Shown here: positions 1 to 64,000 of the stretch, in pieces
Layout: every line of letters begins with the position of its first letter
Numbering within the stretch: position 1 is the first letter of the stretch
Virus genome (UHGV): UHGV-0039337
Origin: a virus
DNA: 64,000 bases
Reading direction: 5' to 3' (one strand)
Program-made: the position numbers and the translations under genes
The notes under the pieces: generated by a model
Told to the model about the DNA's origin: nothing
Seen by the model: the letters and a program-made list of their open reading frames with translations, nothing else
Database searches by the model: none

Positions 1-89
1 ACGTAACTATAAATATGAATTATAGAACTACAAGTGGAGGCGGATACAGTAATAAAGATATAGAAAATATAATTAATAATTTCATGTAA
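1..89 (+). CDS. 3' end of an upstream gene (partial; only ~29 codons in window)
   Basis: Frame 3 is open from the window edge to TAA at 87-89 (..NYRTTSGGGYSNKDIENIINNFM*). A terminator follows immediately. Function cannot be assigned. Confidence 0.3.
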   Translation, partial: VTINMNYRTTSGGGYSNKDIENIINNFM

Positions 90-119
90 GGCTGATACAT
101 AAAAGTATCAGCCCTTTTT
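90..119 (+). terminator. rho-independent terminator
   Basis: Perfect 9-bp stem GGCTGATAC / GTATCAGCC with a 6-nt loop, followed by CTTTTT. Confidence 0.7.
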
Positions 120-140
120 GTAAAGGATGGTGAGATATGT

Positions 141-3100
141 TTGACTAATATAAATTATGATGAAATCGTTAAGAAGTATCAACAAATGGTTAAAAGTAGA
201 AAAGAAAGCGGAGATATAGATATAAATGACTATTTACCTAATATAAATGAAATGATTAAAGAAGATTGCGTATGGGATGTAGTAAAATCTATACAGAAAG
301 ATTTGGGAGATAAAAAAAGTAGTAAAGAAGATGCGGCTTATTATATAGAAAAACCTCCTATTACTAAACCTGGATATTATGAAGATAAACAATGCTTCGT
401 TCTTAAAGCTAGAAAATTTAAAGCTTCTAAAGGAGATTGGGATTTAGGAAATATAACAGGAGACACTTGGGCATTCAATATAGATGATTTAAGTGCAGGT
501 GGTTCCTTTACTGTAAATAATAAAACCTATAATTCTTTTAAAAATTATGCGATAGATAACCAAAAAATTAATTGTGCAAATCTTCAGGTAAGATCAGCTT
601 CTATTACTGCTAGTAAAATATGCCACTATACTGCTTGCGCGCTTCCTAACGATAAAGGCATAAAAACCGTTCAAGAAAAGTATGCAACAGCAGTATTAAA
701 ACGTTATAATGTTTTGCCACATAAGATAAATAAAAACAAATCAAAGGATCCTGATAAATGGACTATTACTAATTATAAAGATGACGATGTAATAAATTTC
801 TTAAATTATAACGGTACATATTGCCAAATAATAAAAGATTTGAACGCTAAAGATTATTTGCAAGATGAAACAAAAAAAAGTAACTACAGTTATTTTGTAA
901 TAGCTGCTTCTAATGATTGGGGTAGTGAAACTTTAAGGGACGGATATAAAGCACAATATAGAGTACGTAAATTAATAGAAAATAAAAACATAAAAGATAT
1001 AATAATAATCCTAGATAGGAATGCAGCAATAGGTAAAAAGATAGAGAAAACAAGTTTGTACTATAACTCGTTCTTCTTCAATCCTTCTCTTGTAGGACAA
1101 TTAATTAATGATGTTTTTAGTAGGGACATAATGGACTTCTCACTTGCTAGTGCTGATATACTTCCTTTTGGCTGTGATAGATACGGAGAAATGTTAGGAA
1201 ATGTATACGTTAAATTAAAAGCAGATACTGGTGATACATGGATAAACTTATCCAAATACGTTTTATCAGGTTCAGATTTTACAGAACCAGCGAATAAATT
1301 CTATGATGATTCATTAGATGAAATATATGGTGGAACAACTGATGCGTTTAGACAATGGAATACTGTAGGAAATAATTATAAATATGTTGATTCATTGACT
1401 GAAAGTGGCAAGAAATCATATAAAGATAGAATAAAACTACATAAGAGTTTAACTGGTATAGATTTTTCTGTAGCTCGAGATCATACAGTTCTATTAGGAG
1501 ATACTTTATTTATGATACCTCCTGAAGCTATTCACACATCTTCTAGCCTTGATTATGAAAAATTACCTATATTAAGAGGTAAAGGTTCTATGATGAAAAA
1601 TAGAGGAAATGTCGAAGAAGTCATAGAGCTAGAATTATATTTCAATGGAGAATATGGAATTAATGGTATACCATATGAAGTAAAGACTCCTAGCGGGCAA
1701 AAGCTTACTTATTTTATGAATGGGTTAAGGTCATTAATTGCACAATTTAGAGTTGCTCCATTTCTACCTATAGAAAATCATTATATAAATGACATATTAA
1801 ACATAGAAGCAGTGAGTCTAGTTAATATGAATGTATCAACACTCGATGGATTTCCTAGACTATTAAAAGTAGTTCTTACTCTTCGTGATTTTAATTATAG
1901 AGTATTTATGCCTGATTTACCATTACCTGAATACGATATAGAATCTACAGAGATATCGCAAACTCAACCTATATTTGCTCAACATTTTAATTGGGAATTA
2001 TTCAGATATTACTATCAACGTGGACTCATAAATGGGGACTTATTAGAACAATATAACTATAACTCTTATAAATATAGCGACTTTTTATATTCAAATAAAA
2101 ATGTATATAAATCTGCTGATTTAACAGATTCTAATTTTGAGTTATATATTCCTGATACGTCATGGCTAAAATATGCATTACAAGTTAAAAAGACTAGAGA
2201 TCAATATGGACAAATAGATACTAGCGATCTGGACAAAGACACTACCAATAAAAAAGATGAAAAAAAATCTATAAGTGATTTTACTGTCATACTTGGAGAC
2301 AAGCCATATTTTTCTAAAGGTGAATTAAAAGCAAATAATAAAGAACAGTATAGCGATCTAGATGAATTAGGAAGATGTGGAACTGCTTTTGCTATATTAA
2401 ATAAAAGCATGATGCCTAAAAGCAGTGAAAAAAGAGAAGACATAAGCAGTGTAACTCCTTCTGGTTGGAAGAACAAAACATATAGTTCGTTAAAAGATGA
2501 TTCTAATACTAGTGGTTCTTTATATAATCGCTGCCATTTAATAGGTTGGCAATTAACAGGACAAAATGCTAATAAAAAGAACTTAATAACAGGTACACGT
2601 TTGCTAAACGTTGGTATTAATGGAGATAATACACCTGAATATGGCGGTATGGTTTATTATGAAAATCTTGTAGCTAAATATTTAAAAAACAATCCTAAAA
2701 ATCATGTAGCTTACAGAGTTACTCCTAAATATAATGGAAGTAATTTAGTTGCTTCTGGTGTTCAGATGGAAGGTTATTCTATTGAAGATAATGGAAAAGG
2801 TGTATGCTTTAATGTTTATATAAGAAATATACAACCTGGAATATCTATAGATTATGCAACAGGTAATAGCAAACAATCTACACAAGAACAAAAAGAAGTA
2901 CTGTATAATTATTATGATTATAAAAATCCTAGAAATATGAAATTCGTACCATATTTACAATCTAAAACAGGTAAAAGTATTCCTATAGAATTAGACGCTA
3001 TTAGTTTTAATATGTCTAATTATTTTACGGAAACATATTTAAAAGCTGTAGATGGTTATGCTCCTCAATATATGGGCGGTAGTGATGTGAATATACAATT

Positions 3101-6100
3101 AAATATGACACTTACAGATGAATATCTAGTAAGTGCATTAAAGAATTTACCACATGTAATACTTGAAATGGTAAAAATTTATAGACGTGTAATGCCATGT
3201 TTCCCGCTTAAGATAAAAAATGAATATTTACAAATGATAGGTGTGAATGAAGTAGTATTTGATAACATAAGTGTATCTACTAAACCTGGACATCCTGGAA
3301 CATATGAAGTTACAGTTAAGCTTACTAGTATGGATCGTTCTATGAGACAAAGAGAAGCGTTAAAAAAAGCAGATTCTAAAGGAAATATGACAACTTCAGA
3401 TATTACTAATACTATAGGTAGTTATTTTAATTTACAAGATTCGTTAGCTGCAGCTGAATTATATCCTGATTTAGATTTGCCTACCATAGAAGAACTAAAT
3501 AAACTAGGTTGGAAATTTGCTAAATGGGCTAATGAAAAAAGAGTATATGTAGATCCTGATTTTTACATGTGCTATTCATTTCAATATGCTAGCAAATTAG
3601 TAAAAGAAGTTGTGAATAATGTATTATACAGAATATCTTACAATGCCGGTAATGATTCTATTAAAGCTGCAGCCAATGGCGAAAAAGAAAACGCTTCTAA
3701 ACAAAATAAGTCTAAAGAGATTAATTCATTACAAGTTATAGATGATAAAGGTATAGGGTTAAATGTATCTTCGGGTATAGAATGCGACGGAATTAATATG
3801 GATAAAAAATTAGGATTTGCTAACTTATATGAAAAAACAATGATTGATATACAAAATAAAGCAAACTCTGATGACACTAAAAAGAAAAAAGTAAAAAGTA
3901 ATTTGCCTACTAAAGAACAGCGTGAATCTACAATAAAAGCTATAGAATTTTTAACTGCTTCTGGTATAGAAAATGGATGGCAAATATGTCCTGGATGGTA
4001 TGCTCCATTATGTGATGATTATGTAAATAACTGTATAGAAAACTATGAGAAATCAGGAATAGAAAAGAAAAAAGATGGTGGAAGTAGTGAATACGATAAG
4101 TTTGCAGAAGAAATATATGACATCAGACATAGAGCTATTATGCTAATAAATAGAATATTAGATAAACCTTTAATTTCTGGTTCTGATAAATCAGATGATC
4201 CTTTAGTTTGTGTTCATGATGCTGTGTATAATCTATTAGCAAATAATGATGGTTCTAGATTAATAAATTTATTATGTCCTATGCAGGATGTTGCAAATAA
4301 TAGAGTAGAAACGCCTAATACTTCATATGTTGGAAGTGACAATATTCTAAAACTAGAATCAAAGTTTTTTGAAAAAGCTAATCCTCTTAAATGGATACAA
4401 GGGTTGTTATATTCATTAGCATGTTCTCGTTCAGGTGCAGAAACATACAGTGAATCTAAAAAAGACTGTAACTGGCAACCCGTACAATTTCGAACTACAA
4501 AAGATTCAAAGAAAATGCCTAACAATAAAATTAAACAAGGTAGAGGTATTAGTGGCGACGGTATGTTAGCAGAATCTGAAGAGTCATGGAAAAAAGATGG
4601 TATTAGTTTTGGTGCAGGACAAATAAGTGTATATAATAAATCAGAAATTAGAACTATGTTACAACCAGAAAGTAAGATTAAATACTTTGATTATAATTAT
4701 AAAACTGGAGCATCAGAATATTATAATAATATGTATTATAAAACTAAAAAAGCTAAGCGTAAAAGATTCTGCGAAACAGGTTTCATAGATCAATATTATA
4801 ACTATGTTGGTTATAATTCTAAAGAAGGGCAACAATTTATAGAACATATAAGTAATTCTCAAACAGCAAACTACGAAGCTTTATTACGTGAAGTGCTTAT
4901 GTATCTTAAATATCTTATAATGGAAGGTCTTATTTTTAATGAAGTAGATATTATAGCTGGAGATTGGACTAATGTATTAGATGATATAGTTAAATATGCT
5001 GGTGCTCTTCAAGATAATAGTAATCCACACGTTAATTATTTTGCATCACAAGGAAATATACACAATTCTATAGTAGATGCATCATCTCCTGATGACGAAG
5101 GAGATGGCGACGATACTGATGATAAAAAAGAAAACGATGAATTAGCCAGAATAGCAAATCATTTAAAGAAAGAAATACCTGATTCTTATAGTAAGTTATT
5201 TTGCTCTAGATTAGTTTATCCTTTTGCAATAGCTTCATGTAATAATCAAAAAGATATTCTTAACTTAATAAAGGATAGAGATTATGATACGCTTAGTGTG
5301 TACACTTTATCAGCTAATGTAGGTGGTTCTAATAATGATAAATTTGATAATTTTTTAAGTGCTATGTATGGTATAGGAATGATAGGTTCATGTAATACTA
5401 TGGATTCTGCAGAAACAACAAGTAATACTCAAAAGGCATTTAATACTTTAATGGCTGAAGCTTTTACTGCTATGTCTGATGATCCTAGATGTTACGCATT
5501 ACATAGTTATTATGACATGTGTGTAACAGATAAAAGAGGTAGATTATTAAGGGCTTTTCCTTGTTACTATATGTTATTTGTAGATGAAGGTAGAACTATA
5601 GGCTCATGGAAGTTATTTGATAATTTTTACAATATGTCAAGTATATCCAATTTGCAAGTAGTTAAGTCTAGAAAGATACCTGCAGATACTTGCACGTTTA
5701 CCATGTCTAATATGTTTATGTCATATGCTGATACGTATGATAATACAATATATCAACAATATGCAGATGTTTATGGATTTGGTGATGTATTTGCATCTAT
5801 ATTTTCACCTCATGCTTATGTATCAAAAGAAGATATGATAAGACAACGTAGACAATTAACAGATACTACAGCTATAGCTCCAGGTGTTCGTATACATGTA
5901 AGAATGGGATATGGTTCAGATGGTTCAAGATTACCTATAGTATTTAATGGTAAAGTTGCTGAAGTTAACTGTGGTGAAACAGTTGATATAGTTGCGCAAG
6001 GAGACGGACATGAATTAAATAATCCACTTAATGCATTAGGTGAATTAACAGCTATTAATTTAGACGAAAGTCAAGGATGGTTTACATTATTTAAAGATAT

Positions 6101-8561
6101 ACGTGGATCTCTTGCTCGTGGTGGCCAAACACCTAGAAATCTATTAGCTAAATTAAGTACGGCTCAATATGGAGGAGCTTTTAAAACTGCAGTTAGAGAA
6201 TATACAAAAGGTAGATTCTTTTATGATAATCCTTTTGGTATATATCATTTTGGAGATAAAAGATTTAAAGATATTTTTGAAGATAGTGAAATTGTACAAA
6301 ACATGTATGAAGTGTCTAACAAAACTATACTTAATGGTGTTAATGATCTATTAGATGATATGAGTACAGTTAATGTATCTCCAACTATTAACTGTAACAT
6401 ACAAGATAAGACATTATGGGATATAGGACATTTATGTGCTAACAGTGGCGATGATTATTATTTTGCAGTACGTGATTTTGGTATGAGAAGTACTATGTGT
6501 TTATGTAAAGCTAATCATTATTATGCTTATGAATATCAAGAAGTAGAAGCTAACGATACTATAGTAGAAAAACGTAAACCTTTTCAACAATTCCATTATT
6601 ATGACTCATACAATGATATTATTTATAATAGTTTAAAAGCTATTGAAACTAATATGAAAACTAATGCTGTTGGTACTTGGGAAGGTACAGATTGGTTATG
6701 GGGTACTGCTCAACAATCAGTTGGTCCTATATATCTTGATATGAATATATACCCTGAATATCAAAAATCTATGATGGTAGATACAGGGTTAATATCAGGT
6801 GGAGATGGTGGTATAGATATACCAGTATTAAATGCTCTATCAGAAAAATTTAATTATGATGAATATCAAGGTAGAGTTAATAAATCGTTAGCTGAAAAAG
6901 TAACTACTAATGTATTAAGACAATCTGTAAAAGATATGTATGATGGAGAAATATGTATATTGGGTGATTCTTCACTTAAACCATATGACAGAGTATCGTT
7001 GGTAGATTTGTATGAAGATGTTAGCGGAGACGTAGAAGTAGAAACAGTTATATATTCAATGAATATAGAAACAGGATTTACAACTACATTTATACCAGAT
7101 GTAATAGTAAGATCAAATCATACCAGTCAAGAGTTTGGAGTACAAACAACTTTAGGAAGTATGTTATTATGCTTGGGAGGAACTCTTGGACTTAAGTATG
7201 CTACAATGGCAAGTGCTGAAAAAGGAATGGCTGGATTATTTAAAATAGGATCTAAGAGTATAGTTAAAGAATTAGCTGGAAAAATAGTTACAGAATCTAC
7301 AACTAAAACTGCAATAAGCGCATTTCTTGAAGGTTTTAAAGATGCAGGAATAGGAAGCGTCCTTACCAATCCTGTAGCAATAGCTTCTACTGTGATAGCA
7401 GGAGCTAGTGTGTTTATGTTAACTCAAAACGTTATGGAAAGTTTTTATCGTTGGTGTCGTAATATACAAGCATTAACAGTTTTTCCTATTAGTAAAAATG
7501 GTAGATTATTAATAGCAGGTATGGCCGGACATAGAGGAACAGTATATGGATATAAATACGGAAAGGGAGCTATTGATAATTCTATTCAAGGTGTAGTAAT
7601 GAACTTTTTAGAGGGGACTACAGATACTGGAACTTCTGCTGATCCATTAATAAACGTTATAGGTCATGTGTTTAAGTTTATATTATGCGACGATAATTAT
7701 ACTAAAATAAGAAACAAATGGATTACTAGCTTAGGTCTTACTAATAGTGATGATATAGTTAATAAAGATGGTGCAAGTAAAAGCGTAAATCAAGAGGCAT
7801 TTTATCAATATATGAATAACTCAATATCAAAAGAATATACTTCTCGAGCAACTTATTTAGCGGCTATGAAAACTAAACCTAGAATTACAAGCTTTAGTAC
7901 TTCTACTAATGTAAACGGTAAATCAAAAGTGAGAACTAGTGAAATATATCTTAAATATCAAATAGGCGGAGTAAATGATTTATCTAATCCTGATAAAGAT
8001 CCTACCAGAGAAGCAGTAACAGTTAAACAATTAGCTACTAATGAAAGAGTAAAATCATTACTTCCTGTAGAAGATGATCCTGATATTAAATTAGCTATAG
8101 TTGGTTCTCACCCTGTAATTAAAAAGTTTAACTTTGCACATTCATCTTCTTATCTTACTTTTAATTTAAAAATGGAAAATGAGAATACTATTATTCGTTA
8201 TATGGCAGAAGGTACTGACCCTACAATATTCGATTTGCCTATGGTACAAGAAGATGCTTTACTGTTAATTAAACTTATAATAAATGCAGATAATCTTAAA
8301 GGTAAAACAGTTACTTTTATGAGTGGTACAAGAGTTAACAGCACTTCTTCATGGAAGAGCACAGGTTTCTGGTTTTCTTTATCTTGTGATGATATGACAG
8401 CTTTAGAAGCTGCTAGTGAAGAACTTAAAAAAGAATCTAGTTGGACAAAATCTAAATCTACATTTGCCTATAAACGTTCTCAAAATTCTATACAATATAC
8501 TGTTTATGCACCTATAGAAACAGTAGATAAAACTATTTATGAATCTGCAGGAGATGATTAA
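141..8561 (+). CDS. giant tail protein (2806 aa), probable tape-measure protein, with an embedded EndA/NucM-type DNA/RNA non-specific nuclease domain (about nt 2279-2866) and a C-terminal pair of hydrophobic/transmembrane-like segments (about nt 7140-7430)
   Basis: TTG start at 141 after GGATGGTGA. Uninterrupted 8.4 kb ORF in AT-rich DNA. Internal segment ..ISSVTPSGWKNKTY..SLYNRCHLIGWQLTGQNANKKNLITGTRLLN..MVYYENLVAKYL..VAYRVTPKYNGSNLVASGVQMEGYSIEDNGKGVCFNVYIRNIQPGISIDYATG matches the streptococcal EndA / Bacillus NucA DNA-entry-nuclease family pattern (PsGW .. dRGHLigyqL .. mvyyE .. yrVtPiY .. fNVyv.N.q .. IdYatG). Hydrophobic stretches LGSMLLCLGGTLGL and PVAIASTVIAGASVFML near the C-terminus, together with the position immediately upstream of baseplate genes, fit a tape measure. 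Confidence 0.55.
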   Translation: MTNINYDEIVKKYQQMVKSRKESGDIDINDYLPNINEMIKEDCVWDVVKSIQKDLGDKKSSKEDAAYYIEKPPITKPGYYEDKQCFVLKARKFKASKGDWDLGNITGDTWAFNIDDLSAGGSFTVNNKTYNSFKNYAIDNQKINCANLQVRSASITASKICHYTACALPNDKGIKTVQEKYATAVLKRYNVLPHKINKNKSKDPDKWTITNYKDDDVINFLNYNGTYCQIIKDLNAKDYLQDETKKSNYSYFVIAASNDWGSETLRDGYKAQYRVRKLIENKNIKDIIIILDRNAAIGKKIEKTSLYYNSFFFNPSLVGQLINDVFSRDIMDFSLASADILPFGCDRYGEMLGNVYVKLKADTGDTWINLSKYVLSGSDFTEPANKFYDDSLDEIYGGTTDAFRQWNTVGNNYKYVDSLTESGKKSYKDRIKLHKSLTGIDFSVARDHTVLLGDTLFMIPPEAIHTSSSLDYEKLPILRGKGSMMKNRGNVEEVIELELYFNGEYGINGIPYEVKTPSGQKLTYFMNGLRSLIAQFRVAPFLPIENHYINDILNIEAVSLVNMNVSTLDGFPRLLKVVLTLRDFNYRVFMPDLPLPEYDIESTEISQTQPIFAQHFNWELFRYYYQRGLINGDLLEQYNYNSYKYSDFLYSNKNVYKSADLTDSNFELYIPDTSWLKYALQVKKTRDQYGQIDTSDLDKDTTNKKDEKKSISDFTVILGDKPYFSKGELKANNKEQYSDLDELGRCGTAFAILNKSMMPKSSEKREDISSVTPSGWKNKTYSSLKDDSNTSGSLYNRCHLIGWQLTGQNANKKNLITGTRLLNVGINGDNTPEYGGMVYYENLVAKYLKNNPKNHVAYRVTPKYNGSNLVASGVQMEGYSIEDNGKGVCFNVYIRNIQPGISIDYATGNSKQSTQEQKEVLYNYYDYKNPRNMKFVPYLQSKTGKSIPIELDAISFNMSNYFTETYLKAVDGYAPQYMGGSDVNIQLNMTLTDEYLVSALKNLPHVILEMVKIYRRVMPCFPLKIKNEYLQMIGVNEVVFDNISVSTKPGHPGTYEVTVKLTSMDRSMRQREALKKADSKGNMTTSDITNTIGSYFNLQDSLAAAELYPDLDLPTIEELNKLGWKFAKWANEKRVYVDPDFYMCYSFQYASKLVKEVVNNVLYRISYNAGNDSIKAAANGEKENASKQNKSKEINSLQVIDDKGIGLNVSSGIECDGINMDKKLGFANLYEKTMIDIQNKANSDDTKKKKVKSNLPTKEQRESTIKAIEFLTASGIENGWQICPGWYAPLCDDYVNNCIENYEKSGIEKKKDGGSSEYDKFAEEIYDIRHRAIMLINRILDKPLISGSDKSDDPLVCVHDAVYNLLANNDGSRLINLLCPMQDVANNRVETPNTSYVGSDNILKLESKFFEKANPLKWIQGLLYSLACSRSGAETYSESKKDCNWQPVQFRTTKDSKKMPNNKIKQGRGISGDGMLAESEESWKKDGISFGAGQISVYNKSEIRTMLQPESKIKYFDYNYKTGASEYYNNMYYKTKKAKRKRFCETGFIDQYYNYVGYNSKEGQQFIEHISNSQTANYEALLREVLMYLKYLIMEGLIFNEVDIIAGDWTNVLDDIVKYAGALQDNSNPHVNYFASQGNIHNSIVDASSPDDEGDGDDTDDKKENDELARIANHLKKEIPDSYSKLFCSRLVYPFAIASCNNQKDILNLIKDRDYDTLSVYTLSANVGGSNNDKFDNFLSAMYGIGMIGSCNTMDSAETTSNTQKAFNTLMAEAFTAMSDDPRCYALHSYYDMCVTDKRGRLLRAFPCYYMLFVDEGRTIGSWKLFDNFYNMSSISNLQVVKSRKIPADTCTFTMSNMFMSYADTYDNTIYQQYADVYGFGDVFASIFSPHAYVSKEDMIRQRRQLTDTTAIAPGVRIHVRMGYGSDGSRLPIVFNGKVAEVNCGETVDIVAQGDGHELNNPLNALGELTAINLDESQGWFTLFKDIRGSLARGGQTPRNLLAKLSTAQYGGAFKTAVREYTKGRFFYDNPFGIYHFGDKRFKDIFEDSEIVQNMYEVSNKTILNGVNDLLDDMSTVNVSPTINCNIQDKTLWDIGHLCANSGDDYYFAVRDFGMRSTMCLCKANHYYAYEYQEVEANDTIVEKRKPFQQFHYYDSYNDIIYNSLKAIETNMKTNAVGTWEGTDWLWGTAQQSVGPIYLDMNIYPEYQKSMMVDTGLISGGDGGIDIPVLNALSEKFNYDEYQGRVNKSLAEKVTTNVLRQSVKDMYDGEICILGDSSLKPYDRVSLVDLYEDVSGDVEVETVIYSMNIETGFTTTFIPDVIVRSNHTSQEFGVQTTLGSMLLCLGGTLGLKYATMASAEKGMAGLFKIGSKSIVKELAGKIVTESTTKTAISAFLEGFKDAGIGSVLTNPVAIASTVIAGASVFMLTQNVMESFYRWCRNIQALTVFPISKNGRLLIAGMAGHRGTVYGYKYGKGAIDNSIQGVVMNFLEGTTDTGTSADPLINVIGHVFKFILCDDNYTKIRNKWITSLGLTNSDDIVNKDGASKSVNQEAFYQYMNNSISKEYTSRATYLAAMKTKPRITSFSTSTNVNGKSKVRTSEIYLKYQIGGVNDLSNPDKDPTREAVTVKQLATNERVKSLLPVEDDPDIKLAIVGSHPVIKKFNFAHSSSYLTFNLKMENENTIIRYMAEGTDPTIFDLPMVQEDALLLIKLIINADNLKGKTVTFMSGTRVNSTSSWKSTGFWFSLSCDDMTALEAASEELKKESSWTKSKSTFAYKRSQNSIQYTVYAPIETVDKTIYESAGDD

Positions 8562-8564
8562 TCA

Positions 8565-8921
8565 ATGGGTAATTTAAGTGACGCTATTAAAGGTAAAGTA
8601 ATAGCAGGGAATAATAAATATGTAAATCAACAAGAAAAAAGAGCGACAGTAATAGCAACAAATAAAACAAGTAACCGATGTGTTATTTCTACTATTAATA
8701 GAGACGGTATAGTACAGGTATATTACAACGTACCTGTATTATATACCGCAACTGATAAAACTAATGTATCATGGTTTCCTGAAAACGGTGAAGAGGTTAT
8801 GGTATCAGAAAAAAATAAAGGATATGTTATAACTGGACCTTTTTCTACTAGACCTCATGTATCAACTGAATTTGATTTTTATTCAATGGGAACAGATGAT
8901 GCTGATGGAAATTTACAATAG
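8565..8921 (+). CDS. small baseplate/tail-tip assembly protein (beta-rich; possibly a gpV/XkdR-like hub component)
   Basis: 118-aa ORF 4 nt after the giant gene. Position and size resemble the small proteins that follow the tape measure in PBSX-like and Clostridium myophage tail modules. Confidence 0.35.
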   Translation: MGNLSDAIKGKVIAGNNKYVNQQEKRATVIATNKTSNRCVISTINRDGIVQVYYNVPVLYTATDKTNVSWFPENGEEVMVSEKNKGYVITGPFSTRPHVSTEFDFYSMGTDDADGNLQ

Positions 8922-8932
8922 GTGGTGATTAA

Positions 8933-9475
8933 ATGGCAAGTAAAGAAACTTATATATCAGCTTCTGATTTATGGGAGTTAGTAAATAATAATACTATTCA
9001 AGCAGCTGCAGGTGTAGACAAAGGAATTATAGGAAGAAACGGAGCTTCTGACATTATTAAAGGTAGTAACGTTAAAGTAACATCTACTAGTATGTATGCA
9101 CAAAGAATAACCAATGGTGATGTAGGAAATATAATAGATGAATCTTTACAACATAATATCAAAACTGTTCGTGCCAATGTTTCATGTAGTGATTTAATAG
9201 TTAATAATCATAAGATGAATTCTTATTTATATGAAATAACGAACATGAAAAAACTAAAAGGAACAGCTATAGGAAATTTTACTGTATCTGGTACAGTATT
9301 AGTTAAGACATATGATCCTAATCTTGAAAAGTGGGTATTAATACGTAGACAGGTAAGAGTGCCTATGTTTAGTAATTTATTAGATCCTTATAATATAGAT
9401 GAAAGATTAGATATACCTGATGCAAGCGAAACTATTTATAAATATAAAATAAACAAAGATGACGGTAATAAATAA
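8933..9475 (+). CDS. baseplate protein, function unknown
   Basis: 180-aa ORF. Its stop TAA overlaps the next start (TAATG), implying translational coupling. Confidence 0.35.
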   Translation: MASKETYISASDLWELVNNNTIQAAAGVDKGIIGRNGASDIIKGSNVKVTSTSMYAQRITNGDVGNIIDESLQHNIKTVRANVSCSDLIVNNHKMNSYLYEITNMKKLKGTAIGNFTVSGTVLVKTYDPNLEKWVLIRRQVRVPMFSNLLDPYNIDERLDIPDASETIYKYKINKDDGNK

Positions 9476-10008
9476 TGTATTATGATTTTCAATTAAATGA
9501 AAAAGGAGATATTTTATTTAAACAGTCTAATTGTGAAAACCCATCTTTTCAATTTGATTTTTATGTTGCAAAATCAAAAGGTCTTATATTTGATTTCTAT
9601 GTAGATAATAATGAAAACAAACAAGAATACTTAGATAATTTATATCCTCAGTTTGTTTTTGAATTTTACATAGATTCTCCTAAAAACGATAAGAAAATAA
9701 TGTGTATAGATACGAAAGAAGATTATATATATCAGCAAATAAAATTAAGACTAAGTTCTGCATTAGGAACTATAAAAAATAATGAAAACATAGGTAGTAA
9801 TTTAGATATTTACAAACATATGTTATTAAATCCAGATAAAAAGAAAAATTATACTGAACTTATTGATTGTGTTAGAGAAGCTATAAAAGATATTTTACCT
9901 AACGCTAAAATAGAAATATATAATAAACCTAGTATATATACTGATTTTACTAATAGTATAATAATATCTATAATTCAAGATGATTATAACTATTACTATT
10001 ATCTATAA
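9475..10008 (+). CDS. baseplate wedge protein, gp25/GPW-like
   Basis: 177 aa. Segment DYIYQQIKLRLSSALGTIKNNENIGSNLDIY resembles the GPW/gp25 signature (q.i...L.T..GE....p.fG..L). Confidence 0.4.
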   Translation: MYYDFQLNEKGDILFKQSNCENPSFQFDFYVAKSKGLIFDFYVDNNENKQEYLDNLYPQFVFEFYIDSPKNDKKIMCIDTKEDYIYQQIKLRLSSALGTIKNNENIGSNLDIYKHMLLNPDKKKNYTELIDCVREAIKDILPNAKIEIYNKPSIYTDFTNSIIISIIQDDYNYYYYL

Positions 10009-10010
10009 AG

Positions 10011-10823
10011 GTGGTGATCATTATAAAAACGTTTAATGAAATATATGAAAGCTTAAAAAATAAGTTTTATAAAAAAACTGATTTAGATATACAAAAAGGT
10101 AGTGTTATTGATATGTTTATGTCTAGTATTGCAAATGAAATAGAAGAAGCTCATCAAGTTATAGAAGATAATAAAAAACCATATCTATTTACTACTCAAT
10201 CTGGAAATGAATTAGATAGTACGGGATTTTTCGTTTCGTGTCCTAGATACGATAATGAAAGTGATAGCAATTATTTTTCACGTATGATTGAATGGAATGC
10301 TAACAATGCAATGTGCAATTCTACTTCTATAAATAACGCATGTAAGAATCTTAAGTATTCTAAAGCCGCTAATTACGTGGCTTATACTAAAGGTGTAGGA
10401 ACTGCTACTATATATTTAATACCATTAACTTATAGTGAAAAAGATAAAGAGCTATGTTTAAAAGAGGCTCAACAACAGGTTAGTAAAGTAATTAATCCAT
10501 CTTCAAGGGTAGAATTTAAAATACCAGAGCCTCGATATATTAAGCTTGTAGCTTATATTGATATAATAGAAAATGCAGATACTGCTGTTGTAAAATCTAA
10601 TATAGTTAAAAATATTAAAGAATATATAAATGGAATAGCTCCTGGTGATAAAATGTATCTGGGGCAAATAAACAGAATAGGATTAAACTTTAAAGAAGTT
10701 GAATATTTTAACATTGTTCAAGTTTATATAAACGATAAAGAATCTACAGACTTTGAAATATTACAAACTGTAGAAGCTAAGTTTATATTTGACGAATTTA
10801 TATGGTGGAACGTGGAGGGATAG
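10011..10823 (+). CDS. baseplate protein (possibly J-like); start codon uncertain
   Basis: 270-aa ORF. The track start (GTG) lies inside the SD AAAGGTGGTGA, so the true start may be a nearby non-ATG codon. Confidence 0.35.
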   Translation: MVIIIKTFNEIYESLKNKFYKKTDLDIQKGSVIDMFMSSIANEIEEAHQVIEDNKKPYLFTTQSGNELDSTGFFVSCPRYDNESDSNYFSRMIEWNANNAMCNSTSINNACKNLKYSKAANYVAYTKGVGTATIYLIPLTYSEKDKELCLKEAQQQVSKVINPSSRVEFKIPEPRYIKLVAYIDIIENADTAVVKSNIVKNIKEYINGIAPGDKMYLGQINRIGLNFKEVEYFNIVQVYINDKESTDFEILQTVEAKFIFDEFIWWNVEG

Positions 10824-10824
10824 A

Positions 10825-13800
10825 ATGTTTGATTATAATAAAATGATTCAGCGTGCTGTTCAATTTTTTCCTACATGGTCTGATATTAGAAAGAGACATA
10901 AAACATCAACTGGTGGAAAATTAATAGGCTCTACTTTAGAAGAAATATGTGAATTGGAAGATGCTATTAAAGAATATACTAAATATTACTTCCTTGATAC
11001 ATATGAAGGTCATGAAGATGAAATTGTGGCCTTTTCTTATAAATTTGCTATAGGTATTATAGATGATTTAACTACAGTCAATGTAAAATATAAAAAAGAA
11101 AATATAATCATAACTGAAGATATTGATAAACTATTAGCTCATAATTTAATAGCTTATTACGAAGGTGGAAATATCTATATAAATGATAGTATAAATCCAT
11201 CTGATATAAGTATATTTATTAACAAAGATAAAATAGATGCAACTTATGATTTAGTAAGTGTTTGGAATATATTTGATGAATTTGCATGTTTCGTTGATGT
11301 TCAAAGACATCCCGGAGAAACTAATAGCCAGTTAGTTAAAAGAATATTATATAGAACTAGATATAAACCTAATGCATCTATTGAAGGATTACAAAATGCT
11401 ATAATGACTGAACTATTAACAGAGTTTCCTGATATAAACAGAGATGAAATACAAATAGAGCAAGTTAATGATAAGAATTTAAGACAGGCTTATAAAGATT
11501 TTGATACTTTACTTGACTTTTTAAATTCTATAAACTGTGATGTGTATAGATGGAAACGTTGGGATCTTAATGAATGGAAACATAATTTTAAAAGTATAAG
11601 TTATATTCCTACATTATGGAATGAATCTATAACTAATTTTAAAAATGGTATAGGTTATAATGATGACTGCAAAGTATCCATTGCTAGTAATATTCAAAAA
11701 ACAGATGCAACTATTACATTGTATAATAAATCAAAAGAAACAATGAATAAATATTTAGCAGATAAAAAACTAGAGAAAGATATTACGTTTCAATTTAAAA
11801 AATATAATGATATATTAAACTTCAATACTGTTAATTATACAATTCAGGCAGCAAAATTATCTAGGCTATATCCTGAAAAAATCAAGATGAATATGTATCA
11901 AAAAATTAATACGGTTTCAGAAGTTTCTGTGGGTTCAATATTTAAATTCGGTCATGGTATTACACCTAATAGATCAAATTGTATAATAGAAGATGCTTAT
12001 CCTTATAGATTTAAATTTGAACCAAAAAACAACAATAAAGATATAGAAATTAGTGAATGTACGGTTACATACGTTAATACTACTACTAATGAACCAGTAG
12101 AAGTCGTTAATCTATTAAAGAACAAAACAGGGTTTAAAATTAATGCATTCGGTTCATTAGTATCTAACTCTATAAGAAAAAGTATAACTAAAGTAGAAGA
12201 TTTTGATAGTAAGAATTATAATAACTTTAAGAATTTAGATAATAACAAAGGTATACAAATGACAGGTACAGTTGGTACTGGTGTAAAAACATTATATAAT
12301 TTAGGTGGACAAAAAGTATCTTACAATGCATCATGTGAGCCTTCTTTAATTACTAAAGAAATGGATTTAATTGAGCTAGATAGTGTATATGGAGTTTGGG
12401 ATAAAAATAATATAAACTTTTATCCCAATGACTTAAATAAAAAAGCAATAATAAAACTTAAAGCTAACCAATTTTCATTTGATGTTTTGTCTAATAATAC
12501 GGTAGACGTTATGGTCAGATATAACACTAAAGGTAATTACGATATAATAGAAAAAGCTGCATCTGGTACTACTTGGAAAACTAAAGAATTTGATATACCA
12601 CAATATATGGAAATAGTTATATCAAGCAAAGCAAAAGAAAATATTAAGATTGGTAACTTCAAATATTCTAATTACACTGTTAAATTTCAATATAAAACTG
12701 CTAATGACAGTACATATCGTGATTTATATAATAACATATTGCCTATTAATAACAATATAAGTTTTAAAGTTATTGTTTCAAGTTCTAGTGGAAGCAATCC
12801 TATTATTCATGGTATATACATAGGTTCTAATTTAAAAAATACAACATATGTTACAGATAGTTTTCCTCCAAAGAATAATACTTATCGTGAAATAGAAATA
12901 ACTACTAATGCTAAAGTTACTTTAGTTAAAAGAGATATCTTTGATTCTAAGGATGCATTATATACCGAAAACTATGATCCTATAGTATCTTATATAGCAA
13001 AAGATAATGATGCTTATATTCGTCTAGATCTTAGTGAATATTCTAACATAAACAATATTAACACTACTATTGGTCAAATACAAAAAACTGAAGAAAGTGG
13101 AGCAAGTTATTATAACTTACTATTAACTAAAGGACAAGAGATTAAACGTATAACTATAGATGGTATTAAAGATAAGGCTACTTATGAAGTTTCACTTCTT
13201 GATATTGTTAACAAAGAATTAAAAGAACCGTTCAATGTTACTAAAGACACGTTGTATTGTAGTTTGTTAACTAAAGGAGTAATAGTTGTAAAGAATAGTG
13301 ACGATGGGCAAGTACAATTACTTTCTCTTAATAGTTCATTGTTCTACGGTACTGAAGGAGTTAGATATGAGTTTGTTAATATACCAGATAACATAGGTGT
13401 AGTATGGGGCGTGGGAGATGGTTTGTATAGTGATAGTGTTACAGGATCTTTTGATTATGTTTCGTTTTACGAAGAAGGGTCCGTAATACATACTGCACAT
13501 AATTCATATAACTTATTTATTAATGAAATGAAAAACGTTTCTGTAGCTGAAAACTTTACATATCCAGATTTATATAATAATAAATTATTATACTTCTACA
13601 CAGTAACTACTAATACTGATAATACCGGTGTAAGATTTTATAACTATTTAGACGAAGGCAAAACATTTGATGATTTAGTAGATTGGAGCATCGGACTTAA
13701 AAATTTATATATAAAAAATACTAATGACTACAATAATGAATCTATATATAGCATAAGTGTATTAGATTATACTGATAAATGCGTACTTAATGAATATATA

Positions 13801-15993
13801 AACTTAAAAGAATCTTATGATATAACTAATAATAATACTATATATACAGAACAATATATAGTAGTACCGCCTAAAGGAATGACAGTAAGATATAAAACTT
13901 ATGATGGGACAACGCAAACAGAAAAACTATTAAAGACAGAAGTTATTGTTGCTGACGGTACTATGTTTAAAAAGTTACAGTATTCTAATATAGATAAAAT
14001 ATTAAGTATAAAAGCTAGATATAAAAATGACAATGTAGATGTTTATTATAATCTATTAAATGATGAAGGTATTATAGTTTGGAATAAGAAATTTGAAATA
14101 GGTACAGTGATAGAATTAAGTTACACAATAAAAAAACCAGTAGCTTTGGTGTTTGATTTAGATTTATTATATAAATTAACTGGATATACTGTAGAAACAT
14201 ATAAAAAACTTAATACGTATTATTTATCAGACATTGATAATGGTTCTACTTATGATTTACGTAACTTTGATGATTATGAAGATTCTGATTTAGCTTACAT
14301 ACAATGTAAAGAACCTACTTTTGAAAGTCAAATGCTTGATGAGTATATAGTAAAATTTAACAAGCATATGCAAGAAAAGAGTGTATTGGTAAAGACAGGT
14401 TATTATTATTTTAATGGAGTAGAATATTATTTATTTAGTGAAAAAGGAGAAAAACAACTAAAAAATAATCGTTATATAATTTACAACAATGTAGACGTTA
14501 ATGATGAATATTTACATACATATAAACGTAGCAATAACTATGTACGTAATAGCGAAATGTTGACACGTAACATAAATGATTTATATAGTTATGATTGTAA
14601 TATACCAATAGAATCTCCAAAATATAATAAATATACTGCATGTGATTCATATAATAACTGGAATACTTTTAATACAACTTTAACGCTAACAGAAGAATTA
14701 TATATAAAGAGACTGTTAAAAGAGGAAGACTATGAAGGCTTTAATAATGTGGCTTTAAAACTAACTGCTAATAAAACAAATGCAATAAATTACGCTTATA
14801 TAAATATAACAGAAAACATAAGTAATATCACTTATTTAACTCTTGCAGCTACATCAGATTTAACTATATATATTGCTGAGGAGTTTAAACTTGGAAAATT
14901 AGATCCTAAAACTGCTTTATCTATAGTTCCAATATATGAAGTTAAAGCTATACATAACTCATATATAAGAACTTGTAAGTTTAATACTAAACCTGATACT
15001 AGATATTATTTAATTGTAATTGGAGAAGGAGTAATTGACGATATAGTTATGTCAGATTCTTTAGCTAATACCGTTAATTATCATATTAAAAATATAGAAA
15101 AGTTAGGATTCTATTTTAATGAGTCCAAAGTTGAAGGAACTACTTATAAAATGCGTATAGATGACAATTTTAATAGCATAAATAGTGGAGCTAGCTTATG
15201 TAGTGATCATTATATAAGAACCGTAGGTAATATAACATGGAATGCTACTAAAGTTAAAACATATAACACTATGGAGGATTTTTTAAATCCTAATTGTTAT
15301 AAAGATGTAGAATTAATAATATCAGATTATATAAAATCTCCATCTACTACTAGTTGTAGATTTGTAACAGACTATATAGAAATAAATCCTAAAGTTATAA
15401 ATAGATTGTTTGTAAAAGTTAATGACGTATCAATTAATAACATGGACAATTTTAAGATTACATTGTTAGGAACATCTAATAAAAAAGTAAAAGATATAGA
15501 GATAACAACTGTTCATAATCATTTTGCTTTTGCTTATGGCAGTGACTTATTACGTTTTGTTAAAGCACAGATAGAAATACCTGAGAATTATGTGGTAGAT
15601 AAGATTGAGTTCTTAATAGAGTATAAAAGTGATAAAGATAATGCTCCTATTCTTACAGCACCATTAACAGGAAGTGTTATAAGTCCTGTATATGATAGTC
15701 AACAGGCTTTAATTTATAGCGTTAAAAATATAAACATTAACGATATCAGTAATATAAATGATGTAGATATTTATATAAGAGCCATGACTGAAGATAATAC
15801 TGCAGGAGTATGGAGTTTATGGAACAAATTAGAATTAATTAATATGGACGGCAAAGTAATATATGATTCAGTAAACACTAAGAAATTTTCATTTAATAGT
15901 ATGCCTGTAAGATATTTTCAATTTAAAATAGTATTAAAGTCAAGAAGCGCCTATATAAATCTCGACAGTATTGATATCGAGGTGGTGAATTAA
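10825..15993 (+). CDS. giant baseplate/tail structural protein (~1723 aa)
   Basis: Track start 10789. ATG at 10825 is preferred because GGAGGGA sits 5 nt upstream and this removes the apparent overlap with the previous gene. No recognisable catalytic motif. Confidence 0.5.
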   Translation: MFDYNKMIQRAVQFFPTWSDIRKRHKTSTGGKLIGSTLEEICELEDAIKEYTKYYFLDTYEGHEDEIVAFSYKFAIGIIDDLTTVNVKYKKENIIITEDIDKLLAHNLIAYYEGGNIYINDSINPSDISIFINKDKIDATYDLVSVWNIFDEFACFVDVQRHPGETNSQLVKRILYRTRYKPNASIEGLQNAIMTELLTEFPDINRDEIQIEQVNDKNLRQAYKDFDTLLDFLNSINCDVYRWKRWDLNEWKHNFKSISYIPTLWNESITNFKNGIGYNDDCKVSIASNIQKTDATITLYNKSKETMNKYLADKKLEKDITFQFKKYNDILNFNTVNYTIQAAKLSRLYPEKIKMNMYQKINTVSEVSVGSIFKFGHGITPNRSNCIIEDAYPYRFKFEPKNNNKDIEISECTVTYVNTTTNEPVEVVNLLKNKTGFKINAFGSLVSNSIRKSITKVEDFDSKNYNNFKNLDNNKGIQMTGTVGTGVKTLYNLGGQKVSYNASCEPSLITKEMDLIELDSVYGVWDKNNINFYPNDLNKKAIIKLKANQFSFDVLSNNTVDVMVRYNTKGNYDIIEKAASGTTWKTKEFDIPQYMEIVISSKAKENIKIGNFKYSNYTVKFQYKTANDSTYRDLYNNILPINNNISFKVIVSSSSGSNPIIHGIYIGSNLKNTTYVTDSFPPKNNTYREIEITTNAKVTLVKRDIFDSKDALYTENYDPIVSYIAKDNDAYIRLDLSEYSNINNINTTIGQIQKTEESGASYYNLLLTKGQEIKRITIDGIKDKATYEVSLLDIVNKELKEPFNVTKDTLYCSLLTKGVIVVKNSDDGQVQLLSLNSSLFYGTEGVRYEFVNIPDNIGVVWGVGDGLYSDSVTGSFDYVSFYEEGSVIHTAHNSYNLFINEMKNVSVAENFTYPDLYNNKLLYFYTVTTNTDNTGVRFYNYLDEGKTFDDLVDWSIGLKNLYIKNTNDYNNESIYSISVLDYTDKCVLNEYINLKESYDITNNNTIYTEQYIVVPPKGMTVRYKTYDGTTQTEKLLKTEVIVADGTMFKKLQYSNIDKILSIKARYKNDNVDVYYNLLNDEGIIVWNKKFEIGTVIELSYTIKKPVALVFDLDLLYKLTGYTVETYKKLNTYYLSDIDNGSTYDLRNFDDYEDSDLAYIQCKEPTFESQMLDEYIVKFNKHMQEKSVLVKTGYYYFNGVEYYLFSEKGEKQLKNNRYIIYNNVDVNDEYLHTYKRSNNYVRNSEMLTRNINDLYSYDCNIPIESPKYNKYTACDSYNNWNTFNTTLTLTEELYIKRLLKEEDYEGFNNVALKLTANKTNAINYAYINITENISNITYLTLAATSDLTIYIAEEFKLGKLDPKTALSIVPIYEVKAIHNSYIRTCKFNTKPDTRYYLIVIGEGVIDDIVMSDSLANTVNYHIKNIEKLGFYFNESKVEGTTYKMRIDDNFNSINSGASLCSDHYIRTVGNITWNATKVKTYNTMEDFLNPNCYKDVELIISDYIKSPSTTSCRFVTDYIEINPKVINRLFVKVNDVSINNMDNFKITLLGTSNKKVKDIEITTVHNHFAFAYGSDLLRFVKAQIEIPENYVVDKIEFLIEYKSDKDNAPILTAPLTGSVISPVYDSQQALIYSVKNININDISNINDVDIYIRAMTEDNTAGVWSLWNKLELINMDGKVIYDSVNTKKFSFNSMPVRYFQFKIVLKSRSAYINLDSIDIEVVN

Positions 15994-17853
15994 TTGATTC
16001 AGTATAATAGCAGAATAACGGTTAATAAAGGCATAAAATTTTATGAACAAGATATTATGTATGATGACTATTTATATTCTGATAATATAGACATAACCTT
16101 GAATTTGGAATATGCAAATCCAGGTTTTGGAATTGCTCTCATAAATAGTGGGGGCAATTCTATTATAAATAATAGTTTTATAATGTTTAAGCTAGGTAAT
16201 GGTATTTTTGAAATAATACAAAAAGATATAAATAATCATTTATCTGTTTTGTTTTCTACATCAGCTTCTTCAGCGAAACCATATACAAATGATTTACTCT
16301 TTAAAATCAGTAAGAGAAATAATAGCTATACCTTTACAATAGGTAACCTAGAATTAAAGAACATATCCTTGTCAACAGAAATTAACAATTATATAATAGG
16401 CTATTATTCTAATAAGGATAATGTTATTAAGTCAATTAATATAGCTTCTTCTATTCCTTATGATTGGAACGTAAATATGAGGAACACTGGTGGAGGATAC
16501 ATAAACTTTGTAAGAGATGGTTTTGAATTGAGTAACTGTAAATCAAAAGCAGAGATAGAACAGTTAAATATTTCTTTAGAAAGAGGAACTTATTATTTAA
16601 AATATATTGAGAGCAATAACTGTGATATACAATCTTATGTTTTTAGTTCTCAGGACGAAAGACTAACTGATGAAGAAAAAAACATATTAAATAAAAATAA
16701 CCAGTTCACATTACAACAGCCTACTAATGTCTCTCTTAAATTTACAGGAACTAAAGGTTCTATATCATATATATGCATAACAACAGAAAGTGATAATGAT
16801 TATATAAGAACGAATATAGAAAATGGACAGTATAAAGAAATACTAGGAAGTAGTATAAAGTTTTTATTATCTGATATAAAGTATTTTGAGTTTTTTGCTA
16901 CTATTAATAATGCACCGGGAAACGATCATTATCATCCAATGGAATATAGTATTATAGAAATAGGCGGACAAACATATGGGTTATATGATTTAATGATATC
17001 AGAAACTGTAGAATATAAATATGTCTATGATTCAGGTACTATTAACATATATGATCAAAATAATATAAAACATTGGATGCAAACAACAAATCTTAGCAAT
17101 TATATATCGATATTCAATAATGTAAGTGGATACATTCATGATATAAAAATAATAGATAATAACAACAATGAACATTATATAGGAGTACATAATGAAATTA
17201 CTAAATATGTTCCAGGTTTAATACAATCACCTATAATCGTATTAGATAAAGCTAGAGATGATGAGAACGCAATTCCTCTTGATTTGTCTTCAAGTTATAG
17301 AGTTATTGATAAAGCTAATGGACCATATTATTACTTTACAAATGTAGAAAGAGAATATTTTAAAGCTAAACATCATTTAACATTAGAGAAGCTGCCATTA
17401 CAAGAAAGAGGTAGTGTTAAAATATATCTAATAGATAAAGACGCTGTTTTCAATCTTGATAAATTACTTTGTATTCCCGATAAAGGAAAAAACGTTATAA
17501 TGGATACTATAGATATGTGTGTTGATGGACAATACTTAACAATAACTGAAGATGAATATAATAGCTTTGGTGTAGTACTATATAGAGAAACTGGAGAAAT
17601 AATTTTTAATGCTGATTTAAGTGAGTATAGTTATATTATTGTAGATTATATGAAAAACGATTCATACGCTATTAACTTTGACTATGAGCGCCAAGCATAT
17701 TCTGTTGATGTATCTACTATTAATAAAACAGTAAGTGTTATATATGATAACATAGAAACAACTATAGGATCATATGAGTATATCAATGAACAACAATTTG
17801 TTGATAGTAAAATAATTCCTTCTGAAAATTGTTATATAGTTATAGGTAGATAA
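15994..17853 (+). CDS. tail/baseplate structural protein (619 aa)
   Basis: TTG start preceded by GAGGTGGTGA; abuts the previous stop. Confidence 0.45.
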   Translation: MIQYNSRITVNKGIKFYEQDIMYDDYLYSDNIDITLNLEYANPGFGIALINSGGNSIINNSFIMFKLGNGIFEIIQKDINNHLSVLFSTSASSAKPYTNDLLFKISKRNNSYTFTIGNLELKNISLSTEINNYIIGYYSNKDNVIKSINIASSIPYDWNVNMRNTGGGYINFVRDGFELSNCKSKAEIEQLNISLERGTYYLKYIESNNCDIQSYVFSSQDERLTDEEKNILNKNNQFTLQQPTNVSLKFTGTKGSISYICITTESDNDYIRTNIENGQYKEILGSSIKFLLSDIKYFEFFATINNAPGNDHYHPMEYSIIEIGGQTYGLYDLMISETVEYKYVYDSGTINIYDQNNIKHWMQTTNLSNYISIFNNVSGYIHDIKIIDNNNNEHYIGVHNEITKYVPGLIQSPIIVLDKARDDENAIPLDLSSSYRVIDKANGPYYYFTNVEREYFKAKHHLTLEKLPLQERGSVKIYLIDKDAVFNLDKLLCIPDKGKNVIMDTIDMCVDGQYLTITEDEYNSFGVVLYRETGEIIFNADLSEYSYIIVDYMKNDSYAINFDYERQAYSVDVSTINKTVSVIYDNIETTIGSYEYINEQQFVDSKIIPSENCYIVIGR

Positions 17854-17864
17854 GGAGTGAATTT

Positions 17865-19724
17865 ATGAAAATATACCCTAGTAAACATAATATTAAATCA
17901 ATACCCACATCTAAAGTAGACACTGATTTAAATATACCGTTAGCATATATCAATGTAGATTATACAAAAAATAAAGTTTCTAAATTAGTTGATGCTAATT
18001 TTTCAGTAAATAAGAAAACCATATTATATCCTGAACAGATATTTAGTAATAAAGAATTTAAAATATTTAATAAACTAGAAGAAGAAATAACTAATAAAGA
18101 TAACTTATTTTATTATACGAATGAACAGTATATGTTTTATCCAAATAATACAGTAAAGTTTAATCCTAAAAAGTTTGTATGGAAAGCTACAGTAAAACGA
18201 AATTTCACATACAGTATTTCTAATACATATAATATAAACATAGGATGCAAATACAATGAAGATCTTAATAAAAGATTAATAAGTGCTTTTATGAATCCAT
18301 CAGAAAGGGATTTATTAGTGCATAGTAATATAAAAATCAATAACAATGAGACAAACTATTCTACATTCTCATCTTTAGAAGATAGTAATATAGATTTTAT
18401 GTTTATCAAAAGTCATAATTGTAAACATTACGATAGCAAACAAACATTAGAAGTAGAAACTGATAGCTTTCTTAAAAGTCATACAAATATATGGTTCGGT
18501 TGTGAAGATGCCGTAGCTTTAAATGAAAGTTATAAAATGCTATTAAGCACAACTCCTGTATCATTTAAAATAGCTAATCCTATCATAACAAAAGAATGTA
18601 CCATAGATTCTTCTTATTATTTTGATTTATCTACTATTAATACTCCTGTAGGTATTACAATTCATAACATATTTGATACTACACTCGTTCCAGCTTTAAT
18701 ATTAGAATATGAAGGTTTTGGTTTTGTAGTCATTACATCATATACTGTATTAAATGAACCATTAAAATATGAAAGTTTTATGTATGAAATTATGATGTAT
18801 ATATACACAAGAGCATATAAGTCTACAGAATATGTAAATGATTGGATAACATATAAATTACCTGACTACGAAGTAAATGACGGAATATATTCTATTAAAT
18901 CAGGGTTTGTATCTAAAAAGAGTATAGTATCTCTGTTAAATTTAACTGATGATTATAACTTAGTTAGTATGGATATAAAAGACGATGATACTATTCGTAC
19001 ATTATTATCTGAAGAAAATGCAGATTCTACTAATGGCACTATAGTATGTACTGGACAAAACAATGGTAGACCTATATTTGCCATTAATGGTATATTAACA
19101 GGTTATATAGAACCAGATAAACCTATTGGTTGGAAAAGTATTTACTGTAATGGTTATATCTATTATTTAGAGAAACTTTATTATTTAATAGAGGAAGATA
19201 TAACTAATAAGATTATAATAGCAGAAAAGGATGACAATTTAATAGTTAAGCTATATGGTTTTAAGTCTAGTAAGTTTAATATTAATAAACAGTCTGACAG
19301 TACACTGCAAATACCTTATATAAAAACAGATGGTGAATTAACACAACGTATTAAAGAAGCAGAATATACTGTATATTATAAAAAACCATATGATAAGATT
19401 GGTTTTTGTTATGCTGAAGATTACGTAGAAGATGAAAACAAATATAAGTTATTTAATGTAATAATAGAACAAACAGATGAGTCGATAGAAGTTTATGACA
19501 TGAGACAATTGGGTGGCGGATTATCAGAAGAAGAACCTGATGATTTTGAACTATTGGACATAGGACATATAAATGGTAGACCTTATAGAGTAGCAGGTGC
19601 GTTAGTTTTAACTATGCCTACTAAATATAAAGAATATGATAAATATATACAGAAAGCAATAAATAAATATAAAACAGCTGAAGATTATATAGCTGTATTT
19701 TATAAAGATAAGGAGGATGAATAA
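17865..19724 (+). CDS. tail/baseplate structural protein (619 aa)
   Basis: ATG after AAGGAGTGA. Confidence 0.45.
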   Translation: MKIYPSKHNIKSIPTSKVDTDLNIPLAYINVDYTKNKVSKLVDANFSVNKKTILYPEQIFSNKEFKIFNKLEEEITNKDNLFYYTNEQYMFYPNNTVKFNPKKFVWKATVKRNFTYSISNTYNINIGCKYNEDLNKRLISAFMNPSERDLLVHSNIKINNNETNYSTFSSLEDSNIDFMFIKSHNCKHYDSKQTLEVETDSFLKSHTNIWFGCEDAVALNESYKMLLSTTPVSFKIANPIITKECTIDSSYYFDLSTINTPVGITIHNIFDTTLVPALILEYEGFGFVVITSYTVLNEPLKYESFMYEIMMYIYTRAYKSTEYVNDWITYKLPDYEVNDGIYSIKSGFVSKKSIVSLLNLTDDYNLVSMDIKDDDTIRTLLSEENADSTNGTIVCTGQNNGRPIFAINGILTGYIEPDKPIGWKSIYCNGYIYYLEKLYYLIEEDITNKIIIAEKDDNLIVKLYGFKSSKFNINKQSDSTLQIPYIKTDGELTQRIKEAEYTVYYKKPYDKIGFCYAEDYVEDENKYKLFNVIIEQTDESIEVYDMRQLGGGLSEEEPDDFELLDIGHINGRPYRVAGALVLTMPTKYKEYDKYIQKAINKYKTAEDYIAVFYKDKEDE

Positions 19725-19729
19725 GGCTA

Positions 19730-22255
19730 ATGAGTATGCATATAATTAATTTTTCGGATGGCATTAGAAGTGAAGAGATTCAAGATAACTTTGAAATTCT
19801 TGACAATCAAATAAAAAGAACTCGATTATCTGTAGGAGGTTCAGGAATAGCGTCAGGGTTAAACGTCACTCCAATAGTAACTAATGAACAATTTGCCATA
19901 AAGTTATCTGCATCTTCTATTATAGATAAAAATGGTAATGAAACCTTTATTAATGAGCAGATAATAAATATAGAAAGACCTAGACTATCAAAACAATGTG
20001 AATATTTAAATGCTGACGTTAATAATCAAGTACAGTTAAAAGAAGTTCCTTATATGCTTGATAGAAAACAACCAGTACAATATGGAAACACTTTGTCTAG
20101 TTTATATACAGGAATTAAGATATCATATCAAAATTCTGCATCTACAGATGATTATATAAGAGTTAAATCTGTTAATGGTAAAGTATTAACTCTTACTGGA
20201 TTAACTAGACGTCAAGTAATAGTAAATTATTATAGTACAGCTAAACGTATAGATACAATATATTTAGATGAAAATAATAATGTGTGTGTAAAAGCATCTA
20301 GTATTACTTCTACTACTCCATCAGCAATATTGCCAGAAAAATATAACTATTTAATAGCCTATATATTAATAGACAATAATTATATAAATAATAGTAATGA
20401 TACTCCGCATGCTAATATTGTACTAAAAAAGGATTTACGTAAAACACGTAATATATATACTGATGAAAATGGAACATTATATTTAAATGGAGTTGCCTTT
20501 AATGACTTACATTTAATAACAACAGAAGAGCCTGCTGATCCTAAACCTAATCAATTATGGCTTAAAGGTAATACGCTTTATGTATGGCAAGCAATAGATA
20601 ATTATACTTATAAAAGAAATATAGAAATAACTAACTCATATGATTTTGTAGGATATCATGATATACAAACTAATATAGACTACTGCGTCAATAAAGATCA
20701 ACTTAAAGTTTATATAAATTCAGTTCAATTACAAGAAACAGAATATGATGAACTATTCGGAGGCATACCAACATCTATACAAGATATACCCGCTAATACA
20801 TATAGTAATAAGTTTAGAATATATAAAGATTTTGTGGTAGGAGATATCATTACATATACAATAACATTTAATGAATCCGGTTTTAAATGGGTACCAATTA
20901 ATAAAGAATCTTATGTAAGAACTAGAGAATACAAAGTATATGGAGTCGATGATAGCTGGCCTAACAATAATTATTGGACATCGAACCAAGCGTTATCTTT
21001 AGATAAAGATGAGAAAGGGTATCCTTATAAATATACTTATTTTATATTCGATGCTAACACTGATAGAAATATGTTATTTTCTCCGGCGAATAATGAAATT
21101 GATGTTATAATCAATCAAATGCCATTGCATAAAGATCAATATAGTGAAATAACATTAGATATACTTGATACATTACCTGAAAGTGTTAGAAACGCTATTA
21201 GAGACGTTTATGGTTGGAGTAATGATGTAATACATAGAATGAATGAATTATATGATGATATAGGTATCGGTATAATGTTAAATAATCCTCTGGATTCTAT
21301 ATATAATGAAGGATTATTTAATAGCAACAATATAATGATAAATGAACATGAATTATATGTTGAGATAATTGCTAATAGATCATGCTCTAGTGTTAATAAT
21401 AAACGCAAATTGCAGAGAGCTTCTACATTTATATTTGAAAACAGTTTTATTGTAGATAATACCTTTAATACAATTGTAGACCTTGGAGATAAATATTATA
21501 GATACAACGAAAATCAACTTGATGTATATATTAATGGAATTAGAATGACTAAAGATATTGATTATATCGAAGGAATTGATTTAGATAACGATTTAAATGA
21601 TGAAGCTGTCATGTTAAGAACTAGAGGAACCATAAGTAAACAATTTAAAATTAAACGCCCTCTTAATATTGGTGATGTAATTAGTTATAAAATAACTAGT
21701 AGCTTTTATTCATATGATCACATTAATAGTCTGATAGATAAATTAGAAACTGATCAGGAAGCATGCAATGCTAAAGTGGAAACATTGTATGATTCTACAA
21801 TGAAGCTACATGATAATACTAATGCAGTAATAAGCGATATGCAAAACCAATTAAATATATATATTGGTAATGCAAACGATTCATTAAATAGTTATTTAAC
21901 TCAAGATTCTATAATATCAGAAAGTCAATTATCACCTGATGTAGTTAATAAAATCCCTCAATCAATAGACCATATACATCATGTAATTACATTTGGAACT
22001 TACAATAACATAGGATACGACGTATCAAATTATTTAAGAGAAGAAGATTTTATATTAATTTGGTGGAGAGATATAGCTAATGGTAATATAGATAGAATGT
22101 TATTACCTGATGAAGATTATACATTAGAAACAGAAATGAATAATGCAGGAACTATAAACGTATACCTAAAATTATCTGACAATGTATTAAATAATATCAA
22201 AACAGATGATAAACTTATCATTAGAGGTATAAAATTTGGAAGGGACGGTAGATAA
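19730..22255 (+). CDS. baseplate-attached fibre / host-specificity-type protein (841 aa)
   Basis: AGGAGGATGA 9 nt upstream. Contains PNQLWLKGNTLYVWQ, the LW-x(n)-LYVW motif common in siphophage and myophage distal-tail fibre proteins. The same motif occurs in the 60209 gene. Confidence 0.45.
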   Translation: MSMHIINFSDGIRSEEIQDNFEILDNQIKRTRLSVGGSGIASGLNVTPIVTNEQFAIKLSASSIIDKNGNETFINEQIINIERPRLSKQCEYLNADVNNQVQLKEVPYMLDRKQPVQYGNTLSSLYTGIKISYQNSASTDDYIRVKSVNGKVLTLTGLTRRQVIVNYYSTAKRIDTIYLDENNNVCVKASSITSTTPSAILPEKYNYLIAYILIDNNYINNSNDTPHANIVLKKDLRKTRNIYTDENGTLYLNGVAFNDLHLITTEEPADPKPNQLWLKGNTLYVWQAIDNYTYKRNIEITNSYDFVGYHDIQTNIDYCVNKDQLKVYINSVQLQETEYDELFGGIPTSIQDIPANTYSNKFRIYKDFVVGDIITYTITFNESGFKWVPINKESYVRTREYKVYGVDDSWPNNNYWTSNQALSLDKDEKGYPYKYTYFIFDANTDRNMLFSPANNEIDVIINQMPLHKDQYSEITLDILDTLPESVRNAIRDVYGWSNDVIHRMNELYDDIGIGIMLNNPLDSIYNEGLFNSNNIMINEHELYVEIIANRSCSSVNNKRKLQRASTFIFENSFIVDNTFNTIVDLGDKYYRYNENQLDVYINGIRMTKDIDYIEGIDLDNDLNDEAVMLRTRGTISKQFKIKRPLNIGDVISYKITSSFYSYDHINSLIDKLETDQEACNAKVETLYDSTMKLHDNTNAVISDMQNQLNIYIGNANDSLNSYLTQDSIISESQLSPDVVNKIPQSIDHIHHVITFGTYNNIGYDVSNYLREEDFILIWWRDIANGNIDRMLLPDEDYTLETEMNNAGTINVYLKLSDNVLNNIKTDDKLIIRGIKFGRDGR

Positions 22256-22257
22256 AT

Positions 22258-22665
22258 ATGAGTGCTAAAATATCTTGGATGGTTTACGATGACGAAATAT
22301 TTTTACCGTACAATACTTATATGGCAGATGGAGTTTACACTACAGATGAAACTATAGTAAAAAGGATACAAGTGTGGAACAATTATCGTGGTTCTACTGA
22401 AGTTGATGATATTACAAACGCTAAATTAATATTATCTTTTAAACAATATGAGGATAATTTTTTATTAAATCTTTTGAAAGTTAAATCAATAGATGATAAT
22501 ACAATATTAACTCCTACAATTGATATTGATAGAGTAATATATAATCTTGGTAGTTTATACGGAAATGCTGGAGGAACTTATAAAGAAATAGAACTTAGTA
22601 TAGGTCCCTTACCTGCTAATTTAAAATCCGAACTAAAATCTTTAGTATTCTATTTAGAATATTAA
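22258..22665 (+). CDS. hypothetical tail protein (135 aa)
   Basis: ORF with GGAAGGGA upstream. Confidence 0.35.
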   Translation: MSAKISWMVYDDEIFLPYNTYMADGVYTTDETIVKRIQVWNNYRGSTEVDDITNAKLILSFKQYEDNFLLNLLKVKSIDDNTILTPTIDIDRVIYNLGSLYGNAGGTYKEIELSIGPLPANLKSELKSLVFYLEY

Positions 22666-22679
22666 AAGGCGGTGTTTAT

Positions 22680-24407
22680 ATGGCTATATCAAAGGAAATT
22701 AAAGATTATATAGATTGTTCCTTAAAGAACTTAAAAATCAAAAATTCTATAGCTAACGGTAGTCGTAAAGAAGGTAGCGAAATAGGAGAAAATAGTATTA
22801 TATCAGGAGTTAATAATATATCTGACGCTCCTTACTCTGCTGCTATAGGTTCTAACAATGAGGTTTATTTTGGTGCTAATAGCGCAATGGCTCTTGGTGA
22901 AGGAACTAAAGCGTATTCAAAATATCAATTAGTTCATGGTAAATACAACGATTTAGATGCTAATAATATTTACGCACATATTGTAGGCGGAGGAGAATAT
23001 GATAATCCTAAAAACATTTATACATTAGACTGGAAAGGTAATGCTGAATTTGCTGGATCAATTAAAACAAATTCTTTACCAGAAACTGATAACAGTTTGA
23101 TTAATCTTAAATTTTTTAATTCAAACATTCCTATTAAATTTTTTCCATATACTGAAATAGATGATAATATTATTAATATATACGTAAATGATCTTGATCC
23201 TTATACCATATATAAGGTAAAAATGGAAAAAATGTATTCTAAAATAAATTTTGTTACAAGAATTAACGGTATGGATGTAATATTTTTATCTTCTGATTCT
23301 AGTATAAATAAATATAATATGTTTGTTAGCTCTAAAAACAATACAAGTATGACATTTATCGTGAATTCTGTAATGTATAAAATAGATTTAACTACTGGAA
23401 AAGTTATTAAAAAGTATGATAAAGCTTTTGCTGGTCCTGGTACTGGAGTAGGAGAAGAAGGTATCACCTCTCTTATAGATGATACTGCTACTATTGATCC
23501 TAATAAAACATGGAGTACTTACAAATTAACAAATGAATTTAATCAATTAACTAATGCTTTAAATAAAGCTTTTAATAGAGTAGAAATAGAGGATAAATAT
23601 ATTGTATTTTATAATGATAATATCGAACTTGATAAAATAGAAATATCTAAATTATTAAGTTTATCAAAAGGTAATCCAGGACAAATACTTTCAATAGGAC
23701 CTGACGGAAAAACTATTTGGATAGATAATACAACTGGCACTGGAGGGGTAAATAGCTTATCTGATTTGTCATACAATAATTCATCTTACCCAAATATAAC
23801 TAATGCTCAACAAGCATTAGATGAATTATTGTATACACCTCCTTCTATTACTTCGTTCACTTCTAATCCTAAAGCTGGAAATTTTGAAATAGGTAGTACA
23901 ATAATTGCGCCTATTACATTTAATTGGACTATTAATAAAAGCATTGTAAATCAAATATTATCTGATGTAGGAAATATACCAATTGATACATTTACTGCTC
24001 AATGTGATAATAGTATAACAAACAATAAAATATTTACGCTAACTGTATCGGATGGTAAAAAATCAGCATCAAAATCTTTAGGATTTTATTTTAAACATCC
24101 TAAATACTGGGGGGCTTCTGTAATTCCGGATTCATATGATAATAATTTTATATTAAATTTATCTGGTTATGAGCTTTCAGATTCTAAAGCTAGCAAATTT
24201 ACAGTAAATGCTAGTATTAATCAATATATATTTTTTTGTATTCCTTCTTCTTGGGGGACTCCAATATTTAACGTTGGAGGATTTGATGGCGGTTTTTATA
24301 AAATTACTGAATTAAATTTTACTAATAACTCTGGATATGCAGAAACATATGCAATTTGGAGATCAGATAATCAAAATTTAGGTTCTCAAATTATTACTGT
24401 AAAGTAG
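22680..24407 (+). CDS. tail fibre protein (575 aa)
   Basis: AAGGCGGTG SD. N-terminal G/A/S-rich repeated segments (SAAIGSNNEVYFGANSAMALGEG) typical of fibre shafts. Confidence 0.5.
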   Translation: MAISKEIKDYIDCSLKNLKIKNSIANGSRKEGSEIGENSIISGVNNISDAPYSAAIGSNNEVYFGANSAMALGEGTKAYSKYQLVHGKYNDLDANNIYAHIVGGGEYDNPKNIYTLDWKGNAEFAGSIKTNSLPETDNSLINLKFFNSNIPIKFFPYTEIDDNIINIYVNDLDPYTIYKVKMEKMYSKINFVTRINGMDVIFLSSDSSINKYNMFVSSKNNTSMTFIVNSVMYKIDLTTGKVIKKYDKAFAGPGTGVGEEGITSLIDDTATIDPNKTWSTYKLTNEFNQLTNALNKAFNRVEIEDKYIVFYNDNIELDKIEISKLLSLSKGNPGQILSIGPDGKTIWIDNTTGTGGVNSLSDLSYNNSSYPNITNAQQALDELLYTPPSITSFTSNPKAGNFEIGSTIIAPITFNWTINKSIVNQILSDVGNIPIDTFTAQCDNSITNNKIFTLTVSDGKKSASKSLGFYFKHPKYWGASVIPDSYDNNFILNLSGYELSDSKASKFTVNASINQYIFFCIPSSWGTPIFNVGGFDGGFYKITELNFTNNSGYAETYAIWRSDNQNLGSQIITVK

Positions 24408-24416
24408 GTGATACTA

Positions 24417-24719
24417 ATGGCTTCAGGAATACCTTTAATAAGTAATATACAGCAGGCAAATAACGGTGAATTTTGGTTAGTAGATAGCAATGCTATATAT
24501 GGTGGCTTATATCATGTAAGCACACAAGATCAAATGAAAACCTTACCAGAGATTAGATTAAAACCAGGAATGTTATGCTATGTATCGAATGAAGATGCAT
24601 ATTACAAATATAAAGATAATGAATGGACTAAATGGAGTTTAGGTGAAAACGCTAATGATATTATTTCAGAAGAAGAGATTCAAAAAATGATTAATATATT
24701 TAAGTCTGACACGGTCTAA
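24417..24719 (+). CDS. short fibre-anchor-domain protein (about 100 aa), paralog of the N-termini of the downstream fibres
   Basis: ATG 24417 after AAAGTAGGTGATA (track start GTG 24408). KPGMLCYVSNEDAYYKY matches YPGMLVYVKDEDKTYRF (27034) and YPGMTVFVLDEQKEYRY (28854). Confidence 0.45.
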   Translation: MASGIPLISNIQQANNGEFWLVDSNAIYGGLYHVSTQDQMKTLPEIRLKPGMLCYVSNEDAYYKYKDNEWTKWSLGENANDIISEEEIQKMINIFKSDTV

Positions 24720-24733
24720 TACCGTGTCTTTTT
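24708..24733 (+). terminator. rho-independent terminator
   Basis: GACACGGT / ACCGTGTC stem (8 bp) with loop CTAAT containing the stop codon, then TTTTT. Confidence 0.65.
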
Positions 24734-24769
24734 ATGTGTAATATTTTAATAGTGAAGGTGGTGAGTCAA

Positions 24770-26002
24770 ATGAATAGTGATGAATTAAAGCGTATGAATA
24801 AAGGATTCATGAGAAAAGATGGAAAATTCTTTTTACCTGTTACTCATGAATCTTTAGTAGTTGACAATAACGGTGCTAACATTAAAGAAAAATATATGTT
24901 AAAAACTGATCTAAGTAATTATGCTACTGAAGATTTTGTTAAAGATTATGTTCTTCGAGCACAGCTAGGAGGATCAGAAGCCGTAGATTTAAGTCAATTT
25001 GCTAAAGCAGATCATAATCATGATGATAGATATTTAAAACTTGATGATGCAAAAGAAGCATTTGACAATAAGGTAAATAAGGAAGAAGGAAAATCTTTAG
25101 TATCAGATGAAGATATAGCTAAATTAGCTACATTAAAAAATTATGATGATACTGAAATTAGAGGATTACTTACAGATAAAGCTCCAGCTAATCATAATCA
25201 TGATGATAGATATGCAGCTAAAAACTTTGAACATACTCATGAAAATAAAGCTGTATTAGATGAAATCACATTGGTTAGAATGAATACTTGGGATAGTAAA
25301 TCTGATTTTAGTGGTTCATATAGAGACCTAACAGATAAACCAGAGATACCTTCTATTGAAGGATTAGCTACTCAAGAATTTGTTGAAACAAGAATAAAAG
25401 AAGCTGCTAAACCTAACTTTAATTTTAAGGTAAATCTAATAGCTTCAAATCAAGAAGCATATGTTACTACTACTGGTGAATATCCTGATTTAATTATAAC
25501 ATTTAATATACCTCAAGGCACAGGTAGTGGTGGTACAGATACTCCTACAAAACCAGATACAGGTACTCCTAGAATGTGGATAGGGTATATATATTGGGAC
25601 GAAACAGGCACTGCTGGAGTAAATACTGTTGAAGCTATGGCTAATAAAATAACAAAATCAGATATTGATAAAGCTAAAATTAGAGGTGGCTTGAAAGAAA
25701 TGGATCCTCAAACTCTTGATGACTATTCATGTGGAAATACTGAAAAATCAGATGATGGAGTTTATGTATGTTGTATATATCCTGAATCTAGCAATTTTGA
25801 TATAATGATAATGACTAGTGAATTATCAGGTAAATTTGATCATTTTAGCAATATAAATAGTGAAGATGGAAGTACAGGATACACGCTATGTCAACAAGCT
25901 TTAAAAATAGACGGACAAATAGATGGCGTTACTTATTGCCAATCAGGTGCTTTTGTAGCAGCTGATGGTTCAAAATATCGTCTAAGAGTACGACAACTTT
26001 AG
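24770..26002 (+). CDS. tail fibre paralog with HNHDDRY repeat motifs
   Basis: ATG 24770 after GAAGGTGGTGA (track start 24734). Two HNHDDRY motifs and SGSYRDLTDKPEIPSIEGLATQEFV, a Gram-positive phage fibre repeat. Confidence 0.55.
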   Translation: MNSDELKRMNKGFMRKDGKFFLPVTHESLVVDNNGANIKEKYMLKTDLSNYATEDFVKDYVLRAQLGGSEAVDLSQFAKADHNHDDRYLKLDDAKEAFDNKVNKEEGKSLVSDEDIAKLATLKNYDDTEIRGLLTDKAPANHNHDDRYAAKNFEHTHENKAVLDEITLVRMNTWDSKSDFSGSYRDLTDKPEIPSIEGLATQEFVETRIKEAAKPNFNFKVNLIASNQEAYVTTTGEYPDLIITFNIPQGTGSGGTDTPTKPDTGTPRMWIGYIYWDETGTAGVNTVEAMANKITKSDIDKAKIRGGLKEMDPQTLDDYSCGNTEKSDDGVYVCCIYPESSNFDIMIMTSELSGKFDHFSNINSEDGSTGYTLCQQALKIDGQIDGVTYCQSGAFVAADGSKYRLRVRQL

Positions 26003-26016
26003 TAGGAGGTGATTAA

Positions 26017-27018
26017 ATGTCTACAGATTTTACTACAGATGTTGAAAAAATAACGGGTGCATTATTACCTAGCGCTGCTGATATTCCTCTTGATATAAGA
26101 ACTAGGGTAGAAACAGAAGCAGATATAATGAACATACCTAAACCTTATATAGGTATGATAGTATATGTTAAAGATACTGGAAAACGTTATGAAATATTAA
26201 CTTTAAAAAATAAAAAACAAGGACCTACTATTATAAAAAATGCTGCAGTTGATACATACAAAGAATTTGGTAGCGAATATGCAACTAAAATAGAGTTAGC
26301 TTCAACAGACTCTGAATTAGATACTGCACAAGAAAATATAACTACTTTGGAAGAAACATTGAGTAAATTGCTTCATCCTTATAAAGCACCAGAAGTATCT
26401 TTATCAGTAGTTAGAGCTCCTATAAGTTTAGTACTTGAAAAAGGCGAAACAGTTAACGTTGCTAAATTAGAAACTAAAATAGTTAAAAATTCTGAAAATA
26501 TAACTAAAGTAGTTTTTTATCAAAATGATATTGCGTTAAAAACTATAACAGAAAATGTAACTGCAGGAGGAACTTTCGAATATTCTTTTGAAAATGCTGT
26601 ACAGTTACAAGATGATATTACTAAAGAATATTTTAGAGTAGAAGTTACTGATGCTAGTAATAATATAATAGGTGTAAATGCACAAGATATTAATTTTGTT
26701 TATCCATATTATTTTGGTATAATAGATGAAAATGAATTAATAGATGGTAATATTATCAAGAGCTTTAATAAAGTTATAGAAGTTAAAAAAGATCAATCTT
26801 ATACATACACATCTAATAACCAACATATGGTTTTTGCTTTCCCAAAAGCATATAAAAGCTTATCAAAAATAGTAGATGCTAACGGATTTATATTAACAGC
26901 TACATTTGAAGTTGAAGAAATCGATGTAGAATGTTTAGATGGCACAACTCAAATTTACTATGTATATAAAAACGGAGCGTCTACAATCTCAAATTATAAT
27001 ATAACTTTTAAATTTTAA
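26017..27018 (+). CDS. tail fibre paralog / receptor-binding protein
   Basis: AGGAGGTGA SD. C-terminal ~110 aa (FVYPYYFGIIDENE..MVFAFPKAY..LDGTTQIYYVYKNGAST) is homologous to the C-terminus of the 27034 protein. Confidence 0.55.
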   Translation: MSTDFTTDVEKITGALLPSAADIPLDIRTRVETEADIMNIPKPYIGMIVYVKDTGKRYEILTLKNKKQGPTIIKNAAVDTYKEFGSEYATKIELASTDSELDTAQENITTLEETLSKLLHPYKAPEVSLSVVRAPISLVLEKGETVNVAKLETKIVKNSENITKVVFYQNDIALKTITENVTAGGTFEYSFENAVQLQDDITKEYFRVEVTDASNNIIGVNAQDINFVYPYYFGIIDENELIDGNIIKSFNKVIEVKKDQSYTYTSNNQHMVFAFPKAYKSLSKIVDANGFILTATFEVEEIDVECLDGTTQIYYVYKNGASTISNYNITFKF

Positions 27019-27033
27019 TAAAGGAGTGATAAC

Positions 27034-28836
27034 ATGGCAGATAATAACTTATTTTATGGTAAAGGTATTACCGTAGCTTCTGGTTTTGACCTTGGAGCAA
27101 AATCACCTTTAGACCATCGTTTAGTTGTACAAACTGCTGAAGAACGTGATGCTCATATTACAGGAAACAGAGCTTATCCTGGTATGTTAGTATACGTTAA
27201 AGATGAGGATAAAACATACAGATTTAATGGTACAGTTTTTGTTGAATTTGGTGTAACTGATTTATCTGAATATGCTAAGACTGCTGATGTTGAAAAGAAA
27301 ATAGCAGATGCTGTAACTAGCGGAACTATAGACTTAACAGCATACGCAAAAACTGCTGATATGAATAAAGCATTAGAAGGTAAAGTAGATAAAGTAGAAG
27401 GTAAGTCATTAATAGCTGATACTGAAATAACTAGATTAGCTGAAGTTAAAAATTATGACGATACTGAAGTTAAAGGACTTATAGATGGTAAAGCTGATAA
27501 GATTCATAAACATAGTTATAATGATTTAGACAATAAACCTGAAATACCAAGTATAGAAGGCTTAGCTTCTAAAACATATGTAGATGGCAAAGTATCAGAT
27601 TTAGTTAATGGTGCTCCAGAAGCAATGGACACTTTACAAGAATTAGCTAAAGCTATAACTGATCATCAAACTGTTTATGACGCTTATGTTCAAACTGTGT
27701 CTAATAACTTAGCTAAAAAAGTTGACATAGTAGAAGGTAAATCTTTAGTTGCTGATACTGAAATAGCTAAGATACATGAACATGCAAACAAAGAAGAATT
27801 AGATAAAATAGAAGTTGGAGACAAAGCTAAATGGGATTCTAAAGCAGATGGCGATCACAACCATGATGGTATATATTTAAAAGAAGTACCAGCTGAATAC
27901 ATAACTGAAGAAGAACTAGCTGCTGAAGGATTCTTGAAAGAACATCAAAGTTTAGTAGATTATGCTAAAACAGCTGATGTTGATACTAAATTAGCTGGAA
28001 AAGCTCCACTTGAACATACTCATAGCTATAACGATTTAGAAGATAAACCAGTAATACCTGATGTATCTGGATTTGCTACTAAAAAAGATGAAGATGCTAG
28101 AGAAAAATTTGTTACAGATGTATTAACAGTAAATACATTAGGTGGTATAACTGCTGGTGCGGATTTAAATGGACTAACAGTAAAAGAAATATTAAATAAA
28201 TTATTATATCCATATGTAAAACCTATTGTATCTGCAAAAGGTAATCCTAATGGTGGTATATTTGAAAAAGGTAAAAATCAAGTAATTACTAATGTACAAG
28301 TAAGTGTTACTAAAAAATCTGAAAAGATAACTAAAATAGAAGTATTTGATGGGGCTAATTCTCTAGGAGTACAAGAAGGAGATGCTGTAGCTGGTGGAGG
28401 TACTTACAACTTCACAGTTAATATTCCAGTAGAATCTGTTAATAAAACTTTAACAGCTAAAGTTACTGATGCATCTAATACAGTAACTAGTGCAAATACA
28501 GCTTCATTTACTTTTGTATATCCATATTATACAGGTATAGCTGCTGAAGATGCTGAAATAAACGAAGAGTTTGTAAAAGGATTAACTAAGAAAGTAGAAG
28601 TTAAAGGTAATAAGACTGTAGCTTATACATGTAATAATGAAAAAATGGTATTTGCTTATCCAAAAGCTTATGGTGTTATAAAACAAATATTTGACCCTAA
28701 TAATTTTGATGTTACAGGAACATTTACAAGAACTGAAGTTTCAATTACAGGATTAGATGGAACTGCTCAAGCATATTATGTTTATACTAATGGTGCTTCA
28801 ACAGTAGATAACTTTAATATGAGATTTAACTATTAG
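27034..28836 (+). CDS. tail fibre paralog / receptor-binding protein (600 aa)
   Basis: AAAGGAGTGA SD. N-terminal anchor domain shared with 28854. Repeats HKHSYNDLDNKPEIPSIEG and HTHSYNDLEDKPVIPD. C-terminal domain shared with 26017. Confidence 0.6.
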   Translation: MADNNLFYGKGITVASGFDLGAKSPLDHRLVVQTAEERDAHITGNRAYPGMLVYVKDEDKTYRFNGTVFVEFGVTDLSEYAKTADVEKKIADAVTSGTIDLTAYAKTADMNKALEGKVDKVEGKSLIADTEITRLAEVKNYDDTEVKGLIDGKADKIHKHSYNDLDNKPEIPSIEGLASKTYVDGKVSDLVNGAPEAMDTLQELAKAITDHQTVYDAYVQTVSNNLAKKVDIVEGKSLVADTEIAKIHEHANKEELDKIEVGDKAKWDSKADGDHNHDGIYLKEVPAEYITEEELAAEGFLKEHQSLVDYAKTADVDTKLAGKAPLEHTHSYNDLEDKPVIPDVSGFATKKDEDAREKFVTDVLTVNTLGGITAGADLNGLTVKEILNKLLYPYVKPIVSAKGNPNGGIFEKGKNQVITNVQVSVTKKSEKITKIEVFDGANSLGVQEGDAVAGGGTYNFTVNIPVESVNKTLTAKVTDASNTVTSANTASFTFVYPYYTGIAAEDAEINEEFVKGLTKKVEVKGNKTVAYTCNNEKMVFAYPKAYGVIKQIFDPNNFDVTGTFTRTEVSITGLDGTAQAYYVYTNGASTVDNFNMRFNY

Positions 28837-28853
28837 AAAATAGGTGATTAATA

Positions 28854-29516
28854 ATGGCAAGCGAACCTATATATGGTAAAGGTATTGTTGTAGCATCTGG
28901 TTTTGATTTAAGTGCCAAATCACCTTTAGATAGTCGTTCTATTGTTAATACTATTGAAGAACGTGACGCTCACGTAAAAGGTAATCGTGCTTATCCTGGT
29001 ATGACAGTGTTCGTTCTTGATGAGCAAAAAGAATATAGATATACTGGTACGCAATGGATTGAAATATTAAATGATTTAAATGCTGTACATACACATAATA
29101 ATAAAGATGTACTTGATAACATAACAGCATTAGATATATCTACTTGGAATGCTAAAAGTGATTTTAGTGGATCATATAATGATTTAACAGATAAGCCAAC
29201 AATACCTACAAAAGTTTCAGAGTTAACGAATGATTTATCGTTAGCATCTGAATCTTTTGTTACAAATAAAATAGCTGAGGCTAAATTAGAACAAAGCAAA
29301 ATAGATTTGAGTGGTTTTGCTACTAAAGACGATTTACTTGATTATGTAAGTAATAATGACTTAGCTGCCACACTTGTTGATTATGTAACAGTAAACGATC
29401 TAAAGGCTGAAGGATATACTACGCAAACGTATGTAGATAATAAAATAGCCACTCATGAACATGTTATATTGACTTCTACTGAAGCTGAAACTATGTTTAA
29501 TGATTTATATAAATAA
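28854..29516 (+). CDS. short tail fibre paralog (220 aa)
   Basis: N-terminus MASEPIYGKGIVVASGFDLSAKSPLDSRSIVNTIEERDAHVKGNRAYPGM is nearly identical in pattern to that of the 27034 gene. SGSYNDLTDKPTIP repeat. Confidence 0.55.
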   Translation: MASEPIYGKGIVVASGFDLSAKSPLDSRSIVNTIEERDAHVKGNRAYPGMTVFVLDEQKEYRYTGTQWIEILNDLNAVHTHNNKDVLDNITALDISTWNAKSDFSGSYNDLTDKPTIPTKVSELTNDLSLASESFVTNKIAEAKLEQSKIDLSGFATKDDLLDYVSNNDLAATLVDYVTVNDLKAEGYTTQTYVDNKIATHEHVILTSTEAETMFNDLYK

Positions 29517-29545
29517 AATTTGCGTTGAAAGGAACTGATTGTATA

Positions 29546-31843
29546 ATGGCTGATAAAATAAAATATATTGATTCTGTCCAATTACAATATTTACTTGGTA
29601 AATTAAGAGATAAAAATGTAGAGTTGTTTTTAGGAAAACATGCTGTAGCTGATGAAGCTGCAAAAGTTTCTAAAAATTTAACTTTAACTGTAGGAGATTC
29701 AGATATAGTATTTGATGGTTCTACAGCACAATCTGCTGCCGTAGCTGCTAAATCACATATTCACACTCATGCTGACATATCTGACTTTGCAGGCGCAGTT
29801 AAAAAAGCTGCTTTTGGTAGCGAAGATGCATCTATGACTGCTCATACTCATGATAACTTAACTGTATTAGATAAATTATCAGATGATAAATTAGCTGCAT
29901 GGGATGCTAAAATAAGTGTAGATGACATAGAAAAAATAAAATATACTAATGCTGGTGTTGGTGGAGCTACTAACGTTAAAAATGCATTAGATATATTAGT
30001 TAAAAATGTTCAAATAAACTTAGCTGCATTAGGAGATGCTACCGCTAATGTTAATGGATTAGCTAGTAGAATAACTGCTGCTGAAAAAGATATAGATGCA
30101 GTTGAAGGTAGAGCTACTGCTTTAGAAGCTGCTGTTGGAGATGACAAAACTGGTTTAGTTAAAGACGTCGCTGACTTAAAAACTGCTACTGGTGAAGGTG
30201 GAGCAGTCACAGCTGCTATAGCAGATGCTAAAAAAGCTGGTACTGATGCTGCTGCTGCAGTTGGTGTTGAAGAAGGTAGAGCTACAAAAGCTGAAACTGG
30301 ATTAAGTACAAGAATAAAAGCTATTGAAGATAATTATCTAAAAGAAGCTGATAAAACTGAATTAGCAGGTCAAATATCAGCTGAGCAAACTAGAGCTGAA
30401 GGCAAAGAAGCTGAAATTAAAAAAGTTGCAGATGCTAATGCTGCCGCTATAGAAAAATTAAATGGAGCAGATACAGTTGTAGGCTCTGTTGCTAATGCTG
30501 TTTTAGTAGAAAAAAATAGAGCTTTGGCTGCTGAACAAAAAGCTCAACAACAAGCTGATGCTAATAAAGATGCTATAGCTATATTAAACGGTGATGGAGA
30601 AGGCTCTGTAGATAAAAAAATAGCAGATAAAATAGCTGAAGTAAATACTTCTACAGGAAATCTTACAAATAGAGTTAAAGCTAACGAAACTGCTATAGGT
30701 AAAGCTACTGATGCTAAAGCTGCTGATGGTTCTTTATATGCAAGAATAGCTCAAAACGTAGCTGATATAGATGCTATAGAAGCTGACTATTTAAAAGCTG
30801 CTGATAAAACAGCTTTACAAAATGCTATAGATACTGAAAAAGGAAGAATGGATACTTTCTTGGCTGCTGCTGATTTAAAAGATGGTGCTGTAGATACATT
30901 AAAAGAAATACAAGAATATATAACTACTCATGGTGCAGCTGCTGATGAAATGGTTAAAAACATAGCTGCTAATAAAACAGCTATAGATGCTATAAATAAT
31001 ACTGAAACTGGTATATTAAAAACTGCTAAAGATTATGCAGATACTCAAGATGGAGCTTTACATACTACTATAACTGGTGAAATATCTACTGCTAAATCTG
31101 AAGCTATAGCTGATGCTGCAAGTAAAGATAAAGCTTTACATACTGCTATATCTAAAGAAATAGATGGCGACGTTAAAGTTGTTAGTGATGCATTAGCAGA
31201 AGAAGTTAAAACTGCAAGAGCTGCTGAAAAAGAAAATAAAGATGCTATAACTAAATTAAATGGAAATGCTGAAACTGAAGGATCTGTAGATTATAAAATA
31301 GCTCAATATAATAAAACTGCAGAAGGTGTTACTAGTGCGTTAACTAATAGAGTAACTGCTGCTGAAGGTGATATAGATACATTACAAGCTACAGTTAATA
31401 AATTAGACGGTACTGCTGATACAGAAGGATCAATTAAAAAACAAATAGCTGATGCTAGAGCTGATTTAGTTGCTGCAGATGCTCAAGTATTAAAAGATGC
31501 TAAACAATACGCTTCAGATGAAGATGCTAAAATAAATGCAGTAATAGGTGTTAAAGCCGTAGGAGAACAAGCTGCTACTGGATTATGTAAAGATATTGCA
31601 GATAACGCTGCTGCTATAGCTGCTGAGAAAAAAAGAGCAATGGCTGCTGAAGAAGCTAATAAAACTGCAATAGAGTCTAATGATACAGATATAACTGATC
31701 TTCAAAATAGAATGGATACTGCAGAAAGTGATATAACTACTCATAGTAACAATATAAAAGCTTTACAAGAATATGTAAACAATCATGTTACTGCTACTCA
31801 AGCAGATATAGATGCTATATTAACTGCTGTATATGGTGCATAA
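29546..31843 (+). CDS. alanine-rich alpha-helical coiled-coil fibre protein (~765 aa)
   Basis: ATG 29546 (track start TTG 29525). N-terminal HIHTHADISDF / AHTHDNLTVLDKLS fibre motifs, then ~650 aa of Ala/Asp/Lys/Glu heptad-like repeats (AIxKLNGxAxTEGSVDxKIA recurs). Local composition is visibly more GC-rich (GCT-codon dominated) than its neighbours. Confidence 0.55.
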   Translation: MADKIKYIDSVQLQYLLGKLRDKNVELFLGKHAVADEAAKVSKNLTLTVGDSDIVFDGSTAQSAAVAAKSHIHTHADISDFAGAVKKAAFGSEDASMTAHTHDNLTVLDKLSDDKLAAWDAKISVDDIEKIKYTNAGVGGATNVKNALDILVKNVQINLAALGDATANVNGLASRITAAEKDIDAVEGRATALEAAVGDDKTGLVKDVADLKTATGEGGAVTAAIADAKKAGTDAAAAVGVEEGRATKAETGLSTRIKAIEDNYLKEADKTELAGQISAEQTRAEGKEAEIKKVADANAAAIEKLNGADTVVGSVANAVLVEKNRALAAEQKAQQQADANKDAIAILNGDGEGSVDKKIADKIAEVNTSTGNLTNRVKANETAIGKATDAKAADGSLYARIAQNVADIDAIEADYLKAADKTALQNAIDTEKGRMDTFLAAADLKDGAVDTLKEIQEYITTHGAAADEMVKNIAANKTAIDAINNTETGILKTAKDYADTQDGALHTTITGEISTAKSEAIADAASKDKALHTAISKEIDGDVKVVSDALAEEVKTARAAEKENKDAITKLNGNAETEGSVDYKIAQYNKTAEGVTSALTNRVTAAEGDIDTLQATVNKLDGTADTEGSIKKQIADARADLVAADAQVLKDAKQYASDEDAKINAVIGVKAVGEQAATGLCKDIADNAAAIAAEKKRAMAAEEANKTAIESNDTDITDLQNRMDTAESDITTHSNNIKALQEYVNNHVTATQADIDAILTAVYGA

Positions 31844-31862
31844 TTAATTTAATATAATACAC

Positions 31863-31890
31863 GGCCTTCGGTTTGTACCGGAGGCTATAT
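31863..31890 (+). terminator. putative terminator (GC-rich hairpin with weak U-tract)
   Basis: GCCTTCGG / CCGGAGGC stem with one G-U pair, followed by TATATTATAT. Confidence 0.4.
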
Positions 31891-31907
31891 TATATGAGGT
31901 GATAATA

Positions 31908-32135
31908 ATGAGTAATAAAAAAGTTACTGGAGACGCCTTAAATAGAATTCTCAAAGCTAATAAAGAATATATAGATAACAGAGATTTGGGATTTGAAGAA
32001 ATTGACGTAGATCCAAATACAGGTTATATAATATCTAAAACATCGTCTCAATCTTATGGTGGATTATATTCTAATGATGTAACAACTAATTTAAATAGAA
32101 CACATAAAACGTCTAATGATACAGATACAAAATAA
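31908..32135 (+). CDS. small hypothetical protein (75 aa)
   Basis: ATG 31908 after GAGGTGATAA (track GTG 31899). Confidence 0.35.
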   Translation: MSNKKVTGDALNRILKANKEYIDNRDLGFEEIDVDPNTGYIISKTSSQSYGGLYSNDVTTNLNRTHKTSNDTDTK

Positions 32136-32165
32136 TGGGTCAATAAATTATTGACCCATTTATTG
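32135..32165 (+). terminator. rho-independent terminator / perfect palindrome
   Basis: ATGGGTCAATAA-A-TTATTGACCCAT is a perfect 12-bp-arm palindrome followed by TTATTG. Confidence 0.6.
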
Positions 32166-32194
32166 TGTAATAATATTTTGAAGGTGGTGAGCTA

Positions 32195-32932
32195 ATGTTA
32201 CAAGGTATGAGAACAGGCTTTTTACTTTATCCAAATAGTGCAGATAGAATCTTGCCTATTACACATATTAATTTGGTATTGGATAATGATGGTAAATCTA
32301 TACAAAACAAATTTAATCATTGGAATGAAGTAATAGCTAATTTAGAGACTAGCATGAGCGATGGTAGAGTATTGAGCGTTGATACTCATGATCAATTATT
32401 GGCTTTAAAAATAGATAAATTAAAAAACGGTGCTATATGTTATGTAGGCGACGAAGACACATATTATAGTTTCACCTCTACTGGTGGTTGGAAAATACTT
32501 ACAACTGGAAGTACTGGTGAAGAAGATATATATTCTCATATTTGGGTAGGTCCAGATCCTCCAGAAGATGACACTATGTTTTGGTATGATACTAGTTCTG
32601 ATGGAATTGTAGATGAAGACGATGAAAAAGATTTAATGATTATAAATAATCTATTAAATAAAATGGTGGAAATGCAAAATACTATAATCTTATTAGAAAA
32701 AAGAGTTAAATACTTAGAGGATCACGGAGTAGTTAGTCCAGATAATCCACCAGTTGAAACTGAAAACAATATATTACTATTAGAAGATGGCTATACATTA
32801 TTACTAGAAGATGGCACAGAGCTTTTATTAGAAGTACAAAGTATACCTCAACCGGAAAATATAAAAACTTTATTATTTGAAGATGGTACTGAATTATTAT
32901 TAGAAAACGGTACTAATCTATTGTTAGAATAG
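32195..32932 (+). CDS. short fibre protein with C-terminal tandem peptide repeats
   Basis: GAAGGTGGTGA SD. ICYVGDEDTYYSF anchor-like motif and WVGPDPPEDDTMFWYD. C-terminus has five tandem copies of an 11-12-aa unit (LLLEDGYT / LLLEDGTE / LLFEDGTE / LLLENGTN / LLLE). Confidence 0.45.
   Translation: MLQGMRTGFLLYPNSADRILPITHINLVLDNDGKSIQNKFNHWNEVIANLETSMSDGRVLSVDTHDQLLALKIDKLKNGAICYVGDEDTYYSFTSTGGWKILTTGSTGEEDIYSHIWVGPDPPEDDTMFWYDTSSDGIVDEDDEKDLMIINNLLNKMVEMQNTIILLEKRVKYLEDHGVVSPDNPPVETENNILLLEDGYTLLLEDGTELLLEVQSIPQPENIKTLLFEDGTELLLENGTNLLLE
32771..32929 (+). repeat. tandem ~36-nt coding repeats (x4-5) at the 3' end of the 32195 gene
   Basis: Repeated ttattagaagatggNacNgaattattattagaa units visible in the nucleotide sequence. 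Confidence 0.6.
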
Positions 32933-32947
32933 GGAAGGAGAGACAAA

Positions 32948-35569
32948 ATGGCAGGCAAGAAAATAAGTGATTTAACTGAAGTACTTACAGTTGATACTGA
33001 AAATGATTACGTCGTTATAGCAAGAAGTGGCGACAATAAAAAATTAAAAGTAGCCAATATGATGGGTTCTACTAATGTTGGCGAAAATTACGTTGATTTA
33101 TTAGGAGAAGACGGTACTACAGAATATAGATTAATAATAGATCAAAATGGAAAGGCTCAAGTATTTCCTAAAGAATGCGTAACAGGACATAAATATGAAC
33201 CAGGAGACAATTTAAAAAAACCTTTAAAATCTGATAAAGTAGTAGTAGGAGCTGTAGGAGCAAAATCTGGAGACGGAGAAAAGAATGCTTCAGTAGTTGA
33301 TGTTCATGGTATAGTTATTAATCAAGCATTCGGTGGAGATGGATATTCTGCTACAGATATGAAACAAGGTACTGCATGTAGTCATAGTTTTGTTGAATTA
33401 TATAATTGTTCAAATAATCTAAATGTAAACTTATGTGGACTTTATTTACACTATAGAGGCTTCGGCTCTACAGGTACTTTAGATGCTACTTGGAAGACAT
33501 TGCCTTTAAGAGGGTTAGTGCCTCCTCGTACTTCATTTTTAATAAGAGGTAAACAACATGCGCCATTCTATAGTGATATGGTTAACTGTAAATTATATGA
33601 TTATGATCAAGAATGGATAGATGAAGCAACCAATGAACCATTAGCTTTTTCTAGTAAAGGATTCGCTTTTTATTTAAGTACTAATTCAGAACCTCCAACT
33701 ATCAATCCTGAAGCAGTTACTGTAATTAAAAATGATGCAGGTGTTGTTACTAGCACTACATATGATCAATACTATGTAGACTTATTAGGATGCGGAGGAG
33801 CTGGTGTAGATACTGCGCCACCTGCATATAATAAATTCTTTTGGAATTGTTTAAATAAAGATACAGGTGTTAGACGTATTAACTTTAGAAATAATAAAAA
33901 TAATAAATATGATACAGAACCTATAAATTATAGAACATGTGAAAAATTAGAAGATATCAAACCTAGAAGCTTACGTGATGGTTTATGGGAACAAATAGAA
34001 GATAAAATAAAGCCTAATCTTAATGCACCTAATTTAATAAATATAACTTTCGGTAAAGTTGCAACTACTAGATATTTTACTTGGCAATCAATAGTGACTA
34101 ATAGTGGATACATAAAATATAGAAAAATAAAAAATGAATCTAATGCAGTTGAAATAGGTGCATGGAAACAAGTAGAAAGTGAACGTGAAATAGTCAATAA
34201 TCATAATATTTTTATGACAATACATAGAGTTAAATTAACAGATTTAGAGCCAGGTTTATATGAATACAAATGCGGAGAAGAAGGATATTGGTCAGACATA
34301 GAACAAATGGAAATAAGAAAATATGATGATAATTCTACAATAAAAATATTATGGACTACAGATCAACAAGGTTATACAGAACAAGAATATAAAGCTTGGG
34401 ATAGTTGTGTTAAAGCGATAAGAGAACAAGATGGCGTGTATAATGATAAAGGATTACCTGTATTCGATTTTCATTTAAATACAGGAGATATATCACAAAA
34501 TGCAAGCAATTTATATGAATGGCTATATTATAGTAAATATGCAGGAGAATTCTGTAAAAACATACCTCATATGATAACTTGCGGTAATAATGATTTAGTT
34601 GAAAAGAACTATGGATTTGCATTTGAACATTATTCAACTTATGAAGATGTCCCTATGCTTAACAGTATAGCCGGTACTACTGTTTCTACTGTAGATTGTC
34701 CTATGGTATCAACTTATTCATTTGATATAGGAAATGTTCATTTTGTATCATTAAATTCAAATCAAGAATTAATGTATAATGATTATGGAATAAATGCTAC
34801 TATATTTTTAGACAAACAAGCTCGTTTTTTAGATAAAGATTTATGGGAAGTATGTCAAAGACAAACTAAACCTAAATGGATAATAGTGCTTGCTCATCTT
34901 TCTCCATTTACAGTTACTAGAGCTAAAAGATTACAGCATTGGATAGCTGTAGTAGAACATTATGAAATAGATTTATTTTTATGTGGTCATAATCATACTT
35001 ATTCAAGATCTATTCCAATTAAATGCGGATATGAAAAAACAAAATATGAAGATGCAATAAGTGAAAAAAATTATAATACATATGTAACTAAAGCTGCTAC
35101 ATATACTGAAGTAGCTGAAACTAAAAAAGATAACCAAACTGAAATAGACAGAACTGCTAATCCTACTCATGGTACTTATTATGTAATGTTCCAAGCGGGT
35201 GGTGCTAAACAAAGTGGTAAAGAAAAAGCTATAGATATAACACTGCCAGCATTTACTGGATTAGATTCTAAACATAAAAGTATTAACGCTCCTAATAGAC
35301 CATGGTGGTATGATTATAATGGAGCTTTACCTGTTCAACCATGTTATTCTACTATAGACATAACAAAAGATGCCATAACTATGAAAATGAATTATGTTAA
35401 AGATGTAGAATCAATAGCAAAAGATACTGGAATTATTTCAATAAGTAATTATAATTCAGCTAAAAATACAGTAGTTAATTTTGATAATTTAACTATTAAT
35501 CATGCTGATAGACAACCTGCTTATAGAACAGGTGGAGTTACTGCTCCTTATTATGATGAAAATAAATAA
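32948..35569 (+). CDS. virion-associated lamin-tail-domain (LTD) plus calcineurin-like metallophosphoesterase protein (873 aa)
   Basis: GGGAAGGAGA SD. SHSFVELYNCSNNLNVNLCGLYLHYRG..FLIRG matches the LTD signature (fvELyN....vdLsGw.L). Downstream are metallophosphatase motifs in canonical order: ILWTTDQQG, GDISQN, CGNND, and GHNHTYSR (the GHxH motif). Confidence 0.6.
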   Translation: MAGKKISDLTEVLTVDTENDYVVIARSGDNKKLKVANMMGSTNVGENYVDLLGEDGTTEYRLIIDQNGKAQVFPKECVTGHKYEPGDNLKKPLKSDKVVVGAVGAKSGDGEKNASVVDVHGIVINQAFGGDGYSATDMKQGTACSHSFVELYNCSNNLNVNLCGLYLHYRGFGSTGTLDATWKTLPLRGLVPPRTSFLIRGKQHAPFYSDMVNCKLYDYDQEWIDEATNEPLAFSSKGFAFYLSTNSEPPTINPEAVTVIKNDAGVVTSTTYDQYYVDLLGCGGAGVDTAPPAYNKFFWNCLNKDTGVRRINFRNNKNNKYDTEPINYRTCEKLEDIKPRSLRDGLWEQIEDKIKPNLNAPNLINITFGKVATTRYFTWQSIVTNSGYIKYRKIKNESNAVEIGAWKQVESEREIVNNHNIFMTIHRVKLTDLEPGLYEYKCGEEGYWSDIEQMEIRKYDDNSTIKILWTTDQQGYTEQEYKAWDSCVKAIREQDGVYNDKGLPVFDFHLNTGDISQNASNLYEWLYYSKYAGEFCKNIPHMITCGNNDLVEKNYGFAFEHYSTYEDVPMLNSIAGTTVSTVDCPMVSTYSFDIGNVHFVSLNSNQELMYNDYGINATIFLDKQARFLDKDLWEVCQRQTKPKWIIVLAHLSPFTVTRAKRLQHWIAVVEHYEIDLFLCGHNHTYSRSIPIKCGYEKTKYEDAISEKNYNTYVTKAATYTEVAETKKDNQTEIDRTANPTHGTYYVMFQAGGAKQSGKEKAIDITLPAFTGLDSKHKSINAPNRPWWYDYNGALPVQPCYSTIDITKDAITMKMNYVKDVESIAKDTGIISISNYNSAKNTVVNFDNLTINHADRQPAYRTGGVTAPYYDENK

Positions 35570-35590
35570 TATTAATTAGGAGTTGATTAA

Positions 35591-38500
35591 ATGCCAATTA
35601 AGAAAAAAATAAATGGTAGATGGGTCAATGTTACTGGTTCATCTACCAGTACTAATAATACTAAAGCAATCAATATTGGTATCACAGATTCATTAGGATT
35701 TTATGATACTGACAATGTGGAAGGCGCATTAGCAGAAATAGGTAATGATTTAAAAAATACTAATGCTAATATAGAAAAGGTAGCAGCAGAGCTCAAAGAC
35801 CATAAACAAAATCATCCAGGTGGAAGTGGCAGTAGTGGAGGAGCTACCTTACCTACAATAACTTCTGATTTTAAAACAACAACTTCAGATGGCAAATCGA
35901 ATATAGAAATTCCTATATTTTTTACTTCTCCTTCTTTAGGTGATGGTACTGCATATATTCTTGTTAAGAATGTAGAAATAGCTACACAACAAATACAACA
36001 AGGAAATAACACTATTATTGTGCCACCTATTGGAGCTGGTAAAAATATAAATATATCATTATATGTTAAAGATAGAGCAGGACTTATTTCTAATCAATTA
36101 ACGTGGTTAATTACTGCTGGCGGTATTGAGATGACAATAATTACTGATACAAAGGCAGATTACGATATAAATAACAGAATAGTTATATCTTATACTATAA
36201 GCTGTATTTCTAACGAAGATATATATGCTCACTTTGAAATAGATGGAAAAGATAATCAAGTTAAATCTATTAACGGATACAATAGCTATCAGTTAACTGG
36301 ATTAACTGTAGGTGTTCATAAGATTTCCTACTGGGCAGAATCTGGTGATTATAAAACCACTAGTAAATCTTTTAACTTAATAATTGTAAATGAAGATACA
36401 TTAATAGTATCTACTGAATTTGATTCAGATAAAGAATATGAAAGCGGTATACCTATTAGCATACCTTACAGAGTTTCTATAACTAAAGACGAAGACTTTA
36501 CTGTTAAAATGTATATAGACGGTAATTTAGATAAAACTATAGTTACTAGACCTACAAGTTTATATTGGTCTATAACTTCATTAGATATTGGCAATCATAC
36601 ATTGAAAATAGAAGCTATTAATGATTCGTTAAATCTTAGCAACTCTATAGAATTTGCATGTCATGTTATTGAAGGTGAATATACTAGAGTGCAGCCTGTA
36701 ATGGATGCTTCTTTACTGTGCTGGTTTGATGCCACAGACAAAACTAATAATGATAGCGATAGAGATGTATGGACAGATAAAATATTAGGTAATAAGGGTT
36801 ATTTACATAATTTTAACTATGGTTCTAACGGATGGATAACAAACGATTCTACTCATACTTCTGAACTAGTAATGGATGGTACATGTTATGTTGAAATAGA
36901 CATGACACCTTTTAAAGATAATTTTAAAAACGGTGGTACTATAGAATTGGTATTTAAAGTTAGAGATGTTGGAAATGTTGATGCAAGAGTTTTAGATATA
37001 ACAGATACAATTTCTCCTTATAAAGGCATTTATATAGACACACGTGATGCATATTTAGCAACTGAAGCAAGAACGACAACTGCCTCTATAGGTGAAGATG
37101 AGTATATACATGTTATGTATGAAATAGATAGAACTAATAAATATGCACATGTAATAGTAAATGGAGTAATTACTGGTTCATGTAAACTTAGTGATAGTGG
37201 TATAGGTACATCTGCTGTATTAGAATCTATAGCGCATACTCAAAAGATTTATCTTAATAGTCAAAAAGGCACAGATTTATTTGGTTCATGTGAAATTAAA
37301 CATTTTAGAATATATGATAGAGCATTAAGTTTTGATGAAATACTACAAAACTATTTATCTACTATTGAAGACATAAAAGTTCAAAAATCTAAAGTTGATT
37401 TTAATGATCCACTTAAGAATATAATGCCAATAATGAATATAACATGCGATCCTGAACTATTTTCTATAATGACAGATGTTAATCAAATAGAAGTTGCTAT
37501 GACTTATACATCTCCTAATGCAGATTTGTATGGACAAACATTGACAACAGCTACTAAGTGTTTAATGTATTGGCAAGGTACGTCTTCAAAAGGTTATAAT
37601 ATACATAACTATAATTTATATCTAAGAGATGACAATAGACAACCTATAGCTTATAGTCCATATCCTAATTGTATTCCTCAATCATTATTTTGCTTAAAAG
37701 CAAATTTAATGGAATCTACAAATGCTCATAACGTAGGTCTTGCAGGCTATGTTAGAAAATATTTATATACTCATAATAATCCGGCGCAAGATGCAGATCC
37801 ACGTGCATCTAGAGTTATTCAGGGATTTCCTTTCTTGTTATATATAAATGGTGAATTAGCTGGCGTATATGATTTTAATTTAGATAGATATTCGTACACA
37901 GCATTTGGCTATGATTTACCAGCTCATAAAAATAAATGCAAAGTATATGAAATATCTGCCAATACAAACAAAACTGCAGGAGCATTTATACCATGGAGTG
38001 CAGATACAGGAGTAGATGAATGGACATGGTATAAAAATGACTTTGGTGGTATATATCCAGAATCTATACAAAACTCTGTTAATGATGATTTTACTGAATT
38101 GAAAAACTTAATTAAGTTTGTACATGATTCAAATGATGAAAAATTTGTTACTGATTTTGAAACATATTTTGATAAAGAATCAGTTATCAGATATTACTTA
38201 TTTGTAATGGTTTTAGGCCTTGTTGACTCATTAGGTAAGAATGCTAAACTTGTTACTTATGATGGTGTCAAATGGTATTTTGAGTTTTATGATATGGATA
38301 CAGCCATGGGTCTAGATAATACTGGTGCAGTTAAATTTGATGTTGATATAGAAATGAGTATGGGCAAATTCAATACTGCAGAATCTACACTATGGGTAAG
38401 ATTAGATAGATTATTTCATGACGATATAGTTAATGAATATAACATGATGAGAAATCAAAACTTAACAGCTGAAAAAATATATGAGTGTATATTCACTGAC

Positions 38501-41500
38501 CAAATAGATAAAATACCTGAAAGTCAATATAATCTTAGTACTCAAAAGAAATATCTTGACACAGGTGAATATATTATGATGTCTAATGGTAACAGATATT
38601 ATGGACTTAAACGTTGGATAAAAGACAGAATTTTATATTGCGATACTTTATTTAATTACACGCCTTCTATTTCAGATTTTATTACAATACGTTCAGGTAT
38701 AACTGGAGAAGCTTATATTGATATCGAAACTTATTCTCCTATGTATTTGACTGTTAGATGGCGTAATGTAATTGACGGAACAGCTGACCAAAAACTTAAG
38801 ATAGGAAGAAATCAAAAAGTTAGATTCCAAGCTGAAGGTTTAAATATACCTTCAAACAAAGACCAAGAAATTATAATTTATGGAGCTAAACATATAAAAA
38901 GCTTTGGTCAATTAGACGGATTAATTCCTATGTATTTATATTTAAATAACGCTACAAAATTAACTAATGTAGAATGCCCGAATGATTCAGAATTATTAGT
39001 TGCTGAAATAGCTAATTGTAGTTATCTACAAAAGGTAGATTTTAGTGGCTGTAGTAGTTTAGGTACATTAGAAAAATATCAAGTTCTCGATGTTAGCGGA
39101 TGTAATAACTTAAGATATTTAAATGCATATGGTACGGTGTTAACGTCTATCAGCACTAATCAATCTGGTGGAAACTTAGTTGAAATGTATGTGCCTAAGA
39201 CATTACAAACATTATCATTGCAAAATCAATATAGTTTAAAAGTTATTGGTATACCTGGTGCGAGTACTTTAGAAAGCACTAAGCTATATGATTTAAAACA
39301 AAACGCTAGTAATATATCAAGCTTTACTCTTATCAATTGTCCTTTAGTTGAAAGATTAACTTATGCTTCAGATTTTACAGTAAACAGTAATTTCTTTGAT
39401 AATTTTACAAATGAACGTAGATCAGCAGAACTTAATTATTTAACTTATACTAAAAATGAGTGGAAACGTTTAATGTATTGGGGAAATGGTTTAGCTAACT
39501 GTTATAATATCAACATAGAAAACAGTTGTCATAATATACCTAGTATGAGCTTTAGAGGTATAAGTAATTTACAGAGTTTGAAACTTAGAGCAATGCCTGG
39601 ATTAAAAACTCTAATGCTTGGAGCTAACTGTTGTGGATACAGATATAATAATGATCCTACTTATGAATCTAATAAATATGATACAGTTGGAGAATTTGAT
39701 TGGGATACATTAAGTATAATAGATTGTCCTAATATAGAAGAATTTAGAATACATGAAATGTATCCATATAATTGGAATGAAGGTTCTAGTGGTAACTTAA
39801 CATATTTTACCTTTAAACCTGGAACAGAATCTATTAACTTAGCTGCTAAATTTCCTAACTTAAAAATATTTGAGTGTAATTGTGCTACACAAAATATACA
39901 TCAAATAATACTTCCTCAATCATTAAAAACTATTATGACTTGTGCATGGAATAATAGACATGATGAGGGTTTTCCTAATGAAGTTAAGATAGAACAATTT
40001 AATATAGATAGTATCTATTTTGAAGGAGAGCATGAAGAAAGCTATACTGGTATAGATTTAGGAAACCACGCGTTACAAAATGTATGTATAATTGCTCCTT
40101 ATGCTTCAGAGTTAATAGGAGTTAATATCACAAATACACATGTAAATCCTATATTTAATGATTTAAAAGAAGCAGATAATGAAAATAGACCATTTGTTAC
40201 TCCTAACGGTAGGATAGATGTATCTAAATTTAAATGGAAAAATATATCTGACTGGTTTGCGTATATAGATTTTACTAAGGGAAAATGTGAAGTTATAACT
40301 CCAACTAACTGGAAAACATTCTTGGTAGGTATACAAAAGGCTAGTAGAATGTTTTATCATTGTACAAATCCTGATTTTACTTGGGAATTTGCTATGGAAT
40401 TCTTTTCTAAGATAAATACCTATTCTGATTTAAGTTATATGTATCAATATGCACAATTAGCAGATCAAGCTGATTTTGATACTGCTGCTGTAGTAATGGA
40501 AAACAAATATAATATAGGCGGATATAACTATAATATAAAACCTTTTCTAGGAACTAATCTTAAATTCGTTAAATCATTTACTTTAACAGCATGTGATGGT
40601 GCATATGCTACATTTAGTGGATGCAGCAGTTTAATTAAAGTAGGAGATTGTAAATTTACAGGATCTAGATCTAGTACATGGGGAATAAGTTATTTATTTA
40701 ATAACTGTATTGCATTAGAAGAAGTAGGAAATATAACTTCTTATGCTAATAAAAATAGTAGTTCTACTATACCAATGGATAATACATTTGAAGGTTGTAA
40801 TAAGTTAAAGAAAATAGGCACATTAGATATATCAGTTAGCAGTATGAACTGTGCTTACTATGATTGTTCTGTATTGGAAGACAATGGATTAAGTTTACCT
40901 TATATGGGAAATTGTGTAGATGTAAGAAATGCATTCTTTGGATGTTATACTTTAACTGCTATTAATTTTGAAACACTTGAAAAGGTTATATATGCTGATG
41001 CATTCTTGCGTAATTGCTATGGATTGTTATCAATACATTTACCAAGCATCAATCGTGATCATCCATTACAAGAATTCTCTAGTGCATTTTCTGGATGTAC
41101 TGCATTAAAGACTATAACTATAGAAGGAGACACATTACCTATAGGATTAAGAAATATGAGCTATGCTTATTCTAATTGTCCATCATTAACTAACGTAATA
41201 CCAGTTCCTTCAGATTTTGTAAATGATGTAGACATGAGTGGATGTTGTAGTCGTTGTAGTTCATTAACAGATGATGCTATATATAAAGAAATACCATTTA
41301 GAGTTGTTAATACCAATTATATGTATGAACGTTGCAATAGTTTAATTTCTCCAACAGTTAATTTATTATGTGACAATGTAACTTCAAAACAAATGTTTAG
41401 ATATTGTGAAAATATGACTAGTTTAACAGTCAATTATAATGGACGTTTATTGCGTGATACTACTTTCTTTGCAGAATATTGCAACAGATTACAAACCGTT

Positions 41501-42040
41501 AATTTTAAATTCCCTAGCGCACTTGTAATGCATGAATACTATGGAACTGGAGTTACTTATTATAATATGTTCCAATATTGTGGTAGTTTATCTATAGTAA
41601 ATCTTAACATGTCTAAATTAGCAGATACTAATTCTAAAGCAGATTTTGGTAGCATGTTCTATGAAGATAAATATATTACAGAAATTCATGGATTAGATTT
41701 TGCTTATCTTAAAAAACCTATACGTAATTTTACTTCTAGTGGTCAAAGTCCTTACGATTGGCATGACACTTCTATTACATATGGTGGTACATATGAAAAC
41801 TTAACAACTTTAGATGTTACAGGTAAATTAACAACAAGCTATAACTTTAAAAATATTGCTACCATGGTTCATACTAAAGTTATTTTACGACACTTAGATA
41901 AAGTAACAAATGAAACATTAGGATTGACATATAATATAGTTGATGCCATAGATGATGAAAAAACAGAATCAGTAGATCAAGAATTAAAAGAATTAGCTAA
42001 TACAGCATTAAGCAATGGTTGGTCATTCATTATAGTATAA
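35591..42040 (+). CDS. giant multi-domain fibre/adhesin (2149 aa): Ig-like repeats, LamG/ConA-like jelly roll, CotH kinase-like domain, C-terminal BspA-type leucine-rich repeats
   Basis: TTAGGAGTTGA SD. LamG-like region about nt 36700-37350. CotH-like region about nt 37590-38650 (FLLYINGELAGVYDFNLDRYSYTAFG and WYFEFYDMDTAMGLDNTG fit the CotH pattern vNGey.GlY.l.E and D.D.tfG). From about nt 40540 to 41700 there are repeated units such as FEGCNKLKKIGTLDIS, AFFGCYTLTAINFETLEKVIYADAFLRNCYGLLSIHLP and FSSAFSGCTALKTITIEG, characteristic of BspA/TpLRR-type leucine-rich repeats. Confidence 0.6.
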   Translation: MPIKKKINGRWVNVTGSSTSTNNTKAINIGITDSLGFYDTDNVEGALAEIGNDLKNTNANIEKVAAELKDHKQNHPGGSGSSGGATLPTITSDFKTTTSDGKSNIEIPIFFTSPSLGDGTAYILVKNVEIATQQIQQGNNTIIVPPIGAGKNINISLYVKDRAGLISNQLTWLITAGGIEMTIITDTKADYDINNRIVISYTISCISNEDIYAHFEIDGKDNQVKSINGYNSYQLTGLTVGVHKISYWAESGDYKTTSKSFNLIIVNEDTLIVSTEFDSDKEYESGIPISIPYRVSITKDEDFTVKMYIDGNLDKTIVTRPTSLYWSITSLDIGNHTLKIEAINDSLNLSNSIEFACHVIEGEYTRVQPVMDASLLCWFDATDKTNNDSDRDVWTDKILGNKGYLHNFNYGSNGWITNDSTHTSELVMDGTCYVEIDMTPFKDNFKNGGTIELVFKVRDVGNVDARVLDITDTISPYKGIYIDTRDAYLATEARTTTASIGEDEYIHVMYEIDRTNKYAHVIVNGVITGSCKLSDSGIGTSAVLESIAHTQKIYLNSQKGTDLFGSCEIKHFRIYDRALSFDEILQNYLSTIEDIKVQKSKVDFNDPLKNIMPIMNITCDPELFSIMTDVNQIEVAMTYTSPNADLYGQTLTTATKCLMYWQGTSSKGYNIHNYNLYLRDDNRQPIAYSPYPNCIPQSLFCLKANLMESTNAHNVGLAGYVRKYLYTHNNPAQDADPRASRVIQGFPFLLYINGELAGVYDFNLDRYSYTAFGYDLPAHKNKCKVYEISANTNKTAGAFIPWSADTGVDEWTWYKNDFGGIYPESIQNSVNDDFTELKNLIKFVHDSNDEKFVTDFETYFDKESVIRYYLFVMVLGLVDSLGKNAKLVTYDGVKWYFEFYDMDTAMGLDNTGAVKFDVDIEMSMGKFNTAESTLWVRLDRLFHDDIVNEYNMMRNQNLTAEKIYECIFTDQIDKIPESQYNLSTQKKYLDTGEYIMMSNGNRYYGLKRWIKDRILYCDTLFNYTPSISDFITIRSGITGEAYIDIETYSPMYLTVRWRNVIDGTADQKLKIGRNQKVRFQAEGLNIPSNKDQEIIIYGAKHIKSFGQLDGLIPMYLYLNNATKLTNVECPNDSELLVAEIANCSYLQKVDFSGCSSLGTLEKYQVLDVSGCNNLRYLNAYGTVLTSISTNQSGGNLVEMYVPKTLQTLSLQNQYSLKVIGIPGASTLESTKLYDLKQNASNISSFTLINCPLVERLTYASDFTVNSNFFDNFTNERRSAELNYLTYTKNEWKRLMYWGNGLANCYNINIENSCHNIPSMSFRGISNLQSLKLRAMPGLKTLMLGANCCGYRYNNDPTYESNKYDTVGEFDWDTLSIIDCPNIEEFRIHEMYPYNWNEGSSGNLTYFTFKPGTESINLAAKFPNLKIFECNCATQNIHQIILPQSLKTIMTCAWNNRHDEGFPNEVKIEQFNIDSIYFEGEHEESYTGIDLGNHALQNVCIIAPYASELIGVNITNTHVNPIFNDLKEADNENRPFVTPNGRIDVSKFKWKNISDWFAYIDFTKGKCEVITPTNWKTFLVGIQKASRMFYHCTNPDFTWEFAMEFFSKINTYSDLSYMYQYAQLADQADFDTAAVVMENKYNIGGYNYNIKPFLGTNLKFVKSFTLTACDGAYATFSGCSSLIKVGDCKFTGSRSSTWGISYLFNNCIALEEVGNITSYANKNSSSTIPMDNTFEGCNKLKKIGTLDISVSSMNCAYYDCSVLEDNGLSLPYMGNCVDVRNAFFGCYTLTAINFETLEKVIYADAFLRNCYGLLSIHLPSINRDHPLQEFSSAFSGCTALKTITIEGDTLPIGLRNMSYAYSNCPSLTNVIPVPSDFVNDVDMSGCCSRCSSLTDDAIYKEIPFRVVNTNYMYERCNSLISPTVNLLCDNVTSKQMFRYCENMTSLTVNYNGRLLRDTTFFAEYCNRLQTVNFKFPSALVMHEYYGTGVTYYNMFQYCGSLSIVNLNMSKLADTNSKADFGSMFYEDKYITEIHGLDFAYLKKPIRNFTSSGQSPYDWHDTSITYGGTYENLTTLDVTGKLTTSYNFKNIATMVHTKVILRHLDKVTNETLGLTYNIVDAIDDEKTESVDQELKELANTALSNGWSFIIV

Positions 42041-42051
42041 GGAGTGATTAT

Positions 42052-42324
42052 ATGAGAGTATATAAAAACAGTTTAGGTATAACATGTATAGAACCAGCTG
42101 ATGGATATTTGCTAAGTAAGAACGGACAAACTTTTAAAAAAGCATGCTTAGGTAAAAATGATAGAGCTGAGTTATATACAGAAATAAAAAATGAAGATGT
42201 TGGACATGAAATTCAAAATACTACCTTTGATGTATCTGATAACATGATATTAATAAGTCCAAACGGAAAACGATTTAAATTAGTCGTCAATAACGATGGC
42301 TCATTAAGTACTAAAGAGATATAG
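42052..42324 (+). CDS. small hypothetical protein (90 aa)
   Basis: ATG 42052 after AAGGAGTGA (track start 42019 lies inside the previous gene). Confidence 0.4.
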   Translation: MRVYKNSLGITCIEPADGYLLSKNGQTFKKACLGKNDRAELYTEIKNEDVGHEIQNTTFDVSDNMILISPNGKRFKLVVNNDGSLSTKEI

Positions 42325-42330
42325 TATACA

Positions 42331-42355
42331 GGGCCGGATTAATTCCGGTCCTTTT
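42331..42355 (+). terminator. rho-independent terminator
   Basis: GGGCCGGA / TCCGGTCC stem (one G-U pair), loop TTAAT, then TTTT. Confidence 0.65.
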
Positions 42356-42409
42356 ATATGTATTTGTATTTTACGTAATTCTATTATAAATAATAATTTA
42401 AAGGAGGTC

Positions 42410-42535
42410 ATTACACCTACTAATAATTATAATCCAGCTACCAAGAAATATGTTGACGACAAATCAGTAATAATCGATACAGATTTAAATACTGCTATAG
42501 CTAATATATTTGGATCAGATTATTCTATCTTATAA
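42410..42535 (+). pseudogene. degenerate fibre-gene N-terminal fragment lacking a canonical start codon
   Basis: Perfect SD AAAGGAGGT at 42400-42408 but no ATG/GTG/TTG follows. The open frame reads ITPTNNYNPATKKYVDDKSVIIDTDLNTAIANIFGSDYSIL*. ATKKYVDD matches ATKKYVDN at the N-terminus of the 47228 fibre gene. Confidence 0.4.
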
Positions 42536-42545
42536 TAATATAAAT

Positions 42546-42572
42546 AGAGCCGTTTTATTCGGCTCTTTTTTA
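42546..42572 (+). terminator. rho-independent terminator
   Basis: AGAGCCG / CGGCTCT stem with 7-nt loop, then TTTTTT. Confidence 0.65.
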
Positions 42573-42573
42573 T

Positions 42574-42798
42574 GTAATTTTATTATAGAGATTAAAGTCT
42601 AAAGGAGGTCGTATGAAATTGCTGCTAATGACGACATAATAAAATCGTTATTAGATATTTTGGGATAAAAGAGATGCAAATATAATAGGTGCATCTATCG
42701 TTATTCAATTTACAGAAGTTACTATTTAAACTACAGATATTGAAGTAACTTCTATGTTAGATAAAATATTTACATAAATAATAAAAAGGAGTGCTAAA
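42574..42798 (+). other. non-coding stretch with a duplicated 5' leader/SD unit and frameshifted coding remnants
   Basis: GTAATTTTATTATAGAGATTAAAGTCTAAAGGAGGTC duplicates GTAATTCTATTATAAATAATAATTTAAAGGAGGTC (42374-42409). It is followed by a 9-codon micro-ORF (MKLLLMTT*) and short open stretches in three frames (..IAANDDIIKSLLDILG*, ..IGASIVIQFTEVTI*, ..TTDIEVTSMLDKIFT*). Confidence 0.4.
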
Positions 42799-44265
42799 AT
42801 GGCTAATACTAAATTAATAAATTGCGATCAACTTCAAATTTCATTACAGAAAGTTAAAGATTATGTAGATGGTAAGTTTGCAGTAGCTGATCATAATCAC
42901 AATAATGTTTATTATACGCAAACACAAATAAACAATAAAATAAATAATATTAATTCTGCAATAGGCGGTAAAGCTAATGCAACACATTCACATAAATCAA
43001 GTGATGTTACAACCATGGGAGGATATTCTAAACCAGATTCTACTGGTGCTATAGCTACTACTGATACTTTAAATGCTGCAATTGGTAAATTAGAAACAGC
43101 ATTAGATGGTAAATCTAGCTCTAGTCATAATCATAATGGGGTTTATTTACCTATAAATGGTACAGCAGCTAGCGCTACTAAATTAGCTACAGCTAGAACT
43201 ATAAATGGTATAGAATTTGACGGTACTAAAGCTATAACTATAACAGCTAACCCTAATGCTCATAATCAGGCTTCAAATACAATAAATGCAATGACAGGAT
43301 ATGCTATAGCTAAAGCTTCTGCAGCAATAGCTACTACAGATAGTTTAAATACTGCTATAGGAAAACTAGAATATGCAATAGGACAAAAACAAGCTAGTGG
43401 TTCTTATGCTTCAGCCAATCATAATCATGATAACAGATATTATACAGAAACAGAAATAAATACTAAAATATCTGATTTACAAACTGCTGATACAAATAAT
43501 TTAGCTAATGCTAAAGCATATACTGATGCTGCTATTGATAAAATAACCGGAGAAGGCGTATCGGAAGCTCTTGATACATTAAAAGAATTAGGAGATGCAT
43601 TAAATAACGATGCTAATTTTGCAAGTACTATGACTACTGCATTAGCTGGTAAAGCAGATTCAAACCATATCCATGATGTTGCTACAACTACTACTGATGG
43701 ATTTATGTCATCTGATATGGTAACTAAATTAAATGGCATAGCTAATAATGCTAACAATTATGTGCATCCAACTACTGTTGGTAATAAACATATTCCTGCT
43801 GGTGGAGCTACAGGACAATTTTTAGGTTATTCAGCTGCTGGCACTGCTCAATGGGTAGCTAATCCTAATACAGATAGCAAAGTAAATACTGCAGCAGATA
43901 CAACTAGTACTAAATTATATTTAACTGGTGCTACTGGAGCTACTACTGCTGGATTGAAATATAGTTCATCTATTTTCTTTAGTGCTAAAGATGGTACCAT
44001 AACTGCTTCAGGGTTTAATGGCAAAGCTACTAGTGCCGGTTCTGCCGATACTGCTTCTGCTTGTTCTGGTAATGCAGCATCTGCTAGTAAAGTAAATAGT
44101 TCATTAACTATACAATTTAATGGTGTTAATAATAAAACATTTAATGGTAGTTCAGCACAAACAGTTAATATAACTCCTGCTTCAATAGGAGCTGCTACAA
44201 CTGCCGATACTGCTAAAGCAACAGACAAAGAAGTAAGCGATATGCTAACTACTATTTTTGGATAA
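42799..44265 (+). CDS. tail fibre protein with Phage_fiber_2-type repeats (488 aa)
   Basis: AAAGGAGTGCTAAA SD. KLATARTINGIEFDGTKAITITA matches the tail-fibre repeat known from coliphage fibres (laTaRtinGvsFDGsaNit). Spaced HNHN / HSH / HNHNG / HNHD motifs. GEGVSEALDTLKELGDALNNDANFAS motif shared with the 47228 and 27034 genes. Confidence 0.6.
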   Translation: MANTKLINCDQLQISLQKVKDYVDGKFAVADHNHNNVYYTQTQINNKINNINSAIGGKANATHSHKSSDVTTMGGYSKPDSTGAIATTDTLNAAIGKLETALDGKSSSSHNHNGVYLPINGTAASATKLATARTINGIEFDGTKAITITANPNAHNQASNTINAMTGYAIAKASAAIATTDSLNTAIGKLEYAIGQKQASGSYASANHNHDNRYYTETEINTKISDLQTADTNNLANAKAYTDAAIDKITGEGVSEALDTLKELGDALNNDANFASTMTTALAGKADSNHIHDVATTTTDGFMSSDMVTKLNGIANNANNYVHPTTVGNKHIPAGGATGQFLGYSAAGTAQWVANPNTDSKVNTAADTTSTKLYLTGATGATTAGLKYSSSIFFSAKDGTITASGFNGKATSAGSADTASACSGNAASASKVNSSLTIQFNGVNNKTFNGSSAQTVNITPASIGAATTADTAKATDKEVSDMLTTIFG

Positions 44266-44320
44266 AATATTTTATTTATGAAGCGTATATTAAAATTATA
44301 AAAAAGAAAGGAGATATTAG

Positions 44321-46939
44321 ATGGCAAATAATAAAAATATTACATTTGATCAACTTCAAACTTCTCTTAAAAAAGTAAAATCAGCTATCGATGGTAAAGC
44401 AAATACCAGTCATGGAAACCATGTTCCTACTACTGGTACAACCGATAACGCTACATATTTAAGAAATGATAATTCATGGCATAAAATAGTGCCTTCAGAT
44501 ATAGGTGCAGCCCCTTCTGTTCATGGGACACATGTCACATATTCTACAACTGCTCCGTCAGCTCCTGGAACTGCTTCTGCAGGTACTGCTGATAATGTAT
44601 CAAGAGGAGATCACGTACATCCTCTTCAAACTACAATAAGCGGTAATGCCGGTAGTGCTACTAAACTTGCCAATGCTCGTAATTTAACTGTAGGAAATAC
44701 AAAAAAATCATTTAATGGTACAGCTGATGTATCATGGAGTTTAAATGAAATAGGAGCAGCTGCTTCTGGTCATACTCATAATTGTTTTGCAATTAAAGGC
44801 GAAAATACTATATCCGGTATTGCAAATGATACTACAGAAAAATGGAAAGATCATGGTAATTCTGTACACTGGTATACAAAAGCAAATCAAATAACAGGTC
44901 AGCCTTCTCCATATGGTTTCCTTACTAACTGGGCTTCAGGTGGAGACGTTCATCAATTATGGATGACACAAAGTTCTGGAAACATGTTTCATAGAGGTGG
45001 TAATAATGATGGATGGTATGGTACTTGGAGAACAATATTAGATGAAAATAATTTTACTGCTTATTCTCCTACGTTAAGTGGTGGAGGAGCAATGGGTATA
45101 TGGGCAATTAGCGTTACTGGTAACGCAGGTACAGCTACTAAACTTGAAGAATCAAAAACTATAAATGGAACTAGTTTTGATGGTTCTAGTAATATAACTA
45201 CTGCTAATTGGGGTACTGCTAGAACTATTACTATAGGAAATAAAAGCAAATCAGTTAACGGTTCTGCAAATGTATCATGGACATTAGATGAAATAGGTGC
45301 TTTTCCGTTAACTGGTGGTATGTTGAGTAGTGGAGTAGGTATTGTAAATACTTATGGCGAAGCATGGTTTGATATTGGAGCCAATGATACATATGTATAT
45401 AATAAAAATAGCAATAAATCATTACAATTAAAGCATACTGGTGAATTAGTTTATGACGAAACATTTATTTTAGCTAATGAAGACGAAGGCGGTAAAATAA
45501 CTATAAAATCTACTGCTAATAATAATAATACAACAAATTATGGTGTTGGCGGTAGTGATATATATATAGATAACGTTAAAACAGGTAAAGCTTTGCAATT
45601 AAAAAATGACGGAACATTAAGATATAATGATAATATAATTTTAGATTCTAGCAACTATTCTTCTTATACTACTAGAAGATGTTGCGTAGTAGGACAAACA
45701 GGAAACTCTACAAGTAAACCTTATTATCTATTTGCTTATATAATTGCAAATGGATCTAACATGGATAGAGAAATAACATTTAAAGTAAGCACAGGATATG
45801 ATAATATTAAAGCTTCTGGTATATTAAGAGCACATTTAAGAACTAATTCAAATAATTATGTACAGAATGCACAATTATATTGGGAATATGCTAATACTGG
45901 TATAGAAGAAAGTAATTTTATCTTAGCATATGGTACAGGAGTGAATCCTACAGTTGAATTATGGGTTAAATGTGATGTAGCTTGGATGATGTATCATTTT
46001 GAAGTAATACAAGAAATTGCAAGAGACGAACATTATTTAGATCCTAAATGGATGTTGCAAACTTGTTGTCAAGAAGGTTATGCTGATTCTCCTACTAGTG
46101 GATATACTCAAGTGCCTAGTACAATTTTACAATTAAAAAATAGTGCACAATATGCATCAGCACTAAATGATGTTCAATATGCATCAGCATTGGATAATGC
46201 TCAATATACATCAACATTAGATAATGATATACAAATAGAAATAAATCCTTCATCAGGTAATGATAATGTTGAATTAGCAGATGGTGCAGTATATAAAACA
46301 ATTGCAGGAGTACTAGATGCATTACCTAAATTTTTAAACGGTAAACGAGTAAATATCTGGATGCGTGCTGATATAACTGAAAATGCAGACTTTCAAAATT
46401 ATACTAGTGGACAAATAAAATTTTACCTAGATGGACACACATTATACGGATATATTAGAAACTATATGAGTAGTGTTAAAGTGACTGTATATGGTGGATG
46501 GCCAGGTACCGAAAAAGGACATGTTGGAATAATTCACCCACCTGTAGGATGCGCAGTTGCCGGAAGAACAGGTAGCTTTATTTCACAAGAAAACTCCTCA
46601 ATGGATGCTTATAGCGTAAAAATATATGGTAGTGATAATCTGAATTCTTCTGGAACTTCCAATACTGTTGGTGTTATAGGAGACTCGTTTGCTACAATCT
46701 ATACTGAAAATGTTCAGTTTGTAAATTGTGATATAGGATTTAGGGGAAGTACCGGTGCTAGAATACATGATGCGAATTCAAGCGGTGTATGTAGTCAATA
46801 TGGTTATCAAGTTACAAGCGGTGCTTTCATAACAATTGATAACGCTGCCCACTGCGGTGGCAAAACTGCAAATACTGACCAAACATTGCCAGGGCAAATA
46901 ATAGCACACGCTAGCGCTACATATGCAAGCGGTAATTAA
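44321..46939 (+). CDS. tail fibre protein (872 aa) with the same repeat family and a C-terminal distal domain
   Basis: AAAGGAGATATTAG SD. Repeats KLANARNLTVGNTKKSFNGTADVSWSLNEIGAA and KLEESKTINGTSFDGSSNITTANWGTARTITIGNKSKSVNGSANVSWTLDEIGA. Internal tandem QYASALNDV / QYASALDNA / QYTSTLDND repeats. Gly/Thr-rich C-terminal domain. Confidence 0.6.
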   Translation: MANNKNITFDQLQTSLKKVKSAIDGKANTSHGNHVPTTGTTDNATYLRNDNSWHKIVPSDIGAAPSVHGTHVTYSTTAPSAPGTASAGTADNVSRGDHVHPLQTTISGNAGSATKLANARNLTVGNTKKSFNGTADVSWSLNEIGAAASGHTHNCFAIKGENTISGIANDTTEKWKDHGNSVHWYTKANQITGQPSPYGFLTNWASGGDVHQLWMTQSSGNMFHRGGNNDGWYGTWRTILDENNFTAYSPTLSGGGAMGIWAISVTGNAGTATKLEESKTINGTSFDGSSNITTANWGTARTITIGNKSKSVNGSANVSWTLDEIGAFPLTGGMLSSGVGIVNTYGEAWFDIGANDTYVYNKNSNKSLQLKHTGELVYDETFILANEDEGGKITIKSTANNNNTTNYGVGGSDIYIDNVKTGKALQLKNDGTLRYNDNIILDSSNYSSYTTRRCCVVGQTGNSTSKPYYLFAYIIANGSNMDREITFKVSTGYDNIKASGILRAHLRTNSNNYVQNAQLYWEYANTGIEESNFILAYGTGVNPTVELWVKCDVAWMMYHFEVIQEIARDEHYLDPKWMLQTCCQEGYADSPTSGYTQVPSTILQLKNSAQYASALNDVQYASALDNAQYTSTLDNDIQIEINPSSGNDNVELADGAVYKTIAGVLDALPKFLNGKRVNIWMRADITENADFQNYTSGQIKFYLDGHTLYGYIRNYMSSVKVTVYGGWPGTEKGHVGIIHPPVGCAVAGRTGSFISQENSSMDAYSVKIYGSDNLNSSGTSNTVGVIGDSFATIYTENVQFVNCDIGFRGSTGARIHDANSSGVCSQYGYQVTSGAFITIDNAAHCGGKTANTDQTLPGQIIAHASATYASGN
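46145..46228 (+). repeat. three tandem ~30-nt coding repeats inside the 44321 gene
   Basis: caatatgcatcagcactaaatgatgtt / caatatgcatcagcattggataatgct / caatatacatcaacattagataatgat. Confidence 0.6.
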
Positions 46940-47227
46940 ACGACCGATAGTACTTCAGCCTAATACTTATTGCGACTAAGATTACTATAATTAAATCTAA
47001 TAATGGTATTATAAAAGGAGTTTTAATATTCAATCTACCTATATAATGCAGCAAACTATGCAGTATATTCTGGTAGCTTAACAATGAAAATTACTTACAC
47101 AGAATAATGTTTAGTTAAATTAACTAAGCAAAGTAATAATATATATGAATGCAGTAATAGGATTAGTCAAATATTAGCTAGTCCTATTATTATGTATATA
47201 TTATTTACAGAGAAAAGGAGAAATATA

Positions 47228-47767
47228 ATGGCAAATTTAACATTTCTAGAAGCATTAAATAAATCATTAATTGCTACTAAAAAATATGTTGATAACTCAG
47301 TAGCTGGAATAGTGGATTCAGCGCCAGAAACTTTAAATACTTTAAAAGAATTATCTACAGCTTTAGGAGATGATCCTAATTTTGCTACTACTGTTGCAAC
47401 TAATATAGGAAAAAAAGTAGATAAAATAGAAGGGAAAACATTAACAGCTAATGATTTAACAAATGAATTAAAAGCTAATTACGATGCTGCATATGCTCAT
47501 AGTCAAGTGGCACATGCTCCAGCTGATGCACAAAAAAATAGTGATATAACTAAAGATGAAATAGAAGCTAAATTAACTGGTGATATAAGTTCTCATACAC
47601 ATAGCCAGTATTTAACAGAACATCAAAATTTGGATGAATATGCTCCTAAGAAATATGTGGATGATAAAATGGCAAATTTAAGTATAGTAAAAATATCTAA
47701 AACTGATTTTGAAGCATTAACTACAAAAGATGCTAATACTTTATATTTAGTATTAGAAGATTCATAA
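47228..47767 (+). CDS. short tail fibre protein (179 aa)
   Basis: ATG 47228 after AAAAGGAGAAA (track start 47192). PETLNTLKELSTALGDDPNFATTVATNIGKK and a C-terminal TDFEALTTKDANTLYLVLED are typical short-fibre motifs. SSHTHSQY is an HxH motif. Confidence 0.5.
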   Translation: MANLTFLEALNKSLIATKKYVDNSVAGIVDSAPETLNTLKELSTALGDDPNFATTVATNIGKKVDKIEGKTLTANDLTNELKANYDAAYAHSQVAHAPADAQKNSDITKDEIEAKLTGDISSHTHSQYLTEHQNLDEYAPKKYVDDKMANLSIVKISKTDFEALTTKDANTLYLVLEDS

Positions 47768-47792
47768 AACCGAATTTAAAGGAGAGGTTTGA

Positions 47793-49295
47793 ATGGCAAC
47801 ATTAAAAATAAAACCGTCATCTTACACTACAAACAAATGGAAAAATATAGAAAAAATGTATGATAATGATACCAGTACATACGCATCATGCACTGTTAAC
47901 TTGACTACTAATGATCTATCATGTGATCTTCATATAACTAAACCTTCCCTACCCGATTATTACATTATTAATAACATAAAATTACATTTAGTAGCAAGAG
48001 GTAAAACAATGACAAATGATGGAGGTCATTGGCTTAGAATATATATAAATGAAACTAATCAAATATCAGATTTACATTTAGGATTTTGTGATGGTATTGA
48101 ATATGATATACCATTAACAATAGATCAATATAATCAAATGAATGAAAATAATAGTATGAAATTAACAGCACATAGGGCCAACTCTAGAACTAACATTAAT
48201 ATTTATATATTTGATTTTTATATTGAAATAGATTATACCGATTTAAGTCAAACTATGATAACTGATACAAACGACGATATTTGGATTTATAAAAATGGAA
48301 CAATTACTATAGATATTAATGCTTATCCTAAAACATTAATAAATTGGTCAGTTGATAATCCAAATATAATAGATTTACAACTTATATCCAATGGATTTTC
48401 ATGCAATATAACAGGTAAAGCTGTAGGAGAGTGTATTGTAACTGCAGTTCATTCAGAAAATAGTGAATGTAAAACTCAATTCAAGATTAATGTTAATAAA
48501 TTAATTGAAAATAATTATTGCTCTTTTATATTAAATAACGTTACTTTGAATCATATTATGATAGGGGAACAAAATGTTGCTTTTGTTTATCTTGGAAACA
48601 CTAAAGTATTTGAATATAAAACTCATATACCATACAGTGAGTTTAAATTTAACACTTTAACAAAAGACTTTACCATGCCTTTATACACTAGATTAACTTC
48701 TCAAACATATACAAAAGCATATATAGATCGTCTTGATGGACATATACGTAATTATGCTGCAGCTCCTCCTGGCGAACTTGAGGAAGACGATAGTTCAATA
48801 GCAACAGTAGATTATATACCAGTATATGATAATGAAGAAATAATATTTAATTATCCATCGACTGAATATGGTATAGGATTATGTAGCTATACTGGAATTC
48901 ATGAATATTATAAAACATGGTTTGGTCCTGATAAAGGTTGGGGTAATTACAATATGAGTGATTCTGGTGGAGACGTAACCGGTACTACAACGACATGTAT
49001 TATTCCTGAAGGAGCTAAATACATAAGATGGTGTGGCAACAATATGACTGGAGAACAAATATTTGCTAGACGATATAGCGTACAAAATATCGATTTAATA
49101 CCTTATCCTCCAAATAGTACATATACTTTTAATACAGAATATAAATCTAGCGATGAGTCTGTAGCTGTAATTGAAGGTTCAATGATACGTGCTAAATCTG
49201 CTGGTAATTGCATTATAACTGTTACGCATGGTCAAATTAGTACAAATATTAATTTAACTATAATAGATAATAGCAATGATTTCACAACATATTAA
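47793..49295 (+). CDS. tail protein with C-terminal Big_2 (bacterial Ig-like) domain (500 aa)
   Basis: AAAGGAGAGG SD. C-terminus SDESVAVIEGSMIRAKSAGNCIITVTHGQISTNINLTII fits Big_2. A second Ig-like segment lies around WSVDNPNIIDLQLISNGFSCNITGKAVGECIVTAV. Confidence 0.5.
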   Translation: MATLKIKPSSYTTNKWKNIEKMYDNDTSTYASCTVNLTTNDLSCDLHITKPSLPDYYIINNIKLHLVARGKTMTNDGGHWLRIYINETNQISDLHLGFCDGIEYDIPLTIDQYNQMNENNSMKLTAHRANSRTNINIYIFDFYIEIDYTDLSQTMITDTNDDIWIYKNGTITIDINAYPKTLINWSVDNPNIIDLQLISNGFSCNITGKAVGECIVTAVHSENSECKTQFKINVNKLIENNYCSFILNNVTLNHIMIGEQNVAFVYLGNTKVFEYKTHIPYSEFKFNTLTKDFTMPLYTRLTSQTYTKAYIDRLDGHIRNYAAAPPGELEEDDSSIATVDYIPVYDNEEIIFNYPSTEYGIGLCSYTGIHEYYKTWFGPDKGWGNYNMSDSGGDVTGTTTTCIIPEGAKYIRWCGNNMTGEQIFARRYSVQNIDLIPYPPNSTYTFNTEYKSSDESVAVIEGSMIRAKSAGNCIITVTHGQISTNINLTIIDNSNDFTTY

Positions 49296-49511
49296 TAAAA
49301 ATATAAAAATACAGTTATAAATAATATTTATTTGAAAATAATTAAAAGACAATGTTATGTCAGTTAAGTATTATATTTTAATACACCTTCTTATAATTTA
49401 ATAGGGGGGTGTATTTTATTATGATTTTTTACAATAATAATAAAGAAGAGGCAGAAAAAAATATGGAACAAGTTTATGAATTACTAGCAGAAATTTTAAT
49501 AGAAAGCGAGA

Positions 49512-50906
49512 GTGATAATAATGAAAAATCAATTACTTAATATAGCTTATTTGCGTTGTAGTACAGATGACCAAGATGTAGCACATCAATTATCAAGTAT
49601 AGAAAAATTCTGCGAAAGTCAAAATATAGTTATAGACAAAGTAATTAAAGACGAAGGCGTAAGTGCTTATAGTAAAAGTGCATATGAAAGAAAAGGCTTT
49701 AGTGAAGTAATACATTTAGTAGAAGAAAACAAGGTTAATAAACTTATATTATTCGAATCTTCTAGATTATCTAGAAATTTTCATGAAGGACAAAATTTAA
49801 TTAAATTCTTTAGTGACAAAAGAGTGGAGATATATAGTGTAGTAGATGGTGGTATAATTAATGCTACTGAAGTAGATGAATTATTAAATAGTATTAGGTA
49901 TTGGCTTAATCAAAAAGCCAGTAAAGAAACAAGTGATAGAATTAAAAGTCAAAAAAAGTTAGCTAAATCCAAAGGAGAATTTCTGGGACATCCTGTTCCA
50001 CTAGGATTTAAAATAGAAAACAAGCATGAAATTATAGACGAAGATAAGCGTAATTTTATTATTGAATTATTTAATACTTATATTAATCAAAGTTCTAGAG
50101 CATGTATAGATTTATTAAAAACTATAGGAATCAAAGCTAATCATCAAACGCTATTGCAAAGGATAAAAAATGATAAATATATACAAATAGTAGGAAAAGA
50201 TACTTTTAACAAAGCCCAAGAAACCATACAATCTAGAAGATGTAATAAAGGAAATAATACCAGAACTTTAAACAGGAGTAATATTTTATATGAGGGTTTA
50301 TTATACCATCTATGTGGTAGCAAACTTACAATAGATAAAAATAGAAAAGGTGAACCTGTTTTTAGATGTAGAAGATGCAAACATAATTTAGATATAAATA
50401 TTAAAAAATCTTTTATTGGTAATCCTTTAATGAACAATATTAACAAAGATATGTATGAAATAATCAATAATTTAGATAGGAATAAATTAGAAGAGAAGTA
50501 TAAAGAACGTAATAACAAACAACGCTCAATAATATCTTACAAAATACACGAACTAAAAGCATCTATTAAAAGCAAGAAAAAATCTTATGCTTTAGCTAAT
50601 AATAAATTAGAAAAAATATTAATATCTGATATGGATGATTCACTTATATCTACTGTGGCTAATACTGTTAACAATATAAAAAAAGAGATAGAAGAATTAG
50701 AAAAGGAATTAAATATTGAGCAAGAAAAAATAGATACTATAGACGAACAAGCGAAATTTAATGCTGGTTTAATTAATAAAATAATCAACTTAAAAGATGT
50801 GTATATAAACGGAAGTGACAAGAAAAAGAAGGCTATACTTAACTTTATGATAGATAAAGTAATAGTTTATGACATTGATAAGTTTGATATTTTTTTAAAA
50901 ATATGA
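49512..50906 (+). CDS. large serine recombinase (resolvase catalytic domain, recombinase domain, zinc ribbon, coiled-coil tail)
   Basis: N-terminus LNIAYLRCSTDDQDVAHQ carries the serine-recombinase catalytic motif (R-x-S-T-x-x-Q). A Cys-x2-Cys-x16-Cys-x2-Cys zinc ribbon (CGSKLTIDKNRKGEPVFRCRRCKHN) and a K/E-rich coiled-coil C-terminus follow. At 464 aa it falls in the large-serine-recombinase class (phiC31 Int / TnpX / SpoIVCA), not the small Gin/Hin invertases. The start may be ATG 49521 rather than GTG 49512. Confidence 0.8.
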   Translation: MIIMKNQLLNIAYLRCSTDDQDVAHQLSSIEKFCESQNIVIDKVIKDEGVSAYSKSAYERKGFSEVIHLVEENKVNKLILFESSRLSRNFHEGQNLIKFFSDKRVEIYSVVDGGIINATEVDELLNSIRYWLNQKASKETSDRIKSQKKLAKSKGEFLGHPVPLGFKIENKHEIIDEDKRNFIIELFNTYINQSSRACIDLLKTIGIKANHQTLLQRIKNDKYIQIVGKDTFNKAQETIQSRRCNKGNNTRTLNRSNILYEGLLYHLCGSKLTIDKNRKGEPVFRCRRCKHNLDINIKKSFIGNPLMNNINKDMYEIINNLDRNKLEEKYKERNNKQRSIISYKIHELKASIKSKKKSYALANNKLEKILISDMDDSLISTVANTVNNIKKEIEELEKELNIEQEKIDTIDEQAKFNAGLINKIINLKDVYINGSDKKKKAILNFMIDKVIVYDIDKFDIFLKI

Positions 50907-50984
50907 TGGTTGAGCATTATAATAGTTGTTGCATTTATTATACTTAACCACAAAGGTAATATTTTATAGAAAGGAGCTGATGCA

Positions 50985-52934
50985 ATGGCTAAAAAAGAGC
51001 AGTTTGATGCTTTACAAATAGTAAATGACAGTCTAAAACTTTATGTAAAAGAAAAAATAGCAGAAGCGAAAATATCAGGTGGAGATGTTGATCTTAGTAA
51101 TTATGTTACTAAAATTACAGGTAATGCTAGTCAAATTACTTTTAATGATGGTCAATCTTTTCAAGATAAATTAAATAATGGCACTTTAAAAGGTGATAAA
51201 GGAGACAAAGGTAATGATGGTGCAATTGGACCTCAAGGACCTGCTGGTGAAAAAGGTGACCAAGGTGAAGTAGGGCCTCAAGGACCTGCCGGAGAAAAAG
51301 GAGATACTGGCCCACAAGGACTAGCAGGTGTTGATGGTACACCTGGAGCTAAAGGTGATAAAGGTGAAATTGGAGAACAGGGACCAAAAGGAGATACTGG
51401 ACCTGCCGGTAAAGATGGAGCTGATGGATTAACTACAGCTGTATCTGTTAATGGTGTTACTTATAACCATATTAATGGAGTAATTACATTGCCTAACTAT
51501 CTTAGTCAAATATATAAAACTCCTAAATTTATTACAACAACTACTACTTCATACAAAGATTCGTCAGGTAATACAGGTTTTACAATAGATTTAGGTATTC
51601 CTACGACTTCTGTATTATCTATAGATAGTATAGTTGTTACTGCTAAATATCAAAATACTGATTTAAAAATAACTCATGTAAAATTAGAAAACAATTCAAC
51701 TAATTGGAATTTATTGGCAACAGTAGAGGGATATGATGCTAATCAAAAATATACTGTATCAGTAGCCATATTTAATTATGGAGAAGAATTAACTGTAGCG
51801 GAAGCATTAAATAAATTATTTGCTAAAGTTTATTTAGGTTCTATATCTCCCGCTGGCTCTGGTAGTGGAGAAACTACTACTGAAACATTAACTATAAGCA
51901 ATATAGCAAATATAACACAAAATATTAAAACATCATTCTATATAGAATATAGCACTAATATAGCGGTGACAAAACATGAAGTATCGTGGGATGGTGGAGA
52001 CACATTCTATGATAAAACTGGTGACGTTACTTCTATTGGTAATAATCATAAGTTTTTACATGACGATAAAGCAAATGCTGGAACATATAACATGGCTATA
52101 AGAGTTACAACTGCTAAAGGTACAACTAAGACAAGTAATATATTTACTGTTACTTTAGTAGATAATAGTGAAGATGAATATGCTATGTCTTGTACTTCTG
52201 AATATATTCTAGACAAGATGTATCCAATGCCACAAAACCATGAAGCAGTACCGAGTGGTGTTACTGATACATGGGCTACTCAATCTCGTTGGGAGAATCA
52301 ACAAAGACCTACTGCCGCAGCACATAACTGTGGTCAAGCGAATTGTCCAGGAGCAGTACAATTTAAAGCTTTAGGTGCTTGGGCTAATGTATATAGAGTA
52401 AAAGATTCAGGATTTAGTTCTAATACTGGAGTTGAAATGAGAAACATAAAAGTTTACGGATGGTATAATGGTCAATGGGAAAAAGTACAAGATATGGCTG
52501 TGCCTGATGGTAATTTTTACACTGAAAGTTTCTCTGGAGATAGTAATCAATACTTTAGTGACAGTATTAAAACTACAAGCACTAGTAAAACTATAATTTT
52601 AAGAGAAAAAAATAAGGTTAATGGTGAAAACTGCATGTACCACCCATTCTCAAAAATAAAGAATTTTGATGTAAAATATGAATATGTATATACTTGCATA
52701 GATTTACGTAAGGTCAAATGGGATGAAAGTGGAGTAGATGATAGAGATAGTTCTCATTACTGTGCAAGTTGTGGTGGTGACTGGTGGTTAGCTGAAGGGT
52801 TAACATTTGATAGTAGTTGGCAACATAACAAAGGTGTAGCCCAACCTAAGATAATAGAAATTACAAATAAGTGGAGAAGATTCTCTATGACTACTGTTCC
52901 ACAAGACTGGACAAGTGGGTTTCCCACCAAATAG
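50985..52934 (+). CDS. collagen-like fibre protein (649 aa)
   Basis: GAAAGGAGCTGA SD. About 80 residues of uninterrupted G-X-Y triplets ([79 protein letters not shown]). Contains a module ([22 protein letters not shown]...TVTLVDN) paralogous to a segment of the 53692 gene. Confidence 0.6.
51192..51428 (+). repeat. collagen G-X-Y triplet repeat coding region
   Basis: Tandem ggNNNNNNN triplet codon periodicity visible in the sequence. Confidence 0.7.
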
Positions 52935-53685
52935 TGATAGTGAAAATGAAACTGTAACAGTTGATGCTCTAGAAATATTGCCTTCATTTACTTATGCTGA
53001 TATTCCAGAAGAAGGAACTAAAAATTTATATGTAAAATTATCTAGTAAACCAGATTCAGATATTATAGTAAATACTACTTCATCATCACAATATTTATCT
53101 TGTTCACCTTCTTCATTGACTTTTACAAATACAAATTGGAGCGTATCACAAAAAATAGCTATAAGCTCATTAAAAGATAATAATGAATCTGATGATACAT
53201 ATAATATAACATTGTCATCAAATGATTTATCTTCTAAAGTTTCAATAGAAGTTACTGATGCTTCTAATAGCAATTATGAAATGTTATATGATAATGGTGT
53301 ATTATCTCATGGTACTTTGACTTTAAACAATGCTACAAATTATGGAAGCTATATTACAATAACTCAAAACGAAAATTCTTCTGTTATGATAAGTGGTTAC
53401 CCTATATCATTAAATAAAAATGATAAGGTTTATTTACAGTTAGGATTAGACACATCAGACCCAGCTTCTACATATTCTATAAAAATAGGTCAACTTGGAG
53501 ACTCATCAGCTAATGACATAAGTAATAGTAATATGCTTACAGAGCAACAAATATCAAACGCATTAGATGGTGATAAAATATTAACATATTGGACTGTAGC
53601 AAATGCAGTATCAAATATTGATTTAACCATTACATCATATTATGCTAGAGTTAAAATTTATAAGATATATATTGAAAGGGGGTAG
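52915..53685 (+). CDS. fibre C-terminal module ORF; possibly expressed as a +1 frameshift extension of the collagen-like gene
   Basis: GTG start overlaps the last 20 nt of the previous gene in the +1 frame. There is no SD upstream. The +1 frame is open from 52891. The product ([39 protein letters not shown]...[13 protein letters not shown]) is paralogous to an internal module of the 53692 gene. Confidence 0.4.
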
Positions 53686-53691
53686 TAATTT

Positions 53692-56600
53692 ATGGCTAAT
53701 CAAATAATAAATTCAAAAAATTTAACTTCAAAAGAAATTCCAGAATTATATATAAGATATTTTAATTCAAAGGTAAAAATAAATACAGATATAACTATTC
53801 CTTATTATGTATCAGATAATACTCAAGCTGAATATCTAAATAATAGTAATGCTAAAAGTTTTACAACTATAGTTACATTTAATTCAAAAGTATTTTCCAG
53901 CACTACTACTGCTGGAGAATTTACTATTAATATAGGGTCTGTATCTACTGTAGGAGAAACTTATTTTAGTATTTATACTATAGATAACAATGGTGTTGCT
54001 AGCGCGGAACAATTTTTTGATATACTAATTATAGATGATACATATCCAATAACTCAAAGTCAAACTTACACTATGACTTCAGCAGATTTATCTACTTACA
54101 ATATAAAAGCTGGAGAGTCTGTATCTATAAGTGATGCTAAATTAAACGGAGCATCTTTAATAAGTTTATTTAAAGGAGTTAAAGATAAAGGTTATAGAAA
54201 AATTATAATGCTTAATAATATCTATATGCTAGATTACCATGGAAATAAAGTTATTCTTCCAGACCAATTTACTGTGGATATGAATGGGGCAACTTTTAAA
54301 GCTACACAATGTAATGATATAAATGTAGCTAATTTAGTAGATTTAAGAGATTGCTTTGATTCTCATGTAATAAACGGAAAACTAATTGGTAATTATGATG
54401 GATTTGATTTTGCGGCAACAAAAACTAATACTAATTATAACATACCTGGAGAAGGATTGGCTGTTGCTGAAATTAATGGTGCTAGATATTCTTCATTTGA
54501 AAATATGGATATGTCTTACTCAGTAGGGTATAACTTAGGAGTTTTCGGTGGAAAAAAATCAGGGTATGTTGGAACTCCAGGAAAATTAGCTTTTAAGAAT
54601 CAATACTATATTGATGCCAATGGAAATCAAGTAAATAGTTCAGATATGTGTACAACTGATATTATAGATATTTCTACTTTATTAGACAGAGGAGAGTTAC
54701 AATGTAGTGTATATTTAGGATATGGAGGATTATCATTAGATAAAGCAGAATTATTTATACATTTTTACGATAGCTCTCAAAAATATCTAAAAACTATAAA
54801 AACTAGACAATATCAAATAGTAAAGATTCCTGCAGGAGCAAATTATGTAAGAATAACTGGGTTTACTTCTGTAACTGAATCTTCTGGTTTAACTATATGT
54901 TGTACAGGACAAGCGACTAATTGTGAATTAATAAATATAAAATCTCATAATACCAGAACTTGTGCTATGCATCCAGGAATTTATAATCATCTGCTTATAA
55001 AAGATTGTACATTCAACAAAGTTGCAGATGAGAATGAATATAAAGTAACTAAATTAGCTTTAGACTTTGAAGATGGATATGAAAACGGAAGAAATTTATT
55101 CTTTATAAATAATGAAGTATATGATGGGACTTCAGCACTAACAGTTCAGAGATGTTTTAATTGTAATGTTATTAAGTGTAGAAATTTTGGATTAGACTTA
55201 AGAGGACATATAAAAGGAGCTTTAATTAAAAATAATTTCTTTAATGAAGGAAGCATATATACAACTAATTTTGATTCCCAATCTCATATGAAATTAGATA
55301 ATAATACATTCTTCAGATCTTTGAAATTTTTAAAATGGGATGATAAAGGAAATTACCCTACAGTAGGATTGACTAATTTAGACTGTAAACAAAATTATCA
55401 AAATAATTCTAATACTAATGTAGTAATAGATAATGCTGTTAATGGAAGTGGTAGTGGAGGAGCTCCATCTCAAACATATTATAATATTATAAATAATATA
55501 TCAAATTGTACTACTGATAATAGTGATAATTTAGTATTGAAAGATTCTTCATATAAAGCTACGATAACTCCAAAGAGTGGATATGATATAACTTCAATAA
55601 CTGTAACTATGGGTGGAGTTGATATAACTTCTACTGCATTATCTGGACATACGATAAATATAGAAAAAGTTACTGGAAATGTTAATATAAATGTAACTAC
55701 TAAAGAAATAGAAAGTTATAGAATAACAAATAATTTAACTAATTGTACAAATTCAAACACTACAAGTAGCATATTAAAGAATAAAAGTTATAGTGGTACT
55801 ATAGTATCTAATGAAGGATATGATTTATATAGTATAACAGTAACAATGGATGGAACCGATATAACTTCATCTTCTGTAAGTGGAAATTCTATAAATGTAT
55901 CTAGTGTAACCGGAGATATTATTATAACAGCTGTATGTACTACAGAAGTGACTGAGGTTATATATGACAACGGTACTCTAAATAAAGGTACATTTAAATT
56001 GAAGAATGCTACTGCTGAGAGTACTTATATCAGAATAAATCAAAATCAAGATTCTTCTGTTACTATAAATGATTATAAATTAACTTTGAATAAAAATGAT
56101 AAAGTTTATATGGATATAGGATTAGATACTGATAGTCCATCAAATGGATATTCTATAAGAATGCTTCAATTAGGAGATTCTTCAGTAAACAATTTTACAA
56201 ATACAAATATGATAAATGAATCTCAAATATCTACTGCTTTAAATGGTAAAGATAAAGTTACTATATATTGGACTATAGCAAACACAGTATCTAATATTGA
56301 TTTAACATTAACATCATATTTTGCTAGAGTTAAAATATTTAAAATTTGGATAGATAAAAATTCTACCGAATCTGGAGGTGGAGGAACCACTCCAGAAACA
56401 TTAACTATTAGTAATATATCCAACATGACACAACCTGCTCAAACAGAATTTTATATAGAATATACTACAAATATAGCTGTAGTAAAACATGAAGTGTCAT
56501 GGGACGGCGGTAACATGTTCTATGATAAAACTAGCGATGTAACTTCTAATGGAACATCATATAAATTTAAACATGATAATGCAGGAACTGCTGGAACATA

Positions 56601-58026
56601 CAAAATGGCTATAAGGGTTACTACTTCAAGTGGAGAAACTGTAACAAGTAATATATTCACAGTTACTTTAATGAATGATAATGGATTAGTTTTCACGCAG
56701 TATAAAAAATTAGATGATGGTGTAGTTACAGATACTACGGATACGAAATACCATAGTACTATTAATAAAATATCAGTAACTCCATCAGCAAAATATACAC
56801 TTGATCTAAAACCTGTAAGTTATGTTTGTATATGTTTCTATGATAATAATGACACTTATTTAGGTAATAATTCAGGGGGATACATAGAAAACCATACATC
56901 AGATTGGTCAGTTGGTTCATTATCAACAACTTTTACTGTGCCAGCTAGTGCTTCATATATTAGAGTATGTGGTACAACTGATGATACACAAGTAACAGGA
57001 ACACTAACTAAATCTTCTTCTGGTACAGGTACAAGTACAAGTGAATTATTAGATAGTGATGGCGCTTACGTTATAGATGATTTCTCAAGTAACACAATAG
57101 ATTCTAATAAATGGTCATATGAATTGGGTTACGTAAGAAATAATGAAACTCAAAGATATACAAATACAAACGCTGAAGTCAACGACGGTATATTAGCTTT
57201 AAGAGGTTTAAAGGCCAGTGATGGTTCATGGACATCTGCATCTATTATTTCAAAAGGTCACTTCGCCTTCATGTATGGTAAAATAGTTGCCAGAGTTAGG
57301 GCTTGTAACTTAAATGGAGCATTTGGAGCATTTTGGACTTTAGGTGATTCATTTGAATTTGGATATAAAGAAAATGGTAGTCCTGATACATTAGGTGAGT
57401 GGTGGGCATACTGTGGTGAGTTTGACGTTATGGAATTTTACAATGGAAAATTGACTTGTGGCACTTTCTTCAATCAAAAGGAAGAAAGTGGACGTGTATG
57501 GTACAACAATTATCCAACTGGTGATTGGCATGAATTCGCAATGGAATGGAAAACTGACGGTACATTAATTTTTACTATTGATGGTAATGAGTTAAGTAGA
57601 ACAAACGCAACAGATAATAGAGCATTCCATATACCACACTTTATACTACTTAATCAAGCAATTGGTGCTAGTGGTGGTACTCCTGATAGTAATACTACAG
57701 AAATCACTCAATACGTTGACTGGGTTAAATATTATCCACTAAGTACCGATAACGTAGTATTAAATTCTAGTGACTTTACACTAGCTGCTATGGATGCTAA
57801 TGATAGTTCACATAACTGTATGGTAAGACCTACTTTTAATGACAACTGTATTAATAAATCATTAACATGGAGTTCTAGTAATGATAGTCTTGTATGGGTT
57901 CATAGTGGATTATGTAGTACTTATGCAGGAGCTAATGGTGAAGTAATAATAACTGCCACTTCACACTCAGGTGTATCAAAACAAATTACATTAACAGTAG
58001 CAGACGGAATACTACGTGCTAAATAA
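53692..58026 (+). CDS. fibre/tailspike with right-handed beta-helix region, duplicated modules, GH16 (laminarinase-type) glycoside hydrolase domain and C-terminal Big_2 domain (1444 aa)
   Basis: GAAAGGGGGTAG SD. Beta-helix-like region NCELINIKSHNTRTCAMHPGIYNHLLIKDCTFNKV..CFNCNVIKCRNFGLDLRG. GH16-like region about nt 57070-57745 carries the E-x-D-x-x-E catalytic motif within GEFDVMEF, flanked by WTSASIISKG and WHEFAMEW. C-terminal Big_2 segment (SLTWSSSNDSLVWVHSGLCSTYAGANGEVIITATSHSGVSKQITLTV). Confidence 0.6.
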   Translation: MANQIINSKNLTSKEIPELYIRYFNSKVKINTDITIPYYVSDNTQAEYLNNSNAKSFTTIVTFNSKVFSSTTTAGEFTINIGSVSTVGETYFSIYTIDNNGVASAEQFFDILIIDDTYPITQSQTYTMTSADLSTYNIKAGESVSISDAKLNGASLISLFKGVKDKGYRKIIMLNNIYMLDYHGNKVILPDQFTVDMNGATFKATQCNDINVANLVDLRDCFDSHVINGKLIGNYDGFDFAATKTNTNYNIPGEGLAVAEINGARYSSFENMDMSYSVGYNLGVFGGKKSGYVGTPGKLAFKNQYYIDANGNQVNSSDMCTTDIIDISTLLDRGELQCSVYLGYGGLSLDKAELFIHFYDSSQKYLKTIKTRQYQIVKIPAGANYVRITGFTSVTESSGLTICCTGQATNCELINIKSHNTRTCAMHPGIYNHLLIKDCTFNKVADENEYKVTKLALDFEDGYENGRNLFFINNEVYDGTSALTVQRCFNCNVIKCRNFGLDLRGHIKGALIKNNFFNEGSIYTTNFDSQSHMKLDNNTFFRSLKFLKWDDKGNYPTVGLTNLDCKQNYQNNSNTNVVIDNAVNGSGSGGAPSQTYYNIINNISNCTTDNSDNLVLKDSSYKATITPKSGYDITSITVTMGGVDITSTALSGHTINIEKVTGNVNINVTTKEIESYRITNNLTNCTNSNTTSSILKNKSYSGTIVSNEGYDLYSITVTMDGTDITSSSVSGNSINVSSVTGDIIITAVCTTEVTEVIYDNGTLNKGTFKLKNATAESTYIRINQNQDSSVTINDYKLTLNKNDKVYMDIGLDTDSPSNGYSIRMLQLGDSSVNNFTNTNMINESQISTALNGKDKVTIYWTIANTVSNIDLTLTSYFARVKIFKIWIDKNSTESGGGGTTPETLTISNISNMTQPAQTEFYIEYTTNIAVVKHEVSWDGGNMFYDKTSDVTSNGTSYKFKHDNAGTAGTYKMAIRVTTSSGETVTSNIFTVTLMNDNGLVFTQYKKLDDGVVTDTTDTKYHSTINKISVTPSAKYTLDLKPVSYVCICFYDNNDTYLGNNSGGYIENHTSDWSVGSLSTTFTVPASASYIRVCGTTDDTQVTGTLTKSSSGTGTSTSELLDSDGAYVIDDFSSNTIDSNKWSYELGYVRNNETQRYTNTNAEVNDGILALRGLKASDGSWTSASIISKGHFAFMYGKIVARVRACNLNGAFGAFWTLGDSFEFGYKENGSPDTLGEWWAYCGEFDVMEFYNGKLTCGTFFNQKEESGRVWYNNYPTGDWHEFAMEWKTDGTLIFTIDGNELSRTNATDNRAFHIPHFILLNQAIGASGGTPDSNTTEITQYVDWVKYYPLSTDNVVLNSSDFTLAAMDANDSSHNCMVRPTFNDNCINKSLTWSSSNDSLVWVHSGLCSTYAGANGEVIITATSHSGVSKQITLTVADGILRAK

Positions 58027-58121
58027 TAGATGATATCGGCAGTAATAATGAGAAGTAAAATAAAGAAATATTTTATTATATATAGCGTTAATATCATATT
58101 TATAAAATGTTTAATATAACG

Positions 58122-58148
58122 AGAGGTCTTTTACAGACCTCTTTTATT
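58122..58148 (+). terminator. rho-independent terminator
   Basis: AGAGGTCT / AGACCTCT stem (8 bp), loop TTTAC, then TTTATT. Confidence 0.65.
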
Positions 58149-58200
58149 ATTTATTCACTTACCGGTAATATTTCAATGAATGAAAGGAGTGATAATTCAT

Positions 58201-58713
58201 ATGTCAGATAATTTAATACATCCTTATTACAATCATGGTTATGCCCGTTATGATATAGATATTAATGATGTAATAGCTGGTCTTAAAAAAGCCGGATATA
58301 TATTAGATGATTCAGATAACGATACGGATGATAATTTTGATAATTTAGACTCTAGCTTAAGGCTTGAAGTGTTAAGCACTCGTGGCACACGTTGTAATAG
58401 TACAGGATTTAATACAATATTATACCCTAGATTATATAAAAATAATATAGATATAACAGATGAAGTACCTGTTAGTAATTTTAAATGGAGAAGAGTTAGT
58501 GGCAATAGTGAAGTAGCTCGTCTTGAGGATGCCGAATGGAATTTACGTTATGCTAATGGTTCTAAAGAATGTTACGTTACAAAAGATGATATAAAACGTA
58601 ACAGTACATTTACATGTTTATATGTAGAATATGAATATCAAGATGTAGCTTATGTTAATACAGCGTATAAAGCTTATATAAATAATGCAAATTTAAATGG
58701 TGGTGATAATTAA
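58201..58713 (+). CDS. hypothetical tail protein (170 aa)
   Basis: ATG 58201 after GAAAGGAGTGA (track start 58180 lies inside the SD). Stop overlaps the next start (TAATG). Confidence 0.4.
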   Translation: MSDNLIHPYYNHGYARYDIDINDVIAGLKKAGYILDDSDNDTDDNFDNLDSSLRLEVLSTRGTRCNSTGFNTILYPRLYKNNIDITDEVPVSNFKWRRVSGNSEVARLEDAEWNLRYANGSKECYVTKDDIKRNSTFTCLYVEYEYQDVAYVNTAYKAYINNANLNGGDN

Positions 58714-60197
58714 TGGCTTATGAAAAGGTAAAAGCCACTGCTTCAGTTACAATAGTAGATGAAACTGATGCTTCGATACTTACTGGTAATATGCTTGTAG
58801 TTAAAGGTAGTAAGAATCAGATATATATAACAGGTCAAGGTAATCCTTATTCTCCTGACTGGACTAAAAACAATCTTGTTATTCGTCCTTTCTTACAGGC
58901 TAGTAATATTACTAAAGAAGATTCAACTAATGTTGAATACAATCCTGATTTATTTGATCCTAAAGAATATCCTAATTCTATATCTACTTATGGATATATA
59001 CGTGATATACATTGGTTTATTCGTGATAATGCGGGAGTAGAAAAAGAGTTACTTGATTCTAGTGATTGTTCTTTCTCTTATTCTTACAATATAGATGGTA
59101 TTGCTACTATGTGTACTGATGGAAGACAATTAGTAATTAGGGCTAACATGCTATCTAAAAATACTACTGCAGATATAGTATGTAAATTTAGTTTTTATGA
59201 TCCATTTGCTAATATGTATATTAGTCAGCAACTTGAAACTACTATAATTAATATTGCGAGTGGTCAATCTAACAGTAAACTATTAACATCTTGTGTTAAC
59301 GGTAGCGCAATAACCAATACAGGAAATTCATATATAGATATTATAGCTAAATTTTATGATGATACTGGAGAAATAAATATAGATGAATTAATAAGTAATG
59401 GTGATGCTAACGTATCATGTTTATGGTATATAAGACGTTATGATGGATGGATACTATTAGATCCAACAGAAGCTGGTCAAAGCTCAGCTAATATAGATAC
59501 TATGATGTATAAAATAATGAGAGTTAACTCATATAATGATGTTAGCGGTACATATGAATTAGTCGATTCTAATAATGCAAAAGGTAATGCAGCACTTCGT
59601 ATTTATCCTGCATTTATATCAGGATCTGAAATAATTAAATGTGTATTTACCGATCCTACTGGAGCTAAATATAATTCATTACAAGTAATATATGATGCAA
59701 CTGATCCTACTAGTGTTGAATTATATTGTAGTAACGGTAAAAGACTTAAAAAAGGTAGTATAGAAAATACTACTGTTAAAGCTATCGTTACTTATAAAGG
59801 TAGTCTATTGGAAGATGATAGCCCATTATACAATACAGAATTTGATTATTATTGGTATAAATATACTATAACAGATGATGTATATGTTAATGTATATAAT
59901 GATGCCAACAATAATCTTATAGAGAACGCTGATTTAAACAATCCTATAAAAGGTAAAAGAACTTTATTTATTAATACAGATGCTATTACATCTGATGAAA
60001 AGGAAGCGCGTTTTAGTCTTGATTTAGTTGAATATGGTGCTTTATCTGCTGAAAGTGCACAGGCTAATTATTTAGCCAATGCTGTATCAGAAGAAGATTT
60101 AGCTACTGCTATGGCTGTTAATAATAATATTGGTATGAATGAAAATGATGTGCAAGCTGCTATTGTTACAGCACAAGAATTAAATACTTTAGAGTAG
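58713..60197 (+). CDS. distal tail protein (494 aa), N-terminal paralog of the 60209 gene
   Basis: GGTGGTGA SD. N-terminus MAYEKVKATASVTIVDETD parallels MAYTALAKASVTIELFENE of the next gene. Confidence 0.45.
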   Translation: MAYEKVKATASVTIVDETDASILTGNMLVVKGSKNQIYITGQGNPYSPDWTKNNLVIRPFLQASNITKEDSTNVEYNPDLFDPKEYPNSISTYGYIRDIHWFIRDNAGVEKELLDSSDCSFSYSYNIDGIATMCTDGRQLVIRANMLSKNTTADIVCKFSFYDPFANMYISQQLETTIINIASGQSNSKLLTSCVNGSAITNTGNSYIDIIAKFYDDTGEINIDELISNGDANVSCLWYIRRYDGWILLDPTEAGQSSANIDTMMYKIMRVNSYNDVSGTYELVDSNNAKGNAALRIYPAFISGSEIIKCVFTDPTGAKYNSLQVIYDATDPTSVELYCSNGKRLKKGSIENTTVKAIVTYKGSLLEDDSPLYNTEFDYYWYKYTITDDVYVNVYNDANNNLIENADLNNPIKGKRTLFINTDAITSDEKEARFSLDLVEYGALSAESAQANYLANAVSEEDLATAMAVNNNIGMNENDVQAAIVTAQELNTLE

Positions 60198-60208
60198 GAG
60201 GTGTAATT

Positions 60209-63175
60209 ATGGCCTATACTGCTTTAGCTAAAGCTAGCGTTACAATAGAACTATTTGAAAATGAAGATAAATATGAAGCTATAGTAGTTTCTACTAATGG
60301 TGTTATATTACAACCATATGATACATCTACTACTCTTATAGGTACTGTATTAAAAAATAATATAGATGTGACTAAAAACATTAGTAATTTAAAATGGACC
60401 AAATGGAATCCTACTACTGATAATCTTGAAGAATGTGAAGACTGGAATAAATCTCATATTGGCTCTTCAAGTATAGTTATAACTAAAGATGATGTTAATA
60501 GTAAAAGTATATTTAGTTTTGAGGCCTACAATAATAAAAATGAATTATTGTGTTCTACTACTATATCTATAATAGATATAAATGATTTACTAACTTCAAC
60601 TACGAAACCTAGTAATCCTTATATTGGTCAGTTATGGATAGATGATACTACAGATCCTGCTAATCTATATGTATGGAATGGTTATAAATGGATAATATCT
60701 GGAGCTATAGGTGTTGTAGTAAAAAATCTTTTACGCAATACAGGTTTTATATATAATTGTGATAAATGGGATATAGTAGGAGATACAAAATTAATGTATA
60801 CCCCTGTACCGCATTCATATCTTGAACATAGATTTCTTAAATTAAATAGTGATGTACTAACAGATAGTATTCGTGGTATAACACAAACAACAATAGATAC
60901 TATAGTTCCTAAAAGTGATTATAGTCTTCAGATGTTGTTTTATTCTAAAGAAAATAGTCAGTCATATTCAAATAACATATCAGTTAATGTATATTCTGTT
61001 GATTCATCTAATAATGAAATTATAGTATATAGTAATATTATAACTGCAGAAGAAAAACTTAAGAGGATATGTGCCCGTTTTAAAAGTCTAAACAATACAA
61101 AAGCTTTTAGAGTACAAATTACGGGAGAAAATAAATATAGATTTGATTTTAATATAGCAGAATTATGTTTATACAATACTAGCAATGAATATCCATGGAC
61201 TGTTAATCCTTCAGACAATAATGAAAATCTTACTCAAGAAAACTTATGGAATATATTGTCCAATAATAATACTGTTAAAGGTATTTTTTCTATAAAGAAT
61301 TCTGAAACTGGGCAACTTGATTATTATATTAATGCCGATGCTATTATTGCTGGGCAAATAAAAGCACAATACATGAATTTGTACGGATTAAGCATAACAC
61401 GTAAAGATGATCCTAGTATTAAGACATTTGAGGTTACAGAAGATGGTTATATAAACATTGCAGTTAATGAATTAAAGATAGGCGCATCTAATAAAACTTT
61501 AGAAGATTATATAAATACAGAAATTAATATTGACGGAGATAGTATAAAAGCAGAATTACGTAATGAGTTTAATGAAAAGTATACTAAAATAGGAGCAACT
61601 ATAGACGGAATAAACACAGAGGTATCTGATTTAAAAGGCGACGCTAAAACTTTATTTGATATTACTAATAAAGGTATATATATAAAAACTAATGCAGATG
61701 GTTCTAATACATTAGTAGATATTAATAATAAAAGTTTTAGTGTTAGTTCGGAAAATATAAAGTTAGAAGGTTATACTACTATTAATGGAGGCTTTAGCGT
61801 AGATCTTGATGGTAATATGACAGCTAATAATGGTAAGTTTACTGGTACTATTATATCTTCTACTATAAAATCTGATGATACTGACGATCCACAATTTAGT
61901 CTTACTCCTGACGGTACATTAAGAGCTAATAATGTACATGTTAAAGGCGAAATAAGTGGTAAAATACCTGATTTAGAAAAGCTTGTTAGTGGAAGTGGTA
62001 AATTTACTGTAAATGAAAATGGAGTATTGGAAGCCGAAGAAGCTATTATACATGGAGATATAACTTCGGGTTCTACAATAACAGGCTCTACTATTCGTAA
62101 TGTTACTGGAACATTTAAAATAGATAAAAACGGTAATATAAAAGGTGGTTCTTTTGATATAAATGATAAGTTTAAAGTTGATTCATCAGGGAACATGACA
62201 TCTACATCAGCTAATATAGTAGGTAATATAAATGCAGGATCTAAAATTAATGGTGCTACTATATATATACCTGGTAAAGATGAAGGTTATTCAGAAAACA
62301 TATATGATATAACAATAGAAAATGGACATATGACTATGAGTAATAGACTGTATCCTGATGATCAATATTTAAATATAAAATCTAATTCTTTAAATAATCA
62401 GGCTATTAAAGATATAACTGATTCCGAAAATAAGTATGCATATAGTATATACGATGAAATGTTTTTATCAGAAGGTACGTTGGCTTTTAATAAAAGAAAA
62501 TATGATAAGTACTATGGAAATCCTTATAATAAATATGATTCTTATACATTTACAATGTGGAGCACTGATCATTTTGAAATTAACGATGGATGGATGCGTG
62601 GAAACGATTTAGTATGTATTAATAATATACGACATCAGCCAGCAGCAAAATATCAAGACTCTAACGAAGGTGATATCATATATAAAGGAGAAAGCAATAC
62701 ATTTGTAGCTGATCATTTCGATAAAGGTTTTAATACTATTGGCGATTTTAGTGGCTCAGGAATCAATAAAGGAAATGGCGTACTTACACTAGGCGATTGT
62801 GTGTTATTATATGGCTCAGCTGATTTTACCAATTTAGAAGCAGATACTCCAAATAGTAAGGCTATAAACTTTGATGATATATATGAATATGTATATAGTT
62901 CAAATCCTTTATCAGATGCTCCATATGTTACTTTATCTATTAATAGCTATACTCCTTCTATGTTTTCATGTAGTGTCGCTGATATAACAAGAAACGGATT
63001 CAATATTTACTGCAATAGTAAACTTGGTTCAGCAGTAACTGTACATTGGATGGCAATAGGTATAAGTAAGACAAGAACATTTGCTTATAAGATATACGAA
63101 AACTTTGCTACTCTTGACAATGTTCAATTAATGAGCGGTGCATATGATAAAGAAAAAGCTAAATTATTCTATTAA
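60209..63175 (+). CDS. tail fibre / host-specificity-type protein (988 aa)
   Basis: GTAGGAGGTG SD. PSNPYIGQLWIDDTTDPANLYVWNGYKWI is the LW..LYVWNG.W motif recurrent in phage distal-tail and fibre proteins. Confidence 0.5.
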   Translation: MAYTALAKASVTIELFENEDKYEAIVVSTNGVILQPYDTSTTLIGTVLKNNIDVTKNISNLKWTKWNPTTDNLEECEDWNKSHIGSSSIVITKDDVNSKSIFSFEAYNNKNELLCSTTISIIDINDLLTSTTKPSNPYIGQLWIDDTTDPANLYVWNGYKWIISGAIGVVVKNLLRNTGFIYNCDKWDIVGDTKLMYTPVPHSYLEHRFLKLNSDVLTDSIRGITQTTIDTIVPKSDYSLQMLFYSKENSQSYSNNISVNVYSVDSSNNEIIVYSNIITAEEKLKRICARFKSLNNTKAFRVQITGENKYRFDFNIAELCLYNTSNEYPWTVNPSDNNENLTQENLWNILSNNNTVKGIFSIKNSETGQLDYYINADAIIAGQIKAQYMNLYGLSITRKDDPSIKTFEVTEDGYINIAVNELKIGASNKTLEDYINTEINIDGDSIKAELRNEFNEKYTKIGATIDGINTEVSDLKGDAKTLFDITNKGIYIKTNADGSNTLVDINNKSFSVSSENIKLEGYTTINGGFSVDLDGNMTANNGKFTGTIISSTIKSDDTDDPQFSLTPDGTLRANNVHVKGEISGKIPDLEKLVSGSGKFTVNENGVLEAEEAIIHGDITSGSTITGSTIRNVTGTFKIDKNGNIKGGSFDINDKFKVDSSGNMTSTSANIVGNINAGSKINGATIYIPGKDEGYSENIYDITIENGHMTMSNRLYPDDQYLNIKSNSLNNQAIKDITDSENKYAYSIYDEMFLSEGTLAFNKRKYDKYYGNPYNKYDSYTFTMWSTDHFEINDGWMRGNDLVCINNIRHQPAAKYQDSNEGDIIYKGESNTFVADHFDKGFNTIGDFSGSGINKGNGVLTLGDCVLLYGSADFTNLEADTPNSKAINFDDIYEYVYSSNPLSDAPYVTLSINSYTPSMFSCSVADITRNGFNIYCNSKLGSAVTVHWMAIGISKTRTFAYKIYENFATLDNVQLMSGAYDKEKAKLFY

Positions 63176-63194
63176 TAGAAAGGTGGTAATATAT

Positions 63195-63881
63195 ATGCCT
63201 ATTTTAGGGAAATTAGATGAAAATGGAAATATTACTTATGCTCCTTCTATATATCGTTCAGAATATAATGTAATACCTAACTTTGATAAAAACTATCAAC
63301 TTATGATTGATATGGGATATAAACCAGTAGTAGAAGATAGTACGGATTTTGCAGGATATATAACTACTAAATATGTAGAAGAAATTAATAATACTATATT
63401 TATACGTTATAAAATAGATAACTCTGAAAAAGTAGTTAATCAATTAAAAGCAGAAAAGATAGCTCAAACTAAAGTTAATCTGGCTAACTATCTTGAACAA
63501 AATCCGTTAACATCTACTATTAAATATGGAATAGAAAAACAGTATAGTGTTACACTTGATAAACAAAGCCAGTTAACATCAACTATTCTTGATTATATGA
63601 GTAAAGCTTTATTTATTTTTATAACTAAACCAATAGGTATACATCAAAACATAATACAATATCTGGATGGTTTAAATTTTCCTCTTACATGGAATAGCAA
63701 AGGAGATACATGCACTAACTGGAAGTATTCAGAATTGTGTCAATTAAAGAACGAAATTAATGAATATGTAGCTCCAATAGTTGAATATCAACGTAAGTTA
63801 GAAAAACAAATAACTGAATGTACTACTCAGGAAGAGCTTAAATTAATAGATATAAACTTTATAAAAGAACGAATAAAATAA
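63195..63881 (+). CDS. hypothetical protein (possible fibre-associated or assembly protein)
   Basis: ATG 63195 after AAAGGTGGTAA (track start 63138 overlaps the previous gene). Confidence 0.35.
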   Translation: MPILGKLDENGNITYAPSIYRSEYNVIPNFDKNYQLMIDMGYKPVVEDSTDFAGYITTKYVEEINNTIFIRYKIDNSEKVVNQLKAEKIAQTKVNLANYLEQNPLTSTIKYGIEKQYSVTLDKQSQLTSTILDYMSKALFIFITKPIGIHQNIIQYLDGLNFPLTWNSKGDTCTNWKYSELCQLKNEINEYVAPIVEYQRKLEKQITECTTQEELKLIDINFIKERIK

Positions 63882-63905
63882 ATATATAATTAGAGAGGTG
63901 ATTAG

Positions 63906-64000
63906 ATGAGCTCACTTAGTCTATCATTTATAACTTCACAAAATACGGTATTTACAGACCCACCTATAATATATTTTGTAATAAGTGCTGAAGATTCAGG
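63906..64000 (+). CDS. 5' end of a downstream gene (partial)
   Basis: AGAGGTGATTAG then ATG. Reads MSSLSLSFITSQNTVFTDPPIIYFVISAEDS... Too short to call; the hydrophobic start could fit a holin-type membrane protein. Confidence 0.2.
   Translation, partial: MSSLSLSFITSQNTVFTDPPIIYFVISAEDS

Follow-up and report, generated by a model that had tools for sequence, protein, structure and literature searches.

What is a large serine recombinase (LSR) gene doing in the middle of a tail-fibre locus? The window analysed here is the whole stretch of 64,000 nucleotides from virus genome UHGV-0039337. A first, sequence-only reading of it had described a 464-aa serine recombinase with an RCSTDDQ motif, a zinc ribbon and a coiled coil, lying between two fibre genes on the same strand, and had proposed an integrase whose attP lies in one of the spacers beside it, a recombinase that rearranges or excises fibre cassettes, or a developmentally regulated excision element. 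The reading that we favour, at a probability of about 0.55, is that horizontal transfer has placed a self-contained integration module between two tail-fibre operons of a Firmicutes-type jumbo phage of ~271 kb. The module would consist of a terminator-like hairpin, a 39-aa micro-ORF, the 461-aa LSR and a 44-bp attP-type site abutting its stop codon.

The recombinase gene and its product

The open reading frame at 49521-50906 (+ strand) encodes an intact large serine recombinase, 461 aa long from its ATG, which is the version found in public gene calls; the 464-aa protein described at first is the form that starts at the GTG at 49512. The protein contains the motif YLRCSTDDQ and matches the Pfam Resolvase family (PF00239, E = 1.6e-22) as well as PHROG 95, 'integrase' (E = 4e-47). 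Pfam PF07508 gives no score on it and scores on distant family members only. The catalytic domain occupies residues ~1-150, followed by the recombinase domain (~163-239), the zinc ribbon (~260-299, with H263, C265, C283 and C286) and the coiled coil (~320-430). The catalytic serine is present on careful alignment: Ser14 is invariant in 31 sequences, as are R12, R57, E79, S81, R82, R85, C265 and C286. In an AlphaFold2 model (pLDDT 86.7), residues 163-239 form a helical domain, 260-299 a beta-rich zinc ribbon and 320-430 long paired helices.

The top Foldseek matches to this model are the full-length SPbeta, Bxb1 and LI integrases, the best being SPbeta integrase (9dxd, 9dxh; E = 4e-15), and the family profile aligns residues 51-447 with residues 66-514 of the SPbeta integrase SprA (E = 4e-11), and so covers SprA almost from end to end. 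Sequence identity to the known phage LSRs that were found is only ~21-30%, and there was no close plasmid homologue. The gene is held by purifying selection, with a dN/dS of 0-0.10, equal to that of the neighbouring structural gene; in one strain there are 15 synonymous and no non-synonymous codon differences. The protein also differs from the small invertases, for which ~190 aa and a C-terminal helix-turn-helix are expected, in having 461 aa and the C-terminal domains of an LSR.

The genes on both sides lie on the same strand and match tail-fibre PHROGs, and the 649-aa gene downstream carries collagen repeats. To that extent the proposed position between two fibre genes stands, except that the upstream 500-aa gene has no PHROG match of its own.

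The spacers on either side of the gene

The LSR gene is flanked by non-coding spacers of 216 nucleotides upstream (49296-49511) and 78 nucleotides downstream (50907-50984), as first described. In the upstream spacer, a consensus scan found a weak sigma-70-like promoter match on the + strand (AAGACA-17-TATTAT, 49346-49374, 9/12 matches), in a region partly conserved in the relatives L003 and L001; the micro-ORF/LSR transcript may begin here. Just 3' of it lies the 8-bp inverted repeat reported earlier, AATACACC (49380-49387) and GGTGTATT (49408-49415), which folding and a terminator scan identify as the top of an RNA hairpin on the + strand (49380-49415) with 15 pairs, 4 of them G-U, a 6-nucleotide loop and a U-rich tract after it. 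Its stability is -20.5 kcal/mol (z = -7.0), a value that none of 200 shuffles equalled. The G6 run that had also been pointed out is present in the 3' arm, at 49404-49409, and is the Shine-Dalgarno sequence of the micro-ORF. The hairpin looks like the terminator of the upstream fibre operon. We considered the inverted repeat as a possible att site and dropped the idea: what it forms is a hairpin in RNA that includes G-U pairs and is followed by a U tract, L003 and L001 likewise fold into a hairpin there whose stem differs in its interior, and ordinary GC-rich terminators take this position in other clades. No Rfam family matched, and no tRNA was found either. One contig, L064, ends within the hairpin; it is 100% identical up to there, and its assembly simply breaks off at the G run.

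The micro-ORF, which had been taken to have 25 codons, in fact has 39 (MIFYNNNKEEAEKNMEQVYELLAEILIESESDNNEKSIT) and runs on the + strand from an ATG at 49421 to a stop at 49540, overlapping the start of LSR by 20 nucleotides in frame +2. It is called by public gene callers and is conserved at the protein level: a homologous ORF of 34-51 aa, with the same frame and overlap, is present in all 18 family loci examined, and between strains there are 3 synonymous and no non-synonymous codon differences. The peptide matches no Pfam and no PHROG family. We do not favour a programmed frameshift fusing the micro-ORF to LSR; across the family the overlap ranges between 8 and 67 nucleotides, with no obvious common slippery motif. 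We regard the peptide as a candidate partner of LSR, perhaps in the manner of a recombination directionality factor (RDF). The micro-ORF may be translationally coupled to LSR and its product may serve as a cofactor or regulator, and the hairpin, by terminating the upstream fibre operon and hiding the ribosome-binding site of the micro-ORF, would keep recombinase expression low.

A search of the spacers for att-like inverted repeats of ~40-50 bp, as suggested by the sequence-only reading, located the most prominent feature of the locus, which that reading had missed: a 44-bp imperfect palindrome, TGGTTGAGCATTATAATAGTT-GT-TGCATTTATTATACTTAACCA, that begins at the first base past the LSR stop (50907-50950) and has the central dinucleotide GT at 50928-50929. 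With 14 of 21 positions paired, it is the best dyad within 140-150 nucleotides 3' of the stop. The top-scoring dyad lies likewise 0-2 nucleotides past the LSR stop in nine other loci, which come from three LSR clades (L003, L001, L020, L022, L023, L009/L038, L039 and L040) together with L017; support is clear in the three clades and weaker in further members, and the phages of the dyad-bearing clades have nothing else in common. All family loci that were examined have a dyad at this place. Across the 10 sites, 145 of 210 cells (69%) form Watson-Crick pairs in register as compared with 21-32% when shifted, a level of pairing reached by none of 5000 shuffles, and from clade to clade the two arms change in concert. 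Symmetry is highest at the outer positions, as it should be in a non-hybrid site, and the centres (GT, AC, TC and AA) are non-palindromic. Between strains the site is nearly invariant and its GT is invariant.

The dyad is neither an RNA structure nor a terminator: the spacer 3' of LSR has no significant RNA fold, and in a third clade a true terminator comes after the dyad. Its length, its imperfect symmetry and its non-palindromic 2-bp centre are, by comparison, those of LSR attP sites (40-50 bp), and on such comparison we read it as a candidate attP. The locus L037 was considered as a hybrid site and set aside: on alignment its dyad is as symmetric as is usual in its clade, and it is hence an attP variant. 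Nor does the window have the layout of serine transposases of the TnpX/TndX type, in which the recombinase lies between two ends that join in a circular intermediate, since there is one dyad, 3' of LSR, and the upstream repeat is an RNA hairpin of unrelated sequence.

Fibre genes, relatives and the search for integrated copies

Beyond the candidate attP lies a box resembling a promoter and ribosome-binding site (50955-50984, + strand; GGTAATATTT..AAGGAG), ahead of the 649-aa fibre gene. A four-way alignment of both window boxes with the spacers downstream of LSR in L003 and L001 identifies it as a diverged copy of the box at 58164-58196, upstream of a 177-aa gene; exact GGTAATATTT matches occur in the window only at these two boxes. 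Between them are three fibre genes on the + strand (50985-58026), encoding the 649-aa collagen-repeat protein and proteins of 256 and 1444 aa, and an intrinsic terminator that closes the cassette (58121-58143, + strand; 9 pairs, 4 of them G-C, then a T tract, by terminator scan). Relative to L003 and L001, the closest LSR-bearing relatives, these genes are a 7.2-kb insertion between the candidate attP and a conserved block: in both relatives a 170-aa gene directly follows LSR, and window positions 49334-50998 and 58164-61408 are contiguous in L003 by blastn. The conserved block is an operon of 177-, 494- and 988-aa genes (58180-63175, + strand) with PHROG matches to tail and tail-fibre proteins and a distant match to the tail fibres of SPO1-type Bacillus phages. 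It is syntenic in relatives with and without LSR, with tblastn amino acid identities of 47-78% in L001 and L003 and 38-44% in the LSR-less L049-L051.

The insertion right beside the site, which adjoins the most variable part of the locus, together with the paralogous fibre modules and the collagen-like fibre gene that differs between strains, could suggest that LSR rearranges, captures or excises tail-fibre cassettes to alter host range. There is, however, no invertible segment, because the window has fibre ORFs on the + strand only and its fibre modules recur in direct, not inverted, orientation. Neither a half-site weight matrix nor a search for the core revealed a second att-like site in the window above chance: 10 of 30 random sequences matched the best score, 15.0 at 47159-47179. 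What brackets the cassette is the repeated promoter/RBS box, not att halves. Its right junction was tried as a hybrid att, given some resemblance to the right arm, and is better explained as a copy of that box because it lacks a GT centre in register. Strain differences start ~1.2 kb from the candidate attP, inside the collagen-like fibre gene, and the site itself is symmetric, that is, non-hybrid, and lies beside non-fibre genes in other clades.

To see how the locus is arranged elsewhere, we surveyed 29 contigs carrying the exact LSR protein or a cluster mate at the level of at least 90%, anchored on LSR or on the upstream 500-aa gene. More than 20 were long enough to judge, and these have a single arrangement, running from phage to phage across the site, with no inversion or excision. 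With fibre ORFs on one strand, a single arrangement and no second site, fibre switching is therefore unsupported, and we regard it as highly improbable. For a developmentally regulated excision element, the third option of the sequence-only reading, the evidence points in neither direction.

In the same survey and elsewhere there is also evidence against integration. No attL, attR, attB or hybrid junction was found on the 29 contigs or in any family locus, and scans of genome, viral and metagenome collections returned only the phage configuration and no integrated copy. Among 185,579 species-representative genomes, scanned with one peptide pattern and thus not exhaustively, the only family member was on a 30-kb MAG contig that itself looks like phage. 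In several cases, assemblies made independently of one another agree on a length of 270-273 kb, a sign of free phage genomes. Samples in which the phage occurs include ERZ28618049 / SAMEA4969125, ERZ27287489 and SRR25448487. The 64-kb window contains neither a repressor nor any other gene for lysogeny, and no near-identical phage record was found. By lifestyle prediction in one survey, 80% of jumbo phages are virulent and 2.3% were seen as prophages (PMC13037316).

A phage that is always seen unintegrated, as ~271-kb contigs in bulk metagenomes, with one highly symmetric site beside its LSR gene, might instead use the enzyme on its own genome, circularising terminally redundant DNA or resolving multimers of an extrachromosomal phage at that single site. 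In P1, Cre-lox resolves replicon multimers and circularises the genome. Among characterised LSRs, however, efficient recombination is confined to attP with attB, and identical sites are not recombined (PMC3556126, on A118). The coiled-coil domain that enforces this rule is present in the model of the window LSR. We hold such a role to be very unlikely.

How the gene came to lie here can be addressed from its relatives. LSR is the only compared protein of the window with full-length homologues in phages of other clades, the remaining matches in those phages being short fibre-domain segments, and the micro-ORF and dyad accompany it across clades. Relatives at ~50% identity have the module with tail genes on one side and helicase or regulator genes on the other, and in relatives at ~38% identity it follows an Amidase_2 lysin; both positions are classic for integrases. 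As the sequence-only reading had advised, we also looked at related phages for presence or absence of the gene. The jumbo contigs L049-L051 have the same fibre block, in the order fibres, terminator, promoter and a 167/514/1547-aa block, with no LSR within 8 kb on each side. The module is thus portable and absent from related jumbo phages, and since the same fibre genes occur there without LSR, it is an insertion at an operon boundary.

This portability would also suit a selfish passenger, in which micro-ORF, LSR and site spread between phages under their own selection and not for chromosomal lysogeny; the enzyme might then target plasmids or other phages, or act rarely. The module lies in spots of plasticity, where homing endonuclease genes adjoin it (GIY-YIG in L023, HNH in L004/L005 and L041, LAGLIDADG in L020), sister phages lacking LSR exist, and the integrated form is absent from every data set searched. 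Yet with one site only, the 1.7-kb module has no second end from which to excise itself; one symmetric site of the attP type by itself is how an integrase that carries the entire replicon as cargo is laid out, and the LSR is constrained to the same degree as a structural gene. A mere passenger seems to us unlikely, if clearly less so than the two roles considered above.

We return, then, to the integration module. Because no integrated copy or attB was found, integration into a host is something that we infer, although the favoured integrase reading does now have a candidate attP in the adjacent spacer. From the workings of the LSR family, LSR dimers would bind both 21-bp arms of 50907-50950, synapse the site with a bacterial attB sharing the GT centre, cut at the GT, rotate subunits and religate. 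The prophage so formed would be bounded by LSR on one side and by the 649-aa fibre operon on the other. It had been supposed that integration would split the fibre operon. The candidate attP, however, lies at an operon boundary, with the hairpin/terminator upstream and the promoter-like box downstream, so integration would split no operon.

If the module is active, it would imply that a lineage of gut jumbo phages, with sister phages that lack an integrase, is temperate or integrates; if lysogeny is true, the phage would be among the largest natural cargoes of a serine integrase. A bolder proposal, which we hold only tentatively and consider doubtful, is that the ~271-kb phage lysogenises by way of this divergent LSR and, in addition, that the 34-51-aa acidic peptide of the micro-ORF is a new, minimal, clade-specific integrase partner, either a directionality factor or a gate on expression or activity. 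Serine integrases are sought for very large DNA insertion, and an enzyme naturally carrying 271 kb, possibly with a tiny cofactor, could be of use if active. The locus also brings in an LSR clade that is no more than ~30% identical to the known phage LSRs found, together with a predicted 44-bp attP, and suggests that a module for integration can come to lie where two operons meet within a hypervariable receptor-binding locus and yet not be a device for switching. Were it merely an ordinary integrase in an odd place, the interest would be modest.

Comparison with known systems

The invertases Gin, Cin, Pin and Hin share with the window LSR the serine recombinase chemistry and a place beside tail-fibre genes. 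Unlike it, they are ~190 aa long without recombinase, zinc-ribbon and coiled-coil domains, and they need two inverted crossover sites around a segment with opposed fibre ends, which is absent in the window. A nearer parallel in gene order is given by genomes of the mycobacteriophage Giles and Bxb1 type, in which the integrase lies directly after or among the virion structure genes, as here, although the Giles integrase is a tyrosine integrase; in contrast to these, the window has further fibre operons downstream and its phage is about five times larger.

In size and domain order the LSR is similar to the 452-aa LI integrase of Listeria phage A118, whose structure bound to an attP half-site (4kis) is among its Foldseek matches. 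According to PMC3556126, A118 attP has an asymmetric 2-bp crossover and requires 44 bp of sequence information around it, which is the size of the 21+2+21 dyad of the window. In A118 the attB is in comK and the RDF, Gp44, is separate, whereas in the window phage a micro-ORF overlaps the integrase start.

The best profile match and the best structural match are both to SPbeta SprA (YokA), which works with the RDF SprB (YotN). SprA has 545 aa as against 461 aa for the window LSR. The SPbeta prophage lies within a gene of its host, which, as in developmentally excised elements of the skin type, is rebuilt on excision, and the gene for the small RDF is far from that for SprA. SPbeta is a Firmicutes phage, also large (134 kb), and has giant structural proteins.

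The recombinase gene and its phage

The large serine recombinase (LSR) gene noted by the sequence-only reading is a real open reading frame (ORF) on the plus strand, running from a GTG at 49512 or an ATG at 49521 to 50906; the 461-aa ATG form is the version in public gene calls. Its product carries the motif YLRCSTDDQ and matches Pfam Resolvase (E 1.6e-22) and PHROG 95 'integrase' (E 4e-47). In an alignment of 31 family members from metagenomes (32-97% identity to the window protein), the catalytic serine on which the assignment hung, S14, is invariant, as are R12, R57, E79, S81, R82, R85 and two zinc-ribbon cysteines. Over residues 51-447 the family profile aligns with SprA, the SPbeta integrase (E 4e-11), and it also aligns with the phiC31 integrase. 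In an AlphaFold2 model (pLDDT 86.7), a catalytic domain whose E helix is long is accompanied by a recombinase domain made of helices, a zinc ribbon rich in beta structure and an extended coiled coil; in Foldseek the model comes closest to the SPbeta, Bxb1 and LI integrases, each matched as a full-length protein. One strain comparison gave 15 synonymous and no non-synonymous codon differences; in two others dN/dS was about 0.10, equal to that of the neighbouring 500-aa fibre gene. Given the invariant catalytic residues, the profile and structure matches and the dN/dS values, this is an intact LSR under selection, distant from the phage LSRs of the INPHARED collection (about 21-30% identity).

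No near DNA match to the window was found among deposited phages. Sixteen ENA/Logan contigs carry the exact LSR protein, and many others a cluster mate of at least 90% identity. The longest LSR-bearing contigs measure 269,929, 270,949, 271,414 and 272,813 bp, and this convergence of independent assemblies on 270-273 kb indicates that the window comes from a gut jumbo phage whose complete genome is about 271 kb long. A base composition of 29% G+C, AAGGAG ribosome-binding sites and fibres distantly homologous to those of SPO1-type Bacillus phages suggest that the host belongs to the Firmicutes. The structural region also encodes two giant proteins, one of 2806 aa with a non-specific endonuclease domain (Endonuclea_NS_2; 141-8561) and one of 2149 aa with a CotH kinase domain and weaker, sub-threshold LRR_5 and Laminin_G_3 matches (35591-42040).

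Placement among fibre genes

The earlier placement of the LSR amid fibre genes holds for same-strand flanking genes with tail-fibre PHROG matches, the downstream 649-aa gene having collagen repeats; the upstream 500-aa gene has no PHROG match. Among the window proteins compared, the LSR alone has full-length homologues in phages of other clades, the remaining matches being short fibre-domain segments. A micro-ORF overlapping its start and a dyad past its stop codon are found wherever the LSR is. In relatives of about 50% identity, this module lies with tail genes (tape-measure-like protein, fibre) on one side and helicase, Arc-like or HTH regulator genes on the other; in those of about 38% identity, on phage contigs spanning roughly 40-77 kb, it follows an Amidase_2 lysin. 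Integrases classically occupy positions of both kinds. In the window's own clade (L001, 64%; L003, 76%), homologues of the 177/494/988-aa genes lie directly 3' of the module. The comparison for presence or absence proposed by the sequence-only reading shows that lineages differ in having the module: three related jumbo-phage contigs from IMG/VR (L049, L050 and L051; 253, 265 and 188 kb) run from fibres through a terminator and a promoter-like box to a 167/514/1547-aa block, the counterpart of the 177/494/988-aa genes, with no LSR within 8 kb on either side of the matched gene. Because these LSR-less relatives keep the same order, the module must have been inserted into this jumbo lineage, where it occupies the boundary between operons. 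In several unrelated phages, homing endonuclease genes (GIY-YIG, HNH, LAGLIDADG) lie a few kb from the module (L023 2460-3416; L004 2496-3233; L041 10716-11588; L020 609-1229), which suggests that it settles in plasticity spots.

In the window, an extra 7.2 kb separates the putative phage attachment site (attP) from the conserved block. This plus-strand cassette (50985-58163), without counterpart in the closest LSR-bearing relatives, holds fibre genes of 649, 256 and 1444 aa and a terminator (58121-58143), and is bracketed by two promoter/RBS-like boxes, GGTAATATTT..AAGGAG (50955-50984 and 58164-58196). That the LSR rearranges such cassettes, as had been proposed, is very improbable. All fibre ORFs are on the plus strand; the paralogous modules among the three genes are direct repeats of 70-80% identity (51858-52157 versus 56371-56670; 53285-53453 versus 55961-56129; 53572-53675 versus 56251-56354); and no second half-site above chance was found. 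Look-ups started from the LSR, from a cluster mate and from the upstream 500-aa gene, the last as a guard against ascertainment bias. In all contigs long enough to judge, the 500-aa gene is followed in turn by the micro-ORF, the LSR and the collagen-like fibre gene, with no sign of inversion, excision or LSR loss. Strain differences are insertions within the collagen-like fibre gene, beginning about 1.2 kb from the dyad; in strains whose LSR is identical or almost so, that gene has a 1.6-kb insertion (L030 4700-6321; L032 2801-4422) or takes a 1251-aa form that includes a Glyco_hydro_16 domain (L052 5465-9220), at the equivalent of window position ~52154.

The upstream spacer and micro-ORF

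Flanking spacers of 216 and 78 nt, an 8-bp inverted repeat (49380-49387/49408-49415) and a G6 run are present as originally described. The repeat forms the apex of an RNA hairpin of 15 bp, four of them G-U (-20.5 kcal/mol, z = -7.0), with a U-rich tract after it. L003 and L001 have a hairpin at the equivalent position with different stem interiors; other clades have ordinary GC-rich terminators there. One contig, L064, recovered from three samples and 100% identical to the window up to its end, stops exactly at 49404, in the G6 run, probably an assembly break at the hairpin.

The G6 run, inside the 3' arm, is the Shine-Dalgarno sequence for the ATG at 49421. The micro-ORF opening there (49421-49540, plus strand) does overlap the LSR start, ending 20 nt into the gene, and has 39 codons rather than the 25 first counted. 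Homologues of 34-51 aa, all acidic, occur in 18 of 18 family loci examined (including L001 9907-10011, L003 2592-2708, L004 957-1067, L017 6448-6564, L020 9901-10023 and L023 3529-3657), in every case in frame +2 and overlapping the LSR start. The consensus is roughly M-I-F/Y-Y-N-x-N-x-E-E-x3-L-E-x-L-Y-x-L-L-I-D-I-L-L-E, then an acidic tail; conservation is about equal to the LSR's own, and neither Pfam nor PHROG has a family for it. The simplest interpretation is that the micro-ORF is translationally coupled to the LSR; a putative cofactor or regulator role is speculation.

A candidate attachment site at the stop codon

The search of the flanking spacers for an att-like inverted repeat yielded a candidate downstream. 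We looked for 21+2+21 dyads in the 140-150 nt 3' of the LSR in every family member. The best in the window, TGGTTGAGCATTATAATAGTT GT TGCATTTATTATACTTAACCA (50907-50950, 14/21 pairs), starts at the first base past the stop codon. A top or equal-top dyad likewise lies 0-2 nt past the stop in L003 and L001 (centre GT), in L020, L022 and L023 (AC, up to 17/21), in a third clade comprising L009/L038, L039 and L040 (TC, up to 16/21) and in L017 (AA). The arms differ in sequence between clades, yet they vary in concert. Counted across 10 sites, Watson-Crick pairs fill 145 of 210 cells in register but 21-32% once the register is shifted by 1-3 nt, and none of 5000 shuffles reached the observed pairing; these sites had been chosen as best dyads, although the offset is constant and the excess large enough to make selection bias an unlikely source of the signal. 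Symmetry is highest at the outer 15 positions. Among strains, only two bases beside the centre vary, and GT is constant. A terminator or RNA structure was rejected as an explanation: the spacer has no significant fold (z -0.8 to +1.1), and in the third clade a genuine, separate terminator follows the dyad. The asymmetric motif ATAAATGC beside the centre is on the gene-distal arm in the window clade and on the gene-proximal arm in the AC clade, so that the site appears flipped relative to the gene.

Neither the genome, viral and metagenome collections nor the family loci yielded any family member in an integrated state. Species-representative bacterial genomes yielded one LSR-family match, by a single peptide pattern, on a phage-like MAG contig; the relative's locus L037, considered as a hybrid att site, aligned as an attP variant. 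The ~271-kb phage is unintegrated wherever seen (contigs behind L025 and L026; cluster members P0047, P0050 and P0057), and jumbo phages are described as mostly predicted virulent (PMC13037316). The module could thus be a passenger without a role in chromosomal lysogeny, a possible but doubtful account; that the LSR serves single-site circularisation or resolution is less likely still. Family membership and site architecture lead us to infer host integration by the LSR.

We favour, at roughly 55%, a functional serine-integrase module with its attP at 50907-50950, which a jumbo phage acquired and which now sits between two fibre operons. Of the earlier proposal of an integrase with attP in an adjacent spacer, the site thus has a candidate, while the predicted split of a fibre operon gives way to an operon boundary. 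The module stands out because it lies in the genome of a jumbo phage, because its candidate site adjoins the stop codon and because its micro-ORF is conserved. Considering the constant offset, the co-varying arms, the lack of an RNA fold and the invariance among strains, comparative evidence lets 50907-50950 be read as a putative attP, a reading that also draws on its geometry, which is that reported for the A118 attP, where a 44-bp sequence is required around a 2-bp asymmetric crossover (PMC3556126).

Follow-up and report, generated by a model that had tools for sequence, protein, structure and literature searches.

A modular tail fibre of an uncultured phage bears a GH16 laminarinase-type domain in an exchangeable cassette

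To the best of our knowledge, phage depolymerases are almost always described as beta-helix tailspikes. The tailspikes and depolymerases Kp32gp38 (Klebsiella phage), LKA1 gp49, CBA120 TSP2/3, and that of Bacillus phage Deep Blue combine an N-terminal anchor with a parallel beta-helix and are encoded among tail genes, and the fibre described here is built and located likewise. As in classical tailspikes, its N-terminus is conserved and its distal part is variable. However, classical tailspikes stop soon past the helix, whereas this fibre extends for a further ∼890 aa as beads-on-a-string modules, and the extension bears a second glycosidase fold, unrelated to the helix, which classical tailspikes do not have. 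We know of no characterised tail-fibre jelly-roll GH16 hydrolase that lies distal to a beta-helix on one polypeptide.

The second fold resembles that of the GH16_3 laminarinases (ZgLamA 4bq1, TmLam 3azx, BglF 2hyk), with the beta-bulge EXDXXE aligned residue for residue. The laminarinases and the phage domain also share the NNE-Q-YT, TSA, YGK, FWTLG, and LNxAxG motifs as well as the aromatic platforms at −1/−2. Unlike these enzymes, the phage domain sits inside a phage fibre and is followed by an Ig domain, and its identity to them is just 25 to 30% (best E 1.7e-19); the network threshold that defines GH16 subfamilies is 1e-55 (PMC6827312). The only characterised viral GH16 is that of the chlorovirus PBCV-1, an endo-beta-1,3/1,4-glucanase that lies near GH16_3 but outside it (PMC6827312). 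That enzyme is likewise virus-encoded, and chlorovirus GH16 models were our top viral fold matches, but it is a small protein from a virus of eukaryotic algae with 22 to 24% identity to the phage domain by structural alignment. Like the PBCV-1 enzyme, the phage GH16 may belong among the sequences that are unclassified at the subfamily level.

The fibre gene occupies positions 53692-58026 on the + strand of the window, the whole 64-kb stretch of DNA that was analysed. Based on the ORF list and translation, it has an ATG start and encodes 1,444 aa. An identical protein (P0001) is called in public assemblies on contigs of up to 271 kb, and this exact protein has neither a name nor a precomputed Pfam match. 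The source phage is uncultured, with a genome of ∼270 kb and 29% GC, and is found in wastewater and other metagenomes. A megablast search of GenBank phages with the fibre gene returned no match, tblastn matched nothing but the tail spike of Deep Blue and two faecal fragments without annotation, and megablast with two mid-size phage loci, L061 and L035, returned an unannotated faecal fragment as the sole match. Because these were the only matches, cultured relatives are absent from the GenBank phages searched. A terminator-like hairpin (58121..58143, +), a consensus match with a 9-pair stem followed by a T-run, begins ∼95 nt 3′ of the stop codon. Promoter-like sites occur at chance level in the consensus scan, and the 64-kb window contains no tRNA that could hint at the host.

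The neighbours at 42799-47767, 50985-52934, and 58180-63175 all match PHROG tail-fibre families, which supports the placement of the gene in a tail-fibre cluster and bears out its earlier description as a fibre. The claim that a second fibre carries a metallophosphoesterase was confirmed at the domain level for the protein encoded at 32948-35569; this domain has no significant similarity to the module of a phosphoesterase-bearing orthologue (P0068). A serine recombinase is encoded nearby, and no convincing inverted repeats were found, the best being 23 to 39 nt with 75 to 83% complementarity. Switching of the fibre by this recombinase acting as an invertase is therefore not supported.

The fibre is a string of modules, all encoded on the + strand. 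The N-terminal beta-sandwich (aa 1-120, 53692..54051) is all-beta in the AF2 model with pLDDT 85 to 95, is kept at 60 to 90% identity in 75 of 75 orthologues, and is presumed to be the virion-attachment domain. It is followed by a right-handed parallel beta-helix (aa ∼121-555, 54052..55356), into which the model inserts a beta-sandwich at aa ∼295-400, and by a disordered Asn/Gly/Ser linker (aa 556-594, 55357..55473; pLDDT 29 to 45). Gly-rich linker-coding DNA recurs as repeat family D10 at the module junctions at 51860, 55449, and 56373. Two tandem Ig-like repeats of ∼80 aa (aa 595-675 and 676-757, 55474..55962) are modelled as beta-sandwiches with pLDDT 84 to 91, have weak Pfam matches to Flg_new_2 and Big_6, and have been moved or duplicated among the orthologues. 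The next two modules are common to neighbouring genes. The beta-sandwich module at aa 758-890 (55963..56361) has 59% aa identity to aa 122-255 of the ORF at 52915-53685 (DNA repeats D3 and D5), and the Big_13-like Ig domain at aa 894-996 (56371..56679), where Big_13 scores 25.6 bits, under its cut-off of 27, has 54% aa identity and 76% DNA identity (repeat D1) to aa 236-394 of the collagen fibre encoded at 50985-52934. A beta-sandwich of unknown function (aa 1000-1115, 56689..57036; all-beta, pLDDT 66 to 88) accompanies GH16 in many orthologues and is possibly carbohydrate-binding. The GH16 catalytic domain (aa 1116-1349, 57037..57738) and a C-terminal Ig-like, Big_2-like domain (aa 1350-1444, 57739..58023) complete the protein.

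The sequence-only reading had proposed a laminarinase-type GH16 domain on account of GEFDVMEF (aa 1242-1249), which contains the sole E-x-D-x-x-E of the protein. The motif alone is not significant, with 0.12 occurrences expected by chance from the protein composition. Scans of the whole protein gave no GH16 match in Pfam and nothing in PHROGs. When aa 1120-1350 were scanned alone, PF00722 (clan GH-B) scored 39.2 bits (gathering cut-off 22; E 6e-10, 6.3e-10 unrounded), spanning profile positions 9 to 174 of 175. A phmmer search of PDB matched 26 GH16 chains. The best was 4bq1 (ZgLamA), in which cgEiDilE aligns over cgEfDvmE with the catalytic E-D-E in register, so that both catalytic Glu align in GH16 and the proposal stands. 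The jelly-roll context suggested for the motif was also recovered: the domain is modelled by AF2 at pLDDT ∼90, and Foldseek matched it to laminarinase crystal structures with the beta-jelly-roll (ConA-like) fold (E 1.5e-17, target TM 0.73 to 0.81). By sequence and by fold alike, the top 20 PDB matches are laminarinases or beta-1,3(4)-glucanases. GH16_3 gut O-glycanases were matched as well (6t2n at E 1.6e-13 by phmmer; 6t2n and 6t2r by Foldseek), and in the phmmer search the domain is closer to the glucanases than to the O-glycanases. Taken together, the domain around the motif is a genuine GH16, far beyond chance. In NCBIfam, the sole match was to kappa-carrageenase, at 33.8 against 350 bits, which is far sub-threshold and uninformative below the family level.

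The predicted nucleophile is E1243 (57418-57420) and the predicted acid/base is E1248 (57433-57435), with D1245 (57424-57426) between them; W1215 and W1238 form the aromatic platforms. This E/D/E triad does not vary across 11 cassettes with identities as low as 35%, nor between the two GH16 types, A and B, that occur among the orthologues, and it is present in all 54 of the 75 orthologues that carry type A and/or type B. Catalytic residues have been lost in just 0.7% of GH16_3 members, and members turned binders typically lose them (PMC6827312). On the strand beside EXDXXE, a His that is strongly conserved in GH16_3 is replaced by F1260, and every cassette homologue has F, Y, or V at this position, which departs from GH16_3. 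The GH16_3 pattern WPA...WXX...WPX (PMC6827312) reads FGA(1211-1213)...WTL(1215-1217)...WAY(1238-1240) here, with two of three Trp retained, and FPA and WPY occur in some cassette homologues. Given the Phe in place of the conserved His and the degenerate Trp pattern, in which the first subfamily Trp is also Phe, activity or specificity may differ from those of laminarinases, and "laminarinase" is to be taken as a statement on fold and mechanism, not on substrate. In GH16 glucanases and O-glycanases, the requirement for beta-1,3 linkages is due to aromatic platforms at −1/−2, and GH16 has no conserved discriminator of Glc versus Gal at the −1 subsite (PMC7419316).

The parallel beta-helix that had been suggested upstream was confirmed at the level of the modelled fold. 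AF2 pLDDT exceeds 90 over aa 1-550, Foldseek matched GH110, GH28, AlgE4, and the Kp32gp38, LKA1 gp49, and CBA120 tailspikes (E 1e-7 to 1e-3), tblastn gave 24% identity to the Deep Blue tail spike, and a distant homologue (P0081) carries PF13229. A profile of the helix searched against PDB sequences gave nothing useful, and the helix is recognisable only by its fold. Its polar cluster (D196, N198, H225, N228, E254, R422, D458, E460, and D461) falls in columns that are invariant in homologues with 22 to 35% identity. The Big_2 domain proposed for the C-terminal end held up in part. The Ig-like all-beta fold is supported by an AF2 beta-sandwich with pLDDT 90 to 97, and Big_2 itself (PF02368) scored 20.5 bits, below its cut-off of 22.8. 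Homologues at 87 to 88% identity do have a precomputed PF02368 match, and within the cassette the Ig-like domain always follows GH16 type A.

Comparison of the 75 orthologues reveals that the N-terminal ∼600 aa are kept and that the C-terminal modules are shuffled, such that some related phages carry GH16 of type A, of type B, or of both types, others a metallophosphoesterase, and others none of these. Beyond the orthologues, GH16+Ig is found in 61 IMG/VR viral contigs of other phage lineages (77 to 93% identity; phages of 36 to 71 kb and 147 to 204 kb), either fused to a tail fibre, including PHROG tail-fibre N-termini, or as a gene just downstream of one. In L005, which has a phiCD119-like myophage tail module, it is a separate 366-aa gene right after Baseplate_J, Gp48, and a fibre, and in L061, which also has such a tail module, it is fused to that fibre (747 aa). 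GH16+Ig behaves as an exchangeable cassette that related phages swap, double, or give up for a phosphoesterase while keeping the fibre scaffold. It is common in uncultured phages, with dozens of clusters at 50% identity containing it; figures of family size are just rough because proteins with many Big_2 repeats dominated the results of the whole-library profile search. Databases already contain members of this family as "laminarinase-like protein" entries of uncultured Caudoviricetes (e.g., DAL56463.1 = P0048; Siphoviridae sp. ctLfk13). P0048 is an orthologous fibre with 64% identity over the N-terminal 800 aa and GH16 type B. Such entries are named by automatic annotation only, and describe no architecture, context, or function.

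Our current hypothesis, which we consider probable, is that the protein is a modular tail fibre or tailspike whose GH16 domain cuts a host surface or wall polysaccharide during adsorption. The N-terminal beta-sandwich would fix the fibre to the tail, and the beta-helix, possibly an enzyme in its own right, would be the body of the tailspike. The flexible linker would lead into the string of Ig-like and beta-sandwich modules, placing GH16 near the distal end ahead of the last Ig-like domain. By analogy with GH16, E1243 and E1248 would carry out endo-hydrolysis by retaining double displacement, and cutting of the polysaccharide would let the tail reach the wall. The domain is most likely a virion-borne retaining endo-beta-glycanase whose target is a glycan on the host surface that is kinked by a beta-1,3 linkage. 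It could instead be a lectin-like binder with the ConA-like jelly-roll and little useful turnover, leaving the cutting to the helix with its own invariant acidic cluster D458/E460/D461. The two substitutions by Phe described above, and the existence of inactive GH16-fold proteins such as the Rv0315 pseudo-glucanase among our fold matches, are in keeping with this. However, the invariance of the triad in both GH16 types, together with the rarity of its loss in GH16_3 and its typical loss in binders (PMC6827312), makes a binder unlikely.

Two further readings concern where and when the domain would act, and we consider both to be improbable. Phage GH16 genes have been interpreted as auxiliary metabolic genes for fibre digestion (PMC10465536), the gut O-glycanases 6t2n and 6t2r are among the matches, and the C-terminal domain is Ig-like, which would suit dietary beta-glucans or mucin O-glycans as substrates and a role in metabolism or in movement through or adhesion to mucus. 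Yet the domain is covalently within a 1,444-aa tailspike-type protein of a fibre cluster, and fusions to tail fibres right after baseplate genes are unexpected for a metabolic gene; the closer sequence similarity to glucanases than to O-glycanases also counts against this reading. An end-of-infection role, in which the domain cuts the wall alongside endolysins or destroys receptors on debris to free progeny, is suggested by L003 and L004, where GH16 is a gene of its own flanked by Amidase_2 and Amidase_3 genes. In Firmicutes phages, tail-fibre genes are commonly found directly upstream of lysis genes, so this adjacency is weak evidence. Both in the window and in the majority of other contexts, the domain belongs to a fibre protein, and receptor destruction is compatible with a role in entry too.

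The phage probably infects a clostridial bacterium of low GC content and of the Peptostreptococcaceae type. In an Intestinibacter sp. MAG, a protein with 65% identity over the GH16 domain (P0112) is encoded between Amidase_2 and Amidase_3, the baseplate J protein of L005 is 42% identical to its C. difficile myophage counterpart, and the GC content is 29 to 33%. A scan of 185,579 species-representative bacterial genomes returned ordinary bacterial GH16 genes with at most 33% identity and no close copy of the cassette. A prophage-based host call is therefore impossible, and the host assignment is based on a single MAG bin and on the similarity of baseplate proteins from another phage lineage. 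The clostridial S-layer is anchored by wall polysaccharide such as PS-II. In C. difficile, PS-II consists of hexaglycosyl-phosphate repeats with beta-Glc-(1-3)-beta-GalNAc (PMC4014741). A bolder proposal, to which we give little credence at present, is that the cassette is a host-range module and forms, with the phosphoesterases that take its place or stand beside it on these fibres, a two-enzyme toolkit against a phosphodiester-linked beta-1,3 wall glycopolymer of Peptostreptococcaceae, e.g., PS-II. The module would then serve at least three uncultured lineages of gut and wastewater: phiCD119-like myophages of ∼45 to 58 kb, phages of ∼70 kb, and jumbo phages of 150 to 270 kb.

GH16 domains in fibres can escape scans of the whole fibre, and phage GH16 has elsewhere been read as metabolic (PMC10465536); placement in a fibre changes the interpretation of phage GH16 genes. 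Were the substrate a clostridial wall polysaccharide, the isolated cassette of ∼330 aa would already be usable as a specific glycanase for typing or stripping the polymer, and it would offer a way into the host range of a group of uncultured phages. Should the host-range toolkit reading prove true, the cassettes would make up a GH16 clade that is new, specific to phages, and directed at a substrate other than glucan, and the enzyme would be a candidate for attacking the wall polysaccharide by which the clostridial S-layer is anchored.

The fibre gene at 53692-58026 on the + strand has an ATG start and encodes 1,444 aa (ORF list and translation), and public contigs, the longest of 271 kb, carry an identical protein, P0001. 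The sequence-only reading had proposed a GH16 domain with an E-x-D-x-x-E motif in this protein. The sole E-x-D-x-x-E lies inside GEFDVMEF at aa 1242-1249. Since 0.12 occurrences are expected by chance from the fibre composition, the motif alone is no proof of GH16. The isolated region aa 1120-1350 was matched by Pfam PF00722 over nearly the full profile with 39.2 bits (E 6.3e-10), above the gathering score of 22. A phmmer search against all PDB chains returned 26 GH16 entries, the top match being the Zobellia laminarinase ZgLamA (4bq1, E 1.7e-19), whose catalytic cgEiDilE aligned with cgEfDvmE of the fibre, catalytic Glu residues included. An AlphaFold2 model of aa 885-1444 had a mean pLDDT of 82, with ∼90 across the GH16 and C-terminal domains, and Foldseek matched this model to GH16 laminarinases at E 1.5e-17 with target TM values of 0.73 to 0.81. 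Taken together, the profile, PDB, and fold matches clearly predict that the domain around GEFDVMEF is a GH16 domain. The initial observation is thus confirmed, and its interpretation is supported within the reach of sequence and structure prediction.

When the whole 1,444-aa protein was scanned with Pfam and PHROG, no match was obtained, and P0001 carries no precomputed Pfam domain, which makes the fibre easy to overlook in routine annotation. For the fibre (proteins P0001 and P0002), the GH16 match was lost in the whole-protein scan and recovered with the domain alone. Annotation may be systematically incomplete for long fibre proteins of biased composition.

Enzymes of family GH16 cleave internal glycosidic bonds with retention of configuration, using the first Glu of EXDXXE as nucleophile and the last as acid/base. 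By analogy, E1243 would serve as the nucleophile and E1248 as the acid/base, with D1245 in between. All three residues are invariant, down to 35% identity, among homologous cassettes, i.e., units of GH16 and the C-terminal Ig-like domain (aa ∼1116-1444). The -1 and -2 subsites of GH16 glucanases and O-glycanases carry perpendicular aromatic platforms that require the two sugars bound there to be beta-1,3-linked, and no conserved feature of the -1 subsite separates Glc from Gal (PMC7419316). The counterparts of these platforms, W1215 and W1238, are invariant among cassettes. Because the platforms are kept and a Glc/Gal discriminator is absent at -1, it is reasonable to infer a substrate with a beta-1,3 kink, but not laminarin itself. 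By its beta-bulge EXDXXE form and its best matches, the domain lies beside subfamily GH16_3. However, the GH16_3 pattern WPA...WXX...WPX reads FGA...WTL...WAY in the fibre, a strongly conserved GH16_3 His beside the catalytic strand is replaced by F1260 across the whole phage clade, and the best match to a solved GH16_3 member (E 1.7e-19) falls far short of the 1e-55 threshold by which subfamilies are defined. Based on these differences, we file the domain as a predicted GH16 near GH16_3 and do not claim membership in that subfamily.

The remainder of the fibre was modeled with AlphaFold2 as well (aa 1-895, mean pLDDT 85, >90 over aa 1-550). The model opens with an N-terminal beta-sandwich (aa 1-120), followed by a right-handed parallel beta-helix with an inserted beta-sandwich (aa ∼121-555), a disordered Asn/Gly/Ser linker (aa 556-594), two tandem Ig-like repeats of ∼80 aa, and a further beta-sandwich. 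Next come a Big_13-like Ig domain at aa 894-996 (25.6 bits, under the cut-off of 27), an all-beta sandwich without assigned function at aa 1000-1115, the GH16 domain at aa 1116-1349, which is supported by Pfam, the PDB sequence search, the AlphaFold2 model, and Foldseek, and a C-terminal Ig-like domain at aa 1350-1444. The protein had been described as ending in a Big_2 domain; an Ig-like fold is modeled there with pLDDT >90, but the Big_2 profile scored 20.5 bits against a cut-off of 22.8. As modeled, the fibre body after the helix is an array of beads-on-a-string modules.

The beta-helix, which had also been anticipated upstream of GH16, is borne out by the model and by Foldseek matches (E 1e-7 to 1e-3) to GH110 alpha-galactosidases, a GH28 exopolygalacturonase, and alginate epimerases, as well as to the phage tailspikes and depolymerases Kp32gp38, LKA1 gp49, and CBA120 TSP2/3. 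With tblastn, a protein annotated as tail spike in Bacillus phage Deep Blue was matched at 24% identity. In homologues at only 22 to 35% identity, N198, N228, R422, D458, and E460 are invariant and D196, H225, E254, and D461 are nearly so. Such conservation would be expected of an active site, and the helix probably carries a second one, which would make it a second enzyme of the fibre.

Among 75 orthologues, the N-terminal ∼600 aa are kept at 60 to 94% identity and the C-terminal modules are duplicated, reordered, or replaced. Two GH16 types occur, type A with GEFDVMEF, as in the fibre under study, and type B with GEIDIMEH; they are 35% identical and both motifs are intact. Type A alone is found in 24 orthologues and type B alone in 20, ten carry both on one polypeptide (P0012, P0015-P0020, P0025, P0026, and P0040), and 21, some of which may be truncated, carry neither. 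In orthologue P0068, GH16 is replaced by a Metallophos domain, matched in two stretches with 70.2 bits. Modules are also shared within the window: fibre aa 755-889 share 59% identity with a segment of ORF 52915-53685, and aa 833-996 share 54% with a segment of the collagen-repeat fibre encoded at 50985-52934 (+). The last 250 aa of the collagen fibre (aa 398-647) form the C-terminal end of a GH16-fibre orthologue in related jumbo phages at 89 to 90% identity (L034 9190-9939, L046 9199-9948, and L058 7345-8094), which indicates that distal modules move between adjacent fibre genes. A ∼29-nt repeat (family D10) codes for a Gly-rich linker and marks module junctions in both fibre genes (51860-51888, GSGETTTET; 55449-55477, GSGGAPSQT; 56373-56401, GGGGTTPET), and it is plausible that this repeat serves as a recombination point for module shuffling.

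The cassette is mobile across phage lineages. It recurs in proteins of ∼365 to 400 aa at 57 to 82% identity, and 61 viral contigs in IMG/VR carry it at 77 to 93% identity (best segment), within 620 to 1,160-aa proteins of 36 to 71 kb phages and 1,500 to 2,128-aa proteins of 109 to 204 kb phages; the N-termini of several match PHROG tail-fibre families. Nucleotide and translated searches of GenBank phages found no cassette in cultured phages, and among viral structure models GH16 matches were limited to chloroviruses, one pithovirus, and one uncultured "laminarinase-like" siphovirus protein. Two contig loci, L005 and L061, are phiCD119-like myophage tail modules with baseplate proteins ∼83% identical. 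In L005 (8125-11063), a contractile-tail setting, genes for Baseplate_J, Gp48, and a 587-aa fibre are followed immediately by the cassette as a separate 366-aa gene. In L061 (4735-6978), a single 747-aa protein joins a fibre related to that of L005 (37% identity) with the GH16 unit (67%). This separate and fused occurrence argues that the enzyme works as a fibre part.

That GH16 is here covalently part of a fibre disfavors the auxiliary-metabolic or mucus role put forward for GH16 genes of rumen phages (PMC10465536). The strictly conserved catalytic triad argues against a domain that only binds glycan. For a lysis or receptor-destroying role, which would be compatible with a role in entry, the one hint is the amidase neighbors of the cassette in one lineage. 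Phage tail-borne polysaccharide depolymerases are already known as a kind, and the fibre is a putative further form. To the first reading, our analysis adds the probable second active site, the beads-on-a-string layout, the two GH16 types, cassette mobility, the departure from GH16_3, and a host hypothesis.

The gene resides on ERZ28618049 scaffold_23 (269,929 bp) and was found in a wastewater assembly as well. Window GC is 26 to 34% and every long ORF is on the + strand. The neighbors at 42799-47767, 50985-52934, and 58180-63175 match PHROG tail-fibre or tail families. Within this cluster, 49512-50906 (+) encodes a serine recombinase of 464 aa, with a Resolvase N-terminal domain (80.6 bits) and a match to a PHROG integrase/invertase family. 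Terminator-like hairpins before the recombinase gene (49380-49415) and downstream of the fibre gene (58121-58143) flank the recombinase and the next three fibre genes. A search for inverted repeats gave no convincing ones, which leaves the recombinase as no more than a candidate for a fibre-switching invertase. The metallophosphoesterase previously noted on a second protein was verified at 32948-35569 (+, 873 aa), with Pur_ac_phosph_N and calcineurin-like Metallophos domains above Pfam cut-offs; it has no homology to the phosphoesterase module of P0068. The adjacent 2,149-aa protein (35591-42040, +) combines a Laminin_G_3-like region (24.6 bits, below the cut-off of 27.6) with a CotH kinase domain (55.8 bits, cut-off 23.8) and with leucine-rich repeats of the BspA type, a set unusual for a phage structural region. 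The 2,806-aa product of 141-8561 (+), of which aa 1779-2327 match a PHROG endolysin-annotated family with 533 bits, is probably a very large tail or ejection protein that includes a wall-lytic domain.

An Intestinibacter sp. MAG carries a 65%-identical cassette between two amidase genes, the L005-lineage baseplate is closest to those of C. difficile myophages (42%), and GC is 29 to 33% throughout. These features suggest, with moderate confidence, that the hosts are Peptostreptococcaceae-type Clostridia of low GC; the scanned species-representative genomes held no close prophage copy of the cassette, which keeps the assignment at that level. The PS-II polymer of C. difficile consists of hexaglycosyl-phosphate repeats with beta-Glc-(1-3)-beta-GalNAc, joined by phosphodiesters (PMC4014741). 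We hypothesize that a PS-II-like polymer would require a phosphodiesterase as well as a glycosidase that recognizes beta-1,3 linkages; the enzyme types found in alternation on the fibres would match these two predicted needs.
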